The notes: generated by a model not told the origin, from the sequence alone. Shown: positions 1-64,000, counted from the stretch's first letter. The stretch is 64,000 bases of DNA from Candidatus Tenderia sp. (GCA_031416075.1 JANOSY010000091.1:1-64000); one strand, 5' to 3'. Made by a program: numbers and translations.

Positions 1-133
1 GACAACAGCGATGAAATTCTTGGCGTTCTTCTTCTGTGAGTGAGATAGCAACGGGGACAGGCATAGTCAGCGCACCAGAAAATAAGGAAGGAGTAGCGCT
101 ATTATATATGATCACACTATTTGTTACAGTACA

Positions 134-1351
134 CTAGCGCCGACGTCGCCCCTTACGTTCACGCTCACCCTCCTCATCCTCATCCAGCTGCAGATGGCTG
201 GTATCCACAATCCCTTTACTCAAATTGATCTTCACCTGCAAATTGTTGCGGGAGTCGGCATTGATTAGGGCTTCATATTCCGATATACGCCCCTGCTGAT
301 AGTAACGGAACAGACATTGATCAAACGTACACATGCCCACCATCTCACTGCGCTCCATCGCCGCCTTCACCCCGTCAAACTCACCCTTGGCAATCAGATC
401 AGATATATAGAGTGTATTCAGCAACACCTCCACCACCGGCAGACGTTTTCCATCCACCCCCTTCACCAACCGCTGGCAGATGATCGCCTTAAGGTTTGAC
501 GAGATATCAATGAGCAGCTGTCGCCGCGCCCCACTCTCAAAAAAATTGACCACCCGGTCAAGCGTCTGATTAGAGTTGTTAGCATGAACGGTGGAGAGGC
601 AGAGATGGCCCGTTTCAGAAAACACCAGCGCATGGCGCATCGCATCCACATCACGAATCTCACCAATCAAAATCAGATCGGGGGCCTCACGCATCGCATT
701 TTTCAAGGCATTGCTATAACTCAACGTATCCAGCCCCACCTCACGCTGGTCTACAATCGAACGTTTATGTTCATGGCTAAACTCCATCGGATCTTCGATT
801 GTGATGATATGCCCGGTCTGCGATTCGTTACGGCGGTTGATCATGGCTGCCAGCGTGGTGCTTTTGCCCGAACCGGTCGCCCCCGCCACCAGAATCAAAC
901 CCCTCTGCTCCATCACCAGATCATTCAATACCGGCGGCAGATTCAGCGCCTCAATCGTTGGAATATCGGTCCTGATATGGCGGATCACCATCGCAGGCTC
1001 ACCCCGCTGACGATAGATGTTAATACGAAAACGCCCCATCGGCCCCATCCCCAGCCCCAGGTTCATCTCCATAATCGCCTCATACTCAGCCAGCTGCTCA
1101 ATAGAGAGTAACGCCGTCACCAGCCGTGTCAGCCCTGTCGTTGTCAACGGCGGCTCATCAAACGGCTCCGTCACCCCCTCAATACGGATATTGACCGGTG
1201 CCCCGACACTGAAAAAGAGATCTGACGCGTGGCGCGCCACCATCACCTCCAGATAGTGCTCAACCTCACGCCCTGCCTTCGAATCTTTAAGCACACACCC
1301 ACTCCCGCGCCACCCATTGGCTGTAAACAGGTATAGCGGCCCGTCGCCCAA
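134..1351 (-). CDS. pilU: PilT/PilU-family type IVa pilus retraction ATPase (PilU-like)
   Basis: Walker A GATGSGKST, TIEDPMEF, QREVGLDT, MREAPDLILIGEIRD, ETGHLCLSTVHANN. True start is probably the GTG at 1294. Confidence 0.85.
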   Translation of the reverse strand: MGDGPLYLFTANGWRGSGCVLKDSKAGREVEHYLEVMVARHASDLFFSVGAPVNIRIEGVTEPFDEPPLTTTGLTRLVTALLSIEQLAEYEAIMEMNLGLGMGPMGRFRINIYRQRGEPAMVIRHIRTDIPTIEALNLPPVLNDLVMEQRGLILVAGATGSGKSTTLAAMINRRNESQTGHIITIEDPMEFSHEHKRSIVDQREVGLDTLSYSNALKNAMREAPDLILIGEIRDVDAMRHALVFSETGHLCLSTVHANNSNQTLDRVVNFFESGARRQLLIDISSNLKAIICQRLVKGVDGKRLPVVEVLLNTLYISDLIAKGEFDGVKAAMERSEMVGMCTFDQCLFRYYQQGRISEYEALINADSRNNLQVKINLSKGIVDTSHLQLDEDEEGERERKGRRRR

Positions 1352-1365
1352 GCCTTTAACTACCG

Positions 1366-2223
1366 CTACATATCCACCATGCCCAATACCCGCAGCTGTA
1401 GATCAACGGTCAGTACCAGGCTATCCAACTCAGCCGCCGCCGCCTTCCCCTCACGTGTCGCACGGAAGAGGTGGGGCGTCATCACCAGCAGATCGGCAAT
1501 CTGTTCACGATTCAGCGCAGCCGTTTGATAAGAGAATGGCTGCGAATCGATCAGAGCAAAACCCGCCTGCTCAGCCCGATCCAACGCCGGCGGTGGAGCC
1601 TTGCGCACCTCGGGATATATCACCTGCCGCAGCTCCAGCAGATGGTCCTCAGCCGCCTCCACCAACACCACCTTGCCACCCGGTTTAAGAATCTTTTTAA
1701 AGGCCGCGTAATCAGGAAAACCAAACATGCAGAAGATCATATCCACCGACTGCGGCAACAGTGGCGGATTACTATTGGAGGCAACCAGCCAAGTGATCAA
1801 CTTATTACGTCGCGCCGCCGCCACAACCGCAGGTTTCGAGATATCGAGACCGATCAGCGTTGCCGCGCCGCATTCACGCACCATCAACGCCGCGCAGAAA
1901 CGGTCGAGGTAATACCCCTCGCCACATCCCGCATCCACCACACAGAGATCGTCCGCCAGCGGCAGATGCTGCAACGCAATTGAATTCAACTGGTCGGAGA
2001 TCGGCAGATAAAAACCCGCCTCAAGAAAACGCGACCGCGCCTCCACCATCTCCCTGCTATCACCCGGCTCTTTCGACCTCTTGTTCTGCACCGGCAACAG
2101 ATGCAGATACCCCTGCCGCGCCATGTCGAAGCTGTGGCCGTAGTCGCAGCGGAGTGATTTGTCACCGAGCAGAGGGGTACCGTCCAGCGGACAGGCAAGG
2201 TTGTTGGCTTTAATGATTTTCAT
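1366..2223 (-). CDS. rlmA: RlmA-like rRNA guanine-N1 methyltransferase
   Basis: N-terminal Zn-finger-like CPLD...CDYGHSFDMARQGYLHLL, SAM motif DAGCGEGYY, LLVMTPH. Confidence 0.75.
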   Translation of the reverse strand: MKIIKANNLACPLDGTPLLGDKSLRCDYGHSFDMARQGYLHLLPVQNKRSKEPGDSREMVEARSRFLEAGFYLPISDQLNSIALQHLPLADDLCVVDAGCGEGYYLDRFCAALMVRECGAATLIGLDISKPAVVAAARRNKLITWLVASNSNPPLLPQSVDMIFCMFGFPDYAAFKKILKPGGKVVLVEAAEDHLLELRQVIYPEVRKAPPPALDRAEQAGFALIDSQPFSYQTAALNREQIADLLVMTPHLFRATREGKAAAAELDSLVLTVDLQLRVLGMVDM

Positions 2224-2791
2224 ATTTAGATTCAGAAGAGGTGAAATTCAAATGTAGGGTGCGCAAAGCGCCTCGCGGGGCAGACTCTGGGCACGTTTAT
2301 TGTGCCTACCCCATTATTTCAGGATGACACCGTGTAACGGAGCGTCATCAATCACATGGTGTATCGATTGTTATATTCGCGTTCATTCAGTACATTCCGC
2401 GTGGGCACAAGAAACGTGCGGCACTACTTTAGTCGCCGCAAAAACCCCATCAAACCGCCTGGAACTAACATTTTTTCGCACCTGACGGAAAAAACCATAT
2501 GTAAAAAATTGATCATACTGCAAAAACAGAGTCCTCATTTTTCATAACACGCCCACCCATCCTCGCCTAGCACCAAAAACACCCCTCCAACAAAGTATTG
2601 CATTAACAATCAGGGGAAGCTAATCTGGCCGTGATTTTGATTCGGAGTCCAGCCTCAACAAGAACAAACACGGATACAATCGTATGCGAGAACCCTCAAT
2701 CATCTTAATTTCACTTCCGTGCTGCCTTAAGAACAGCTTCACTACAAACCTAAAGCCTTGGACCATCCCCAGCCTAATGGAATAAGAACCC

Positions 2792-3709
2792 ATGAAAAAA
2801 GTCATAATTACTGCATCTGTAGGTGAAAACTCAAAAAATAATACCCCAGACGTGCGTCAAATCCAGCAAGCATTAAACATCATCATCAGCCAAAACATCC
2901 TAACCCCTATCCCTTTACTCAAAGAAGATGGAATAGTTGGTCAATACACAAAAACCGCAATCCGACAATTTCAACGCAGATCCGTAGGCATGGCATCACC
3001 AGACGGGCGAATTGATGTTAGTGGAAAATCAATTTTAAAGTTAAATAGACTCATCGAAATATCAAGCAAAATCGGCCACACAAAACATACAAACATTCCC
3101 GCAATAAATCACGGAGCCACAAATAAATCAACCACCATTCTAACAACCGTATTCCAAAAATTTAATCAAATAGAATATGGGATTTTGGCAGGCTCCGTTA
3201 TTCACGCCTCTTCCATCAATAACAACACCGTCGATTCAAATGGAGATTTAAAGAAGCTGTCTCAAAGAGACTTTGTTAAAGCCGTTTTCACCGAGGCAAA
3301 AAAAGAAGAAGCTATCTCTAATGTTCCAGCAGCCATCACAACCGCACAAGCAATATTGGAAACTGGCTATGGAAAATCAGTACCTACCGACATAACGACC
3401 AAAAAATACAGTTATAATCTGTTCGGCATAAAGGGCATTGGTCCTGCGGGCTCGGTTTCAATCTATACCCATGAATATGTAAACGGCAAAAAAACACAAA
3501 TTGTTGACTCATTCAAAGCTTACAACAACTTTTCACAATCCATCCAAGGCAGAACTGAGTTTTTAACTAAAAACAAACGATACAAATCTTTATTTGAAAC
3601 AAAAGATGCTAAAAAATGGGCCGAAGGCCTGCAAAAGGCAGGTTACGCTACCGATCCAAAATATGCGAACAAATTAATCGACATTATGACTATGTGGAAG
3701 CTCATATGA
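2792..3709 (+). CDS. Peptidoglycan-binding domain + GH73 glucosaminidase/muramidase (FlgJ-like catalytic domain)
   Basis: N-terminal DVRQIQQALN...DGIVGQYTKTAIRQFQ (PG_binding_1-like); C-terminal AQAILETGYG, YNLFGIK, AGYATDPKYA. No signal peptide; AT-rich. Confidence 0.85.
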   Translation: MKKVIITASVGENSKNNTPDVRQIQQALNIIISQNILTPIPLLKEDGIVGQYTKTAIRQFQRRSVGMASPDGRIDVSGKSILKLNRLIEISSKIGHTKHTNIPAINHGATNKSTTILTTVFQKFNQIEYGILAGSVIHASSINNNTVDSNGDLKKLSQRDFVKAVFTEAKKEEAISNVPAAITTAQAILETGYGKSVPTDITTKKYSYNLFGIKGIGPAGSVSIYTHEYVNGKKTQIVDSFKAYNNFSQSIQGRTEFLTKNKRYKSLFETKDAKKWAEGLQKAGYATDPKYANKLIDIMTMWKLI

Positions 3710-4362
3710 ACCTTAAACCATTTCTCACTATTTTATTCCTGGTTGCCGTGGTTGGCTGCAATGCGGAATCTACCAACAACAATAAAATCAGCAGTACATT
3801 GGACGTTGAAAAACATAACAACACAACCCCAACCCAACAAAAATCCATTTCGATTGACGACTCCCTTAAACGCTTTTCTGAAACACTCAATCAAAAGGAT
3901 CCGTCAAAATTCATCTCGCTAGCCAACCCTCAAGGAATTAATCTTGTCCGCATATTCACATCAGGAAATCTAGGTTCTCGTGGAGCACCGTTGAGTCAGA
4001 CCATCAACCCAACAACCGTAACCAATGAAATAACATTCTCTGTCGAGGGGCAAACCGCCTTCAACGTACCTGCCATGTTTCCAAGTCTGCCGATAAGCTC
4101 TTTTCAAGAGGTGGTTCACCAAAAGCTGCAAATGCCATCAAACATTCCTGCTTATGACCAATGGACTCCCATTTTAATAAACAGCCTAAAAAACACCCCT
4201 GAAATAGAAAATGGTGCCCCTATTATTTTAGCTAGTGACAAAGGAGATTACTGGGTTTTTGCCGACGCGCAAATCATTGATGATATTTTAGTGGGTGGTT
4301 TTGCCATTTTTACAATCCACAACAACACTTTAAAACTAACTGCCATTATCGAGCTTTTATAA
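3706..4362 (+). CDS. Hypothetical lipoprotein (candidate immunity protein)
   Basis: ATG 3706 overlaps the upstream TGA (ATGA). MNLKPFLTILFLVAVVGC is a lipoprotein-type signal. Confidence 0.7.
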   Translation: MNLKPFLTILFLVAVVGCNAESTNNNKISSTLDVEKHNNTTPTQQKSISIDDSLKRFSETLNQKDPSKFISLANPQGINLVRIFTSGNLGSRGAPLSQTINPTTVTNEITFSVEGQTAFNVPAMFPSLPISSFQEVVHQKLQMPSNIPAYDQWTPILINSLKNTPEIENGAPIILASDKGDYWVFADAQIIDDILVGGFAIFTIHNNTLKLTAIIELL

Positions 4363-4411
4363 AACAACATCATCGAAACAGTTAAACAAAGTGGAGAAGA
4401 AGGTAGTCTGC

Positions 4412-5776
4412 CTACCTCACCCAAACCGTCTTCTGGTTCACAAACTCCATCATGCCGTGGTAGCTGAGTTCGCGGCCATAGCCGGAATTTTTAACACCGC
4501 CAAAGGGTAGACGTGTATCACTCTTGACCATGCCGTTGACAAACACCGCACCGGATTGCACTTGGCGAGCGATGCGTTCACCACGGACTGAGTCCTGCGT
4601 CCAGACACTGCCGCCCAAACCAAAATCTGAACCATTGGCAATAGCGATGGCGTCACTCTCATCACGAGCGCGGATGATGATGGCGACGGGGCCGAATAGC
4701 TCTTCGCTCCAGGCGGCCATGCCAGGTTTGACGTGATCGAGTATGGAGGGTTGATAGTAGGCACCGACACCTTCGACTGGTGCGCACCCCGCAACCGCAA
4801 TCGCACCAGCATCAATAGAGCGCTGCACCTGTTGATGCAGTTCGTCACGCAGCTCTTCTCGCGCCATGGGGGCGAGTGTGGTGGTTTCATCCATGGGATC
4901 CCCGGCACGTAGTTTCTGTACTGCTGTTTTAAAACGGGCGACAAACTCATCGGCGACGGTCTCGACCACGATAAAACGTTTGGCGGCGATGCAGCTCTGC
5001 CCGGCGTTGAGGTAACGGGAAGCGACGCCTTGCTGCACGGCCCAGTCGAGGTCGGCATCTTCGAGCACGATGAAGGGGTCGGAACCGCCCAGCTCCAGCA
5101 CTGTTTTTTTCAGATGGGCGCCAGCAGTGGCGGCGACCTGGCGTCCGGCAGACTCTGACCCCGTCAGGGTAACGGCATGAATCCGGGGATCAGCAATCAC
5201 ACCGGCCACTTGGCTTGATGAGATCATCAGAGTACGAAACACCCCCTCAGGCAGGCCGGCACTACGCACGACGTCTTCAATCACCAACGCGCACTGCGGT
5301 ACGTTGGAGGCGTGTTTGAGCACACCGGTATTGCCTGCTGCCAGCGCCGGGGCAAGAAAGCGGAATACCTGCCAGAGGGGGAAGTTCCAGGGCATAACGG
5401 CGAGAATGGTGCCAAGCGGCTGATGGGCAACAAAGCTTTTACTCGCATCACTATCGACCATCTCATCCGCCAGAAAGCGGGCGGCATTATCAGCATAGTA
5501 GTGACAGACGTGGGCCGACTTTTCCACCTCGGCACGGGACTCTTTGATCAGCTTACCCATCTCCTGGGTGATCAACGCCGCCAGCGCATCACGACGGCGC
5601 GTAATCTCATCGCCCATGGACTGCAACAGCGCACAGCGCACTGACAGAGGGGTGTCAGCCCATAATGGCGTGGCGCGGGCAACATCGGCCAAAGCTGCCT
5701 CCAACTCATTCGTATCCCACACCGGATACTCCTGAATCACTCTACCAGTAGCAGGGTTTTGTGTTAAAAAGGCCAT
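4412..5776 (-). CDS. sad: NAD(P)-dependent succinate-semialdehyde dehydrogenase (Sad/GabD1-type ALDH)
   Basis: [41 protein letters not shown]. Confidence 0.85.
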
Positions 5777-5902
5777 ACAAACTCCTTGTCACGGTTGTTT
5801 TGGCCAGTATAGCCGCTCTTGATCTGCACATGGGCACTTGACCGCCTCTCGCGGTAACGGGACAATCCTGCCTCTTTAATAGAATTACTATGGGAATCAA
5901 GC

Positions 5903-6859
5903 ATGACACCAAAGACTATCTGTGTGCTGGGTGGCACTGGCTTTGTTGGCCATCAACTCATCTCTCAGCTGAGCAAAGCGGGCTACTTTGTGGTGGTGCC
6001 ATCACGCAATCGTGAACGCCGCCGCTCCCTAAGCGTGCTGCCAACCGTGGACGTTGTGGATGCCGACATTCATGACGATGAGACGCTCAGAGCGCTATTT
6101 GTTGGCTGCCATGCGGTCATCAATCTGGTGGGGATTCTTAACGAATTCAAACGTAATGACTTCCAGCGCACCCATGTGGAGCTGGTGAAAAAGGTGGTTG
6201 AGGCGTGCAAAGCCTCAGGAGTATCCCGCCTGTTACACATGAGCGCACTTAACGCCGACGCCAGCCAAGGCTCCAGCGCCTACCTGCGGAGCAAGGGTAC
6301 GGGGGAAGATCTGGCCCACGCTGCTGATTTGAATGTCACCAGCTTCCGTCCCTCCGTCATGTTTGGCACAGATGATCAGTTTTTTAACAAATTTGCCCTG
6401 ATGCTGCGTTACCTGCCACTGCTGCCGCTGGTCTGCGCCAACAGCCGTATGGCACCCGTCTATGTCAGCGATGTGACAACAGCGATGATCAAATCCCTGG
6501 ACGATCCAAAATGTTATGGCCAACGTTACGATCTCTGCGGACCCGAAGCATATACCCTGCTGCAACTGGCCCAATATACCAACCGCATCAGCGGCTTTAA
6601 CCGCCCGATCATCGCCCTTGGCAGTGGCATGTCAGCCCTGGTCTCACGGGTGACGGGGATACTGCCGTTCAAACCCTTCAGCCACGACAACTACCTCAGC
6701 CTGCAGACACCGGCCACCTGCAACACAGCGTTTCCTGCTCACTTAGGGATTCAGCCACACAGTATTGAACCGATTGTCAGCAAATATATCGGTGATCAGA
6801 GTCTCAACGGGCGATTTGATACCATCCGGCAACAGGCGGCCCGTGACGAAGATCAGTAA
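5903..6859 (+). CDS. Complex I NDUFA9-like atypical SDR (NAD-binding)
   Basis: [24 protein letters not shown]...[14 protein letters not shown]. Confidence 0.8.
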
Positions 6860-6866
6860 TTCGACC

Positions 6867-8096
6867 ATGAAGGTCTATCAGGTTGGCGGTGCCGTCCGCG
6901 ACACACTGCTGGGGTTACCTGTTGAGGATCACGACTGGGTGGTGGTGGGCTCCACCCCCCAGGCCATGATCGCGCTTGGCTACCGCCCGGTGGGGAAAGA
7001 TTTCCCCGTCTTTCTCCACCCCAAGAGCCACGAAGAGTACGCCCTCGCCCGTACCGAACGGAAAACCGCCCCCGGCTACACCGGCTTCACCTTTCACACC
7101 AGCCCTGATGTCACGCTGGAGGAGGATCTCTGCCGCCGCGACCTGACCATTAACGCCATCGCCATGGACGATGACGGCTCGCTAATCGACCCCTTTCACG
7201 GCCGGAGGGATCTGGACAATAGAGTATTGCGCCATGTCTCCAGCGCCTTTGAAGAGGATCCCGTACGTATCCTGCGGCTGGCCCGTTTTTACGCTCGATT
7301 TGCACCGCTCGGATTTACCATCGCCCCGGAGACCTTGGTGCTGATGCAGCGCATGGTCAGCAGCGGCGAAGTCGATGCCCTGGTACCAGAACGGGTCTGG
7401 CAGGAGACCCAGCGCGCCCTGGGCGAACAGCGCCCCAACGCCTTTTTCGAGACACTGCGTGAGTGCGGCGCGCTCAACCGACTATTCCCAGAGATCGACC
7501 GGCTTTTTGGCGTGCCGCAAACTGCCATCCACCACCCCGAGATCGACACCGGCATCCACACCATGATGGTGCTGGAACAGGCGACCCTGATTAGCCCTGA
7601 ACCACGGGTACGGTTTGCCGCCCTGCTCCACGACCTTGGCAAAGGTACAACACCAGAACACGAATGGCCACGCCATATCGGCCATGAGGCGCGCTCACTA
7701 CCACTCATCCGCCAACTCTGTGACCGCCTGAAAACCCCCAACGACTACCGCGAGCTGGCACTGCTGGCGGCAAAGTTTCATACCCACTGCCACCGCGCCA
7801 GTGAGCTGCGTGCCACCACGCTCATCGATACACTCCAAGCCCTGGACGCCTACCGCCGGCCCGACCGCTTTGAAGAGTTCCTGCTCACCTGCCTTGCCGA
7901 CGCCCGTGGCCGCACTGGCTTTGAAACCCGCGACTACCCACAGGCTGAGCGGTTCCGGCGTGCCCGTACTGCGGCGTTAAGTGTCAATGCCGCTGCCCTG
8001 GCCGATGCCGGATTTAAGGGGCAACAGCTGGCAGAACAGTTGCGCCGGGCACGCATCAGCACCGTCAAACAGGCACTAAGCCTGGATACCGAATAA
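6867..8096 (+). CDS. cca: Multifunctional CCA-adding enzyme
   Basis: [12 protein letters not shown], Dx[19 protein letters not shown] domain LLHDLGKG. Confidence 0.95.
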
Positions 8097-8391
8097 AAAT
8101 CCCACCCCCGCGCTTGAATAAAAGATTAAAAATTTATTAACCCTAAAATTCTTTCGAAAATACAACCACTTCAAATCACCCTGCTCAAATAGAAAAATAT
8201 CACCTCTATATTTTTCAATGAGTTAGAAAGCCCACACATAAAAACCTAAAGCCAACCCACAGTTGACTCAAACCTCAGAACCGTGACAACCTGAAATTTC
8301 GCGCCGCTCGTCGATGCCTGCAGCTCATCCTATTGGCCTCGGGCGGACACCGCGAAAAACTTGCCTAAACCAACAACGGAGGACGGCTAAC

Positions 8392-8634
8392 ATGTTCGGA
8401 GTACGCCACAATTTTATTGATGATTTCCCACAGATGTCTGGCACCATCACCCAGCTGAAAAGCAGCAACCCAGAGTTTGCACAGCTGCTTTCCCGTTATG
8501 ATGAAACTGATAAGAAAATATACGGACTGGAGGTGAAGAGCCGCCCGGTGGCAGACATCTATGTTGAGGTACTAAAAAAAGAGCGCCTCAAACTAAAAGA
8601 CAAACTCTACACAATTCTGAATTCAAAGCCCTAA
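8392..8634 (+). CDS. YdcH/DUF465 family small protein
   Basis: GGAGGA RBS before ATG 8392; LKKERLKLKDKLY motif. Confidence 0.75.
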   Translation: MFGVRHNFIDDFPQMSGTITQLKSSNPEFAQLLSRYDETDKKIYGLEVKSRPVADIYVEVLKKERLKLKDKLYTILNSKP

Positions 8635-8659
8635 CGTCAAACCATTCAAATACAACATT

Positions 8660-8684
8660 AGCGCGCCTGGAGGGCGCGCTTCTT

Positions 8685-8686
<2 letters not shown>
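8660..8686 (+). terminator. Intrinsic terminator between convergent genes
   Basis: AGCGCGCC/GGCGCGCT stem followed by TCTTTT. Confidence 0.55.
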
Positions 8687-9365
<679 letters not shown>

Positions 9366-10379
9366 TTAGATACCTTCGGACTTCTGTTCACGGGTGAGCA
9401 GCTGCGTGACCGCCACACGGGGTGACAAATTGTGATAGAGCACCTGATACACCTGCTCCGTAATAGGCATATCGATGTTCAGTGCGTGGGCCAGACGACG
9501 CGCCTCCTTGGCGGCCTCAATCCCCTCCACCACCTGATCAATAGAGGCACGGGCAGCCACCATGTCACCCCCCCGCCCTAACGCCAGACCAAAACGGCGA
9601 TTGCGTGACTGATCATCGGTACAGGTCAGTACCAGATCACCTAGCCCCGCCAACCCCATCAACGTTTCACGCTGGCCTCCCAGCGCCTCACCCAGGCGCA
9701 TCACCTCATTCAAACCACGGGTAATTAGGGCGGCACGTGCATTAGCGCCAAAACCAAGTCCATCAGCAATACCCGCAGCAATCGCCAGGATATTTTTCAC
9801 CGCCCCACCCACCTCTACCCCCACCATGTCGCTGGAGGTATAGGCGCGAAAGTGGTCATTTTTCAGGCGCTGCGCCACATCAGCCGCTAGCAATGGATCA
9901 TTGGCCGCCACCGTAATCGCCGTGGGCATGCCTTTAGCCACCTCCAGTGCAAAGGTGGGGCCAGAGATCACGGCCACAGGAAAGGCATCGCCAAAATGGT
10001 CTGCCACAATCTGATGCAGCAGTCGCCCGGTACCCGGCTCAAACCCCTTGCTGGCCCACAACAGCCGCATCCCCGCCTGCATCTGCGGCGCGATCAGCTC
10101 CAGGGTTTGACGGAAGGCGTGGCTAGGCACTACCAGCAGCAGATCCCCTGCCCCATCGAGGACGGAGGCCAGGTCACTACTAATAGTCAAAGAGGGGGGC
10201 AAGGTGATGCCAGGCAGATAACGGGGAGTACTGGCCGTCAACGCCATCTGCGCCATCTGCTCAACACTGCGCCCCCAGAGGCGCGTTGGCTGACCATTGG
10301 CCGCCAGCAGGGCGGCCAGCGCAGTACCCCATGCCCCCGCGCCAATCACTGCCGTTGTGGTCTGTATGGCAGCAGCCAT
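9366..10379 (-). CDS. gpsA: NAD(P)H-dependent glycerol-3-phosphate dehydrogenase
   Basis: GAGAWGTALA, SGPTFA, GAVKN, GLGDLVLTCTDDQSRNRRFG. Confidence 0.95.
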   Translation of the reverse strand: MAAAIQTTTAVIGAGAWGTALAALLAANGQPTRLWGRSVEQMAQMALTASTPRYLPGITLPPSLTISSDLASVLDGAGDLLLVVPSHAFRQTLELIAPQMQAGMRLLWASKGFEPGTGRLLHQIVADHFGDAFPVAVISGPTFALEVAKGMPTAITVAANDPLLAADVAQRLKNDHFRAYTSSDMVGVEVGGAVKNILAIAAGIADGLGFGANARAALITRGLNEVMRLGEALGGQRETLMGLAGLGDLVLTCTDDQSRNRRFGLALGRGGDMVAARASIDQVVEGIEAAKEARRLAHALNIDMPITEQVYQVLYHNLSPRVAVTQLLTREQKSEGI

Positions 10380-10395
10380 GACTTACACCACTAAA

Positions 10396-10869
10396 TTAAT
10401 GGTGGGCAGCTTCTTTGGACGCCGCCAGCTGCTGTTCTATGTGCTGATTGTACAGCGCATCAAAATTAACAGGGGCCAAAAGCAGTTGCGGAAAACCACC
10501 ACGGGCCACCATATCTGAAATCGCCTCACGCACATACGGGAAAAGAATGCCTGGGCAGTAGCTGCCCAGCAGGTGGTTCAGTTGTGGCTGATCAAACCCT
10601 TCTGCGCGGAAAATACCCGCCTGCTGCACCTCAATCAGATAGGCAACCTTATCACCCTGCTTGGTGGTAATCGTCACGGACAGTACAACCTCATGCATAT
10701 CATCAACCATCGGTGCCGCACGGCTGTTGAGCTGCACGTTAACCTCAGGCTCCCACTTGGTCTCGGTGAAGATAGTTGGCGAGTTTGGTGTCTCAAAAGA
10801 GACATCTTTGACGTAAATTTTCTGAATCGCAAACTGTCCTGCGGTCTGTGTCTGTGTCTCTTCGGCCAT
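10396..10869 (-). CDS. secB: Protein export chaperone SecB
   Basis: IQKIYVKDVSFETP, ILFPYVRE, GGFPQLLLAPVNFDALY. Confidence 0.95.
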   Translation of the reverse strand: MAEETQTQTAGQFAIQKIYVKDVSFETPNSPTIFTETKWEPEVNVQLNSRAAPMVDDMHEVVLSVTITTKQGDKVAYLIEVQQAGIFRAEGFDQPQLNHLLGSYCPGILFPYVREAISDMVARGGFPQLLLAPVNFDALYNQHIEQQLAASKEAAHH

Positions 10870-10917
10870 GATAGGTTCCCTAAAATTTAAGTGTTAGTTG
10901 TAATATGGAAATTTAGT

Positions 10918-11340
10918 TCAGCGTTTGACCGGCAGACCTGCATCACTCCAGGCCAACATACCGCCATTGAGCTTGTAGATCGACTTAAACCCTTGCCGCC
11001 GCAACACCGCGCCAGCCTTGGCAGCGCGTTGGCCAGTACGGCAGTACACAATAACGGGCTTCTCTTTATGAGTCTCCAGCTCTTTAAGGCGGCTCTCCAA
11101 TACCCCCAGCGGAATATGGACGGCGTTAATCACATGCCCGTCCTTAAACTCATTATGCTCACGCACATCAAGCATCAGCGCATCCTCACTATTCATGAGG
11201 CGCACCGCTTCGTTATTGCCGATCTCTTTAAAACCCAGAAGCTTTCGCCGCGACTCATTCATGATCATCAACAGTATGACCAAAACAAACGCCGCGAACA
11301 AAAAAGGGTGATTACCTACAAACTCTAAATACTGCGCCAT
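10918..11340 (-). CDS. Membrane-anchored rhodanese domain protein (YibN-like)
   Basis: N-terminal TM segment, LDVRE, GHVINA, active-site loop CRTGQR. Confidence 0.85.
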   Translation of the reverse strand: MAQYLEFVGNHPFLFAAFVLVILLMIMNESRRKLLGFKEIGNNEAVRLMNSEDALMLDVREHNEFKDGHVINAVHIPLGVLESRLKELETHKEKPVIVYCRTGQRAAKAGAVLRRQGFKSIYKLNGGMLAWSDAGLPVKR

Positions 11341-11397
11341 GGAACCGAGTCCACCTTTCAAATTAAATCCGTCTGAAATACGCCCTATATAAAGACG

Positions 11398-11751
11398 CTA
11401 TGATTCACTACAAAAGAGCTCACGCATCATGCAGATCAGCCGTAAAATGCGCTGATCAGCGATGCGGTAATATACACGATTTGCATCTTTTCGCGTCGAC
11501 AGAATCCCCTTATCCCTGAGTATCGCCAGGTGCTGGGAAATATTGCTCTGTGACGTTCCAACATTATCAACAATGTCTTGAACCCCAACCTCCTGCTCCC
11601 CCAAGGTGCAGAGTATTTTTAGACGCAATGGATGAGACATCGCCTTCAGCGAACGCGCCGCCAGATTAATGTCTTCATCCCTGCTAATCAGGTCCGTTCG
11701 TGATGCCGCCATTTGATTTGCCCCCGATACATTACTCACACTCACATCCAT
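11398..11751 (-). CDS. ArsR/SmtB-family regulator (BigR/SqrR-like Cys pair)
   Basis: LKAMSHPLRLKILCTL, SQSNISQHLAILR, C-terminal ELFC. Start codon uncertain. Confidence 0.8.
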   Translation of the reverse strand: MDVSVSNVSGANQMAASRTDLISRDEDINLAARSLKAMSHPLRLKILCTLGEQEVGVQDIVDNVGTSQSNISQHLAILRDKGILSTRKDANRVYYRIADQRILRLICMMRELFCSES

Positions 11752-11964
11752 GTCCTCACTGAAATAAATCCCTGCACAATCCACGCTGTTGTTAATCCGA
11801 GATGAAACGTTATACAATATCCTCCTGATAATACGGGCAATTGTAATTCATACAACCGCGAATTCCTATCCCGCTATCCCTGCCCAATCGACAGAGATAC
11901 CCGGCAGCAGCATTCGCGCCGCACCGTTGAGAACTCCCACTGCATCCACAGGTAAAGTTGACAT

Positions 11965-13512
11965 ATGTCGCACACAGCTAAACCGATGACTCTGATAATC
12001 CTGGACGGCTGGGGCTATTCGGAAAACCCCGAATCAAACGCCATCTTTCACGCCAACACACCTAACTGGGATCGACTCTGGAACGATTACCCACACACCC
12101 TACTGCACTGTTCCGGCGCGGAAGTGGGGCTCCCCGCCCTGCAGATGGGTAATTCAGAGGTGGGCCACCTTAACCTGGGGGCCGGCCGGGTTGTCTATCA
12201 GGAGTTCACCCGTATCAGCCGCGCCATCAAAACTGGCTCATTCTTCACCAATAAAACGCTCACCGATGTGGTTGACCTGGCGATCAGTACCAACAGGGCC
12301 GTCCATATTATTGGCCTACTCTCTCCTGGCGGCGTCCACAGCCATGAAGAGCACATTCAGGCGATGATCAAACTTGCCGCCGAACGTGGTGCTAAAAAAA
12401 TCTACCTGCACGCCTTCACCGATGGTCGTGATACCGCCCCAAAAAGCGCTGCCAACTCTATCCAGGCCATGGAAGATGAGTTCAAAACACTCGGCTGCGG
12501 ACGTATCGCATCAATCATCGGTCGCTACTTTGCGATGGATCGCGACCACCGCTGGCCTCGCATTCAGGCGGCCTACGAGCTGATTACCCAAGGCATAGGG
12601 CTCCACACTGCCAACAGCGCCCAAGAGGCGCTATCGATGGCTTATGAACGTGGCGAGACCGATGAGTTTGTCAAAGCCACCGCCATCGTTCCCGCTGGCC
12701 AGACACCGGTCACTATCGAAGATGGCGATGTGGTGCTGTTCATGAACTACCGCTCTGACCGTGCCCGCCAGATCACACGCCCCTTCATCGAAGAGAACTT
12801 TGACGGTTTCACACGCACGGCCCGCCCCAAACTGGGCAGCTTTGTCAGCCTGACGGAGTACCATAAAGAGTTCTGTATTCCTGTCGCCTTCCCCCCCGAA
12901 CAGATCAGCAACAGCTTTGGTGAGTATATTGCCAATCTGGGACTGCACCAGTTACGTATCGCCGAAACCGAGAAATATGCCCATGTCACCTTCTTCTTTA
13001 ATGGTGGCGAAGAGACCCCTTTCCCCGGAGAAGACCGTATGCTGATCTCCTCCCCCGATGTTGCGACCTACGACCTGCAACCAGAAATGAGTGCAGCCGA
13101 AGTGACTGACAAATTGATCGCCGCCATCAAAAGTGGCAAATACGATGCCATTATCTGCAACTTCGCCAACCCCGACATGGTGGGGCACACGGGCATATTT
13201 GACGCTGCCGTTACCGCCATCGAGGCGATTGACGCCAATCTCGGGCGAGTGGTCAAGGCCATTATCGAGGCTGGCGGCGAGGCCTTGATCACAGCCGACC
13301 ACGGCAATGCAGAGCAGATGTCCGATCCGGAAAGCGGCCAAGCACACACAGCACATACCAACAATCCCGTGCCACTCATCTACATTGGCCGTCCGGCAAT
13401 ACCCGACGACAATCGTGGCAGCTTGGCCGACGTCGCCCCCACCATGCTCTACCTGATGGGGCTGGACAAGCCGAGCAACATGAGCGGCCACCCCCTGATG
13501 CGTCTGCGCTAA
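11965..13512 (+). CDS. gpmI: 2,3-bisphosphoglycerate-independent phosphoglycerate mutase
   Basis: [46 protein letters not shown]. Confidence 0.97.
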
Positions 13513-13530
13513 ATTCAACAAAAACGGCGG

Positions 13531-14760
13531 ATGACCCGACCCCCTCCGCCCGAGCAACCCCCCATTGTGAAACAACCTATAGGCCTCGTCGCGATTATCG
13601 CCACAGTCCTCGGCACGGCTGCAACCATCAACCCAGCCGTTGCCGATGAACAACAACGGCTGCAACAGCTACGTGGTTACATCAATGAACTGCGACAAGG
13701 GATCGGCACCGACAAGCAGCAGCTGACAAAACAACAGCAGCAACTCAAACAGCTTGAAAAAGAGATTGCAGCCGCTAACCGCCGCCTGCGGGAGGCCGAA
13801 GAGCAGCTCAAACAGCAACGCCAAACCCAACAAGCGCTAAAGGCAGAAGCACTCGAGCTGATCCAAAAGCTGGAACGGGAAAAACGCACCCTAAGCCAAC
13901 AGCTGCGCGCCAGCTACACCCCCAGCCAGCAACAGACACTTAAGCTGCTGCTGAACCAGAGCAACCCCGCCGAGGCAGGCCGTACCCTGGCATATTACGG
14001 CTACTTTAGTCGCGCCCAACTACGCACCATCGAGGCAACAAGAACCAGCCTTGAGGAGCTGCAAGAGACCAATGAAAAATTACAGCAGAGCAGCGACCGC
14101 CTCGCCACCCTGAAACGGCAGATGCAGCAGGGGCAAAATACACTGTCGGCACGCCAATCGGAGCAAAAGACCCTACTCGCCAAACTGGACACCCGCATAC
14201 AGGGCAACGAAAAAAACCTCTCCACCATGCTGGCCGATGAACAGGCTCTGACAAAACTCCTGCGTGATCTGGAGACCAAACGCCGCGCACAAGAGGCCAA
14301 AGAGGCACGGGAGGCAAAAGAGCGGGAGAAAAACAACAAACCCACCCAGCCCGAAAAAACCGTGCCCGATCCTGGCAAGCTCAAGGGCGGGTTACAGTGG
14401 CCCACCCAAGGGAAGATAAAGAATAGCTTTGGAGAGTCACGCAACCAGGGGCAAATGACTTGGCAAGGCGTTGTCATCAAAGGCAACGAGGGGCAGGAGG
14501 TTCGCGCAATTGCCTCAGGCAAAGTGGTTTTTGCCGACTGGATGCGTGGTTACGGCCTGTTATTGATCATTGACCACGGTAATGGACTCATGAGCCTCTA
14601 CGGCCAAAACCGTAGCCTTCAGAAAAAAACCGGCGACGCTGTAACCAACAATGAGACAATCGCCACACTGGGGACCACAGAAAACAGTGATGACACGGAC
14701 CTTTATTTTGAGATCCGCCATAAAGGCAAACCCGTAGACCCAGAAAAATGGCTACGTTAA
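13531..14760 (+). CDS. envC: Murein hydrolase activator EnvC (coiled coil + degenerate M23)
   Basis: Long coiled coil, C-terminal M23-like domain (GYGLLLIIDHG, LYFEIR). gpmI-envC-ctpA synteny. Confidence 0.85.
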   Translation: MTRPPPPEQPPIVKQPIGLVAIIATVLGTAATINPAVADEQQRLQQLRGYINELRQGIGTDKQQLTKQQQQLKQLEKEIAAANRRLREAEEQLKQQRQTQQALKAEALELIQKLEREKRTLSQQLRASYTPSQQQTLKLLLNQSNPAEAGRTLAYYGYFSRAQLRTIEATRTSLEELQETNEKLQQSSDRLATLKRQMQQGQNTLSARQSEQKTLLAKLDTRIQGNEKNLSTMLADEQALTKLLRDLETKRRAQEAKEAREAKEREKNNKPTQPEKTVPDPGKLKGGLQWPTQGKIKNSFGESRNQGQMTWQGVVIKGNEGQEVRAIASGKVVFADWMRGYGLLLIIDHGNGLMSLYGQNRSLQKKTGDAVTNNETIATLGTTENSDDTDLYFEIRHKGKPVDPEKWLR

Positions 14761-14855
14761 GCGGCACAACAGCTTATCTTTTGCTTGTAAGCCGTCGTTA
14801 ATAGTTAGTATGCTCGTTCACCATAAGCAAACACCGATTTTACACGGAGCGGTAG

Positions 14856-16190
14856 ATGAAACTTTTTTCCTTGCGTAACCTGCTTTTTATCAGTCTGGGC
14901 GTCGTCTTAGGGGTATCCCTAACCATTAACCACAGCGTTCAGGCTGACAAACAGGCCAGCGGTGGCACCCCCTTGCCTCTCGACGAACTACGCACCTTCA
15001 GCGAAGTTTTTGGCAAAATCAAATCTGATTATGTTGAATCCACAGAAGACTCAGCACTACTGGAGCACGCTATCAAAGGCATGCTCTCCGGCCTTGACCC
15101 ACACTCCGCCTACCTCGACACCGAGGCCTATAAAGAGCTACAAGTGGGCACTACCGGCGAATTTGGTGGCCTGGGCATAGAAGTAGGCACTGAGGACGGC
15201 TTTGTAAAAGTCATCTCCCCCATCGATGACACCCCCGCACAACGGGCTGGCATTCAGGCCGGCGACCTGATTATCCGCATTGACGAGACACCTGTAAAAG
15301 GACTTGCCCTTAACGACGCTGTCAAACTGATGCGTGGCAAACCCGGCACCGATATCACATTAACCGTGGTCCGCGAAGGGGGCGACAGGCCCATCAAGCT
15401 CACTATTACCCGCGCAGTGATCAAGGTCAACAGCATCAAGGAGCGCGAGCTTGAGCCGGGCTTTGGCTATGTGCGCATCACCCAGTTTCAGTCCAGCACT
15501 GGCGAAAACATGATCCAGTCCATCAGCAAACTGAAAAAAGAGAACAAAGGCGAACTTAAAGGGCTGATCCTTGACCTGCGTAACAACCCCGGGGGCGTGC
15601 TTAATGCCGCCGTTGCTGTCTCTGATGCATTCCTTGAAGAGGGTTTGATCGTCTACACCGAAGGGCGCATCGAAGATTCGCAGATGAAGTTCAAGGCAAC
15701 ACCCACAGATATACTTAAGGGTGCCCCACTGATTGTGCTGGTCAATGGCGGCTCAGCCTCCGCGTCCGAAATCGTTGCGGGTGCACTGCAAGACCATAAA
15801 CGCGCCATCATTATGGGTGGCAAAACATTTGGCAAAGGGTCTGTACAGACCATCCTGCCAATGCACAACGGTGCCGCCATCAAGCTGACCACCGCCCGCT
15901 ACTTCACCCCATCAGGCCGCTCCATTCAGGCCGAAGGCATTGAGCCGGATATCAAGCTTGAAAATGCCAAACTGACCACGCTTGACCCCTCCGAGTTTGA
16001 GCCGGTCAAAGAGGCCGACCTCTCCGGTCATTTAGAAAACGGCAAAGCTGGAACGAAAAATGACAGCAAGACCAATGACAGCAAGACCAGTAAAGAGGCC
16101 AGCAAAGATAACGAGCCGCTGGCAAGCAAAGACTACCAGCTGTACGAGGCACTCAACCTGCTGAAAGGGCTGCAAATTCTAAAAAAATAG
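14856..16190 (+). CDS. ctpA: S41 carboxyl-terminal processing protease
   Basis: PDZ GLGIEV, DLRNNPGG, SASASEIVAGALQD, TFGKGSVQ. Confidence 0.92.
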   Translation: MKLFSLRNLLFISLGVVLGVSLTINHSVQADKQASGGTPLPLDELRTFSEVFGKIKSDYVESTEDSALLEHAIKGMLSGLDPHSAYLDTEAYKELQVGTTGEFGGLGIEVGTEDGFVKVISPIDDTPAQRAGIQAGDLIIRIDETPVKGLALNDAVKLMRGKPGTDITLTVVREGGDRPIKLTITRAVIKVNSIKERELEPGFGYVRITQFQSSTGENMIQSISKLKKENKGELKGLILDLRNNPGGVLNAAVAVSDAFLEEGLIVYTEGRIEDSQMKFKATPTDILKGAPLIVLVNGGSASASEIVAGALQDHKRAIIMGGKTFGKGSVQTILPMHNGAAIKLTTARYFTPSGRSIQAEGIEPDIKLENAKLTTLDPSEFEPVKEADLSGHLENGKAGTKNDSKTNDSKTSKEASKDNEPLASKDYQLYEALNLLKGLQILKK

Positions 16191-16196
16191 CCGTCA

Positions 16197-17051
16197 TTGG
16201 CTATCCGGGCATTGGCACAACACAACCGCACCCACTCTCCGCTACAGGGGCTGAGTGGGTGCGCTGTACTGCTCTTCTGCTGTTATACCGCTCAGGCACA
16301 AACAGCTGAACCACCGCCACTCATCCCCATCAGCATCATTATTGATGATATGGGCGATCGACAGCAGCATGGCCTGCGCGCACTCCAGCTACCGGGAAAT
16401 ATCACCTACTCCTTCATCCCCCACACCCCCTACAGCCAGTCCCTGGCCACAGCAGCTCATCACTTGAGCAAAGAGGTGATGATTCACATCCCCATGGAGT
16501 CAGAGAGCGGCAAAAAACTTGGTGATGGCGGCCTACGGCTGGCGATGGAAGAACCGGAGTTTAAACAGACCCTCAAAACAGCTATCGGGGCCATCCCCTA
16601 TGCCAGAGGGGTAAATAACCATATGGGTAGCCTGCTCACACGCCAACCAAACCAGATGCAGTGGCTAATGGATATACTCCATGAAAATAACCAGCTCTAC
16701 TTTATCGATAGCCGCACAACTCCCAAAACGGTTGCCTTACAACTGGCACAAAAAAACCACATTCCCTCTCGTCAGCGTGACATCTTTCTCGATAACGACC
16801 CCAGCCCGGCCGCCATCGCCCAGCAGTTTCAGCGTCTAGTGGCGCATGCCAAAAAAACAGGCAGCGCCATTGCCATTGGCCACCCTTACGACACCACTCT
16901 GGGACTGCTGGAACAGCAACTACCACAGCTCAAAACATTAGGACTCAGACTGGTCCCTGTCAGCGAGCTGTTGAACCATCACAAAGGGTTGAAGCAGGCC
17001 CAATCAACCACCAACCGGCCCCACATTACCCATCATCACCTGACTCAATAA
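16197..17051 (+). CDS. Divergent polysaccharide deacetylase (YibQ-like)
   Basis: IIIDDMG, HIPME, NNHMGS, FIDSRT, AIGHP. Confidence 0.85.
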   Translation: MAIRALAQHNRTHSPLQGLSGCAVLLFCCYTAQAQTAEPPPLIPISIIIDDMGDRQQHGLRALQLPGNITYSFIPHTPYSQSLATAAHHLSKEVMIHIPMESESGKKLGDGGLRLAMEEPEFKQTLKTAIGAIPYARGVNNHMGSLLTRQPNQMQWLMDILHENNQLYFIDSRTTPKTVALQLAQKNHIPSRQRDIFLDNDPSPAAIAQQFQRLVAHAKKTGSAIAIGHPYDTTLGLLEQQLPQLKTLGLRLVPVSELLNHHKGLKQAQSTTNRPHITHHHLTQ

Positions 17052-17054
17052 AAG

Positions 17055-17071
17055 TTGGCACGTTGCCTGCA
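17055..17071 (+). promoter_or_regulatory. sigma54 (-24/-12) promoter
   Basis: TTGGCACGTTGCCTGCA: GG 17057-58, 10-nt spacer, GC 17069-70. Confidence 0.75.
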
Positions 17072-17081
17072 TAGTATTCAT

Positions 17082-17162
17082 CAGTACCTGCCATGCAGGT
17101 ACTGTAGTCATCTCTTCCTACCCTTCTTTGATAGGGCATCCGCAAGGTTGCCCTATTTTTTT
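17082..17162 (+). ncRNA. Candidate sigma54-dependent small RNA (~80 nt)
   Basis: Begins 12 nt after the -12 GC. 10-bp hairpin CAGTACCTGC/GCAGGTACTG, CU-rich linker, GCAA-loop terminator, U7 tail. No ORF. Confidence 0.65.
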
Positions 17163-17354
17163 GCCCATAATGCGCCAAAAAATTGTCCACCCCGTCAAAC
17201 AAACGACGCTAATAGACAGTATTTTGACTAAAAATGACCTTGTGTGTCACCGGCCACACACCATCATTGAAGATTTCCAAGAGATCAAACTAGAATAAAC
17301 TACCCACTTACCGAAATACTTAGAGAAGCCACAACGGCTTCAGGATAACTAGAC

Positions 17355-17912
17355 GTGACAACAGCCACCAAGCTATTCACTATCGGTCACAGCAACCGCA
17401 CACTGGCCGAATTTTTTGCCATCTTGCATAACCATGGAGTTGGCCAGCTCATTGATGTTCGCAGCATGCCTCAATCACAGCGCTACCCTGCCTATAACCG
17501 CAACAGCCTCAGTCTCGCCTGCGAAGAGGAGAAGATTGCCTACGGCTGGCTGGGCCATGAGCTTGGTGGACGACGTAGCGAAAAGCCCGGTTCACGCCAC
17601 TGCGCCCTCACTCACAGCAGCTTTCGTGGCTACGCTGACCACATGAGTAACCGACTGTTTGTTGAAGGCATCAACAGACTCACCGCCTTGGCACGCAGTC
17701 AATCTGTTGCCGTTATGTGTGCCGAACGCAATCCATGCCAATGTCACCGCAGCATGATTGCCGACTACCTCAGCCTCCATAACTGGCAGATCACCCACCT
17801 GTTAGCACTGCAACAGAGCGAGCCACACACCCTCAACCCCCTGGCCCGTAACGTCAATAGCTCACCTGTCTACGATCTGCTCAACGAGGAGCAGCTCAAC
17901 CTTCGTTTTTAA
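17355..17912 (+). CDS. DUF488 family protein
   Basis: FTIGHSNR, LIDVRS, LGGRR, MCAE..P..CHRSMIA. Confidence 0.85.
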   Translation: MTTATKLFTIGHSNRTLAEFFAILHNHGVGQLIDVRSMPQSQRYPAYNRNSLSLACEEEKIAYGWLGHELGGRRSEKPGSRHCALTHSSFRGYADHMSNRLFVEGINRLTALARSQSVAVMCAERNPCQCHRSMIADYLSLHNWQITHLLALQQSEPHTLNPLARNVNSSPVYDLLNEEQLNLRF

Positions 17913-18015
17913 CCACTATTGGAAATACCGTAATAATCCATCGGGGGAGGCATTGCTTTACCATCAGAACTCGCTAACATGGCCAGTCCGGTATAGATAA
18001 AACCAAGGATCCGCC

Positions 18016-18579
18016 ATGAAAAAACAGCTCTCGATCACACTCCTGTCCACCCTGTTGCTCAGCTCTGGCAGTGCCTTTGCCCAAGGCCAATGGAACTTCA
18101 TGGCGGGCATGGATGCTAACTACGTGGCGGAGCCGACGCTCTCGCTTGTGGTTGGCAATCTAGACCCAGACATTAATGGTGCCAACAACGATACCGTCAG
18201 TGGCATCGAACTCTCGCTCAACTGCCCGCTGTTGCAACCACCCAGCAACAAAATTCGCCAGCAGATCAGCTATACCCGTTACAGCGACAGTGGCTTAAAG
18301 ATCAACAGTTTTGAGATTAATCCACACTATGTGATTGAATCGGCGTCAGGATTTGGTGTGGGTTTTGGCCCCGGCATTGGTTACGTCAAGGCCGAAACCG
18401 CTAACCAGAGCGAAAGCATGCTCGCCCTCCAGCTTGGTGTCAGCCTGCACTACAAGGCGATGGACAACCTGTTTCTCGGTGCAGAAGCCCGCTATCAGGC
18501 AACCCAGGGGGATAACTTTGCCGGCCAGAAAGGGGCTGACAACTTCCGCGGCACCATCAAGGTTGGCTACAGCTTCTAA
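18016..18579 (+). CDS. Small outer-membrane beta-barrel protein
   Basis: Signal peptide, amphipathic strands, C-terminal KVGYSF. Confidence 0.75.
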   Translation: MKKQLSITLLSTLLLSSGSAFAQGQWNFMAGMDANYVAEPTLSLVVGNLDPDINGANNDTVSGIELSLNCPLLQPPSNKIRQQISYTRYSDSGLKINSFEINPHYVIESASGFGVGFGPGIGYVKAETANQSESMLALQLGVSLHYKAMDNLFLGAEARYQATQGDNFAGQKGADNFRGTIKVGYSF

Positions 18580-18586
18580 CCAATCC

Positions 18587-18619
18587 GGCCCGCCCAACGG
18601 CTGTTGGCGCGGGCTTTTT
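18587..18619 (+). terminator. Intrinsic terminator
   Basis: GCCCGC..CCAAC/GTTGG..GCGGGC stem followed by T5. Confidence 0.6.
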
Positions 18620-18683
18620 ATTGCCAGCATGCGGCCAAACCCTTACTCTAGGGCGTTGTTTTAGCCCCCACGGACAGATACCT

Positions 18684-19232
18684 ATGAGTAATTCACTCTT
18701 TGATCAACTAAAAAAGAGCGGTTTGGTTAATGACAAGCAGGCCCGTCAAACCAAGCAGAGCCAGTACCAGAGCCAGAAGCAGCAGAAGGGCAAGAATAAA
18801 CCCGCGCCCCAGGCTGGCGAGACCAAGCAGCTGGCTCAGCAGACACAGGCAGAAAAACTGGAGCGCGACCGTCAACTCAACCAGCAGCGCAAAGAGGAGT
18901 CCGAGCGCCGGGCGGTAGGGGCCCAGATCAAACAGCTGATTGAGAGCAACCGGGTGACCGATAGTGACGGCGACATCAGCTACCACTTTACCGATGGCAA
19001 GGTGGTCAAACGACTCTACCTCAATGCCAATATCCACAAAGAGCTCAGCCATGGCCGACTGGCCATCGCCAAGCTGAACGACCGTTACGAGCTGGTTCCA
19101 CCTATCGTTGCGGACAAAATCAGAGAGCGCGATGCCAGCCAGGTGATCTATTGCGGCAAAACCGCTGATAACATCCCCCCCGAGGATGACCCTTACGCCG
19201 CCTATAAAGTACCTGACGATCTGATGTGGTAG
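18684..19232 (+). CDS. DUF2058 (YaiL-like) protein
   Basis: SLFDQLKKSGL...; C-terminal DDPYAAYKVPDDLMW. Confidence 0.85.
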   Translation: MSNSLFDQLKKSGLVNDKQARQTKQSQYQSQKQQKGKNKPAPQAGETKQLAQQTQAEKLERDRQLNQQRKEESERRAVGAQIKQLIESNRVTDSDGDISYHFTDGKVVKRLYLNANIHKELSHGRLAIAKLNDRYELVPPIVADKIRERDASQVIYCGKTADNIPPEDDPYAAYKVPDDLMW

Positions 19233-19276
19233 GCTGCCACTATCCACTAACTCTTTTAACTTTTAGAGAACCCCAA

Positions 19277-19597
19277 ATGAAAAAACTACTGATTACCGCC
19301 TTCGTTGCCCTAAGCTTGAGCGCCTGTAGCTGGGTTAAGGTAACCACCGCTGGCCAAGCAGTACGCCTGGTGCAAAGCAAGCAGGATGCCGCCAGCTGCA
19401 AAGAGCTTGGCACCACCACCGCCTCCGTCATGAACAAGTTTTTCATCGAACGGGACCACAACAAGATGGCCCGCGAGCTGGCCGATCTTGCCCGCAATAC
19501 CGCCGCCGAGATGGGTGGTGATACTATTGCCCCCATCAGTGATATCAAAGAAGGCAAACGCACCTTTGGTATCTACAAATGCATCAACCCCAATTAA
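19277..19597 (+). CDS. DUF4156-like lipoprotein
   Basis: LSAC lipobox, CKELG, ARNTAAEMGGDTI, YKC. Confidence 0.75.
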   Translation: MKKLLITAFVALSLSACSWVKVTTAGQAVRLVQSKQDAASCKELGTTTASVMNKFFIERDHNKMARELADLARNTAAEMGGDTIAPISDIKEGKRTFGIYKCINPN

Positions 19598-19635
19598 TAC
19601 TCACTATATAGTTAGCGCTTTTTAAGAGAGAAAAC

Positions 19636-20130
19636 ATGTTGATTGAAGCAAACAAGGTTGTCACCTTTCACTACCGTTTAAGCGAAACAAACCAGGGACA
19701 GATTGAAGATTCGCGGGAAAGCAATCCCATAGTCTACCTGCACGGCCATACCACCATCATCAAGGGGCTGGAAGATGCCCTGGACGGGAAACAGAAAGGT
19801 GATAACTTCACCATCACCCTCACCCCTGAGCAGGCCTATGGCCAGCGCTTGGCTGATGCACAACAGCGCGTCTCCATTAAACATGTTGTAAAAACCGGCA
19901 GTAAAAAAGTCCAGTTCAAGCCTGGCATGGTGGTACAGCTCAACACCTCCGAAGGGCCGCGTGAAGTGGTGGTGCTTAAAGTGGGATTGAAGAGTCTCGA
20001 TGTTGATACCAACCACCCCCTGGCGGGCAAAACCCTGACCTTTGATATTGATATCATCGACCTGCGTGACGCCACCCCGGAAGAGATTGCACACAACCAC
20101 GTGCACGGTGAAGGTGGCCATCACCACTAA
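19636..20130 (+). CDS. slyD: FKBP-type PPIase SlyD
   Basis: VVTFHYRL, GLEDAL, PEQAYG, DTNHPLAGKTL, His-rich tail. Confidence 0.9.
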   Translation: MLIEANKVVTFHYRLSETNQGQIEDSRESNPIVYLHGHTTIIKGLEDALDGKQKGDNFTITLTPEQAYGQRLADAQQRVSIKHVVKTGSKKVQFKPGMVVQLNTSEGPREVVVLKVGLKSLDVDTNHPLAGKTLTFDIDIIDLRDATPEEIAHNHVHGEGGHHH

Positions 20131-20248
20131 CCTCGATCTCAGCCCCCTCTACGCTGCATCAACGTAAAAGGGGGCTGAGCAATAACTGTGCAAAGGATGC
20201 TGTCCCTATCAAACGCACACCGTTCTATGAAGACAGGATCTATTCACC

Positions 20249-20956
20249 ATGCAGCTTCACCACTTTTACCAGCGCACAAACAGCACCGTCAGCTTCAGCC
20301 GCCAACAGGCCAGTGACTTTGCCAAAAATATCGCCGGTGACTTTAACCCCATTCACAACATTGATGCCAAACGTTTTTGCGTGCCCGGCGACCTACTGTT
20401 TGCCGTCGCCCTCGAACACTACGGCCTGAGCCAGCAGATGTGTTTCACCTTTTCCGGCATGGTCACCGACGAGGCCGTCACCCTTACCGATACCAGCAGT
20501 GGCCACATCATCATCAGTGATACCGCCAGCAAACAGTGTCTCACCATCGAGCGCAGTGGTGATACCAGCCACAACCCTACGCTAATCAATGACCTGACCC
20601 GCAGCTACGTTGCCTTCTCCGGCCAGACCTTTCCACACATTCTGATCCCCCTCATGGAAAAAAATGGCGTCATGATCAATCCTGAACGGCCCATGGTCAT
20701 CTACGAGAGCATGAGCATCAACATCGACCGTCTGGACATCAGCGCACCCACACTGGAACTACGCGGCAGCCACCTCGACGTCGACGGCAAGCGGGGCCAC
20801 GCCACACTGGAGTTCAACCTGATCTCCGATGGCACAACCGTCGGCCACTGCACCAAAAACATTCTATTAAGCGGGTTGCGTGAATTTGATGCCGAGCATA
20901 TCAGCGCCTTGGTCGACGAGTATGAGTCCTGGAAGCAAACCTACCTCAACACCTGA
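20249..20956 (+). CDS. DUF3581-like protein (hot-dog-fold-like)
   Basis: FAKNIAGDFNPIH, RFCVPGDLLF, RPMVIYESM. Confidence 0.7.
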   Translation: MQLHHFYQRTNSTVSFSRQQASDFAKNIAGDFNPIHNIDAKRFCVPGDLLFAVALEHYGLSQQMCFTFSGMVTDEAVTLTDTSSGHIIISDTASKQCLTIERSGDTSHNPTLINDLTRSYVAFSGQTFPHILIPLMEKNGVMINPERPMVIYESMSINIDRLDISAPTLELRGSHLDVDGKRGHATLEFNLISDGTTVGHCTKNILLSGLREFDAEHISALVDEYESWKQTYLNT

Positions 20957-20978
20957 TCCCAACAGCCCATATATAGGA

Positions 20979-21368
20979 TCACTGGTTACGCATATGGTCC
21001 GCCACACCACGCAACGACTGTAACAGGTGCTGTGTCAGCAACGCATCCTCCAGCCGCATCTCATCCAGCGCCGCCGTCATGCAGAACATCCAGGCATCCC
21101 GCTCCGCCTCGCCGATCACAAACGGAAGATGGCGGGCGCGCAAAAAGGGGTGGCCATACTCCTGCACATAGAGCGGCGGGCCACCGAGCCAGCCAGAAAG
21201 AAACTTAAACAGCTTGTCACTGGAGCCAGAGAGATCCGCCGGGTGCATCGCACGAATCACCTGCGCCTCCGGCACGGTGGCCATCAACTCATAAAACCGT
21301 ACCACCAACCTACGCACAGCGGCCTCACCCCCGAGGCGCTGGTAAGGTGCCTGTTCCAAATTAACCAC
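20979..21368 (-). CDS. Group II truncated hemoglobin
   Basis: YQRLGGE..V..FY, FLSGWLGGPPLY, GHPFLRARHLPF, HMRN. Start approximate. Confidence 0.85.
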   Translation of the reverse strand: MVNLEQAPYQRLGGEAAVRRLVVRFYELMATVPEAQVIRAMHPADLSGSSDKLFKFLSGWLGGPPLYVQEYGHPFLRARHLPFVIGEAERDAWMFCMTAALDEMRLEDALLTQHLLQSLRGVADHMRNQ

Positions 21369-22152
21369 CAAAGACCCCTTTAAAAAATCGCTGCATATCA
21401 CCCCACGACTCGTGGTCGGCCTGTTTATTGTATTTCAACGGCAGCTTGAACTTGGCACCAAACGCATCTGCCTCAGGATTAGTGAAGCTGTGCTGTGCAC
21501 CGCTGTAAATAATAAATTTATAACGAGCATCAGCGACTTCCATCTCCTTCACAAAATCCCCTACTTGCTCCGTCGTCACAAACGGATCAGCACCACCGTG
21601 GGCCACCAGAACATTCGCCTTTACACCCCCTTTCTGTGCAGGGCTACGGGTACCCAGGCTGCCATGAAAACTCACCACGCCTTCAAGGTCCACCCCCTCA
21701 CGCGCCATCTGCAATACCACCGCACCACCAAAGCAGTAACCCATCGCACCGATGCGGGTATCATCGGTCAGAGGCTCTTTCTTGACCAGCTCCAGCGCCG
21801 CCATAAAGCGGGCCTTACCCAGGTTCATATTGTTAGCGATCTCACTGGAAAAGGTCTGTGCCTCCTCCGGATGGTGCGCCTGTTTACCATTACCATACAT
21901 ATCCACCGCCAGCGCCACATACCCCAGCCCCGCCAACATATCGGCCCGTTTGCGGGCGTAGGCATTGTGGCCCCACCACTCATGCACCACCAGCACCGCC
22001 GGGCGTTTACCCTTAAAACTATCATCGTAAACAACATAACCCTTAAGCGTCGTCGCATCACCCGTGGTGTAATCAATCTCTTTGGTCACCAGCGCGGCGT
22101 GGGCAGCAGAACCCACAAACAGCAGCGTTAAAGCACAAAGTAACTTTTTCAT
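21361..22152 (-). CDS. Secreted dienelactone hydrolase family protein
   Basis: Signal peptide, VVHEWWG, GYCFGG, HGGADPF, HSFTNP. Confidence 0.9.
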   Translation of the reverse strand: MKKLLCALTLLFVGSAAHAALVTKEIDYTTGDATTLKGYVVYDDSFKGKRPAVLVVHEWWGHNAYARKRADMLAGLGYVALAVDMYGNGKQAHHPEEAQTFSSEIANNMNLGKARFMAALELVKKEPLTDDTRIGAMGYCFGGAVVLQMAREGVDLEGVVSFHGSLGTRSPAQKGGVKANVLVAHGGADPFVTTEQVGDFVKEMEVADARYKFIIYSGAQHSFTNPEADAFGAKFKLPLKYNKQADHESWGDMQRFFKGVFGG

Positions 22153-22522
22153 TGTTAATTCTTCCATGGTTAATGGTGATTGAAAGCGACGCAGCGCCGC
22201 ATCAGCCCGCTATAGTAACAGCCCCTAAAGTGCGTTGCCGCATACAGCCAAAGGCCGAGGAGTATTATTTGATTATGTAGCAATAGGGTTTATACCTGCC
22301 GTTTGACACACAGATGGATGCATTCGAGGGAAAACCTGAAATCGACGAGGATTTATCTTGAAAATCGAGGATTGCTGGATAAAGATGCGGCCAGTCAAAT
22401 AACCAGTGGCTTGGAGATGGTTTTGCCACCTCGAAAAATGAAGCATTTTTCATTTCCAGGGGGTTTTACACACCCTCATTAAACAAGTGCACATAGATAT
22501 ATTGTTGAGGATTATTAATGAC

Positions 22523-22741
22523 ATGAGAGAAACATTAAAAAGAAAGATCATCGAGGTCTGTGATAAAAAGATTGGGAGTAAAGGCGAGGATGTTGGCTTG
22601 TCATTTTATGCGTTTTTCGCAAATAAAAACGATGACCCCGAACTCCTCATCGAGGCAGCAACCTGGTGGATTGTGGAAAAAAAGCTAGATCATTTTGAAA
22701 AAGCAAAAAAAATCAGGGCAATGGTTGAGGCGATACTCTAG
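22523..22741 (+). CDS. Small conserved hypothetical protein (DUF6500-like)
   Basis: GAGG upstream; KIIEVCDKKI..VGLSFYAFF..KN..W..KLDHFEKA pattern. Confidence 0.6.
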   Translation: MRETLKRKIIEVCDKKIGSKGEDVGLSFYAFFANKNDDPELLIEAATWWIVEKKLDHFEKAKKIRAMVEAIL

Positions 22742-22891
22742 ATTTCTCCACTGTCTTATTGAACACAACCGCTGCGCGGTAAAAGCTGGCGTTACGTTGA
22801 AATACGAAAGTAACTATCAGCATAACACTCCAAACCATCTGCGCTACTCTACAACAACCATACACTATTCAATGCCATGCAGAAGACCACA

Positions 22892-23575
22892 TCAATGTCG
22901 TAACGGAATCTGCTGATCAGGCGGGGTTGGACTGTCAGCCTCCGGACCATTACGCTCTACCCATGCCTTGCTATTGCGATCGATCCACTCCTGTTCATTG
23001 TCAGACAGCGGACCGCGCTTGAGGGTGGACTCCCACTCCCACAACGCAGAACGGGCCTTGCGTATAAACGGATCGTTGGGGGGCGACAGATGTATAAAGG
23101 CACGCATGGCACCTAGCGCCCCCTCCAGGTCACCCAGCTGTTCGAGTGATATGGCCAACCCCCAATAGGCGTTGGCCTGATAGGGTTTGAGTTCAATGGC
23201 GCTGTTAAAAAAATCGGCGGAGGCTTTATAGTTCTCTTTGCCAATCAAGGCAAAACCCATATTGACGTAGGCCTCGGGCATTTTCGGGGCCAGCTCAATC
23301 ACCCGATGCAGTGCCTTGATGGCAAAGTCGTACTGCTTGGCATGCAACATGGCAACCGCTTGCTGAAAACGTTCGTCCAGCTCCTTTTCACGATACTGCC
23401 GGGCGTGGCCTTTGGGATCACTGGTGGCATCGGCCATCTTTTCAACCACTGGACGCTGATAGGTAAATTGTGGGCGATTGGCAAAACCGGCCACCATAGC
23501 CACCATCAGGGCCAGTAACAGTAATGTGGTGATCGTGCCGACCCTATCCATGCCTGTATCCACTGCACTGCTCAT
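22892..23575 (-). CDS. Membrane-anchored TPR protein (cytochrome maturation accessory)
   Basis: N-terminal TM, TPR repeats (PEAYVNMG, ANAYWGLA). Last gene of the cytochrome operon. Confidence 0.75.
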   Translation of the reverse strand: MSSAVDTGMDRVGTITTLLLLALMVAMVAGFANRPQFTYQRPVVEKMADATSDPKGHARQYREKELDERFQQAVAMLHAKQYDFAIKALHRVIELAPKMPEAYVNMGFALIGKENYKASADFFNSAIELKPYQANAYWGLAISLEQLGDLEGALGAMRAFIHLSPPNDPFIRKARSALWEWESTLKRGPLSDNEQEWIDRNSKAWVERNGPEADSPTPPDQQIPLRH

Positions 23576-23577
23576 GG

Positions 23578-24426
23578 CTACACCACCCCTTTATGGGCTG
23601 CTTCGCTGAAATAGGGTGTGCCAAAATAGGTGACAAAGGCCAGGCCAAAGATCGCCAGGATAACCAATGCCCCTACTCGTACCGGAATTTTATAACTCAG
23701 CCGGGCATGAATACCGGCACCGATGGAGAGCCACGTCATAAAGGCCGAGGTCTCCAGCGCATCCCACTGCCAGTAACGACCCCAGGCATCTTGTGCCCAG
23801 ACGGCACCGGCAATCAGCATCAAGCTGTCAAAGACCAGCGCCAACATCATAAAGCGCCACGCCATCTGGTCCAGCGCTGCATCACTCATGTGGGCAAACC
23901 AGCGTCCTAGCCCCGGCACGCCTCGTAAAAGTATGATCCCGGCCAACCCTGCCGCCACCAGGCAGAAGGAGAGAAACACTTTGCCAAAACCGACATGGGC
24001 CCAGAGCCAGTTGTTGTTATAGGTGGGGGGGAAGTGGCTGTCACTTGGCTCCAGCATTAACACCCACGACCCCAACAGCCAGATCAGCGGCATCACCACC
24101 ACCGCGCTGGTACGCAGTGCAGGCACCCGCCAGTAGACCAGCGCGAAGATCAGCCCCAAACTAAAGAGCTGGCTGGCCAGCAGTTCATACAGGTTGATAA
24201 AAGGACCGTGGCCCAACCGTTCCCAACGTACCCCCAGTGCCACCGCCAACAGCAGCACACCTGAGATCAGTAGCAGCAGCAGCAACCGCTCGTTACTGCG
24301 TACTGGTGGGCTAATGGCACTGGTTTTTGCCAAGACAACCACGCCACGAAACGCCAGTATGGTTGCCACTGCGTAGGCACTTAGTCCGGCCCAAAGCCAG
24401 GGCAACTCTGTTGCTTCACTCATCAT
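23578..24426 (-). CDS. ccsA: Cytochrome c biogenesis protein CcsA (System II)
   Basis: WWD motif WAQDAWGRYWQWDALE, conserved His (GHGPF, WAHV, IHAR, AAH), multiple TMs. Confidence 0.85.
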   Translation of the reverse strand: MMSEATELPWLWAGLSAYAVATILAFRGVVVLAKTSAISPPVRSNERLLLLLLISGVLLLAVALGVRWERLGHGPFINLYELLASQLFSLGLIFALVYWRVPALRTSAVVVMPLIWLLGSWVLMLEPSDSHFPPTYNNNWLWAHVGFGKVFLSFCLVAAGLAGIILLRGVPGLGRWFAHMSDAALDQMAWRFMMLALVFDSLMLIAGAVWAQDAWGRYWQWDALETSAFMTWLSIGAGIHARLSYKIPVRVGALVILAIFGLAFVTYFGTPYFSEAAHKGVV

Positions 24427-25448
24427 CTGTTGACCACCTTTTCTGTCGCTGGGGAGGCACTGTCCAGCGACGCTACTGATGACAACGTATCAAATTTGCT
24501 CCAGTAGTGCCGCGCCAAACCGACCACACCCAAAATCGCAGCAAAAAAGAGCCACTTCAGGGTCGGGTCATAAAAAATCTTGTAACCAAGCCAGCTATTC
24601 AGCGCTTCGTAACGCAACCGCCCACCTGCCAGCGCCACTTCATCGCCGGGGCGAAGCTCTAACCGCTGCTCACCACTATTCACAATCAAAACCCCGCTGG
24701 CCTGTCGACCGTCCAACACCCAGGCACTCTCTTCCGTATAGCCTGTATCAAGCCGCAGCCAAAATTTGATTTCGTTGCCACCGGGTGGCGTCCAGCTATT
24801 ATCCTGTTTATATTCAAAGAGTGGATAGGCAGGCATATGCACGGAGCCCGTCACGGGCACACCCCCTGTAGGGGTCCAGCTCAATATCGGCGCAAACCCT
24901 TTATTAAAACTGGTGTAAAAACGGTACCCCTTCAGCACCAGAGGAGTATCGTCCCCCACCACCTCCTCAAGCCAACCACCACTGCCATCCGGGATGGCCA
25001 CATGGCTACGGGTCGGGCCACGTTTTAATGCCGAACCATACTCCACCGTGTACGGCCCTTGGACAAACTCCACCGCATCCAGTTCACCCATATGCCATGG
25101 TCCCTGGCGTGGCTCAATCACATTGGCAGGATCGAAGGACTCCCCACTCAACAACTCAATATGGGCTTCGTAATAGGTCAAACGACCCAGCGCTGCCAAC
25201 ACCACAATGGAGAGCAATCCAATATGAAACATCAATAGACCGCCACGACGATTGATACGTGGCTGAACAAGAATGGCCGCAAACAGATTAAGTGACAGCA
25301 GGCCGAGTGGTGCAACCAGCACCCAGACAGAGGTCGTCACGGGGTTGCCATAACTCAGACCCGCACCAACGGCCAGCAACACCATCCCCAGCAACGTCAG
25401 GCGGGTTGATGCCAGCATCCGCCCGCAACGATGTAACCGCCCCATCAT
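24423..25448 (-). CDS. ResB/CcsB-like cytochrome c biogenesis protein
   Basis: Three N-terminal TMs with MFHIGLL His, periplasmic domain, C-terminal YDP+TM. Adjacent to ccsA. Confidence 0.7.
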   Translation of the reverse strand: MMGRLHRCGRMLASTRLTLLGMVLLAVGAGLSYGNPVTTSVWVLVAPLGLLSLNLFAAILVQPRINRRGGLLMFHIGLLSIVVLAALGRLTYYEAHIELLSGESFDPANVIEPRQGPWHMGELDAVEFVQGPYTVEYGSALKRGPTRSHVAIPDGSGGWLEEVVGDDTPLVLKGYRFYTSFNKGFAPILSWTPTGGVPVTGSVHMPAYPLFEYKQDNSWTPPGGNEIKFWLRLDTGYTEESAWVLDGRQASGVLIVNSGEQRLELRPGDEVALAGGRLRYEALNSWLGYKIFYDPTLKWLFFAAILGVVGLARHYWSKFDTLSSVASLDSASPATEKVVNR

Positions 25449-28162
25449 GGCAACAGGTTACATGCCTCTCCGCCCGCCCCCTGACGTGTCATCCAAGGGA
25501 TGTTGCCGTCATTATTATTACCTCCCACCCAGCCATTGCCGGGGGCACCGGCAGAGCCACAACTGGTATGGGTCCACTCGCCACTCTGGCGGAAACGCAC
25601 CACCTTGAGCACCGAACCGTTGTAATACGGCCCCCTGTAATAACGCGCGGTTGTCCTGTTACGAACCTGATTGCCGCCCGTGGGTAGTCCCACCTCTTTA
25701 CCAATGTCATTCAGATTGGCAAGGAAATTTTTGTTTTTCCACCCATGTGGAATCGCAATATGGCAATAGTTGCAACGGAAATTCAATACCTGGCTATCCT
25801 GTGCATGCCCAGTATGAAGGTTATAGTCCGGCACTGCGAGACAGCTTCCCCCGCCACTGCTACGACTGAAACCACTCTTTGAGGTCTGCCCCAGAGGAAT
25901 CGGCCCGGACGGAAACTTTTTACCGTAATAGTTGTAATTATGGCACTTAAAGCAGAGACCTTCCGGGGTGTTCTGCCCGGTCTCATCACTCCACGACCCC
26001 TTCAACAAAAAGTCGTTATTAGAGCCGTGTGGTCCCCACACATTCCCCTGCTCACCACCACGAGGCACCGCTGTACCCGGCTCCGTATCAGAACCGTGGC
26101 AATCGGTGCAGTACATGGTCTGCACACCCACGGCTGCATTAAAGGGCGTCAGCCAGTCATTGGCACTGGCCTGACGGATACCACCACCACCCGGTGCCGG
26201 ATCAGCGGTACGACCGGTCTCTTTCATCACCGGGTGCCAGGCCCGGTGGTTATCCGTGACATAGTCCACACAATTACCAAAGGGGTCCCTGTAACCGGGA
26301 TCAATAATCGGGTTCTGATGTGTGCCGGTATTGATCTTGTTACAGGTGTTTACCTTGTCATCATAAACACCCGTCGGCGAGCCTGACGTCCCTTCACCCA
26401 TATGGTCGTCGGGAGATTGATACTCCATCCCCTGATTGGTGTAATTAAATAGGCTATTGGTACCGGCAGGCGTCCCCCCCGAATGGTTGGTCCCCAACGG
26501 CGGCGGTGAGTCATATCCGTAGTTGGAGTGGCACTTCATACAAATTTGATACTCACGGGTCACATAAGATGAGTTCACTGACGTGCTCGCACCGGGAGAG
26601 TTATCCCCCTTTTTCACATCAAAAATAGTCGGCTCACTGGTAAATTCCGTTGAAGTCCATCCTTTTGGCTCCACCCCCCAGGCACCACGCAACACCCCCG
26701 AAGCAAGATTGGTATGTATCCCCTCAGGGGTGGCGGCGATCTGCGACGCGGTATGGTTATGTGTACCTTCTGTTGCCGGAATTGTAGGATCATCATTAAA
26801 ACTACGATTTTTGATCACACGATGCGGGTTATGGCAATCCGTACACTCAGCGTGACGGTTTGAAAGGTCGCCTTTCCCCAAACGCTGCGGTGACTCCATA
26901 AAGTCTTTACCATTCTGGGCCACACCCGTCGCCGTACCAATCGAGTGGCGCTCCTCCTGAGCCGGCTGGTCATTGCTGGCCATCGGCATATGTATGCGCA
27001 TCGTAGTAAAGTCAGTTTTGATATCAGGCACCTCAAAACCCGGACGATTACTCTGCCCCTGCAAAACACCACCATCCGCTGAATGGCAGGCGTAACAGGT
27101 CTCCTCAATGGCCGCCTTACCACCCTGCTTAACACGCAAGCCGGTCGTACTCAACTGACCATCATCATCAGTCCCCTCGCGCAACAGACGCCGTGCGCCC
27201 TGAACCGTATGTGGATCATGGCAGTTCAAACAGGCCGCCTGCCACACCTGGAAGTTCTTGGGGAACTCACGCAGCTGTGCCGCAGCGTCGGTATAACGCT
27301 CATTTGCTACCGCTGGATTGGCATGTGCCGAATTGGCCCACCCCGACTTCTCATGGCACGCCAGGCAGATAATATCGTTAGCCTGATCAAAGCTACCCTC
27401 AACCGGCTGGGTCTGCTGAAAGCGGTTTACCCGTAAAAACTTAATATTCTCACCATTGCTGCTGCGGACATGAGGATCGTGACAAGAGACACACTCCATC
27501 TGGTTGTTATCCAGCGGAATGGTAGGGCGACTCCCTCCCGCATGACGTTCTCCCAGAAAGGTCTCCACCGTAGGGTCGCGTAATTCACCGTCACGCAGCG
27601 CCTGAGCGCTGTCATAGGTAAATGAGATCGGATGATCATTGGTCAAATCTGTGCCTATACGCCGGGTAAATCCAGTACGATCCCCCACGCCAGTAGGCAT
27701 CGTGCCGTCAGTGCGCGTACCTACCATATTAATAGTAGGATTTTCCTGGCGATTCAATACGTTTACCGCACCAATCGCCAACGTACCATCATGACAGGAG
27801 AGACATAGCTTTGATTTGGTATTGGGCTGACCAATATCCAGGGCATCAATAGAGGTCGAGTTATAAGGTGCGTACGTCTGGCCACTCAGCTTACGGTTCC
27901 AGAGCGGCGCCATCCCCTGCTGAGTCGCCTTATGAGGCGTATGGCAAAAAGCGCAGATCTGCGACTCGTTAGTCGCCTGCACACTCCGGCTATTATCAGT
28001 GGGCAACGCTGGCACCACCATCGCGGAAAAGTTGTGTTTGGTATTGCGGATATCCGAAATAATTTCGGCAGATACGCTATTGACCAGGAGACTATTGGAT
28101 AGTAGCGCTCCGCACAGCAACGCTGCCGTTCTCCACCCGATCAACCCCATCCCCATCTCCAA
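25445..28162 (-). CDS. Undecaheme c-type cytochrome (UetJ-like), secreted
   Basis: 11 CXXCH counted (CAFCH, CLSCH, CVSCH, CLACH, CLNCH, CYACH, CTDCH, CMKCH, CTDCH, CFKCH, CNYCH); signal peptide. Confidence 0.92.
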   Translation of the reverse strand: MEMGMGLIGWRTAALLCGALLSNSLLVNSVSAEIISDIRNTKHNFSAMVVPALPTDNSRSVQATNESQICAFCHTPHKATQQGMAPLWNRKLSGQTYAPYNSTSIDALDIGQPNTKSKLCLSCHDGTLAIGAVNVLNRQENPTINMVGTRTDGTMPTGVGDRTGFTRRIGTDLTNDHPISFTYDSAQALRDGELRDPTVETFLGERHAGGSRPTIPLDNNQMECVSCHDPHVRSSNGENIKFLRVNRFQQTQPVEGSFDQANDIICLACHEKSGWANSAHANPAVANERYTDAAAQLREFPKNFQVWQAACLNCHDPHTVQGARRLLREGTDDDGQLSTTGLRVKQGGKAAIEETCYACHSADGGVLQGQSNRPGFEVPDIKTDFTTMRIHMPMASNDQPAQEERHSIGTATGVAQNGKDFMESPQRLGKGDLSNRHAECTDCHNPHRVIKNRSFNDDPTIPATEGTHNHTASQIAATPEGIHTNLASGVLRGAWGVEPKGWTSTEFTSEPTIFDVKKGDNSPGASTSVNSSYVTREYQICMKCHSNYGYDSPPPLGTNHSGGTPAGTNSLFNYTNQGMEYQSPDDHMGEGTSGSPTGVYDDKVNTCNKINTGTHQNPIIDPGYRDPFGNCVDYVTDNHRAWHPVMKETGRTADPAPGGGGIRQASANDWLTPFNAAVGVQTMYCTDCHGSDTEPGTAVPRGGEQGNVWGPHGSNNDFLLKGSWSDETGQNTPEGLCFKCHNYNYYGKKFPSGPIPLGQTSKSGFSRSSGGGSCLAVPDYNLHTGHAQDSQVLNFRCNYCHIAIPHGWKNKNFLANLNDIGKEVGLPTGGNQVRNRTTARYYRGPYYNGSVLKVVRFRQSGEWTHTSCGSAGAPGNGWVGGNNNDGNIPWMTRQGAGGEACNLLP

Positions 28163-29219
28163 GATATTGAAAAATCACTACACGGCCATTAAAGGTATCC
28201 GCGACATAAATACGATCATTACTGTCCGCCCAAACACCCGCCGGCAAAAAGAACTGCCCTAACTCATACCCGGCCCCGCCAATAGGTAACAATAACTCAC
28301 CATTGCGATTAAATACTAACAAATAATCATAATACGATTCCACAACATAAATATTGCCATGTGAATCAACCGTCACCCCTTTTGGACGTGGCAACTCCCC
28401 CAGATAGAGCCCCCTGCGCCCAAACGTTGAGACCATCTCACCTTCAGGTGAAAAAATCTGAATACGGGAGTTAAGGGTATCCGTCACATAGAGCCTATCG
28501 CCACGCCAATCCAGATAAGTAGGTGCATTAAATTGCCCTGGAGCCTCACCAAACTCACCCAGCGTACCAACCAACACACCCGAGTCATCAAAAACCCGAA
28601 CAAGATTCTCACCACGGTCAGCAACGTAGATACGCCCACGCACAGGGTCCCGCGCCACACCTGCAGGGTGTTTAAGCAGTCCCTCGCCTATCCGCCCAAG
28701 CGGACGACCATCTGACCCCAGGCGCGCCACAAACTTCAGCGCCGCATCTGCCACCAGCAGTTCACCCGCCACGCCCGGCACAACACCAATAGGAAGCACA
28801 AAACGCACCCCCTCACCAGCCCACTCCCACACCTCCAGACGCCCCTTAACCGTATCAAACATAAATACAGCCTGACGACTCACATCGCTGACATACACTC
28901 GGCCATCCGCCGAACCTGTCACCGCCTGGGGACGCTGTAAAACCACCGGATCAGGAGAGTGCCCCGTCAACCCCACCACCCAACGCAAAAACCTGAGTCC
29001 AGCATTGGCGGTCTTTGCACCTGGACGGTAAAAATTCTCCTCACCCGTCAACTGCCCGACATAACCATAACGGGCAACCTCCGGAGGCGCAGGCCACACA
29101 ACCTTCGGAGCACCACTTTCAGTCGAGTCATAACGAAACTGGGCAGGGATCTGCGCGCAGCCTTGCAGCACAAACAGCCACACCAATAGAATCGTGGAAA
29201 AATGGAGGGCCACTTTCAT
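28092..29219 (-). CDS. NHL-repeat beta-propeller lipoprotein
   Basis: LQGC lipobox; repeated P.GV..D....YV.D..N.R.Q.F units. Confidence 0.88.
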   Translation of the reverse strand: MKVALHFSTILLVWLFVLQGCAQIPAQFRYDSTESGAPKVVWPAPPEVARYGYVGQLTGEENFYRPGAKTANAGLRFLRWVVGLTGHSPDPVVLQRPQAVTGSADGRVYVSDVSRQAVFMFDTVKGRLEVWEWAGEGVRFVLPIGVVPGVAGELLVADAALKFVARLGSDGRPLGRIGEGLLKHPAGVARDPVRGRIYVADRGENLVRVFDDSGVLVGTLGEFGEAPGQFNAPTYLDWRGDRLYVTDTLNSRIQIFSPEGEMVSTFGRRGLYLGELPRPKGVTVDSHGNIYVVESYYDYLLVFNRNGELLLPIGGAGYELGQFFLPAGVWADSNDRIYVADTFNGRVVIFQYLGDGDGVDRVENGSVAVRSATIQ

Positions 29220-30367
29220 TAACGGGCAGTCGCAGCCCCGGGAAATCCTTCCGGCACCAACCGTGCCACCTGGATACGTCCATTCAGACTATCCACAACA
29301 TACAAAAAGCGCTCATCCAACCACATATCAGTGATACGCATAAACCGTCCCGTTCCTGCCCCAGAGCCGCCAATAACACCCACCATCCGGCCACGATCAA
29401 AAACCTTAATCTCATTATCCATCAGGTCAGCAACATAGCCACGGTTATTACGATCGACCACAATTGCCGCTGGGAAAATCACCCGTCCCTCCTCAAAGGA
29501 GTAGTTGTAATCCCCTTTAAGCGACAGTACTTGAACACGACGCCCAACACGCGCACCAGCGTAGAAACCATCTGGGCCAATAGACATGCTTGTCATATTG
29601 ATAAACTGCGCCGCCCCCTCGCCACGCCCGCCGTATGTCGCCAGCAACTCACCGTCGCTGCTGAACTGCAAAATGTGGTCAAAATACCCATCTGCCACCA
29701 CCAAATCACCACTCTCCAGCACATTCACTGCAACTGGTTTGGTTAAATTAAAATGGTTACTGAATACCTGTTTCAAACGGCCATCCCGGTCATAGCGCAA
29801 TACACGACCACCATCTGTATCAGTAATATAAAAGCCCTGGTCCGCGGCAACATAAATATCGACCACCTCACCACTCACCGCCGCCCTCAGATCCAAAACA
29901 GAACTAAGACGTCCATCCCGCTGGTCGTAACGTAAAACCGCCTCCAAGCCAGCATCAACAATGTAGATATAATCACCCTGCACGGCAACCGCCACGGGGC
30001 GCTTCAAGCGAAAATCAACCACACCCGTCATGGCATTACCCACATCTCCGCCGGTAATCACATCCCAGTGATAAACCTCCACGGATGCATTCAGGGTTGC
30101 TAAAGGGGAGAAAGCACGATCCGGTAATTCTGAGAAATCTTCGGCAAAGGGCACAAACTGCTGCTCATCCGGGACGGTGGAGGGGAGAACTTTACTACTT
30201 GGCTCTGTCTCTTCAAACAGCTCCACCAGCTCAGCAGCGGAGCGATCAACAACAACAGGCGCGGCAACACGTTGCGGTCCAGCGCAGCCAGCCAGCAGCA
30301 ATGCGCCAGAAAAGAGCGCTACCTTAAACCAACGGTATCGCGTGCAACTGAATGGCATCGGCCACAA
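29219..30367 (-). CDS. NHL-repeat beta-propeller lipoprotein (divergent paralog)
   Basis: LAGC lipobox; RPVAVAV..YIVD, YVADLMDNEIKVFD, YVVDSLNGRIQV. Confidence 0.82.
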   Translation of the reverse strand: MWPMPFSCTRYRWFKVALFSGALLLAGCAGPQRVAAPVVVDRSAAELVELFEETEPSSKVLPSTVPDEQQFVPFAEDFSELPDRAFSPLATLNASVEVYHWDVITGGDVGNAMTGVVDFRLKRPVAVAVQGDYIYIVDAGLEAVLRYDQRDGRLSSVLDLRAAVSGEVVDIYVAADQGFYITDTDGGRVLRYDRDGRLKQVFSNHFNLTKPVAVNVLESGDLVVADGYFDHILQFSSDGELLATYGGRGEGAAQFINMTSMSIGPDGFYAGARVGRRVQVLSLKGDYNYSFEEGRVIFPAAIVVDRNNRGYVADLMDNEIKVFDRGRMVGVIGGSGAGTGRFMRITDMWLDERFLYVVDSLNGRIQVARLVPEGFPGAATAR

Positions 30368-30906
30368 TTCTTGGTTGGGGGAAACGCCACTTTACCGTGA
30401 CAGACTCCACAATAGTTACCCTGCATAATGCCGGACATCGTAACGGGATTACCACCTTTTTGCGGCAGGAATATTCTTGGATGACAATTTTTGCAGGTCA
30501 GCCACTCAGTATGCTGACGATGAGGATAACGAACAAACGGCATCGAGCCGGTATTCTTAAAAATCACGTCAAAGTCGACCGTATGCATCTGATCTTCACC
30601 ATTAAGCCCCTTCCGCGGATCAATCAGCCCATCATCAAGCACTTTAACCCAATCAATCACGCCAGAGTTATCACGGGGAAATCCCTGCATTGCATCAACT
30701 GGCTCCTGCAATACCTTCACCGCATCATTTGATGGATCATGAATTCCGTCAGCATCAACGGCGACTGCCTTACCATCAAGCTGGTAATGTTCACCTGCAT
30801 TCCAAAACTCACCACTCTTCTTTTCCTGCGCATAGCCAATACCGGAGAGCAGCAATACACTTGCCACTACTGCAACCAATCCCTTAAATCGTTTCACACC
30901 AAACAT
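30319..30906 (-). CDS. Triheme c7-type cytochrome
   Basis: YPHRQH; CKNCH, CGVCH, CGRCH; signal peptide. Confidence 0.9.
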   Translation of the reverse strand: MFGVKRFKGLVAVVASVLLLSGIGYAQEKKSGEFWNAGEHYQLDGKAVAVDADGIHDPSNDAVKVLQEPVDAMQGFPRDNSGVIDWVKVLDDGLIDPRKGLNGEDQMHTVDFDVIFKNTGSMPFVRYPHRQHTEWLTCKNCHPRIFLPQKGGNPVTMSGIMQGNYCGVCHGKVAFPPTKNCGRCHSVARDTVGLR

Positions 30907-30930
30907 AAGTCACTATATCTTGAAAAGTTA

Positions 30931-30963
30931 AAAAACCAGCCACCCCTGTAAATAGGGTGGCTG
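30931..30963 (-). terminator. Internal terminator-like hairpin in the cytochrome operon
   Basis: Minus strand CAGCCACCC...GGGTGGCTG followed by GTTTTTT. Confidence 0.55.
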
Positions 30964-31011
30964 CGTAAGACTATACACAAAGAAAACAGACCATGCCATT
31001 AGGACACGGGA

Positions 31012-32556
31012 TTAATTAACCCCGGCAAGACGAAGTGCCCTCTGCAAATTAGAGGTGGCCGCCTGAATCGCCAAAATTGCCATTTTGTAATCACCCTTGG
31101 CTGCGATTGCTTGGCCCTCCGCCTTGATCTGAGCCGCTTTTTTAACCATCTCATCAATCATCTTCAGAGTATTCTCACCTGGCTGCCTCTGTTCAATAGC
31201 CAGCGGCACTAACTCTTCATAGTTCTCTTCACGCGCCAGCTCATACTCATACTCTTCCTTAGGCGTCTCAAAACTGGTGTCATAAACAACTGTCTGGGCA
31301 TGCAACATATCAGTCAGCGCTGCAGTAATCATCGTTTGGGCCTTTTCAAGCAGCTTATTGGCTGACGGATAGTCACCCTTGCTGCCCATAGCCTGCCCTT
31401 CCTTCACCAAACGAGCGTACTCGGCCTCATCCAGCTTACTTTTCAGCGGCCGCTTTACCTTGGCAGCGTGTTCGATATTACGCTTATACGAGCTATCGTA
31501 AGTATGCAGCGTATTGATCAACTCATTATGCTTCGCTTTGTGGTCCACTGCAGCCATATCACTCTCAGTCGTAATCGCACGGGAGGCTGCCGTCATCAAC
31601 CGCAAACTTTCATCCACCTGGGCCATCGCCTCGTCCAGCTTGCCCCCGGCGAGCGTCGAGCCAACTGCGCCAATCTGCTTGCGGGCATCATTAAGCATAA
31701 CAATTGCGTCTGCGTTACCACTCTCTTCTATACGTTTTGCACTGGCAGAACCGGCAACCATCTGTGCGTAACCCAGCTTCTGCTTAACAGCACTTTCCGT
31801 GACCACCACCGCCGCAACAGCACTCCTGGCACTACCACCTTGAGCCGCTGCCGCTGCCTTCACCTTGGTCAAATCATCACCCTTATTCAGGACGTGGATC
31901 TCGCCACCCATATATTTATGGTTACGACACTGATAATAGAGGTTATCAGGGGTATTGGCTCCAGGTACAAAGCTGACATCACCGCGATAAATAAACTGCC
32001 CCTCAACACCCTCTGTATAGGTACCCACTCCCCAACCAGAGGAGGATGTTGTCAGATAAAAGTCGTGCTGAACCCCAGTATCAACAATAAATTTATACTT
32101 TTCGCCACGAATCACCGCCAGCTCTTTACCTTCAACACCATTCACCATAAAACCAACATCCTGGCCATGACCAAACTCAGGGTGAGCGCGAGATTTACGC
32201 TCAGCCATTACCAGAAACGTATTTGGATCAGTGGGAATTTTATGCGCTGTTTTATTGACAGGGACTGGGGCAGCCACTAGCGCTGGCGCGTTCTCTCGGG
32301 CCGGAGCAGAAGCCACAACCTGCGCGGGAAGTGCCTCAACTTTACTTTCCATTGGAGCCGCCTCCACCGCCTTAATCGGTGCCGGTGCCACCACAGTCGC
32401 TTCCTTTACAGGCTGCTCAACCGCTACCGCTGACATACTTTTACCAGACTCAACTCCTGACACACTGTCTGCCTGCTTTTCCGGGGTAGAACCACACCCA
32501 GCCAGCACCGCCACAACCGCCAAAGACAATAGTTTATTTCCTGATTCCATTATCAA
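31012..32556 (-). CDS. Lipoprotein with cupredoxin-like Cu motif and helical C-terminal repeats
   Basis: LAGC lipobox, Ala/Pro linker, QHDFYL ... YYQCRNHKYMGG, then helical repeats. Confidence 0.7.
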   Translation of the reverse strand: MIMESGNKLLSLAVVAVLAGCGSTPEKQADSVSGVESGKSMSAVAVEQPVKEATVVAPAPIKAVEAAPMESKVEALPAQVVASAPARENAPALVAAPVPVNKTAHKIPTDPNTFLVMAERKSRAHPEFGHGQDVGFMVNGVEGKELAVIRGEKYKFIVDTGVQHDFYLTTSSSGWGVGTYTEGVEGQFIYRGDVSFVPGANTPDNLYYQCRNHKYMGGEIHVLNKGDDLTKVKAAAAAQGGSARSAVAAVVVTESAVKQKLGYAQMVAGSASAKRIEESGNADAIVMLNDARKQIGAVGSTLAGGKLDEAMAQVDESLRLMTAASRAITTESDMAAVDHKAKHNELINTLHTYDSSYKRNIEHAAKVKRPLKSKLDEAEYARLVKEGQAMGSKGDYPSANKLLEKAQTMITAALTDMLHAQTVVYDTSFETPKEEYEYELAREENYEELVPLAIEQRQPGENTLKMIDEMVKKAAQIKAEGQAIAAKGDYKMAILAIQAATSNLQRALRLAGVN

Positions 32557-32682
32557 CTCTCCCTACCGCGTCTGTTAACCTCACCAGACCATTGCTACTC
32601 AACAGCCCGGAGCTTTTTCAATCTCTAGTATAAAGAAGGCCGCCCGGAGGCGGCCATCTCATCACTTCAAGAAACTTAACGG

Positions 32683-33423
32683 TTATCTCCAAGGATTCTT
32701 GAGAGTTGCATCACTCAATGGAGGCTGCCAATTAGCAGGCTTTGGCTTAGAGTGGCACTTCTTACATGACTTGGTAGTGATCGGGAAGGATACTTTACCG
32801 TGACATACACCACACTTTTGGCCCAGCAGAATGGCAGACATATTGATCTGATTTGCCCCTTTCTGTGGAATGAAGATCGCTGGATGACAGTTTTGGCACG
32901 CCAACCACTCAGTATGCTGACGATGCGGGAAAACCACATCAGGCACTGAAGCCTTCACTTCACGCACAATATCTAGATCCATGACAAAAGGCTCTTCACT
33001 TGAATCAACCCGATCCCAACGTGGAGCAAGCGTTTTCTCATCAATAGCCTTTACCCAGTCAACATAGTTACCAAACTCCGTCACTGGCAAACCTTTGTAC
33101 GCTTCAATCGGCGCCTGGAGCACAAACGTTCCTTCGTTTTCGGTGTCATGAATACCATCTTCTGGGGGTGGCGCGTTTTTCATCTTATCCACTTTTAAGT
33201 TACGGTTAAAAGTGTTCACGCCAGCCACCTGTGCCACATGCAGCACCTGCTGCTCAGACGGAGCAACCTCATCCACAGGTGTGTAGTCAGGTGCATAACT
33301 CAAAGACTTTGCTGCCACACCACCAGAGTGAATCTCCACATACCCCTGCGAACAAGCAGGGCCAGCAACAGCCAATGTCAACGCAAAGGACAACAACATA
33401 CTTTTGCTACGCAATTTCATCAT
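32683..33423 (-). CDS. Triheme c7-type cytochrome
   Basis: FPHRQH; CQNCH, CGVCH, CKKCH. Paralog of 30319-30906 (DGIHD, DWVK). Confidence 0.9.
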   Translation of the reverse strand: MMKLRSKSMLLSFALTLAVAGPACSQGYVEIHSGGVAAKSLSYAPDYTPVDEVAPSEQQVLHVAQVAGVNTFNRNLKVDKMKNAPPPEDGIHDTENEGTFVLQAPIEAYKGLPVTEFGNYVDWVKAIDEKTLAPRWDRVDSSEEPFVMDLDIVREVKASVPDVVFPHRQHTEWLACQNCHPAIFIPQKGANQINMSAILLGQKCGVCHGKVSFPITTKSCKKCHSKPKPANWQPPLSDATLKNPWR

Positions 33424-33435
33424 TGATTCCCTCCC

Positions 33436-33864
33436 TTATTTCTTCTGTTCTACGGGCTTGTAGGCTGGCGCAATCAAACGCTGAACCGTACTGCCGTGGA
33501 AGTGAGTGGGAGTCCCCGGAATTCCTGAGTGACACATAGCGCAGTTTTCAACCGACCAAGCAATTTCACCATTGTGGCAAGCACCGCAGAACTTACCATC
33601 AATAATTTTTGCCATCGTGATCTTGTTACCGCCGGCTTTAAACTCAAAACCAAGATCAGCATGACAAACCTTGCATCTAAAACGTATACGATGAAACCAG
33701 TGCGGGAACACTACCGGTCGAATTCCGGCCGCATCAGCATAGTTGTTGATAACCACATCTGCATACTCTGCATGTGCCGCCTGTGGCAACAGGAACGCGG
33801 ATACCCACGCTGCCGCCCCAAGCAGAACATACTTCCACTTACTATGCTTGATCTTGCTAGACAT
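33436..33864 (-). CDS. Triheme c7-type cytochrome
   Basis: FPHWFH; CKVCH, CGACH, CAMCH; signal peptide. Confidence 0.9.
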   Translation of the reverse strand: MSSKIKHSKWKYVLLGAAAWVSAFLLPQAAHAEYADVVINNYADAAGIRPVVFPHWFHRIRFRCKVCHADLGFEFKAGGNKITMAKIIDGKFCGACHNGEIAWSVENCAMCHSGIPGTPTHFHGSTVQRLIAPAYKPVEQKK

Positions 33865-33931
33865 AGTGAACGCTCTCCTCGACTAGTATTAAATGAAATT
33901 TGAAACATTATATTATTATGAGCATGTCCGT

Positions 33932-35704
33932 TTAAAAACGGCGCATAACTCTGAAGTATACCAGATCATAGTTGCGCATGTCAGTCTGAGTCAATCGATA
34001 ACTCATGCTGGTATCGAGCTTACCTATGCTGTAAGTCACTCGATTATCCCAGTCTTGTCTGTCAATAGCCCCTTCCGTTGATATTCTGGAGACCATGTAA
34101 TCAGAGACAAATCCCAATCGTGGCACCCCCAGAAGCTGGGAGTGGGAGAAAAAAACCCGCGCTGTTGATGTTGTTGTATCGGTCTCACTCACGCCCCCCA
34201 GCCCATTATCAAACTCACTACCGACATATTGCAACGTCAAATCCCCGGTAATCGAGCTGCGCCGCCCCAAATCCTGACCACGACTCAACTGGACATGCAT
34301 CATCTGCTGCACCTCCGTACCCCCCAACTCCCTCGAATCGGAGAGCGTCAGCAGGGCAAGCGTGTCCCCACCCCACACCCGCTGATTAAATGAGATAGTC
34401 GCAGAATTATCAAAATATCGTCCCGCGTCCTTGGCGTTGATGGCCCCACTGTCCTGATATCGTAACGCCTCATTAACACTGAACCGCACTGACGTGGGAG
34501 ACGTCAACTCTCCCAGCCACCAAGTGCTGCTCAAATTATGGCCCGCCATGGACTGAATATCACCATAGCTGTCATCAGGCTCCGCTACACGATCAAGCCC
34601 CGCGCTTGCATACGCCTGATACATAAACCCTTTTATCTCATACCAGTCGGTCTGATACATGGTGGCAACGTGCTGGCGATGAAACCCCTGCTGCAGATCC
34701 GCCGTCTTCCTGAAGGTTGAGGTTAAGCTGGCATCAAAACGAAGGTTGTTGTTATAAAAATAGAAGGCACCGGCGTTCATAGCTGTCTGCATCTGATCAT
34801 TAGCCGCCACACCCCCTTGAGCACCATCCATGGTCAATACCCGCAACCCGCCACTCACCGACAGCGGCGACGCCTCTGGCCGCCAAAAGAGAAAACTCGA
34901 CGCCTGGGCAATACTGGTTGTGGTCAGTCGTGTATCGCTGCTGCTGGGATCCAGAAAAGAGCGATCGGTATCATAGAGACTGGCCCGACTATCCACCCGC
35001 AAGCCCCGCACCGGGTAGTAGTAATCATTTAACTCAAGGATCGTATTTTTGTTAGTCCGCTCAACCAGTGAGTGTTCGTTGGTCTGATAACTGGCACGGG
35101 CAATAAAATGGTTTTTTGGCATTCGCAAATCGGCCTCAGCACCAATCAGCGTATCGTCATAACCACCGCCCGGCTGGGAGTCCCAGCTTCGCAGATCAAT
35201 ACGTGCCTGGTACCGGCCACCATTGCCGGTAATATAAGATTGGCGCAAACCCAAATAACTGGATGAGTAGTCCTGCCCAACAAAGGTAATAGGGACCTCC
35301 CCCGTGCCCGCACGATCAATGCGACTATCCGAGCGCTGATATTGCAGGCTGAAAGGGGTTTTGCTATCCGGAATAATGGACAGCGTCCAATCCCCTGTCA
35401 CCAGCTGTGCATCAGCAGTTGCTGCCGAAACATCCCCATCACTCTTTGAGGCATCACTCGCAAAACTTAGGGAGAGACGACTGGTCGCCAACCACGGCTC
35501 CCAAAAATAGTTATTTGCATTCAAATTTGCCAACAGCTGATGGCTACTATCTTCACGTCCCCCGCTCTCACTTAGTGAGCGATAGCTGTACCCAATCGCA
35601 CCCGACAGATCAACCGGACCGACCACGGGCGCAGCCACGCCTGCCCCGGCCACGACCAAACAGGCGGCAATAGCAAACCGAGCCGACTTATGACGACTGT
35701 TCAT
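33932..35704 (-). CDS. Large outer-membrane beta-barrel (porin-cytochrome conduit/export pore)
   Basis: Signal peptide, S/Y/G-rich amphipathic strands, C-terminal VYFRVMRRF. Located among cytochrome genes. Confidence 0.7.
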   Translation of the reverse strand: MNSRHKSARFAIAACLVVAGAGVAAPVVGPVDLSGAIGYSYRSLSESGGREDSSHQLLANLNANNYFWEPWLATSRLSLSFASDASKSDGDVSAATADAQLVTGDWTLSIIPDSKTPFSLQYQRSDSRIDRAGTGEVPITFVGQDYSSSYLGLRQSYITGNGGRYQARIDLRSWDSQPGGGYDDTLIGAEADLRMPKNHFIARASYQTNEHSLVERTNKNTILELNDYYYPVRGLRVDSRASLYDTDRSFLDPSSSDTRLTTTSIAQASSFLFWRPEASPLSVSGGLRVLTMDGAQGGVAANDQMQTAMNAGAFYFYNNNLRFDASLTSTFRKTADLQQGFHRQHVATMYQTDWYEIKGFMYQAYASAGLDRVAEPDDSYGDIQSMAGHNLSSTWWLGELTSPTSVRFSVNEALRYQDSGAINAKDAGRYFDNSATISFNQRVWGGDTLALLTLSDSRELGGTEVQQMMHVQLSRGQDLGRRSSITGDLTLQYVGSEFDNGLGGVSETDTTTSTARVFFSHSQLLGVPRLGFVSDYMVSRISTEGAIDRQDWDNRVTYSIGKLDTSMSYRLTQTDMRNYDLVYFRVMRRF

Positions 35705-35735
35705 ACACGCCGCCCAGACACTCCCCAATGCCCAA

Positions 35736-36743
35736 TTATCGTTTTGTTGCCTCAGCATCCACCCAAATCTTTTTTGTTGTTATAGCTTTATCGTAGATTT
35801 CAAGCCGCGCATTAGCGCGCACTGTCTGCAACACCTCCCTCCAGGCATCATCAGACAACTCCCTTTGCAACAATCCAATGGCACGTGCACTCACGCGCTC
35901 AAACGGATTGACAACCTCTGGCTGACGCTCCAGCAACTTAAATAGCGCAAACCCCTGCAACAAGCCAACGGGCGCGGAGACCTCACCAACCTTCAGCATA
36001 TCCACCACCGCCTGCGCCTCCAGCGCCAACATCCCCCGATGTACAAATCCCAGATCACCGCCCTGTTCCGCCGACGCGTCGCTGGAATGGACCAGCGCCA
36101 ACTCCGCAAAATCGGCACCCGCAGCCAATTTCTGCCGCAAACGCAACGCCTCCTGCTCCGCAGCCTTCCAGCTCTCAGTGGAAGCCGAAGGCGAAACCTT
36201 TAATAAAATCAATGCCAAATGCACACGTGCAGGTGTCGTAAACTTATCCAGATGCTGAGCATAATAACCACGCGCATCCCGCTCTGAAGGCCCCTCAACT
36301 GCCCGCACCCGCTTCTCCAGCACCTGCAGCAGCAACCGCTCAGCCACCACACCACGCAACATCTGCTCCAGATGTCGCGCCTGCTGCTCCGTCACCGACT
36401 GCTGACGATAACGGCCAAGTTCATGCTCAACCTGCTTATCAACCGCTGATGGCTCCACTTTCACACCCTGGCGCAACGCCTCATGCCGCAACAATACCCT
36501 GTCAATCAACTCTCCGGCGACCTGATGTCGCAGCTCAGAGAGTCCGGCATCATCAACACGCCCATGATAGAACCGCTGCCGCAAGGCCACACTCACCGCC
36601 GTCTCATATTCCACCTGGGTAATCGACTCATCTGCCACTTTAGCAAAGATGGCCGCTGACGGCTCAGCATTAACTACCCTTCCCCACAGGCACAGAACAA
36701 CAACCCCAACCAGCCAACGACTCACCACATATCGCCCAATCAC
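35736..36743 (-). CDS. Parvulin/PpiC-type (SurA/PrsA-like) chaperone-PPIase
   Basis: SurA-N-like region, GADFAELALVHSSD..AEQGGDLGF, GEVSAPV. Confidence 0.85.
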   Translation of the reverse strand: MIGRYVVSRWLVGVVVLCLWGRVVNAEPSAAIFAKVADESITQVEYETAVSVALRQRFYHGRVDDAGLSELRHQVAGELIDRVLLRHEALRQGVKVEPSAVDKQVEHELGRYRQQSVTEQQARHLEQMLRGVVAERLLLQVLEKRVRAVEGPSERDARGYYAQHLDKFTTPARVHLALILLKVSPSASTESWKAAEQEALRLRQKLAAGADFAELALVHSSDASAEQGGDLGFVHRGMLALEAQAVVDMLKVGEVSAPVGLLQGFALFKLLERQPEVVNPFERVSARAIGLLQRELSDDAWREVLQTVRANARLEIYDKAITTKKIWVDAEATKR

Positions 36744-37555
36744 TTGTTATGACAGGTCAGACAGACCTGACTACCGGCAGGGTCAATACGCAAAAAGGTT
36801 GGGTTATAGTCCACATGGGGATCGTGGCAAGAGGCGCACTCCACATAAGGTTGAGGCTCACCCACAAAACCACCCACTGTCGCCGTGCGGGCATACAACT
36901 TCATGTCTGTACGCTCAAAACTGGCCGTACCGCCCGCTGTATTTACCCACCAGTTACGACTCACCCCTGAAATCTCCGATGAGGCTGGATGGAAGTCTTT
37001 ATCGTAACCAGGGCCCGCAGGGTTTGAGAGTGCATACCCACCGCCCGCATACTGGATTCCAACAGGGTGGTCATTGGTCAGATCCTTACCTAAATTAGTC
37101 ACCACTGTTGGTGAACCGATACGCCCGCCCACCGCTGCCGCCTGACCGCTCCACAATCCACGGGAAAACCCAGGCACATCACGCCCCGAACCCGGCTCAT
37201 TCAACACCGAATCCATCGCCTGAGTACCGTCATGGCACGACAAACAAGCCAACGACACAGACCCCACCGGCTCCACCCCCGCATCAAGCGTTGTTGTCCC
37301 CATCTGGTCATAGGTAGCAAAACCACGGGGATCGATATTACGATTCCACAACGGCGCATCTGCCGCACCATCACCACCATGGGGGGTATGGCAAAAAACA
37401 CAAACCTCACGAGTACCATCAAAGGTACTCGCAGCATTTAAACCGGTAGCACCCAAATTATGTTTGCTGTTGAAAACCCCGGCCTGGGTGCCAGCAGTGA
37501 TCAAAACCAGCAGCCCTCCCGCCAGGACCGCCATCTGTCGGCGATTAATTATCAT
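36740..37555 (-). CDS. Tetraheme c-type cytochrome, OmcE-like (UetA-like)
   Basis: SKHNL, CVFCHTPH, PLWNR, CLSCHDG, DLTNDHPV, CASCHDPH, FLR, CLTCHNK. GGAG RBS before TTG/ATG at 37558/37555. Confidence 0.88.
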   Translation of the reverse strand: MIINRRQMAVLAGGLLVLITAGTQAGVFNSKHNLGATGLNAASTFDGTREVCVFCHTPHGGDGAADAPLWNRNIDPRGFATYDQMGTTTLDAGVEPVGSVSLACLSCHDGTQAMDSVLNEPGSGRDVPGFSRGLWSGQAAAVGGRIGSPTVVTNLGKDLTNDHPVGIQYAGGGYALSNPAGPGYDKDFHPASSEISGVSRNWWVNTAGGTASFERTDMKLYARTATVGGFVGEPQPYVECASCHDPHVDYNPTFLRIDPAGSQVCLTCHNK

Positions 37556-37634
37556 CAACGCACTTCTCCACGTATTACGGTTTTCTAACATGCCCTTAAC
37601 GATACTGTCAAACAACAGCGCTATTTATTCACTA

Positions 37635-37668
37635 CAAAAAAAACGGGCACCCAAAGGCACCCGTTTTT
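37635..37668 (-). terminator. Intrinsic terminator downstream of the porin
   Basis: Minus strand ACGGGTGCC-TTTG-GGTGCCCGT followed by a T-run. Confidence 0.6.
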
Positions 37669-37690
37669 ATTCATCAAGCTTCTACCGCTA

Positions 37691-38761
37691 TTACATAGAA
37701 GAAAACTTCATGTTGATACCTACAGCTACAGCTGAGGCCGCACCGCCATTTACACCAGCCGCACCGACACCGCTGACCAAGTCGTAAGAGTCGGAATTGT
37801 CACTATCGATCTTGCTATAAATGCCATAAACCTCAGTCTTGTCAGACAGTGCTTTATTAACACCTACCGCAAAGAACATGGCGCCAGTGTCAGAACTATT
37901 GCCCACATCGCCTTTCTGACCAATGGCCAGATTTGCAGTCATGCCGTTACCCAGGCCATGGCTACCGCTAACATAGACATTGGACTGGTCATTGCTATTG
38001 CCACCCATGTCAACATTTTCATACACAAAACCTACTTTAGTTGCCGCATTCAGCGCGTAACCAAGACCCAGCTTAACTGCGGTTGTGTCATCAAATTTGG
38101 AACCTGCCATCACAGCAGAGCCTTCATTCATCTGCTGATAGGCAAGGCTGGCATCCAACGGCCCTTGCTTGTACATACCTGCCAAACTGATAGCCCCCTG
38201 TTTACGGGCAACCGTTGCTGATGTTGTGATGGTATCGGCTAGATTATCATCCACGTAATCGGTCACAATCGCCGCCGCCACTGAAAAACCACTCATGTCT
38301 GGTGAAAGATAGGCCAAGACGTTTTTAGAACGGGCATCTTGATTAGAATCAATCACAGAGTTGTAGTCACCGTGGGTATCGACAAATGGGTCCAGGCTAC
38401 CGGTAGCCATTTTGTACGGGGTATCGTGCGTTCCCAGTACTACAGTACCAAAGTTACCACCCAAACCAACAAAGGTGTTACGCACGCCCAAAGTGCTGCT
38501 TCCATCGGTATAGTCAACACTGCGCTCAATCTGCCACATGGCCTTCATGCCACCACCCAGATCTTCAGACCCTTTAAATCCCAGACGTGAGGCATGACTG
38601 GTGATGCTCAGCTTGCTGTCTTCCTTAGCTGGGTTTGGATCATCATTGCTGATGAGACCTGCTGACAGACGGGCCTTACCGTATACTTCAACGCCAGCCT
38701 GTGCCGCCATAGGAGCGGCCAATATTCCCGCTACCGCCAAAGCTACAATTTTTTTCTGCAT
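37691..38761 (-). CDS. Gram-negative general porin
   Basis: MQKKIVALAVA signal, VEVYG, SRLGFKGSEDLGGG, RNTFVGL, YLSPDMSGFS. Confidence 0.9.
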   Translation of the reverse strand: MQKKIVALAVAGILAAPMAAQAGVEVYGKARLSAGLISNDDPNPAKEDSKLSITSHASRLGFKGSEDLGGGMKAMWQIERSVDYTDGSSTLGVRNTFVGLGGNFGTVVLGTHDTPYKMATGSLDPFVDTHGDYNSVIDSNQDARSKNVLAYLSPDMSGFSVAAAIVTDYVDDNLADTITTSATVARKQGAISLAGMYKQGPLDASLAYQQMNEGSAVMAGSKFDDTTAVKLGLGYALNAATKVGFVYENVDMGGNSNDQSNVYVSGSHGLGNGMTANLAIGQKGDVGNSSDTGAMFFAVGVNKALSDKTEVYGIYSKIDSDNSDSYDLVSGVGAAGVNGGAASAVAVGINMKFSSM

Positions 38762-38904
38762 TACAAATATCCTCCCAAAATATGTGGCACAAGCGCCACA
38801 AGCGATGAAAAAACTACACTACAAATGTAGCTTGGTCAACTGTCGGCTGAAATTACAGATACTTTAGGGGCTATTTACACTTTTTTTCACCCGCCCAGAC
38901 AAAC

Positions 38905-38943
38905 AAAAAGCCCCGCTACTCTATTGAATAGCGGGGCTTTTTT
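38905..38943. terminator. Intrinsic terminator after rplM-rpsI-tRNA
   Basis: AAAAAGCCCCGCTA...TAGCGGGGCTTTTT. Confidence 0.8.
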
Positions 38944-38949
38944 AAAATT

Positions 38950-39023
38950 TGGCTGGGGAACTAGGATTCGAACCTAGATTGACGGAGTCAGAGTCCGTAG
39001 TCCTACCATTGGACGATCCCCCA
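38950..39023 (-). tRNA. tRNA-Gln(CTG)
   Basis: TGGGGGATCGTCCAATGGTAGGAC...ACGGA-CTCTGAC-TCCGT...GGTTCGAATCC...CCCCAGCCA; 74 nt with encoded CCA. Confidence 0.96.
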
Positions 39024-39140
39024 ATAACAACACACTACCTGCCGATGATTTGCTACACCACATCCGCAGAGAACACACAAGGTAAAAATGCCGACGCATA
39101 TTGAATATGCCCCGGCACTTTAACCGATCCAAGCCGGTGA

Positions 39141-39533
39141 TTAACGCTTGGAGAACTGTGGACGTTTACGTGCTTTGTGCAGACCGATCTTCTTACGCTC
39201 AACTTCACGAGCGTCACGAGTCAGGTAGCCTGAACGGCGCATAACAGAGCGAAGCTCTTCATCCCGAACCACCAGGGCGCGTGCCAGACCGTGGCGGATA
39301 GCACCCGCCTGACCACTTGCGCCACCACCGACAACAGTCACAAAAACGTCAAGCTTGTCAGACAGCTCGGCGGCTTCCAACGGCTGGCGCACGATCATGC
39401 GCGCTGTTTCACGGGCAAAGTATTTTTCAATACTGAGCGCGTTAACGGTGATATTGCCAGTACCTGGCTTAACAAACACACGTGCCGATGCGGTTTTGCG
39501 GCGGCCGGTGCTGAGTTGATTCATCTCTGCCAT
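39141..39533 (-). CDS. rpsI: 30S ribosomal protein S9
   Basis: [29 protein letters not shown]. Confidence 0.98.
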
Positions 39534-39559
39534 GCTTCAGATTCCTGTTGCTCTATTTT

Positions 39560-39988
39560 TTAAATTTCCAGCGGCTTTGGCTGCTGGGCAGTGTGATTGT
39601 GCTCGGCACCGGCATAAAGCTTGAGCTTACGCAGCATTGCACGGCCCAGAGGATTCTTTGGCAACATGCCTTTAACAGCCAGCTGAAGAATCTGTTCAGG
39701 TTTTTTGACAACCAGCTTTTCAAAGCTAATGGACTTCAAGTTACCAACATAACCAGTGTGATGATAATACATTTTGTCGGTACGCTTGTTGCCTGTTACT
39801 GCAATCTTTTCAACGTTGACCACTACGATGTAGTCGCCCGTATCAACATGTGGTGTATATTCGGCTTTGTGCTTACCGCGCAAGCGGCTCGCAATTTCAC
39901 TGGCCAAACGGCCAAGAGTTTTGCCATCGGCGTCAACAATAAACCAGTCGCGCTTGACGGTGGCAGGTTTTGCACTAAACGTTTTCAT
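39560..39988 (-). CDS. rplM: 50S ribosomal protein L13
   Basis: [32 protein letters not shown]. Confidence 0.98.
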
Positions 39989-40032
39989 CAGGTAAACCCC
40001 AAATCTTTGGATCACTTCCAGAAAGACGGCGA

Positions 40033-40061
40033 ATCTTACACGAGCGCCGCGTATCAGACAA
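40033..40061 (-). promoter_or_regulatory. sigma70 promoter of rplM-rpsI
   Basis: TTGTCT-17 nt-TAAGAT followed by a GC-rich discriminator (TCGCCGTC). Confidence 0.65.
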
Positions 40062-40086
40062 GTCCCAAAATAAGATAATCGGACGG

Positions 40087-40395
40087 CTAAATCTTTAAGC
40101 GCGCCACTGGCCGGCCATTGACCATATGTTCGTCGATAATTTCATCAACGTCCTCCTGGTCCACATAGGTGTACCAAGTTTCGTCCGGGTAAACTACCAC
40201 TACTGGCCCTTCACTACAACGGTCAAGACAGCCTGCGCCATTAATCCGCACCCCCCCTTGGCCATTTAGCCCCATTGCTTTGATGCGCTGTTTGGCGTGT
40301 TCGCGCATCGCCTGGGCGTTATGGTTCTGGCAACAGGCGGAGCCATCTTCACGCTGGTTGGTGCAAAAAAAGAGGTGATGTTTAAAGTAGGACAT
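40087..40395 (-). CDS. Thioredoxin-like [2Fe-2S] ferredoxin
   Basis: HLFFCTNQR...[18 protein letters not shown]. Confidence 0.9.
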
Positions 40396-40506
40396 AGACG
40401 CTCCATGACACCCTATGGGTGTATCCGTTGCCGCACTCATAGGGGAGGTGCGAAAGGGGCTATAATAGCCAAATCATACCCACTATGTGCAACCATCGGA
40501 TCTGTA

Positions 40507-41730
40507 TTGAACATTGATTCTAAAATTAAGGATGAGGCTGATCGCTGTGTCATGTGTGGTCTATGCCTGCCGCACTGCCCCACTTATTATAAGACCCAGA
40601 ATGAGGCCGAGTCACCACGTGGCCGTATCTCACTGATTCTGGCACTGGCCAACAACCAGTTGGAGGCCGATGAGGCGCTCCGTGGCCATCTGGATAGCTG
40701 TCTGCTCTGTCGTGCCTGCGAGTCCAAGTGCCCGTCCGGGGTTCAGTTTGGCGAGATTATGGATGGTGCACGCAATACAATCGCCCAATCCCACCCCCGC
40801 CTACCACAACGCATTAACTTTGCGGCCCTCGCCGCCAGCAAGGGTGCTCAGCGCCGCCAGTCGGCGCTGTTATGGCTGGCGGACAAGAGCGGCCTGCGGG
40901 CACTGGGGCGTGGTTTTGGCGTGACGCGGGCGCTGGGGCTGGAGCGCCTTGAACAGCTTGCCCCCCGCATCAATCGGCCACACGGTTGGCACCACTACTA
41001 TCCGGCCGAAGGTGTCCATCAGGGCGATGTTGGGCTATTTATCGGCTGTTTTAGCGACATGTTCGATCAGGCTACCCTGGAGTCAGCCATCGCTGTACTG
41101 AACCTGTGTGGCTATGGGGTTTACGTGCCCAACAGCCAAGCCTGCTGCGGCGCACTGCACCAGCACAGTGGCGATACGGCACAAGCCCTGCGTCTGGCTG
41201 AGCAGAATCTGGCCACTTTTGGCGCACTGGATATTGTGGCTGTCATCAGCTGCGCCACGGGCTGCGGCAGCCATCTGCAGGAGTATGAGCGGCTGGTGGG
41301 CACAAAGATAAACAGCTGCGATATCAATACCTTTCTTGATCAGATTCAATGGCCTGCCGGTGTAAAGATTGCCCCCTTCAACGGACGTATTGCCGTGCAT
41401 GAGCCGTGCAGTTTACGCAACGTGCTCAAGGAAGCCGCCCCTCTTTATCACCTGTTAAAACGCATTCCAGCCGCCGAGATCGTGGCGCTGCCCGGTAACG
41501 AGCGCTGCTGCGGTGCGGCGGGCAGCTATATGGTTGAGCAGCCAGCGATGGCGGACGCACTGCGCCAGGACAAACTTGACGGGATTGAAGCCAGTCTCCC
41601 CAGCATACTGGTGACAACCAACATCGGCTGTGCCCTGCACATTGCCGCCGGGTTGCGCCAGTCGGGCCAGGGCCTTGAAACACTACACCCCGTTACATTA
41701 CTGCGACGCCAACTGGAGATGCCCTTGTAG
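40507..41730 (+). CDS. GlcF-like Fe-S oxidoreductase (2x[4Fe-4S] + CCG domains)
   Basis: CVMCGLCLPHCP, CLLCRACESKCP, two CCG motifs. Start approximate (TTG). Confidence 0.85.
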   Translation: MNIDSKIKDEADRCVMCGLCLPHCPTYYKTQNEAESPRGRISLILALANNQLEADEALRGHLDSCLLCRACESKCPSGVQFGEIMDGARNTIAQSHPRLPQRINFAALAASKGAQRRQSALLWLADKSGLRALGRGFGVTRALGLERLEQLAPRINRPHGWHHYYPAEGVHQGDVGLFIGCFSDMFDQATLESAIAVLNLCGYGVYVPNSQACCGALHQHSGDTAQALRLAEQNLATFGALDIVAVISCATGCGSHLQEYERLVGTKINSCDINTFLDQIQWPAGVKIAPFNGRIAVHEPCSLRNVLKEAAPLYHLLKRIPAAEIVALPGNERCCGAAGSYMVEQPAMADALRQDKLDGIEASLPSILVTTNIGCALHIAAGLRQSGQGLETLHPVTLLRRQLEMPL

Positions 41731-41760
41731 CCCCCACCGCCATCGGGTATCGTTACCCGG

Positions 41761-42405
41761 ATGAAACAGCGCCGCTATACCACCGTAGATCAACTGATCG
41801 GCAATTTTGATACTGCCGTCCGTACCATTTTTGGCAAGCCAAGGCTAAGTGAACGGGGCGACCCGAGCACCGGGCTTGAGGAGCCAGCCCTGTCAGCAGC
41901 GGAGCGCGCGCTGGCCGCCGGGCTGATGCGGGTCAACCACGCGGGCGAAGTGTCGGCACAGGGGCTGTATGCCGGTCAGGCGCTGACCGCCAGGCTGCCC
42001 GAGGTGCGGGAGAAGATGGAACGTGCCGCGCTGGAGGAGAACGACCATCTGGCCTGGTGTGAAAAGCGGGTGACGGAGCTGGGTGAGGGGGTCAGTATTC
42101 TCAGTCCGCTCTGGTATGTCGGCTCCTTTGGCATTGGCGCGATTGCCGGGATTGCTGGCGATAAGTGGAGCCTGGGGTTTGTTGCCGAGACTGAACATCA
42201 GGTGGTCCGCCATCTTGACAGCCATCTACAGCAACTTCCCGCGCAGGACCGCAAAAGCCGCGCCATTGTGGCGCAGATGCGGGAGGATGAGGCACACCAC
42301 GCCACGGTGGCATTGGAACATGGTGGTGCCGCGCTGCCGGCACCGGTCAAACGGCTGATGGGGCTTACCTCAAAGGTGATGACAACACTGGCGCAGCGGC
42401 TTTAG
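41761..42405 (+). CDS. coq7: Demethoxyubiquinone hydroxylase Coq7
   Basis: MRVNHAGE, EENDHLAWC, ETEHQVVRHL, DEAHH di-iron motifs. Confidence 0.92.
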   Translation: MKQRRYTTVDQLIGNFDTAVRTIFGKPRLSERGDPSTGLEEPALSAAERALAAGLMRVNHAGEVSAQGLYAGQALTARLPEVREKMERAALEENDHLAWCEKRVTELGEGVSILSPLWYVGSFGIGAIAGIAGDKWSLGFVAETEHQVVRHLDSHLQQLPAQDRKSRAIVAQMREDEAHHATVALEHGGAALPAPVKRLMGLTSKVMTTLAQRL

Positions 42406-42437
42406 CCCCCCATCCACCATGCCTCTAACCCCATAAT

Positions 42438-42466
42438 AAAAAAAGCCGCTGTTAACAGCGGCTTTT
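42438..42466. terminator. Bidirectional terminator (coq7/speD)
   Basis: AAAAGCCGCTG-TTAA-CAGCGGCTTTT. Confidence 0.75.
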
Positions 42467-42481
42467 AATACTGCGTTGCGG

Positions 42482-43294
42482 CTACAGGCCGCGCCGCAGA
42501 TTTCGGCCATAAAATATCTCCGCCATCTCGCGTTGCAACATCTGATCAATGACCGCCACCGTCTCTTCGTCCAGCTCATCCGGATGCAGATCAAAAAGGT
42601 AGTTATCAAGGTCGTACTCTTTCACTAACATCTTGGTGTGAAAGATATTTTCCTGATAAACATTTACATCAAGTGTCTGATACTTATCCTTGGTATCTGA
42701 GGATATGTAGTTCTGGATTGAGGTGATGTCGTGGTCAATAAAGTGTTTTTTGCCCGTCACGTCGCGGGTAAAACCACGCACCCGGTAGTCCATGATGACA
42801 ATATCGGAATCAAAGCTGTGGATCAGGTAGTTAAGCGCCTTCAGTGGCGAAATACGACCACAGGTGGAGACATCGATGTCAACACGGAAGGTGCTGACCC
42901 CCCCTTCCGGGTGGCTCTCCGGGTAGGTGTGCACGGTGATGTGGCTCTTATCCAGATGCGCCACAACCGATTCAGGCAGCGGGCCGGGGGTCTCTGCGTT
43001 AGAGATCGAGTCTGCAGCCACCGGCTCTTCAGAGATTAAGATGGTGACACTGGCCCCCTGGGGATCATAGTCCTGATGGGCAATGTTGAGGATGTTGGCA
43101 CCAATAATATCGGTCACCTTGGTCAAGATTTCGGTTAACCGTTCGGCGTTATAGACCTCATCGATATACTCAATATACTCCTCGTGCTGTTTTGGGGTGA
43201 CCGCGTAACAGATATCGTAGATATTGAAACTGAGTGTCTTGGTAAGATTATTGAAGCCGTGCAGTTTCAACTTTTCAATCTGTTTGATGGACAA
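42482..43294 (-). CDS. speD: S-adenosylmethionine decarboxylase proenzyme
   Basis: [29 protein letters not shown]. Confidence 0.95.
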
Positions 43295-43351
43295 TTGACG
43301 CCCCTCCTTGCTCGTATAAATACAGGCGCGGAATTATCCCCCATCCGCTTC

Positions 43352-43759
43352 TCACATGGAACCCTTATAGACAATCGGGGGGTGATAGATCATCTGCACG
43401 GTATTGGCGGCCGGGTCCAGACAGTAGAAGCTGCGGGCACCATCACGGTGGCTCCGTGGCGCGGTCTTCATGGGCACATCGTGGCCACGCAGAAAGTCAA
43501 ACCAGAGATCAACTTCGGCCTCTTCATCAATAATGAAGCCGATATGGTCAAGCCGCTGATCACCACGAGTGTCAAAACCTGCGGGGGCACGATGCAGCGC
43601 CAGGTTGTCGTTGCCGGAGGTGAGATAGAGGTTGTCACCATCGGGACGCCACTCTACCTTCATCCCCAGTAGCTCAACATAAAATGTCTCACACCCCTCC
43701 AGATCGCTCACAAACAGGGCAACATGGCGCATGCCTGAGGTCGGTTTAGGTCTGATCAT
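43352..43759 (-). CDS. VOC/glyoxalase family protein
   Basis: MRHVAL, LDHIGF, HRDGARSFYCLDP. Confidence 0.85.
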   Translation of the reverse strand: MIRPKPTSGMRHVALFVSDLEGCETFYVELLGMKVEWRPDGDNLYLTSGNDNLALHRAPAGFDTRGDQRLDHIGFIIDEEAEVDLWFDFLRGHDVPMKTAPRSHRDGARSFYCLDPAANTVQMIYHPPIVYKGSM

Positions 43760-44184
43760 GCGTCAGACTCCGCCTCACGCACCTCAAAGCCGTGGCTGAT
43801 CTCAACACTTTTACCCAGCATGATCGAGGCAGAACAGTACTTTTCCGCCGACAGCTCCACCGCCCGCTGCACCACACTCTCCTTCAAACCACGCCCCGTC
43901 ACAATGAAGTGCATATGGATTTTGGTGAACACTGCAGGCACGCCATCGGCACGCTCCGCCTCCAGCTCACAGACACAATCGCTCACCGGGTGACGCCCCT
44001 TACGCAGGATGTGAACCACATCATAAGCACTGCATCCGCCCGTTCCTAACAGCAACATCTCCATGGGACGGCAGCCCAGATTACGGCCACCACCATCGGC
44101 CGGACCATCCATGACCACAGCATGGCCACTGCCAGACTCGCCAACAAACATCGCCTCATCTACCCACTTCACACGCGCCTTCAT
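43756..44184 (-). CDS. OsmC family protein (YhfA-like)
   Basis: RPMEMLLLG.GGC, LSAEKYCSAS. Divergent from crp. Confidence 0.88.
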   Translation of the reverse strand: MKARVKWVDEAMFVGESGSGHAVVMDGPADGGGRNLGCRPMEMLLLGTGGCSAYDVVHILRKGRHPVSDCVCELEAERADGVPAVFTKIHMHFIVTGRGLKESVVQRAVELSAEKYCSASIMLGKSVEISHGFEVREAESDA

Positions 44185-44290
44185 CTGCTATTCCTTTTTG
44201 CGGCTCTATTAAAAAACCAATGATAACTCAAAGCTTGATCGATATTGGCCGATAGATATCCGTACCGCTCATAGACCCACGGGAAGAGAC

Positions 44291-44950
44291 ATGACGCCGC
44301 TGATCAAGATAAAAATTGAACCAAACCCTGTTATTGATAAATTTTTGTCACACTGCCACCGCCGCAACTACCCCAAAAAGAGCATTATTATCCACGGTGG
44401 CGACACACCAAACTCGCTCTATTACATCACCAAGGGGTCGGTCAGTGTCATTGCCGAGGATGACAGTGGCCATGAAATTGTGCTGGCGTATCTAAATAGT
44501 GGTGCCTTTTTTGGTGAGATGGGACTGTTCAGCCATGGCCCGGAGCGCAGTGCCTGGATTCGTGCCCGTGAGGAGTGTGAGGTGGCGGAGATCAGTTACG
44601 ACCGTTTTCGCCAAGTAGCCACCGCCGAGCCGGAGCTGATCTTCAAACTGGCCTCGCAGATGGCACTGCGGCTGCGACGCACATCCAGCATGGTTACCCG
44701 TCTCGCCTTTATGGATGTCAGCGGCCGGATTGCCCGTACACTGCTGGACCTGACCAGAGAACCGGACGCCATGACCCACCCCAATGGCATGCAGATCCGC
44801 ATCACCCGCCAGGAGCTGGGGCGTATTGTGGGTTGCTCACGGGAGATGGTAGGGCGGGTACTCAAAAGCATGGAGGCTCAAGGGCTGATTACCGCCAAGG
44901 GCAAGACCATTGTGGTCAACGGTGCCCGCCAGGAGCCTATCAAGCCTTAA
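44291..44950 (+). CDS. crp: cAMP receptor protein CRP/Vfr
   Basis: FFGEMGLF..ERSAW, HTH ITRQELGRIVGCSREMVGRVLK. Confidence 0.93.
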   Translation: MTPLIKIKIEPNPVIDKFLSHCHRRNYPKKSIIIHGGDTPNSLYYITKGSVSVIAEDDSGHEIVLAYLNSGAFFGEMGLFSHGPERSAWIRAREECEVAEISYDRFRQVATAEPELIFKLASQMALRLRRTSSMVTRLAFMDVSGRIARTLLDLTREPDAMTHPNGMQIRITRQELGRIVGCSREMVGRVLKSMEAQGLITAKGKTIVVNGARQEPIKP

Positions 44951-46191
44951 AACTGCAGGCCAATCCGGCCCGAAAAGTCCAACCCATCCTGATTGATTGA
45001 CATTCCAACATCTGCCACCGCGCCAAACAGCCCAAAGCCGCTGCCGATCGTCATCATGCTGGTTTTAGTATTGCTGATATTGTGGCGGTAACCACCACGC
45101 AGACGCACATTTTTGGTCAGTGACAGCTCCCCGCCCACGCTCAGGTATTGACTGTTTGCCCCCAGCCCCACGGCCTTGGCCTCGTTAAGATCAAGATCCA
45201 GTGCCGTTGCAAACCATTCGCTACTATGGGTGACGCCCATGCGCGCCTGCGGCTGAATCCTGATAGCCCCGCCTGCCAACGCTGTTGGGTAGCGGTGAGA
45301 GATCAGGTTTTTAACCGCCAGACCACCCCGCCAGCCCCCATCACGCTTTGCGATCACCCCCAGATCGACGTTATAGCTGGGGTAGTGCTGCTGTCCACTC
45401 TGGCCGTCATATGAGGCGTTGACTAGCGACTGCAGTGAGTCAAAGGTGGTCACATCCACATACTTGGGGGTAATGCCCACCTCCAGTGTCTGCCCACGCC
45501 ACTCCACCTCGCGCACCATCGCCAGACCGACCTCGCGAATCATCGCGCCACGGGAGTGCATCCGGCTCAGCATATTACGTCCAGGGCCACTAATGACGAT
45601 ATTAAACACCTCATCGTCCGGCCCTTTTTCCGTTTTGTTCAACCCATCATCTATCAACGCCACAAACCGTGCCCGCTCTTGTGCCACGTTCACCAGGCGG
45701 GCACCGCCCACCGTCTGCTGCTGCACCACCAGGGTCATCGGTCTATCTGGCAGGCTCACCGCCAGCCCCAAACTCACCTCCCGCTCAATGGAGCGAGAAG
45801 CGAAACGGTTCAACTGGGTCACCATGTTCTGTGTCGCTGTTGCCAGATTAGTACGCGGGGTGGATGTGGCTGAGTCAGCTTTAAAGGCGATCAGCGCCGC
45901 CTCAAACAGCGACTCGATCTCGTCACTCTGGTAGTTATCAACCTCATCCTGCAGATTCTGGGGGTCAGAAAACCGCAATACCGCCGCCGCCTCCATCTCC
46001 CGTTGTGGCTGACTCCCTGGCACCAACGCGGGGTTGGTGAACACCGCGCTGGCACTGGGCATCGCCGCCACCCCCGCCCCGCCCATGGCGTTGGCACGGA
46101 CATCAAATGAGATAAACGGCACCGCCTGCGCCTCCACCGAGCACAACAGCAACCCCAGCGCCAACACCCGTTTATGCCCCATCCACCCCAT
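44947..46191 (-). CDS. TraF-like (FadL/PorV-type) outer-membrane beta-barrel, paralog 2
   Basis: DVRANAMGGAGVA..NPAL N-terminal motif, GITPKY, C-terminal IGLQF. Confidence 0.7.
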   Translation of the reverse strand: MGWMGHKRVLALGLLLCSVEAQAVPFISFDVRANAMGGAGVAAMPSASAVFTNPALVPGSQPQREMEAAAVLRFSDPQNLQDEVDNYQSDEIESLFEAALIAFKADSATSTPRTNLATATQNMVTQLNRFASRSIEREVSLGLAVSLPDRPMTLVVQQQTVGGARLVNVAQERARFVALIDDGLNKTEKGPDDEVFNIVISGPGRNMLSRMHSRGAMIREVGLAMVREVEWRGQTLEVGITPKYVDVTTFDSLQSLVNASYDGQSGQQHYPSYNVDLGVIAKRDGGWRGGLAVKNLISHRYPTALAGGAIRIQPQARMGVTHSSEWFATALDLDLNEAKAVGLGANSQYLSVGGELSLTKNVRLRGGYRHNISNTKTSMMTIGSGFGLFGAVADVGMSINQDGLDFSGRIGLQF

Positions 46192-46270
46192 GCCCAGATC
46201 CCTGAATCTACTATTGATAGTGTGTTGTGCAGTGTACCCGAAAGCGTTGCCCGACCAGAACCGCATAACG

Positions 46271-46300
46271 AAAAAACCCCGCATCAAGCGGGGTCTGTTT
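46271..46300 (-). terminator. Intrinsic terminator between the TraF-like paralogs
   Basis: ACCCCGC/GCGGGGT stem with T6 tail on the minus strand. Confidence 0.6.
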
Positions 46301-46317
46301 ACACCATCAAGCCATTA

Positions 46318-47607
46318 CTAGAAGCGAAAACCCAGCTGCACAGCTGCCGCAGTCTCGGACTCATTAGCCGCCGCCGCAATATCAATATGCACGCCAAACG
46401 GTGAGAGTCCCAAGCCAACCGTCGGCATACTGGTGCTGGAGTCACTCATGTTATGACGATACCCCAGGCGCAACTGGACCGACTTAAAGACATTCAACTC
46501 CGCCCCCAAACCGATGTACTGTGTCTCCGCATCAAAACCAAACGATTCACTCTTGTTCAGATCCACGTCCACAGAGACGGTTGTCCACTCGGCAAAGTGC
46601 GCCACCCCTACCCGCGCCTGCGGCGCAATTTTCAGGGTAGCGACCGCCGGAGTGGTCAGGCCGGGGGTCACATATGGCGCGGTATCATACTCATTTGAGA
46701 TCAGGTTTTTGACCACCATGCCAACCTTCCAGCCGTTGGCGTAATCCTTAGCAATACCGATATCCAAATTAAAGTCGTTGTACTCTTTTTTGCCCTGCTC
46801 GGCGTCGATCGAGGCGGTATTGACCCCCATCTTGTAGTCAAACGTACTCACCGATTGGTATTTGGGGGTTATCCCCACCGCAAAACCCTGGCCGACCACC
46901 GTAAACTCCCGCGCCAGTGTCAACCCCACTTCCGCAACAACCGCGCCACGCGCCTGCAGATTTGAGGTGAGCTTTTTTACCACGTCCTGGCCTGCAGCCT
47001 GGTCCATGATGTCCGAGTTGGTGGCCAGCGCAATGGCAGAGTTATTGCCATCAGCAATGATTCCATTCACCAGTGTATTATCGGCGGCTGTCACCTCCAG
47101 CATGCCCCCCCCCACTACCCGTGCGTTGGTGGAGAGTGAGACCCCTAGCTTTTTACTGGGAATCCCCACCACAAAGCCAGCACTAAACTCCCCTTGCGCC
47201 GACTTGTTGGCAAGTTTGTTCAGCTGCGTCCAAAGCGCCCCGGCCTCCACCGCCACTGCGGCGGCATTGCCATCGGTGGGCATCGCACTAAAAGCATTGA
47301 TGGCGGCGGTCAGGTTCGACTCCAGATTGTTATTTTGATAGCTATCAATCTCATCCACCAGGTTGTGCTCATCCATAAACCGCCCGCCGATAATGGGAAG
47401 TTCAAGACTGAAGTCATCATCCTGCTGCGTGGCCGCCAGCAACGCCGGATTCATAAAGGCGGCATTGCCGCTGCTGCCCGCCGCCGTCCCGGTGCCACCC
47501 ATGGAGAGCGAGCGGGGATCAATCGACTGAAAGGGCAGTGCTGCCGCCTGCGCAGAAAACAGTACCAGCAGTGGCACCACACTTTTAAACATTGTTTTAT
47601 GACTCAT
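46318..47607 (-). CDS. TraF-like (FadL/PorV-type) outer-membrane beta-barrel, paralog 1
   Basis: DPRSLSMGGTGTA..NPALL, GITPKY, GLGLSPFG, C-terminal LGFRF. Confidence 0.75.
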   Translation of the reverse strand: MSHKTMFKSVVPLLVLFSAQAAALPFQSIDPRSLSMGGTGTAAGSSGNAAFMNPALLAATQQDDDFSLELPIIGGRFMDEHNLVDEIDSYQNNNLESNLTAAINAFSAMPTDGNAAAVAVEAGALWTQLNKLANKSAQGEFSAGFVVGIPSKKLGVSLSTNARVVGGGMLEVTAADNTLVNGIIADGNNSAIALATNSDIMDQAAGQDVVKKLTSNLQARGAVVAEVGLTLAREFTVVGQGFAVGITPKYQSVSTFDYKMGVNTASIDAEQGKKEYNDFNLDIGIAKDYANGWKVGMVVKNLISNEYDTAPYVTPGLTTPAVATLKIAPQARVGVAHFAEWTTVSVDVDLNKSESFGFDAETQYIGLGAELNVFKSVQLRLGYRHNMSDSSTSMPTVGLGLSPFGVHIDIAAAANESETAAAVQLGFRF

Positions 47608-47690
47608 GAATATAGTTACCTGATTGATAGCCGTGTCCAGACACATGTACCGGGCTATCGGCACCCGGTAGAGCGGCCTTTAAATCGCCA

Positions 47691-48485
47691 TCAAAAAAAG
47701 AGGATTTTTAGCGCTTCACCCGGCTCAGGGGCGCGCATAAAGGCCTCCCCCACCAGGAAGGCATTGATGTTATGACTCCGCATAAACTCCACATCCGCCG
47801 GGGTATGAATGCCACTCTCTGTTACCACAATCCGGTCACGGGGGATCTGCTGCAGCAGCTCAGTAGTGGTGGTCAGGCGGGTCTCAAAGGTTCGCAGATC
47901 ACGGTTATTGATGCCGATCAATTTCATGGGCAGCTTGAGCGCCCGTGCCAGTTCATGACCATCGTGCACCTCCACCAGCACATCCATCCCTAAGTGGGTC
48001 GCCAGCTGGCTCAACTCCAGCAGCATGGTATCGCCCAGTGCCGCAACAATCAGCAGGATGGCGTCGGCCCCCATCACACGGGCCTCATAAACCTGATAAG
48101 GATCAATAATAAAATCCTTGCGGATCACCGGCAGCCCACACGCACCACGGGCCTGTTTGAGATGCTCTTCATGGCCCTGAAAAAAATCGGCGTCGGTCAG
48201 TACTGAGAGGCAAGCCGCACCCCCTTTTTCATAAGAAACAGCAATCTCGGCGGGACGAAAATTTTCCCGCAGCAACCCCTTGCTGGGTGACGCCTTTTTA
48301 ATCTCAGCAATCACCGCCGCGCTGCCGTCAGCCAGTTTTTTTTCAATGGCCGCAACAAAACCACGGGGCGGTGAAGCGGCCTGTGCCAGTAACATCAGCT
48401 CACGCAGGGGCAGGCTGCTGCTGCGCTCTACTACCTCCTCCACCTTGCGTTGCAGGATCTTTTTCAGGATATCGGACTGGCTCAT
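47691..48485 (-). CDS. trpC: Indole-3-glycerol phosphate synthase
   Basis: [29 protein letters not shown]. Confidence 0.96.
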
Positions 48486-49522
48486 GTTATCTGTTTTCCA
48501 GAGAGTTGCTGACTCAGCGCCACCAACGCATCAAGTTTGGCACGGGCCGCCCCTGATGCAATGACCTCAACGGCACGTTGAACACCAGCGGCCAGGGTCT
48601 CGGCAAGCCCCGCTACGTAGATCGCGGCACCGGCATTCAGGACAACGATGTCACGCGCTGGCCCCGCCTGGTTGGCAAACACTGCTTTGATCATCGCCAG
48701 ACTACTCGCCGCCCCGTCTACCGCCAGGGTAGTGATGCTGGCGCGACTCATACCAAACTGTTCGGGCGTGAGGGTATGGCGTATCACCTCCCCCCCCTTC
48801 AACTCAGCCACCTGAGTCGCTGCACCGATACTGATCTCATCCATGCCGTCGTCAGAGTGCACCACCAATACGTGACGGCTGCCAAGCCGCGCCAGCACCT
48901 CGGCCAACGGCATTAGCCAGCGTTCGCTGAATACACCCAGCACCTGATTCGGAGCAGCGGCTGGATTGGTCAGTGGCCCCAGCACATTAAAAAGGGTCCG
49001 CACCCCCATTTCACGCCGCACGCTCGCGGTATATTTCATGGCACCGTGATGTTTAGGCGCGAACATAAAACCAACCCCGATCTGCTCAACACACTGCGCC
49101 ACCTGCGCGGCGGTTAGCTCAAGGCAGACCCCCGCCGCCTCCAGCACATCGGCACTGCCAGACTTGCTTGAGATAGAGCGGTTGCCATGTTTGGCCACCT
49201 GACCGCCGGCCGCCGCCACCACAAAGGCGCTGGCGGTAGAGATATTAAAGGTTGCAGAACCATCCCCACCCGTACCACAGGTATCCACCAGGTGCTGACA
49301 ACCACCCCCTATCTGTACCGGTGTTGCCAACGCCCGCATCACCCCAACGGCGGCGGCAATCTCATCCACCGTCTCGCCCTTCATTCGCAGTCCGATCAGA
49401 AAGCCCCCCATCTGCGCCGGGGTGGCTGCGCCACTCATGATTAAACCCATCACCTCAGCCATCTCCGTGGCACTCAGGTCGTGCCCCTCGGTAACGGCGT
49501 AGATGGCGGCTTGCATATCCAT
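48482..49522 (-). CDS. trpD: Anthranilate phosphoribosyltransferase
   Basis: [34 protein letters not shown]. Confidence 0.96.
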
Positions 49523-49588
49523 AACGTATCCCTTTTGGTGTTTTATATTTTTTTAGAACCTACAACAGCGGCGGGGGCGTGTTCAATC

Positions 49589-49924
49589 TCAGGGCCTTGC
49601 CTCAAGCTCTATGGTCATCACTGCATGTTTCAGGGTGCTACCACGCTCGGCGCGGCAACTGACCTGCGCCGTTGTATCCTCAACACGCCATTCACCTTGT
49701 ACAACAATGCTACGCCCCTCATCCCACCAGGAGGCCGTCCAATTATACGGGGTGATATTTCGCTCTTTAAAATAGTAGGCCGATTTTTTCTTGCACCACA
49801 CCTTGACCACTGCCGAGCTATCAACGTGCTGCTTTTCGTCATCGTCCACATCGGTCGCGACTACTTGAGTCGTGACCACACATAACGACAGGCCAATGGC
49901 CAACCACAATGAGCGATGTATCAT
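49589..49924 (-). CDS. Small secreted hypothetical protein
   Basis: Signal-like N-terminus, two Cys in the mature part, ATGA overlap with the trpG stop. Confidence 0.55.
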
Positions 49925-50514
49925 GCGGGCTGCCTGTCCTGTTCCAGAAAGTTACGCAACAATTGGTGGCCATGCTGGGTCAAGATCGATTCAGGATGGA
50001 ACTGCACCCCTTCTAGGGCGAGTGTTCTGTGGCGCACCCCCATGATTTCATCAACACCACCATCAGCCATCTCTGTCCAGGCGGTAATCTCCAGACACTC
50101 AGGCAATGTCTCCCGCTCAATCACCAGCGAGTGGTAACGGGTCGCCTCAAACGGGTTATCCAACCCGTTAAAAACACCGATGTTATTGTGTCTTACTGGC
50201 GATGTCTTACCATGCATGATCTGTTTGGCGTGCACCACCTTGCCGCCAAAGGCTTGGCCAATCGCCTGATGGCCAAGGCAAACCCCCAGGATGGGCAGCT
50301 TACCGGCAAAGTAGTTAATGGCGGCAACTGAAATACCCGCCTCGTTGGGCGTGCATGGCCCGGGGGAGATCACCAGATGTGCGGGGGCCAACCGCTCTAT
50401 CTCTTCGATGGTGATCTGGTCATTACGATGGACCTGCACATCGGCACCCAACTCACCAAAATACTGCACTAGGTTGTAGGTGAAGGAGTCATAGTTATCA
50501 ATCATCAGCAACAT
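49921..50514 (-). CDS. trpG: Anthranilate synthase component II (glutamine amidotransferase)
   Basis: [28 protein letters not shown]. Confidence 0.93.
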
Positions 50515-50755
50515 TGTTTATTCACCCCTGGCCAACTAAATTTAGCGGCACATTCTACCATGAAAAATAAAACCGCCACTCCAAAGCCACTATGATCGCC
50601 CGCCCCATTTGGGGGCCATTTGCTCCCCCGCACCACAACTACCCCACTAAAAAAAGCTATGCTACACTCGCCCGCGACATTCAGATGATGATGACTCTTC
50701 ATTGACGTCCACTCACCAAGCCACCGGTACCATTACAAGAGACGGAAGAATACTT

Positions 50756-53700
50756 TTGGAATTGCGTCACCGTCCCAGCCCTTTCATCAGCCGCGTCGCC
50801 GCCAGTCTACTGGCACTTGTTCTATCGTTTAGCGCCGTCAACGTTTATGCCGAGCCATTCAGCGAGTATGACCTACTCCTGCTCGACTTCACCCTGGAAC
50901 GTGAGCGTTTAGCCCAATCCGTCACCGCCTATACTGTTAACAACACCATAGTGGTTTCACTGGCCGAGGCCGCCGCTGCCCTGGAGTTCCCTATCGCTGT
51001 TGATGCCGCTAACGGCACCGCAAAGGGATGGTTTCTAAACAGGGAGCGCCATTTTGAACTCAACATCAACGCTGGCACAGTCACCATTGAAGGCAAAACA
51101 ACTGCCTTAACACCCGGCGACGCCATGGTTCATGAAGATGCCATATATGTCCCACTCGAGGCGTTTTCCCGTTGGTTTCCGGCAACCCTTATACCGGAGC
51201 TTACCAAAATGGCCGTTGAGGTTGAGGCGCGGGAGCCGCTCCCCATCCAGCATCGCGCAGAACGTCGCAAGCTGGCCGGCACACGCTTCATTATGACAGC
51301 AGCATCACTCCCTGAAATAGGGCTGCCCTACCAACTAATTGGCCCTCACACCACCGATCTGGCATTGGCATACAACATTCGCCGCAATGCCGACACCAAT
51401 AGCTCGCCCGATGCCAGCCTAAACCACTCGATGCTGATACGTGGCGAACTTGCTTACATGAATTCCGCCATCTACCTGAATGGTAACGACACAAAGCCTG
51501 TGAGCCAGGCCCGCCTGACCCTGTCACGCGACCGGCCTGACACACCAACCGGCATCAGCCGAATAGAGTTCGGCGATATTTCGCCATCGGTACTCTCGGG
51601 TGCCCCCCAAACCGATATAGAGCGCGGCGTGCTGATCAGAGGCTCCACTTTCCAGGATGCATACCTCTACAATCTCGACGGCACCAAAACAAACATCAGC
51701 GGCGACATCCTGCCCGGCTGGGAAGTAGAATTACTGCATAACGGCATACGTGTTGATTACCAGATCATCGGCCCTGAAGGTCGTTATGACTTTCGCGACC
51801 TGGATCTTTACAGTGGCGCCAATACCTTTGAGCTAATTTTCTATGGCCTTGCCGGTGAACGACGCACGGAAATCGTCACTCGCTACGCCGGAGTGGACAC
51901 CATCCGCGAAGGTAACCTCAGTTATCAACTCACCGCCTCGCAAAAGGGAAAATCACTTTACGAAACCGGATTAAATCCAATTAACAATCTGCCTGATCGA
52001 GGCACAGGGCGTTACACCGCACGAATGGATTATGGCCTCTCTGGCAATCTATCCGTTCGTAGCGGTTGGAATAGCACTGTCGAAAACGATGAACGGCTAA
52101 ACTACTACAGCGCCGGATTTCGCACCGGTTGGCGCGACCTTTATCTAATCCTCGACGCCACACGCGACCCCCTGGGGGGTACCATTTGGGACGGGGCAGT
52201 TCACACGCCAGTCACCATGCGTCTGTGGGGATTTAATACCCAGTTTCAACACACCCAGTACGCCAACTCTGTCCTCGCCAAAGACAATACCACTGATCTC
52301 CAGATCACAAGCCGCAGCGCTGTTGTGTTAACCAGGGCCAGCAGAAAACTCTCCAGCCGTTTTGCCGCTGCCCACAACCAGCTCACCCTCGGCTCGACCA
52401 CGATCTATTCCGCCGACCTAAGCACAAATATCAATACTCACCGCATCGGCAACACCCTTAACTATCAAAATTTCAATAACCCGAACACCCCAGATCAACC
52501 CGCAGAGTTCATCGGCAACCTCTACCTCAACAGCAGACTTAACCCCTTTGATATACGCGGCAACATCCTCTATCAGCTCCAACCCAAAAATGAACCCCTG
52601 CAATACCAACTCAAAGCAGACCTGCGCATTTCTCAGGACATGGGCATGTATTTTGGGCTGGACTACACCCCGCTCACTGACCTCACACTCTATACCTCAG
52701 GGCTGAACTGGCAACTCAAATACCTCACCCTCTCACCACGACTCAACTATGATTCCAATAGCAACTACACCGGATTTATTTACGCCAGCACATCACTGTC
52801 CCCCAAACCTGACCGTTTGGGCGTCTTGGTTAGCGGCCAATCCATGGCCAATAACGGCGGCGTGGCCGCGCGTGTCTTTGTCGATAATGACAACAACAAC
52901 AAATTCAACCCAGGTGACACACCGATCCCCCATGTTGATGTCTACGCCTCTCAAGCATTCAGCCACGCAACAACCGATAAACACGGCACCGCCTACCTGA
53001 CTGCGCTACGCCCTGGCAAGGCCACCGACATTCGTCTCGATCAAGGCACGCTACCCAACATATCGCTGATCTCCAACCACGCCGGCAACTCGGTACAACC
53101 ACGCCCGGCCCGTTGGGCAGTGGTCGATTTTCCCGTCATTGCCAGTGGCGAGATCGACGGCACACTCTACCAGCGGCGCGACAATACGCTCCGCCCCCAG
53201 CCCGGCATGTTGGTAGAGCTGCGTGATGTCAATAACGAGGTGGCTGCCTTCAAGATTAGTGGCCGCGATGGTTTTTTCCTCTTCGAACAAGTCCCCCTGG
53301 GTGCCTATACCGTCACACTCGCTGAAGAGGCCCGCGACCGTCTGACCTCTCCACCCGCCCACGTCAAACTAAGCCAGGAAACCCCCAGCCAAACGGGCAT
53401 CGAACTTGTTCTATCAGCGCCAAAAGCCGCCCAGGCAACGCTGTTTCCCACGCAAAAAAACCGTGTATTTGTACCCACCACCCAGCAAACAACACCAGCC
53501 CCCACACTCAACAACCCTGCTAAGGCAGCCCCTACAGCGCCCATAACCACTCTGGCCACCTCCTACGTGCTACAGCTGGGTGCATTTAACAGCCAAGCCT
53601 CAGCAGCGGCAGCATCAACAGAGCTACGTCAGCGTTACAACAACCTGCTACAGGGGCTGGAGATGCAAATCGAACGCGCCGACCTAGGCCCCAAGGGGGT

Positions 53701-53824
53701 GTTTTACCGTGTATTTGCCCGCGGCAACATGGATGCAAACGAAGCAAAGGCACGCTGTAACCAACTGGGTACGCGTGGCCAGAACTGTCTGGTGGCCCCA
53801 CACAGAAATACAGCAACGCCTTAA
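50756..53824 (+). CDS. Usher-like outer-membrane protein with Ig-like C-terminal domains and a SPOR domain
   Basis: Signal peptide; plug-like ISGDILPGWEVEL..NG..YDF..L..G.N.FEL.FYG; beta-rich core; RVFVDNDNNNKFNPGD; DGFFLFEQVPLGAYTV; SPOR YVLQLGAF...YRV. Start approximate. Confidence 0.65.
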   Translation: MELRHRPSPFISRVAASLLALVLSFSAVNVYAEPFSEYDLLLLDFTLERERLAQSVTAYTVNNTIVVSLAEAAAALEFPIAVDAANGTAKGWFLNRERHFELNINAGTVTIEGKTTALTPGDAMVHEDAIYVPLEAFSRWFPATLIPELTKMAVEVEAREPLPIQHRAERRKLAGTRFIMTAASLPEIGLPYQLIGPHTTDLALAYNIRRNADTNSSPDASLNHSMLIRGELAYMNSAIYLNGNDTKPVSQARLTLSRDRPDTPTGISRIEFGDISPSVLSGAPQTDIERGVLIRGSTFQDAYLYNLDGTKTNISGDILPGWEVELLHNGIRVDYQIIGPEGRYDFRDLDLYSGANTFELIFYGLAGERRTEIVTRYAGVDTIREGNLSYQLTASQKGKSLYETGLNPINNLPDRGTGRYTARMDYGLSGNLSVRSGWNSTVENDERLNYYSAGFRTGWRDLYLILDATRDPLGGTIWDGAVHTPVTMRLWGFNTQFQHTQYANSVLAKDNTTDLQITSRSAVVLTRASRKLSSRFAAAHNQLTLGSTTIYSADLSTNINTHRIGNTLNYQNFNNPNTPDQPAEFIGNLYLNSRLNPFDIRGNILYQLQPKNEPLQYQLKADLRISQDMGMYFGLDYTPLTDLTLYTSGLNWQLKYLTLSPRLNYDSNSNYTGFIYASTSLSPKPDRLGVLVSGQSMANNGGVAARVFVDNDNNNKFNPGDTPIPHVDVYASQAFSHATTDKHGTAYLTALRPGKATDIRLDQGTLPNISLISNHAGNSVQPRPARWAVVDFPVIASGEIDGTLYQRRDNTLRPQPGMLVELRDVNNEVAAFKISGRDGFFLFEQVPLGAYTVTLAEEARDRLTSPPAHVKLSQETPSQTGIELVLSAPKAAQATLFPTQKNRVFVPTTQQTTPAPTLNNPAKAAPTAPITTLATSYVLQLGAFNSQASAAAASTELRQRYNNLLQGLEMQIERADLGPKGVFYRVFARGNMDANEAKARCNQLGTRGQNCLVAPHRNTATP

Positions 53825-54117
53825 CTCATCGCTGCCCCACCAGACGCTACGGCTTAGCTCAACCATTTGAGTAATCCGCCCCTGACATGACGAGCTCGCC
53901 ATCATAAAGTATCTGCCCCAAGGGACGCTTGGGGCACAATGTGCTTTGGATACAGAAAAGTTATTTACGCCCCCCCCTAAAGTTATCCTCACAACCGCCG
54001 AATTAACCCCTAGCACGCCTGATCCCTGACAAGAACATATGGGACAGCACATCTCCGGCTAACAATGGATTCAGTGAACGTCGGTGACAAATATAATCAT
54101 TCCAGAGATCTCCAGTC

Positions 54118-54813
54118 ATGAAACCTAGCCAGTCAAAAGTAAACAACAGCTTCCCCCTGCTCGCCATTGCCACATTGTGCCTGACCGCAGCCACACCCGT
54201 AACACAGGCAGCAGAGGAGTCCGCGGGTGGGGTTCGCTCTTTTTTATCTGACCCCCAACGGGTAGGCTCGCTGACCGGCACTATCCTCGGCGGTGCCCTG
54301 ACAGCTCATCCAATCGGGACACTGGCAGGCAGCATAATCGGCTTTTTTATCGGCAAAGAGACCATGCACAAAGACCCCGAGCAGCAACAGCCCGCTCAAT
54401 ATAGCTATGCTCAGCGCAGCTTCATTCCAACAACAACTAAAGAGTCCGCAATCCCCATGTTGGCCTTAGAGACATCGACCCCGGCAACAATGGCGCTACC
54501 AGCACCTGTAACCACCTTGATCACATCAGCACCACCAGCCACCCACGTTGCCTCCGCAACTCAGAACAAATCACCGTCAATACCAGTAACGGCAGCTCCA
54601 CCTGCTGTAGCTGTATCACTTCTATCACCACCAACAATGAATACCGACCTACGCTCAATCGAAACAGTGACCATGGCGATGGACTATGTCCCTACAGCAA
54701 ACAAGCTATCGCCGCTGGAACAGATCGCCTCCCTCTGCTACGGCAATAGTGGGCAAATCAAAACCAGTAACCCCGACCTGCAGTCACTCTGCTACTACCA
54801 CCAGTCCAGCTAA
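54118..54813 (+). CDS. Secreted glycine-zipper protein with Pro/Thr-rich linker
   Basis: Signal peptide, GSLTGTILGGA..GTLAGSIIG, C-terminal Cys pair. Confidence 0.6.
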   Translation: MKPSQSKVNNSFPLLAIATLCLTAATPVTQAAEESAGGVRSFLSDPQRVGSLTGTILGGALTAHPIGTLAGSIIGFFIGKETMHKDPEQQQPAQYSYAQRSFIPTTTKESAIPMLALETSTPATMALPAPVTTLITSAPPATHVASATQNKSPSIPVTAAPPAVAVSLLSPPTMNTDLRSIETVTMAMDYVPTANKLSPLEQIASLCYGNSGQIKTSNPDLQSLCYYHQSS

Positions 54814-55012
54814 ATTCGCAAACGTAATAGCAGGGGCTGATCTTCAGCATCGGCTAACTCGACCCACTTAAAACTTGTGTATTTATAGAAGCCACAGCCC
54901 TGCAAGAGAGCAATTAGGTGACGGGATAAATGGGGCATCAGCCGCCATTATGTGAGGGCATAAAGAGATAACATTTTACAACGCGCTGACCACCTGAAAG
55001 TGCGGGTTTATC

Positions 55013-56032
55013 TCAGTAGGTCACCGTTAAAGAGTAGGTGCCGCTATAGGCACCATTCAAATACGCCTTATTGGTGAGTTCTGTCTCCAGCGTAGCGCCA
55101 ACTTTAATTTGCAGCTCACCCATAGCATCGGTTCTGGCACCCGGAGAATTGGGGGAGGTGACAAAACTTTTCACCACAAAACGCGCCGCACTTAACCCCT
55201 CTGCCACATGGGTAAGAAATATATCTGTTGCCTGAGGGGTAATCGTCACCACATTATTGGGTGCCGCGCCGGTGACTCGAATCAAACCAATCTGCGCCCC
55301 ACCCAGAGGCAAAATACGCGCCCCCCCCGAGTTCGCCACACTAAGCGCGCCGTTCACCCCTAACGTCATGCTGGCGACCACACCAGGGTTGGAAAATGCC
55401 GCAATCAAACCAAAAGAGAGCGGCTGTGCCTCTGTAACGCTGAAGACAGACTGCAGTTGCGCAACCAGTGTCACCACGCCATAGTGGATCAAATAACCAC
55501 CATCCGGCTCCGACCAGTAACGCACACGCACCTGGGTTGTTCCACTGTAGGGGGCATCCACATACATAATGCCACTGGCACTGGTCTTAAGCGTCGCCCC
55601 CACCGGCACCACCGCCTCGCCAAAGGCATCCGCCGCCAACGTTGGATTGACGTAGTTGGTCACCTGAAGATGCTCCGGCAGACCACCGCCGCCAGCACTC
55701 AAGGTCGCATTATCCCATTGCAGCTCCAGCAATACACCCGGCGGGAATCCAGACAACCGGTACTGGCCACGGACAGCACCTCCCATCGGGATAATTTCAC
55801 CCGTATTGCTCACAGCACCTGCTGAGGAGATCGTTAGAGTAGAGACAACGCCATTTGTCTTAACCGCTAACAGACCAAAATTTAACGGCACATTCGCCGT
55901 CACGGCCGGTGCTGCAGAGACGCTGACAGAAACAGACAGCAGCAGCAACGCCGTCACTTTGCACAACCAACTCGGCATCCACCCACTAATCACGCCCTGC
56001 TCCTCTGTGCTTTTATTTAACATCCGTATCAT
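55013..56032 (-). CDS. Two-domain DUF4402-like pilin/adhesin
   Basis: Signal peptide; two homologous halves (PLNFG...YSGTTQVRVRY and PLSFG...YSGTYSLTVTY). Start probably near 55978. Confidence 0.7.
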   Translation of the reverse strand: MIRMLNKSTEEQGVISGWMPSWLCKVTALLLLSVSVSVSAAPAVTANVPLNFGLLAVKTNGVVSTLTISSAGAVSNTGEIIPMGGAVRGQYRLSGFPPGVLLELQWDNATLSAGGGGLPEHLQVTNYVNPTLAADAFGEAVVPVGATLKTSASGIMYVDAPYSGTTQVRVRYWSEPDGGYLIHYGVVTLVAQLQSVFSVTEAQPLSFGLIAAFSNPGVVASMTLGVNGALSVANSGGARILPLGGAQIGLIRVTGAAPNNVVTITPQATDIFLTHVAEGLSAARFVVKSFVTSPNSPGARTDAMGELQIKVGATLETELTNKAYLNGAYSGTYSLTVTY

Positions 56033-56052
56033 CAGGCAATACTGTTTATAAC

Positions 56053-56081
56053 AAACAAAACAGGGGCCCCAAGGCCCCTGT
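56053..56081 (-). terminator. Terminator-like hairpin after the major subunit gene
   Basis: ACAGGGGCC/GGCCCCTGT stem followed by TTTGTTTG on the minus strand. Confidence 0.6.
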
Positions 56082-56111
56082 GCATCTCTTTCAAACCACT
56101 TCTATTATCTA

Positions 56112-56807
56112 TTAATAATTGGCGGTCACAGTGAAACTTCCTGAATAAGTGGTTGGCTGATAAGCGGTATTACCACTAGAAATATCGGTAAGAATGGTCG
56201 CGCCGATTTTAAAATTCAACGCAGTGGAACCAAAAGCAGGGGTAATCTGACAGGCATATAGCGCATCAACAACATTAGTGCACAGGCTATTTGCTGTGCC
56301 TCCGGTAACAGTCCCCACCGTAAACTGGGCCAACTGGAACTTGGCCACAGATGGATCAGCAGCCGAAACCAATACCAGGTTGCTGCCCGTAAGCGCACCG
56401 ATATTTGTGCCAAAGGTAGCGGCACCTAACGCCACGGTACTCACCTCTGCACCCGGTAGTGTCAGCGTGACAGGAGTGGTCGAACTGACCGCAATAGTAG
56501 CCGAAGCAGGCACATGCCCACCCAGGGCGATCAATGGTTTATCAGCTGCGCTGCCCGGAACATGGGCCCCAACCGTACCGGCTGGACTCAAAACCAATGC
56601 CCCATAAGTCTCACCCGCGACCCCTGATGCTGTGTTGGCGTACAAGGTACCCAGATTCATGCCGACAATATTAGTAATGGCAACAGTAGTCTGCACAGTG
56701 GCAGTGACCGGAAATGATTCTGCTGACACCGCCCCACTCATGGCCATGCTCAACATGGCCACTGAAGCTGCGATAGATGTCTTGCGGAAAGAAAAATTCA
56801 TGCTCAT
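56112..56807 (-). CDS. DUF4402-like single-domain pilin (putative major subunit)
   Basis: GGAG RBS, signal peptide, N-terminal FPVTATV strand, Cys pair, C-terminal YSGSFTVTANY. Confidence 0.7.
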   Translation of the reverse strand: MSMNFSFRKTSIAASVAMLSMAMSGAVSAESFPVTATVQTTVAITNIVGMNLGTLYANTASGVAGETYGALVLSPAGTVGAHVPGSAADKPLIALGGHVPASATIAVSSTTPVTLTLPGAEVSTVALGAATFGTNIGALTGSNLVLVSAADPSVAKFQLAQFTVGTVTGGTANSLCTNVVDALYACQITPAFGSTALNFKIGATILTDISSGNTAYQPTTYSGSFTVTANY

Positions 56808-56850
56808 GGTGTTGCTCCATCATTCATTCTTAATTGTTGTATGTAACGGA

Positions 56851-56934
56851 TATTTATTATTTATTATTTATTATTTATTATTTATTATTTATTATTTATT
56901 ATTTATTATTTATTATTTATTATTTATTATTTAT
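56851..56934. repeat. Perfect heptamer tandem repeat (TATTTAT)12
   Basis: 84 bp, 12 exact units counted, intergenic, 44 nt upstream of the pilin start. Confidence 0.95.
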
Positions 56935-57067
56935 AAATTCACCGTTTCCGAGAATGATATCGCCTCACTGTTCTGAATCTTTAAAAAATTGTAAAAAATG
57001 TTATGACCACCTCACAAATGTTTTAAACCGCTTCCGCCCCCCCCAATAAAGATAAAACCACCGATAG

Positions 57068-57949
57068 TTAACGTATCTGGAAGACCTTCTCATCCCAGAG
57101 TATGCCGGCGTACTCATCCACACCTTCGTAGGCCACACGCACCCACGCCCCCGCCGGGATACTACTGTCACGCAAGTTCACGACTAACCGGCGCTTACCA
57201 ACTTCCGCAAAAATACTGATGTTATCAGCCGTCCCGATACGCTCTACAGCAGCCCCGGCATTACGCTGCATATCAACACTCACCCGCCCAACGCAGCCCG
57301 CCAGACCACTGCTCTCCATAAGCACTGCAAGCTGAAGCGGCTGCCCTAGCTCTGTTGCTGGCACAACATCGACACTCGCGATCTTTACCTGTGGAGTCTC
57401 AGCCACCTGATGTCTCACCACCACTGGAATCGCCACGGACATCTGCATGCTCACCATCAGCGTCATCCCCTTATTATCACCTTCACCCATAATCTTCTGA
57501 ACACTCATGGGCTCCGAAAGCTCCTCGACGACACGGAATATCATATGTGAGCGATACTCCCCTGGCTTCATCCCCTTTCCTGGTTTAAATTCAACACGTA
57601 CACTCTGGTTAGAATTGGGCAGCACCGTGATTTGGCGCGGTGAGAGACGCAGGTAAGGACTGGCAGACGCATGTTTCTGCTCTTCTCCCTCTTTGTATTC
57701 ACTGTAAACACCATCCTCTGACATGCGCTGCTCAAGCCACTCCAAACGATAGGTGCGTGGACCAGAACTAGGGTTACGTAAAATGACTGTGGCCGACCGT
57801 TTGTCATCATCCAGATAAACACGTTGCGGGCTGACCAATACATCCGCCCGTAGTGGCAATGCCAGCAGCATTGCCAGAATAAATGCCACCAAAACCGCCA
57901 TCGAGCCACACTTACGATACCAACCGTGCGCCACCGAACTAAAATGCAT
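57068..57949 (-). CDS. PapD-like fimbrial chaperone
   Basis: GGAGG RBS; VLVSPQRVYL, LRLSPRQITV.P...QSVR, GEYRSHM, IPVVVR. Confidence 0.8.
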   Translation of the reverse strand: MHFSSVAHGWYRKCGSMAVLVAFILAMLLALPLRADVLVSPQRVYLDDDKRSATVILRNPSSGPRTYRLEWLEQRMSEDGVYSEYKEGEEQKHASASPYLRLSPRQITVLPNSNQSVRVEFKPGKGMKPGEYRSHMIFRVVEELSEPMSVQKIMGEGDNKGMTLMVSMQMSVAIPVVVRHQVAETPQVKIASVDVVPATELGQPLQLAVLMESSGLAGCVGRVSVDMQRNAGAAVERIGTADNISIFAEVGKRRLVVNLRDSSIPAGAWVRVAYEGVDEYAGILWDEKVFQIR

Positions 57950-58013
57950 GAGGCCTCCACATCTTATTTGCCATATTAATAGATTCAAATTTCACAGAAC
58001 TAATACCGCCCCA

Positions 58014-58964
58014 TTACCAGGCCCGGACACGCAGACCCGCGCTATATTTAGGTGCTCCGCCTTCACCCTTATAAACGGCCACTGCGGATTCCGGAAAAAC
58101 CTTTATGACCTCAACCGCCCCCAGGCGGCTCTCAATTTGGTCACTCAGACGAAACAGTTGCAAAGTATCACCGGGGCGAATCAGTGCGGCACCACTGGTG
58201 CTGATATATAAACTATCACCCACTACCTTAGTGACACGGGCCATCAAGGGCAGACAGGCAAGTTTTTTCAAACCCTGCTCAACCTCGGCATTCAATACAG
58301 AATTTAATGCTTCACCCAGCGGCGTAGTGATAAACGCCCCACGCAATAACGGGCTGCGTGCCAAATTGATCACCTCTGACTCGCTCCCCTCGGCCTGTGT
58401 GGCATAAAAGAGAGACGCTATCTGGGTGCCATAAAGGCCATCAAATATCATTAGTTCAGCATCAACCTGGCGTCGCATCCGTAACGATGGAATGGTGTAC
58501 CTGCCAACACCAAACTGGTTGCGACTGGTATGCAGGTTATGAAAACGCACCGCCACCACAAACTGCACATCCAACCGGTTGGCCAGCGCAACAATCCACT
58601 CTTGCTGGAGTGGACCGCTGTGAAGATGCTGGTCACTGGCATTCACCACCAAGAGCCGCCCACTCTCATTCAGACGCTGCTGCAACAGCTCAGACCAGCG
58701 GGCCGTTAATCCCGGCAGATCGCCAGCATCTTGCGGCTGCAATAGTTCCGTCGCCAGCACCGCTACCTTTTTACGGTAGGAAAAGGGCGCACCCTGCTCT
58801 GGATCACAAAAATCTACTTCCACTGGCTTTGCAGGTTCAACCACTTCACTCTGCACCTCAACAACAGCCTGTGGTGCCACCACCTGACCAGCACAACCGA
58901 CCAGCAACAACAGGGCAATAGCCCCGCTGAGAAATTTCGCTAGTAAATTTGTCATGGTCAACAT
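58014..58964 (-). CDS. FlgT middle/C-terminal-like lipoprotein
   Basis: LVGC lipobox, C...YRKKVAV, LACLPLMARVTKV.GDSLYI.....IRPGDTL. No flagellar neighbours. Confidence 0.65.
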   Translation of the reverse strand: MLTMTNLLAKFLSGAIALLLLVGCAGQVVAPQAVVEVQSEVVEPAKPVEVDFCDPEQGAPFSYRKKVAVLATELLQPQDAGDLPGLTARWSELLQQRLNESGRLLVVNASDQHLHSGPLQQEWIVALANRLDVQFVVAVRFHNLHTSRNQFGVGRYTIPSLRMRRQVDAELMIFDGLYGTQIASLFYATQAEGSESEVINLARSPLLRGAFITTPLGEALNSVLNAEVEQGLKKLACLPLMARVTKVVGDSLYISTSGAALIRPGDTLQLFRLSDQIESRLGAVEVIKVFPESAVAVYKGEGGAPKYSAGLRVRAW

Positions 58965-59038
58965 GAAACGTAGTCCCTGATCCCAAACAATATGTGCATC
59001 ACCCGGCGGCCAATCAACGCGGGCATATTTACCTGGAA

Positions 59039-59054
59039 AGCAAAATGCGCGCCA
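59039..59054 (-). promoter_or_regulatory. sigma54 (-24/-12) promoter of the FlgT-like/chaperone/pilin genes
   Basis: Minus strand TGGCGCGCATTTTGCT (GG-N10-GC, TTGC), ~75 nt upstream of the ORF start. Confidence 0.7.
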
Positions 59055-59171
59055 CTCTTAAAATAAAATGGTGGCCAAAGAGAAGACGGAGGAATCAGCA
59101 GCCCTGCAACAAGCCAATCTGGCAATACTTGAATGTGATGGCTCAGCCAAACCATACAGCGCCGTAGCCAT

Positions 59172-59211
59172 AAAAAAAGCGGCTATACCCTGTGGGCATA
59201 GCCGCTTTTTT
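59172..59211 (-). terminator. Intrinsic terminator after trpE
   Basis: AAAAAAGCGGCTA...TAGCCGCTTTTTT. Confidence 0.8.
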
Positions 59212-59280
59212 GAACACTGGCCGACCTCTTCAACAAGGTGCTCGTACCCAGCTACAACCGTTTTATATCAGAGCAGCCCC

Positions 59281-60768
59281 TTACTCCAGGCCTGCTTCAG
59301 CCATGGCGACGGCGCGAAAGATAGCCCGCCCCTTGTTCATGGTCTCATCCCATTCGTTCTTAGCCACTGAGTCAGACACCACACCGGCACCGGCCTGGAT
59401 ATGCAGCTTGCCGTCTTTGATAACGGCCGTGCGAATGGCGATGGCGGTATCCATATTGCCGTTCCAACCAATGTAACCCACGGCACCACCATAGACACCC
59501 CGTTTCACCGGTTCCAGTTCGTCAATAATCTCCATGGCACGAATTTTTGGCGCGCCAGAGAGCGTACCCGCCGGAAATGTGGCGCGCAGTACATCCATCG
59601 CATTGAGTCCTGGCTTTAACTTGCCGGTAACGTTGGAGACGATGTGCATGACGTGTGAATAGCGCTCAACCGCCATCTTTTCCGTAATTTTGACAGAACC
59701 AATCTCGGCAACACGACCCACATCGTTGCGTCCCAGATCGATGAGCATCAGATGCTCCGCCAGCTCTTTGGGGTCGGCCAGTAACTCTTGCTCCAGTGCC
59801 AGATCCTGCTCCGGTGTCGCCCCCCGTGGCCGGGTGCCCGCAATTGGACGCACTGTCACCTCACCATCCTCCAGCCGTGTCAATATCTCCGGTGAGGAGC
59901 CCACCACCTGGAACCCATCCAGATTGAGATAAAACATATAAGGTGATGGATTGAGACTCCGCAGGGCGCGGTAAAGATCCAGCGGCTCCGCTGTATATGG
60001 AATGCTCAGGCGTTGCGACAATACCACCTGCATACAGTCACCCTCAACGATGTACTGCTTAACTCGATTCACTGCTGACTCAAACGCCCGCTTGCCAAAG
60101 CCGGATCTGAAGTCGTTTTCAACCACACGGCGGGGTTCACGCTTCTTGGCGGCGGCTGGCAACGCCTGATGGCGTAGCTGCCCCACAATCCCATCGAGAC
60201 GTTTTTGCCCCTGCTCGTACGCCCCCTCCAGGGCAGGATCAACATGCACAACCACGTATAATCGGCCACGCAGATTATCAAAGACCACCACCTCATCCGA
60301 GACCAACAACAGGATATCCGGCACATCAAGGGGGTCTTCATTCACCTTATCCTTCAAACACGGCTCGATATAACGGACAGTATCGTAACCAAAGTAACCC
60401 ACCAGACCGCCAGTAAAGCGCGGCAAACCTGGAACGGCAGGTACTTTGAACTGGGCGCGAAAGGCTTCAATGGCGGCCAGCGGATCATCCACCGTGGTTT
60501 TGCCCAACACTTTGCCTTCGTGTTCGACACTCATCTCATAGCCACGCACCTTAAGCACCGTGCGGCACGGCAGGCCGATGATTGAATAACGGCCCCACTT
60601 TTCACCGCCCTCAACAGACTCAAAGAGATAGGAGTAGGGTTCACTGGCCAGTTTCAGGTAAATACTTAGAGGAGTATCCAGATCCGCCATCACTTCACGC
60701 ATCAGCGGTATGCGGTTATAACCCTCCGCAGCCAGGGCATCGAACTGTTCATGAGTCATGATCATCAC
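59281..60768 (-). CDS. trpE: Anthranilate synthase component I
   Basis: [51 protein letters not shown]. Confidence 0.96.
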
Positions 60769-60879
60769 CTTTCAATTACATTTATCCATAAATCCAAACG
60801 CCATACGCGGTGCATCACCATCGTCTGCCAGAGTGGTTCATGACAATATGTACTTGTTGGGTAACTGTTATCCCGTTAT

Positions 60880-61563
60880 TCATGCAATTTTCTCAAACAG
60901 CCCTTTCAGATCGGCCAGTGACTCAACCAGATCATCCGGCTTTGCCTCAAGGATATCCTGGCCATGATTATAACCATAAGGCACACAAACCACCTGGAAC
61001 CCCGCATTGCGGGCCGCCTGCACATCATGCATGGAGTCGCCGACCATCAAGCAATCAGCCGCAGCCACACCGAGCTGTTCAGCCGCGTAGAGTAACGGCA
61101 TCGGATCCGGCTTCTTCTTGGCAGTGGTATCACCACTCACCACCAGATCAAACCGGTCATAAATGGCCATATCCTTCAACAACGGCACTGTAAACGCCGC
61201 CGCCTTATTGGTAACACAACCGATCTTGATGCCACTAGCCTTAAGGTACTCAAGCCCCTCAACCACACCCTCATACAGACAGCTGCGGCCACTGGTATTG
61301 TTGGCGTAGAGTTCCATATAGATCGGTAACGCCTTTTCAAACTCGGCAGGATCGGGGTCGACCCACAACTCATTGGTAAGCGCCCGCATTACCAGACGCT
61401 CAACACCATTGCCAACCCACATGCGCACCTTGGCCTCACCCCATGCCGGACGACCTAACGCCTTCATCATCTCGTCAGTGCAATAAGCCAGATCAGGCAC
61501 ACTATCAACCATCGTGCCATCAAGATCGATCAAAACCAGCCTTGGTACTTTGTTCAAGCTCAT
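60880..61563 (-). CDS. gph: Phosphoglycolate phosphatase
   Basis: DLDGTMVDS, TNK, KKPDP, VGDS, YGYNHG. rpe-gph-trpE synteny. Confidence 0.92.
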   Translation of the reverse strand: MSLNKVPRLVLIDLDGTMVDSVPDLAYCTDEMMKALGRPAWGEAKVRMWVGNGVERLVMRALTNELWVDPDPAEFEKALPIYMELYANNTSGRSCLYEGVVEGLEYLKASGIKIGCVTNKAAAFTVPLLKDMAIYDRFDLVVSGDTTAKKKPDPMPLLYAAEQLGVAAADCLMVGDSMHDVQAARNAGFQVVCVPYGYNHGQDILEAKPDDLVESLADLKGLFEKIA

Positions 61564-61569
61564 CAGCCG

Positions 61570-62259
61570 TTATTTCGCTTTAGCAAGTTCGGCACGCATC
61601 GCAGCAACCACTGTATCGTAGCCGTTAGCATCGCTGCTCTTGCTCGCGCCAAAAATCGCTGACCCAGCAACAAAGGTATCTGCACCTGCTTCAGCAATCG
61701 CACGAATGTTCTCCACCTTAACGCCACCATCAATCTCAAGGCGGATATCACGACCAGAGGCATCGATGATCTTGCGTGCCTCACGCAGCTTATCGAGCGT
61801 GGCAGGGATAAAGCTCTGGCCACCAAAACCGGGGTTAACCGACATCAATAGCACCATATCGACCTTATCAATCACATATTTCAATACATCCAGCGAGGTG
61901 GCCGGATTGAAAACCAGACCCGCTTTACACCCTTCACCCTTAATCAACTGCAAGGTGCGATCGATATGCTCAGAGGCTTCGGGGTGGAAGGTAATATAGG
62001 TGGCACCCGCCTTGGCAAAGTCAGGAATGATCCGGTCAACCGGCTTCACCATTAGATGTACATCGATCGGTGCCGTTACGCCATGTTTGCGTAACGCTTC
62101 ACAAACCAGAGGGCCAATCGTCAAATTCGGTACATAGTGGTTATCCATAACATCAAAATGCACGATGTCCGTACCGGCATTTAATACATTCACCACTTCC
62201 TCACCCAAACGGGCAAAATCGGCGGACAAAATCGAAGGGGCGATTTTGAAATCTAACAT
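61570..62259 (-). CDS. rpe: Ribulose-phosphate 3-epimerase
   Basis: [35 protein letters not shown]. Confidence 0.97.
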
Positions 62260-62415
62260 GGCAAACCTCTACATTGTTTTAGATTAATCAATGACTTCTG
62301 CGGATCTCAGGTAAAGCACGCAGAGCAAACAGCCGCTAACTCTACCCGAATAGAGCAAAACTTTCACTCTCAGCGACTCAACAATTGCCCCTGCAATTTG
62401 GACCCATCGTAAACG

Positions 62416-63333
62416 GTGCTCATAATAAATATAAAAAACAATAAGTTATATTCTTTTCTCCATTTAGCTTGGTGGTTATTACTCATTACCCCAACACTGC
62501 TAGCTGCTGAAGATTTATCACCCATACAAGCACAAAATGAACTTAACCTGGCAGAAGCACTGGCAAGCAGACTCAACCCCGGTGAGGCGCTCTGGCTGGA
62601 TACAGAGCAAGATAAATTTTTGGCTATATATACACCCAATCTAAACGGCCACCCCAAGGGAGGAACCGTGATCCTTCATGACGCCAACGGCCACCCAGAC
62701 TGGCCCAATGTCATCAAACCACTGCGCAAATCATTACCGCTTTACGGCTGGGCCACCCTCTCAGTCCAGCTGCCTCAACTCAACAACATTGATGGCTACA
62801 TCCCCTATCAACAACTCATCAACAGCCGAATTCAAAAAGCCGTCAAGCACCTACAATCAACCGGCATCAGTAATATCGTGGTCATCGGTCACGGCAGTGG
62901 TGGCATGGCCGCGGCCGCCTATCTTGCCAGTGACAACAGCCCCCCGGAGATCCGCGGTTTTATCGGCATTGGCCTGAGTGTCATTCCATCAGAGCACAAT
63001 GAAAACTACCTACCACTACACCTTGAAAAGATAAAACTGCCCATCCTTGACATCTATGGCAGTCGCGACCTCAGCAGCGTTATCAATACTGCCGGGCAAC
63101 GCTCTCAAGCAGCCAAGCAGTCCAGCCTTAACGCTGCCAACAACAACGAACAAGAACCCTACAAAAAAGCAGGACTATCGATGACCACCAACAACGTGCA
63201 AGGATACATCGCATATCGACAGGTCATCATCGACAGTGCCAATCACAACTTCGAGAGGGAAGCCAACACACTCAGCAAACGCGTGTTAGGCTGGCTCGAC
63301 CGCCATACCAGAGACACAGTCATCCCACCATAG
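62416..63333 (+). CDS. DUF3530-like alpha/beta-hydrolase-fold secreted protein
   Basis: VILHD...HPDW, GWATLSVQLP, IGHGSGG, PILDIYG. Confidence 0.7.
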   Translation: MLIINIKNNKLYSFLHLAWWLLLITPTLLAAEDLSPIQAQNELNLAEALASRLNPGEALWLDTEQDKFLAIYTPNLNGHPKGGTVILHDANGHPDWPNVIKPLRKSLPLYGWATLSVQLPQLNNIDGYIPYQQLINSRIQKAVKHLQSTGISNIVVIGHGSGGMAAAAYLASDNSPPEIRGFIGIGLSVIPSEHNENYLPLHLEKIKLPILDIYGSRDLSSVINTAGQRSQAAKQSSLNAANNNEQEPYKKAGLSMTTNNVQGYIAYRQVIIDSANHNFEREANTLSKRVLGWLDRHTRDTVIPP

Positions 63334-63341
63334 AGGTAACA

Positions 63342-63797
63342 ATGTCCATCGCAATCACACTTCACCTGCTCGCCGCCATGATCTGGATCGGCGGAATGTT
63401 TTTCGCCTACATGGTGCTTCGTCCATGCGCCGCACAACTACTGCCACCACCACAACGAATCACACTCTGGCACGGCTGTTTCAAACAGTTCTTTCCATGG
63501 GTATGGGGCAGCATAATAGTACTTGCAGGAACAGGCTACGGCATGACGCTGCTGCTTTTTGGTGGGATTAGTGGCAGTGGTTGGCACATAAAGGTTATGG
63601 GGTTCAACGGCTTACTAATGATCACCCTTTTTATCTATCTATATCTACATCCTTACGCCCAATTTAAACGTCTGGTGGATAAAGAAAACTACCCAGAAGC
63701 CGGGCAGGCATTAGCCACCATCAGAACCGTTATCGGAACCAACCTGATCATCGGCCTATTAACCACTATCACCGCAGCAATGGGCCGAACCAGCTAA
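63342..63797 (+). CDS. CopD-like/DUF4149 membrane protein
   Basis: LHLLAAMIWIGGMFFAYMVLRP, four TMs. Confidence 0.7.
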   Translation: MSIAITLHLLAAMIWIGGMFFAYMVLRPCAAQLLPPPQRITLWHGCFKQFFPWVWGSIIVLAGTGYGMTLLLFGGISGSGWHIKVMGFNGLLMITLFIYLYLHPYAQFKRLVDKENYPEAGQALATIRTVIGTNLIIGLLTTITAAMGRTS

Positions 63798-63927
63798 GGA
63801 ACCTCTGAATAAATCCTCCGTTCGTGGTGAGCTTGTCGAACCATGAATAGAGGACAGTTAACAATCAATAGGTTATGTTGCCAGCCCTTCGACAGGCTCA
63901 GGGCGAACGGGGTTATTCAGAGGTTCT
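63798..63927. mobile_element. 130-bp MITE with IS5-type ends containing a REP-like inverted pair and an IHF site
   Basis: TIRs GGAACCTCTGAATAA / TTATTCAGAGGTTCT (14/15), CTAA direct repeats at 63794-97 and 63928-31. Confidence 0.75.
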
Positions 63928-63954
63928 CTAACACTAATGGACCAAAATTTTGGC

Positions 63955-63983
63955 AAAAAAAAGCGGGGCACACCCCGCTTTTT
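63955..63983. terminator. Bidirectional intrinsic terminator
   Basis: AAAAAGCGGGG-CACA-CCCCGCTTTTT. Confidence 0.75.
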
Positions 63984-64000
63984 ACATTCTATAGAAAAGC

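Follow-up and report, generated by a model that had tools for sequence, protein, structure and literature searches.

A complete uet cluster in the window

We found 13 intact open reading frames (ORFs) on the minus strand between positions 22892 and 37615 of the window, the whole 64,000-nt stretch of DNA that was analysed (Table 1). Their translations contain 24 CxxCH motifs (four in uetA, three each in uetD, uetE and uetG, and eleven in uetJ), in agreement with the 13 co-oriented genes and 24 haems counted by a first-pass annotation. Adjoining ORFs abut or overlap, except at three short spacers. Judging from the terminator-like hairpin in front of it, uetA opens a transcription unit of its own, and a general porin gene just upstream belongs to a separate one. 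Translation of uetA probably begins at M21 (37555), because most homologues, at about 271 aa, start at this residue in the alignment. Read from M21, UetA has a Sec signal peptide with a cleavage site between TQA and GV. As listed, uetH and uetJ begin inside the genes before them, and their true starts therefore probably lie a few codons downstream.

Table 1. Genes and predicted RNA elements of the uet cluster, with positions counted along the window
Feature	Position	Strand	Evidence
uetA, tetrahaem c-type cytochrome, OmcE family, candidate filament subunit	36740..37615	-	four CxxCH; phmmer
uetB, periplasmic SurA/PrsA-like parvulin prolyl isomerase	35736..36743	-	PF00639 64.5 bits; SurA_N_3 39.9 bits
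uetC, predicted 28-strand outer-membrane beta-barrel, 608 aa, without plug domain, C-terminal Phe	33932..35758	-	AlphaFold2
uetD, periplasmic c7-type trihaem cytochrome	33436..33864	-	TIGR04257 69.3 bits; PF14522 58.3 bits
uetE, c7-type trihaem cytochrome with N-terminal extension	32683..33423	-	TIGR04257 62.4 bits
uetF, 514-aa lipoprotein with cupredoxin-like domain	31012..32556	-	LAGC lipobox; PF25489 27.6 bits, residues 110-223
uetG, c7-type trihaem cytochrome	30319..30906	-	TIGR04257 66.8 bits
uetH, NHL/6-bladed beta-propeller lipoprotein (LAGC)	29219..30367	-	PF17170 37.8 bits; NHL 25.3 bits
uetI, NHL beta-propeller lipoprotein (LQGC)	28092..29219	-	PF01436 NHL 83.4 bits
uetJ, undecahaem cytochrome	25445..28162	-	eleven CxxCH
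Short ResB/CcsB-like System II cytochrome c maturation protein	24423..25448	-	PF05140 31.8 bits
CcsA/ResC-type haem-handling membrane protein, System II	23578..24426	-	PF01578 67.6 bits; TIGR03144 102.5 bits
Membrane-anchored TPR protein (NrfG/CcmH-TPR-like), presumed maturation helper	22892..23575	-	TPR_2 49.4 bits; weak TPR_CcmH_CycH 19.6 bits
Terminator-like hairpin separating uetA from the upstream porin gene	37639..37668	-	13-pair stem, then T-run
GC-rich hairpin between uetE and uetF that may attenuate transcription or stabilise the mRNA	32638..32655	-	7 G-C pairs; consensus match only
Hairpin in the uetF-uetG spacer	30937..30963	-	10-pair stem, then T-run; consensus match only

The region holds, complete and intact, a known cluster named uet (undecahaem electron transfer), which was reported as uetABCDEFGHIJ-ccsAB-nrfG in 'Ca. 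Tenderia electrophaga' and other Tenderiales (Eddie et al. 2022, bioRxiv 10.1101/2022.05.06.490989 / mSphere). The window holds, in this order, a tetrahaem cytochrome, a prolyl isomerase (PPIase), a barrel, two trihaems, a cupredoxin protein, a third trihaem, two NHL proteins, an undecahaem cytochrome, two Ccs proteins and a TPR protein. This matches the Fig. 2 legend of Eddie et al. gene for gene, and bears out the likeness to uet that the first-pass annotation had pointed out. The occurrence in Gallionellaceae mentioned with it is also in print, for six Gallionella genomes (PMC10734462). The 11-haem UetJ, three c7 trihaems, UetF cupredoxin and two NHL proteins are common to both clusters; Eddie et al. 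likewise predict 28 strands for the barrel, and in both cases a second, System II maturation set occurs in a gammaproteobacterium that also has System I. One difference is that batD-batB-batA adhesion genes follow nrfG in Tenderia, and the module as its authors define it includes batABD directly downstream, whereas these genes are absent from the window. Here, the TPR gene is followed by a 0.7-kb AT-rich gap and then by genes for a dienelactone hydrolase (DLH, 21361-22167) and a globin (20979-21401), and no vWA or BatD domain was found in the ORFs downstream of the cluster. The ten uet genes are complete.

The in-cluster ResB-like gene is the only ResB match of the genome and, together with CcsA, provides its only System II haem lyase; a CcmE gene elsewhere indicates that System I is also present. 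The ResB-like protein exceeds the PF05140 cut-off (24.6) with a match limited to profile positions 150-262 of 486, indicating a short and divergent ResB. The legend of Eddie et al. names this gene ccsA. Its neighbour passes the PF01578 cut-off (29.9) and stays below the TIGR03144 equivalog cut-off of 187.6, and the Ccs pair as a whole misses the equivalog cut-offs. All three trihaems lie above the TIGR04257 cut-off of 40, with three CxxCH each. UetF, which had been noted as a lipoprotein with a copper motif, indeed has a LAGC lipobox and an amicyanin-like H164...C210-x2-H213-x2-M216 arrangement over its 514 residues, and consists of an Ala/Pro/Val-rich linker, the cupredoxin-like domain and a long helical C-terminal domain. 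In a rough alignment of 53 UetF-like ORFs, the copper ligands are kept in 28 (H), 18 (C), 14 (H) and 13 (M); only a minority of the ORFs retain the set, and the part of UetF in the proposed electron relay would therefore be lineage-specific.

We also investigated how widely the cluster occurs. In a collection with one genome per species, uetA matched at least 604 stretches, largely from Pseudomonadota, and many of the carriers are aerobic or denitrifying autotrophs and heterotrophs. Among the best 80 of these at least 604 matches, the closest one with a name comes from a Ca. Tenderia sp. MAG whose UetA is 79% identical, so that the first-pass assignment to a gammaproteobacterium is reasonable, and no Desulfuromonadia locus was found. 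In tblastn searches of the 61 loci in which the uetA homologue is followed by 9 kb or more of sequence, uetB was present in 57, uetC in 51, uetD, uetE and uetG in 58 each, uetF and uetH in 54 each, uetI in 55 and uetJ in 48; 46 of the 61 loci are colinear. UetC is found in all 17 genomes of the window's own order, and full-length matches in other genera of the family show 46-55% identity. Cultured carriers of a uetA-I locus include Noviherbaspirillum sp. ST 5-3 and Aromatoleum toluolicum T, and in the complete genome of the former a UetJ homologue is encoded directly downstream of it. The cluster in the window is a well-preserved freshwater relative of the published one.

UetA, UetJ and the OmcE family

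We found that UetA matches both solved OmcE filament subunits, so that the 'OmcE-type' label of the first-pass annotation is well founded at the sequence level. In a phmmer search of the PDB, UetA hit 7TFS (G. sulfurreducens OmcE; 7tfs_A, E=3.8e-25) and 9YUQ (D. soudanensis DSOUD_2954; 9yuq_N, E=7.5e-25), and the next match had an E-value of 2.5. Each match consists of two stretches, in the N- and C-terminal parts, and the alignments pair the KH, CxxCH-TPH, CxxCH, NDH, CxxCH-xxH and C-terminal CxxCH motifs. According to Petersen et al. (2025, bioRxiv 10.1101/2025.10.22.684050), OmcE proteins are recognised by four further conserved haem-ligating histidines beside the four CxxCH. In UetA, H52, H79, H183 and H267 and the four CxxCH, eight haem-ligand positions in all, are invariant in 27 of 27 family sequences. 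By these alignments, UetA is an OmcE-family protein that has lost none of the haem ligands. Our literature searches found no paper that links Uet proteins to OmcE. OmcE filaments have a helical rise of 34 Å (PMC12954529) and need a histidine from the neighbouring subunit (PMC9473688; PMC12954529); the AlphaFold2 model of UetA reached a pLDDT of only 41.7. The preprint of Petersen et al. describes OmcE-like tetrahaems as widespread and takes as wire candidates only those with barrel and propeller neighbours. Homology alone is therefore no proof of polymerisation.

A second complete OmcE-like tetrahaem module was found in UetJ (residues 36-272), including the conserved N-terminal 'ISDIRNTKHN' arm. 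UetJ matches 7tfs_A with E=1.8e-21 (residues 24-233) and aligns with UetA end to end in BLASTP (E=2e-25), and conservation over 33 sequences covers all four CxxCH and the four histidines of the module. Directly after haem 4 comes a conserved extra histidine, H280 ('SAHAN'), and the module is followed by a 630-aa extension with seven more haems. Co-folding of UetA(46-291) with UetJ(31-300), from alignments that we made ourselves, gave a score of 0.55, compared with 0.00 for the best of three controls, and passed a mark that is reached by 116 of 157 solved complexes and by 2 of 215 mismatches; only 18 of the 157, but both mismatches, reach it with a score of 0.60 or less. The contacts agree to at least 86% and the partner pLDDT is at least 77. 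The modelled complex lends weak support to a UetA-UetJ pairing, and the pass may show only likeness, because OmcE-OmcE contacts have already been solved.

These features raise the tentative possibility that UetJ is an in-cluster end-piece that caps one end of an OmcE-type UetA polymer. With a full OmcE module in its first 240 mature residues and the histidine arm, UetJ could plug into a UetA subunit, and H280 and the seven extra haems after haem 4 would prevent that face from taking another subunit. Such a cap could be the distal tip that touches a mineral or an electrode; alternatively, it could be a base that threads the UetC barrel and passes electrons to the periplasmic trihaems. Petersen et al. 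report that an in-cluster end-piece was looked for in the D. soudanensis omcE cluster and not found.

Comparison with omcE clusters and outer-membrane conduits

As described by Petersen et al., minimal omcE clusters adjoin resB/ccsB and encode OmcE and a large beta-barrel together with two multihaem cytochromes and a pair of beta-propeller lipoproteins. This account puts in print the pairing of Geobacter filament loci with propeller and barrel genes to which the first-pass annotation had pointed. The same preprint reports OmcE homologues with nearby porin and propeller genes in Pseudomonadota, and a prolyl isomerase is reported elsewhere as required for expression of the OmcZ wire. The uet cluster has a homologous tetrahaem and, as accessories likened by type alone, further multihaem cytochromes, two propeller lipoproteins, a large barrel and an adjacent resB/ccsB. 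The large barrel and propeller lipoproteins by which Petersen et al. single out wire candidates correspond here to UetC and to UetH and UetI, both with NHL matches and lipoboxes. The uet cluster differs by the addition of a PPIase, three trihaems, a cupredoxin lipoprotein and an undecahaem cytochrome with an OmcE-like N-terminus, and no glycosylation genes were seen in it. The hosts also differ: uet is carried by a lineage of aerobic or microaerobic autotrophs with links to electron uptake, and omcE by anaerobic metal reducers. Filaments are established for OmcE and are a prediction for UetA.

Petersen et al. also raise an analogy with chaperone-usher pili and ask for an in-cluster 'stopper'. 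In uet, this likeness is purely functional and consists of a helper for folding in the periplasm, a barrel in the outer membrane and a putative polymerising subunit that would be completed by an element of its neighbour. There is no homology (usher chains reach a TMq of at most 0.27 against UetC), and the exchanged element is a haem-ligating histidine in the OmcE type but a donor strand in pili.

UetC has no Pfam or NCBIfam family match. AlphaFold2, with a 43-sequence alignment, folds the 608-aa protein (given as about 590 aa in the first-pass annotation, which had called it a beta-barrel) into a barrel of 28 long strands with a mean pLDDT of 89.2. The best Foldseek match in the PDB is MtrB (6r2q_B, E=3.3e-08), with a TMq of only 0.45, 8% identity and 28 versus 26 strands; ushers and TonB receptors reach a TMq of at most 0.30. 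Like MtrCAB and MtoAB, the uet cluster encodes multihaem cytochromes, periplasmic carriers and a large outer-membrane barrel that lacks a plug, and Eddie et al. published a model of this kind, in which a static porin-cytochrome conduit is envisaged. UetJ and/or UetA would then be fixed in UetC as MtrA is in MtrB, no polymer would form, and the NHL proteins and the PPIase would serve only stabilisation and assembly. A match of UetJ to Pfam MtrC/MtrF domain II/IV (39 bits, cut-off 30) points in the same direction. However, an MtrA/DmsE-type decahaem is absent, the best TIGR03508 scores being 48.1 bits for UetJ and 25.4 bits for UetA against a cut-off of 192.2, and the predicted surface cytochrome is OmcE-like and not MtrC-like. 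Both characterised members of UetA's family are filaments, and UetA keeps the full ligand set of their neighbour-completed fold. Two propeller lipoproteins, a large barrel and adjacent resB/ccsB are also the accessories reported around omcE. We therefore regard a static conduit as possible but doubtful.

Transcript levels bear on this alternative as well. In supplementary data on Ca. T. electrophaga grown on cathodes, UetA has a length-adjusted log2 expression of 9.91, compared with 7.98 (barrel), 8.66 (UetJ) and 11.50 (trihaem UetD). The roughly 4-fold excess of UetA over barrel mRNA is modest for a long polymer; we count it against a wire and in favour of the conduit. Also counted against a polymer is the start of uetB, which overlaps the uetA stop by 4 nt, with no hairpin after uetA.

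Another arrangement would be a periplasmic electron store or relay, soluble or membrane-tethered (for example, for Fe(II), sulfur or nitrogen chemistry), with a barrel that serves solute uptake only and no extracellular electron transfer. Of the five cytochromes, three are periplasmic trihaems of the c7 type, the trihaems are the most highly expressed cluster genes in Tenderia, and the localisation of UetA and UetJ rests on prediction. We nevertheless consider this arrangement very improbable, given that in 51 of 61 loci the barrel gene has a fixed place, after the PPIase gene and before those of the trihaems, that a 28-strand plug-less barrel is far larger than solute porins, and that a separate general porin gene lies just upstream. 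Localisation tools predict UetA and UetJ to be extracellular, as Eddie et al. report, and the OmcE relatives characterised so far are extracellular (PMC9473688; Petersen et al. 2025).

A proposed nanowire assembly line and its meaning

We favour, as the rather probable explanation, that uet corresponds in proteobacteria to the OmcE nanowire cluster of Geobacter and Desulfuromonas; conductive polymers had already been floated for uet by Eddie et al. According to this proposal, the ResB-like protein, CcsA and the TPR protein would attach the 24 haems in the periplasm, and the parvulin UetB and the NHL lipoproteins UetH and UetI would hold and deliver the almost structure-free holo-cytochromes. 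UetC would pass the cytochromes through the outer membrane or anchor them there. Outside the cell, UetA would polymerise as OmcE does, with each subunit providing a histidine that ligates a haem in the adjoining one, and UetJ may join one end of the polymer through its OmcE-like module. The trihaems UetD, UetE and UetG, together with the cupredoxin UetF in this lineage, would carry electrons across the periplasm. The genome encodes a RuBisCO large subunit and Tenderia grows on cathodes; therefore, the net electron flow is most likely inward, and would run from solid donors to oxidases.

The uet cluster itself was already named and published; we add the kinship of UetA with OmcE, the UetJ module, the barrel model, the finding that the genome has no System II haem lyase besides the in-cluster pair, and the wide recurrence of the gene order in Pseudomonadota, cultured isolates included. 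Structures of cytochrome nanowires have come only from two archaea and from anaerobic metal reducers. If uet encodes the same machine, nanowire clusters would occur in the at least 604 matched stretches, largely from Pseudomonadota, and the existence of cultured carriers would make knock-outs and filament preparations practical. The cluster also offers candidate parts that are missing from the Geobacter picture, namely a dedicated haem lyase, a PPIase and an OmcE-like end-piece. If the capping role of UetJ holds true, it would provide the first genetic handle on how a nanowire starts, ends and is wired to the cell, and electron-eating autotrophs would be using nanowires in reverse.

A thirteen-gene cluster of the uet type

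We found 13 intact ORFs on the minus strand at 22892-37615, abutting or overlapping except at three short spacers, and a recount in the translations gave 24 CxxCH motifs (4+3+3+3+11). The 13 co-oriented genes and 24 haems of the first-pass annotation are thus confirmed, the genes by ORFs together with Pfam/NCBIfam matches. UetF (514 aa) is an LAGC lipoprotein with an amicyanin-like copper motif, H164...C210-x2-H213-x2-M216, and the conservation of this site is a rough estimate, with the ORF boundaries of distant loci set automatically. A strong, terminator-like hairpin separates uetA from the porin gene immediately 5' of it, so this porin is probably not a member of the cluster. Weaker hairpins lie downstream of uetE and of uetF. 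The AT-richer 0.7-kb spacer after the TPR gene (22168-22891) contains no convincing ORF, the longest being 84 aa (plus strand, 22487-22741). Elsewhere in the window (50702-58964), a 1040-aa protein and the ORF run after it, which includes a DUF4402 protein and a FlgT-middle-domain protein, may together be a surface-structure locus.

Features of the uet cluster and its surroundings in the window
Feature	Position	Strand	Evidence or remark
Bacterial globin	20979-21401	-	In the batD/B/A place of Tenderia
Dienelactone hydrolase	21361-22167	-	In the batD/B/A place of Tenderia
TPR protein, membrane-anchored	22892-23575	-	Pfam/NCBIfam
CcsA-type protein	23578-24426	-	Pfam/NCBIfam
Short ResB-like protein	24423-25448	-	Pfam/NCBIfam
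uetJ	25445-28162	-	11 CxxCH
uetI, NHL propeller	28092-29219	-	Pfam/NCBIfam; lipobox
uetH, NHL propeller	29219-30367	-	Pfam/NCBIfam; lipobox
uetG, trihaem	30319-30906	-	3 CxxCH; TIGR04257 (c7-type trihaem domain) above curated cut-off
uetE, trihaem	32683-33423	-	3 CxxCH; TIGR04257 above curated cut-off
uetD, trihaem	33436-33864	-	3 CxxCH; TIGR04257 above curated cut-off
uetB, SurA/PrsA-like parvulin	35736-36743	-	Pfam/NCBIfam
uetA	36740-37615	-	4 CxxCH
Strong hairpin	37668-37639		Between uet cluster and upstream porin gene
General Gram-negative porin	37691-38761	-	Porin_4, 124.9 bits; immediately 5' of uetA
Two tandem ~447-aa paralogues	44947-47664	-	TraF_2 (PF13729) domain in each
1040-aa protein, then ORFs of unknown family	50702-58964		CarboxypepD_reg-like and SPOR domains in the 1040-aa protein

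The text of Eddie et al. 2022 (bioRxiv 10.1101/2022.05.06.490989) gives the order in Ca. Tenderia electrophaga as tetrahaem UetA, PPIase UetB, barrel UetC, trihaems UetD and UetE, cupredoxin UetF, trihaem UetG, NHL proteins UetH and UetI, undecahaem UetJ, two Ccs proteins, the TPR protein NrfG and BatD/B/A. The window carries the same first 13 genes, one for one; it has no bat genes after NrfG, and a dienelactone hydrolase and a globin are found instead. Conserved globins are listed there as a trait of the order (Eddie et al. 2022). The first-pass annotation had named a match to this cluster, which is correct, and its mention of uet in some Gallionellaceae agrees with the six Gallionella genomes with uet genes described in PMC10734462. 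The region is a further example of a named, published cluster type. Among the matches listed, the nearest named record is a Ca. Tenderia sp. MAG (UetA identity 79%). All 17 genomes searched in the order to which the window belongs encode UetC.

UetA and the OmcE family

A phmmer search of UetA against all PDB chains returned two significant matches, 7tfs_A (E = 3.8e-25) and 9yuq_N (E = 7.5e-25), with the third-ranked match at E = 2.5. These chains are the Geobacter sulfurreducens OmcE filament and the D. soudanensis OmcE bundle, respectively. The alignment with OmcE pairs an N-terminal KH, CxxCH-TPH, CxxCH, NDH, CxxCH-xxH and a C-terminal CxxCH. Across 27 UetA-family proteins (49-86% identity to UetA), H52, H79, H183, H267 and the four CxxCH motifs, the same positions that pair with OmcE, are invariant, and the sole remaining histidine, H209, varies. 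Four CxxCH and four histidines are also the conserved core of OmcE homologues as described in the text of Petersen et al. 2025 (bioRxiv 10.1101/2025.10.22.684050). In OmcE filaments, for which a rise of 34 Å has been published, a histidine of the neighbouring subunit is described as completing one haem (PMC9473688, PMC12954529); we infer that the donated histidine in UetA would be the N-terminal His52. The family is very large: of 8000 scored candidates, at least 7187 proteins have E <= 0.001. The AlphaFold2 model of UetA from the 27-row alignment (pLDDT 41.7, pTM 0.30) is too poor for a fold comparison with 7TFS or 9YUQ.

The smallest omcE clusters outlined by Petersen et al. 2025 comprise OmcE, a large β-barrel, two multihaem cytochromes and two beta-propeller lipoproteins, with resB/ccsB adjoining, and OmcE homologues with a porin close by are reported there from Pseudomonadota, Nitrospirota and other phyla. 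Because one protein is strongly homologous and the accessory set is parallel at the level of the literature, uet is best explained as an OmcE-type wire system, a reading that we consider reasonably probable. Uet and Tenderia go unmentioned in the text of that preprint, and in the literature searched for Uet and OmcE no paper equates the two, one review naming both in unrelated places.

The UetC barrel and the N-terminal module of UetJ

UetC (608 aa) has no family match in Pfam or NCBIfam. Its AlphaFold2 model, built with 43 homologues drawn from related loci, has a mean pLDDT of 89.2 and consists of 28 long antiparallel strands with a C-terminal Phe and no plug. The ORF thus models as the β-barrel that the first-pass annotation had claimed and on which it had made its proposal depend. 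The closest solved structure is MtrB (6r2q_B; TMq 0.45), compared with 0.35 for LptD and at most 0.30 for ushers and TonB receptors; the ESM Atlas matches are all clusters of outer-membrane proteins from Pseudomonadota, either unnamed or associated with PEP-CTERM. A static conduit, in which a cytochrome is fixed inside the UetC barrel as MtrA is in MtrB and no polymer is formed, is a serious, though less probable, rival. Length-adjusted log2 expression values for Ca. T. electrophaga on cathodes are 9.91 for UetA, 7.98 for UetC, 11.50 for UetD and 8.66 for UetJ; UetA mRNA exceeds that of UetC only about 4-fold, a ratio that is either neutral or counts slightly against a long polymer. The wire and the conduit are compatible, since the UetC barrel could house the base of a wire.

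UetJ contains a second OmcE-like module. Its residues 24-233 match 7tfs_A (E = 1.8e-21), and BLASTP aligns UetA 16-291 with UetJ 10-272 (E = 2e-25). Starting at residue 46 of UetA and residue 36 of UetJ, the aligned mature parts match along their whole length, and every CxxCH and histidine of the two sets of four is included. In 33 UetJ N-termini, a near-invariant 'ISDIRNTKHN' arm opens the mature protein, and those sequences that reach far enough have an extra histidine after haem 4 ('SAHAN', H280). We rejected the notion of several OmcE repeats fused in UetJ, because a comparison of UetJ 273-905 with the UetA profile by hhalign found a single paired-CxxCH stretch (33 columns, probability 71%). 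Judged from sequence, the OmcE-like part of UetJ is the N-terminal module only.

According to the text of Petersen et al. 2025, a 'stopper' that resembles OmcE but bears one additional histidine should be necessary for an OmcE wire; such parts are usually in the same cluster, and none was found in that of D. soudanensis. By position and motif, UetJ fits this description, with H280 as a candidate for the additional histidine, and it is possibly the end-piece of an OmcE-type wire. Co-folding of UetA(46-291) with UetJ(31-300), using custom alignments, scored 0.55 against 0.00 for the best of three controls, with contacts agreeing by at least 86% between runs and partner pLDDT of at least 77. This is graded as weak support: of 157 solved complexes, 116 reach the mark, as do 2 of 215 mismatched pairs, and those that reach it at 0.60 or under are just 18 of the 157 together with both mismatches. 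The signal may reflect mere likeness, because OmcE-OmcE contacts are already solved.

Genome context, distribution and candidate hosts

We searched the source genome (3.49 Mb, 95 contigs). CcmE is found, indicating that System I is present, and the sole ResB-like match is the in-cluster gene; thus, the cluster supplies its own haem lyase. RuBisCO is also found. Expression of the OmcZ wire in a heterologous host is described as requiring a prolyl isomerase, so by analogy a role of UetB in wire assembly has a plausible precedent. A second, smaller OmcE-like locus lies on contig C51 (L003:1432-3266). It encodes a 250-aa cytochrome with five CxxCH, homologous to the UetJ N-terminus (E=2.3e-13), directly followed by an NHL lipoprotein; a 398-aa ORF with three CxxCH is upstream on the other strand, and an apparent EAL-type fragment, judged from the sequence by eye, is downstream. 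This locus is similar to the 'five-haem OmcE-like' proteins, a proposed new wire family, in the text of Petersen et al. 2025, and to the 'secondary cytochrome cluster' in that of Eddie et al. 2022. Near-identical DNA to window 28000-37700 occurs in metagenome runs labelled freshwater sediment, sediment and drinking water, with at least half of the sampled words in four runs from two studies, one of which four may be the source sample; no RNA run is among those listed. These runs point to a freshwater habitat.

A scan with one genome per species gave at least 604 relatives among the 618 matched stretches listed. The best 80 loci, which we analysed, are almost all from Pseudomonadota: Gammaproteobacteria, Burkholderiales, Rhodocyclaceae, Thiobacillus, Magnetococcales and Alphaproteobacteria, together with one Nitrospirae MAG. 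For the 61 of these in which at least 9 kb lies 3' of the uetA homologue, the tblastn counts (E <= 1e-5) are B 57, C 51, D, E and G 58 each, F and H 54 each, I 55, J 48. They are to be read with the trihaem paralogues matching one another, UetC identity falling to about 22%, and a 10-kb flank that in most loci ends before UetJ and the Ccs genes. B, C, D, E and I are colinear in 46 of the 61; neither L055 nor L060 has any of B-J, and L050 has B alone. In three of the 61 (L040, L066 and L073), UetI is followed by ResB and CcsA with UetJ missing between them. The argument that UetJ is dispensable is weak, because UetJ-like genes are found elsewhere in the two genomes examined, those of L040 and L073.

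Cultured strains with a uetA homologue and downstream uet-like genes (L032, L073, L058 and L035) are Noviherbaspirillum sp. ST 5-3, Aromatoleum toluolicum T, Ramlibacter montanisoli B156 and Aestuariirhabdus sp. LZHN29. The first has a complete genome, with a UetJ homologue (55% identity) directly after the cluster. The 10 kb 3' of the uetA homologue in Aestuariirhabdus yielded no NHL gene (UetH/I), and a UetJ homologue lies about 17 kb off on the opposite strand. New relative to print are the explicit assignment of UetA to OmcE, the OmcE-like module in UetJ with its possible end-piece role, and a list of cultured carriers usable as test hosts, which are possible genetic systems.
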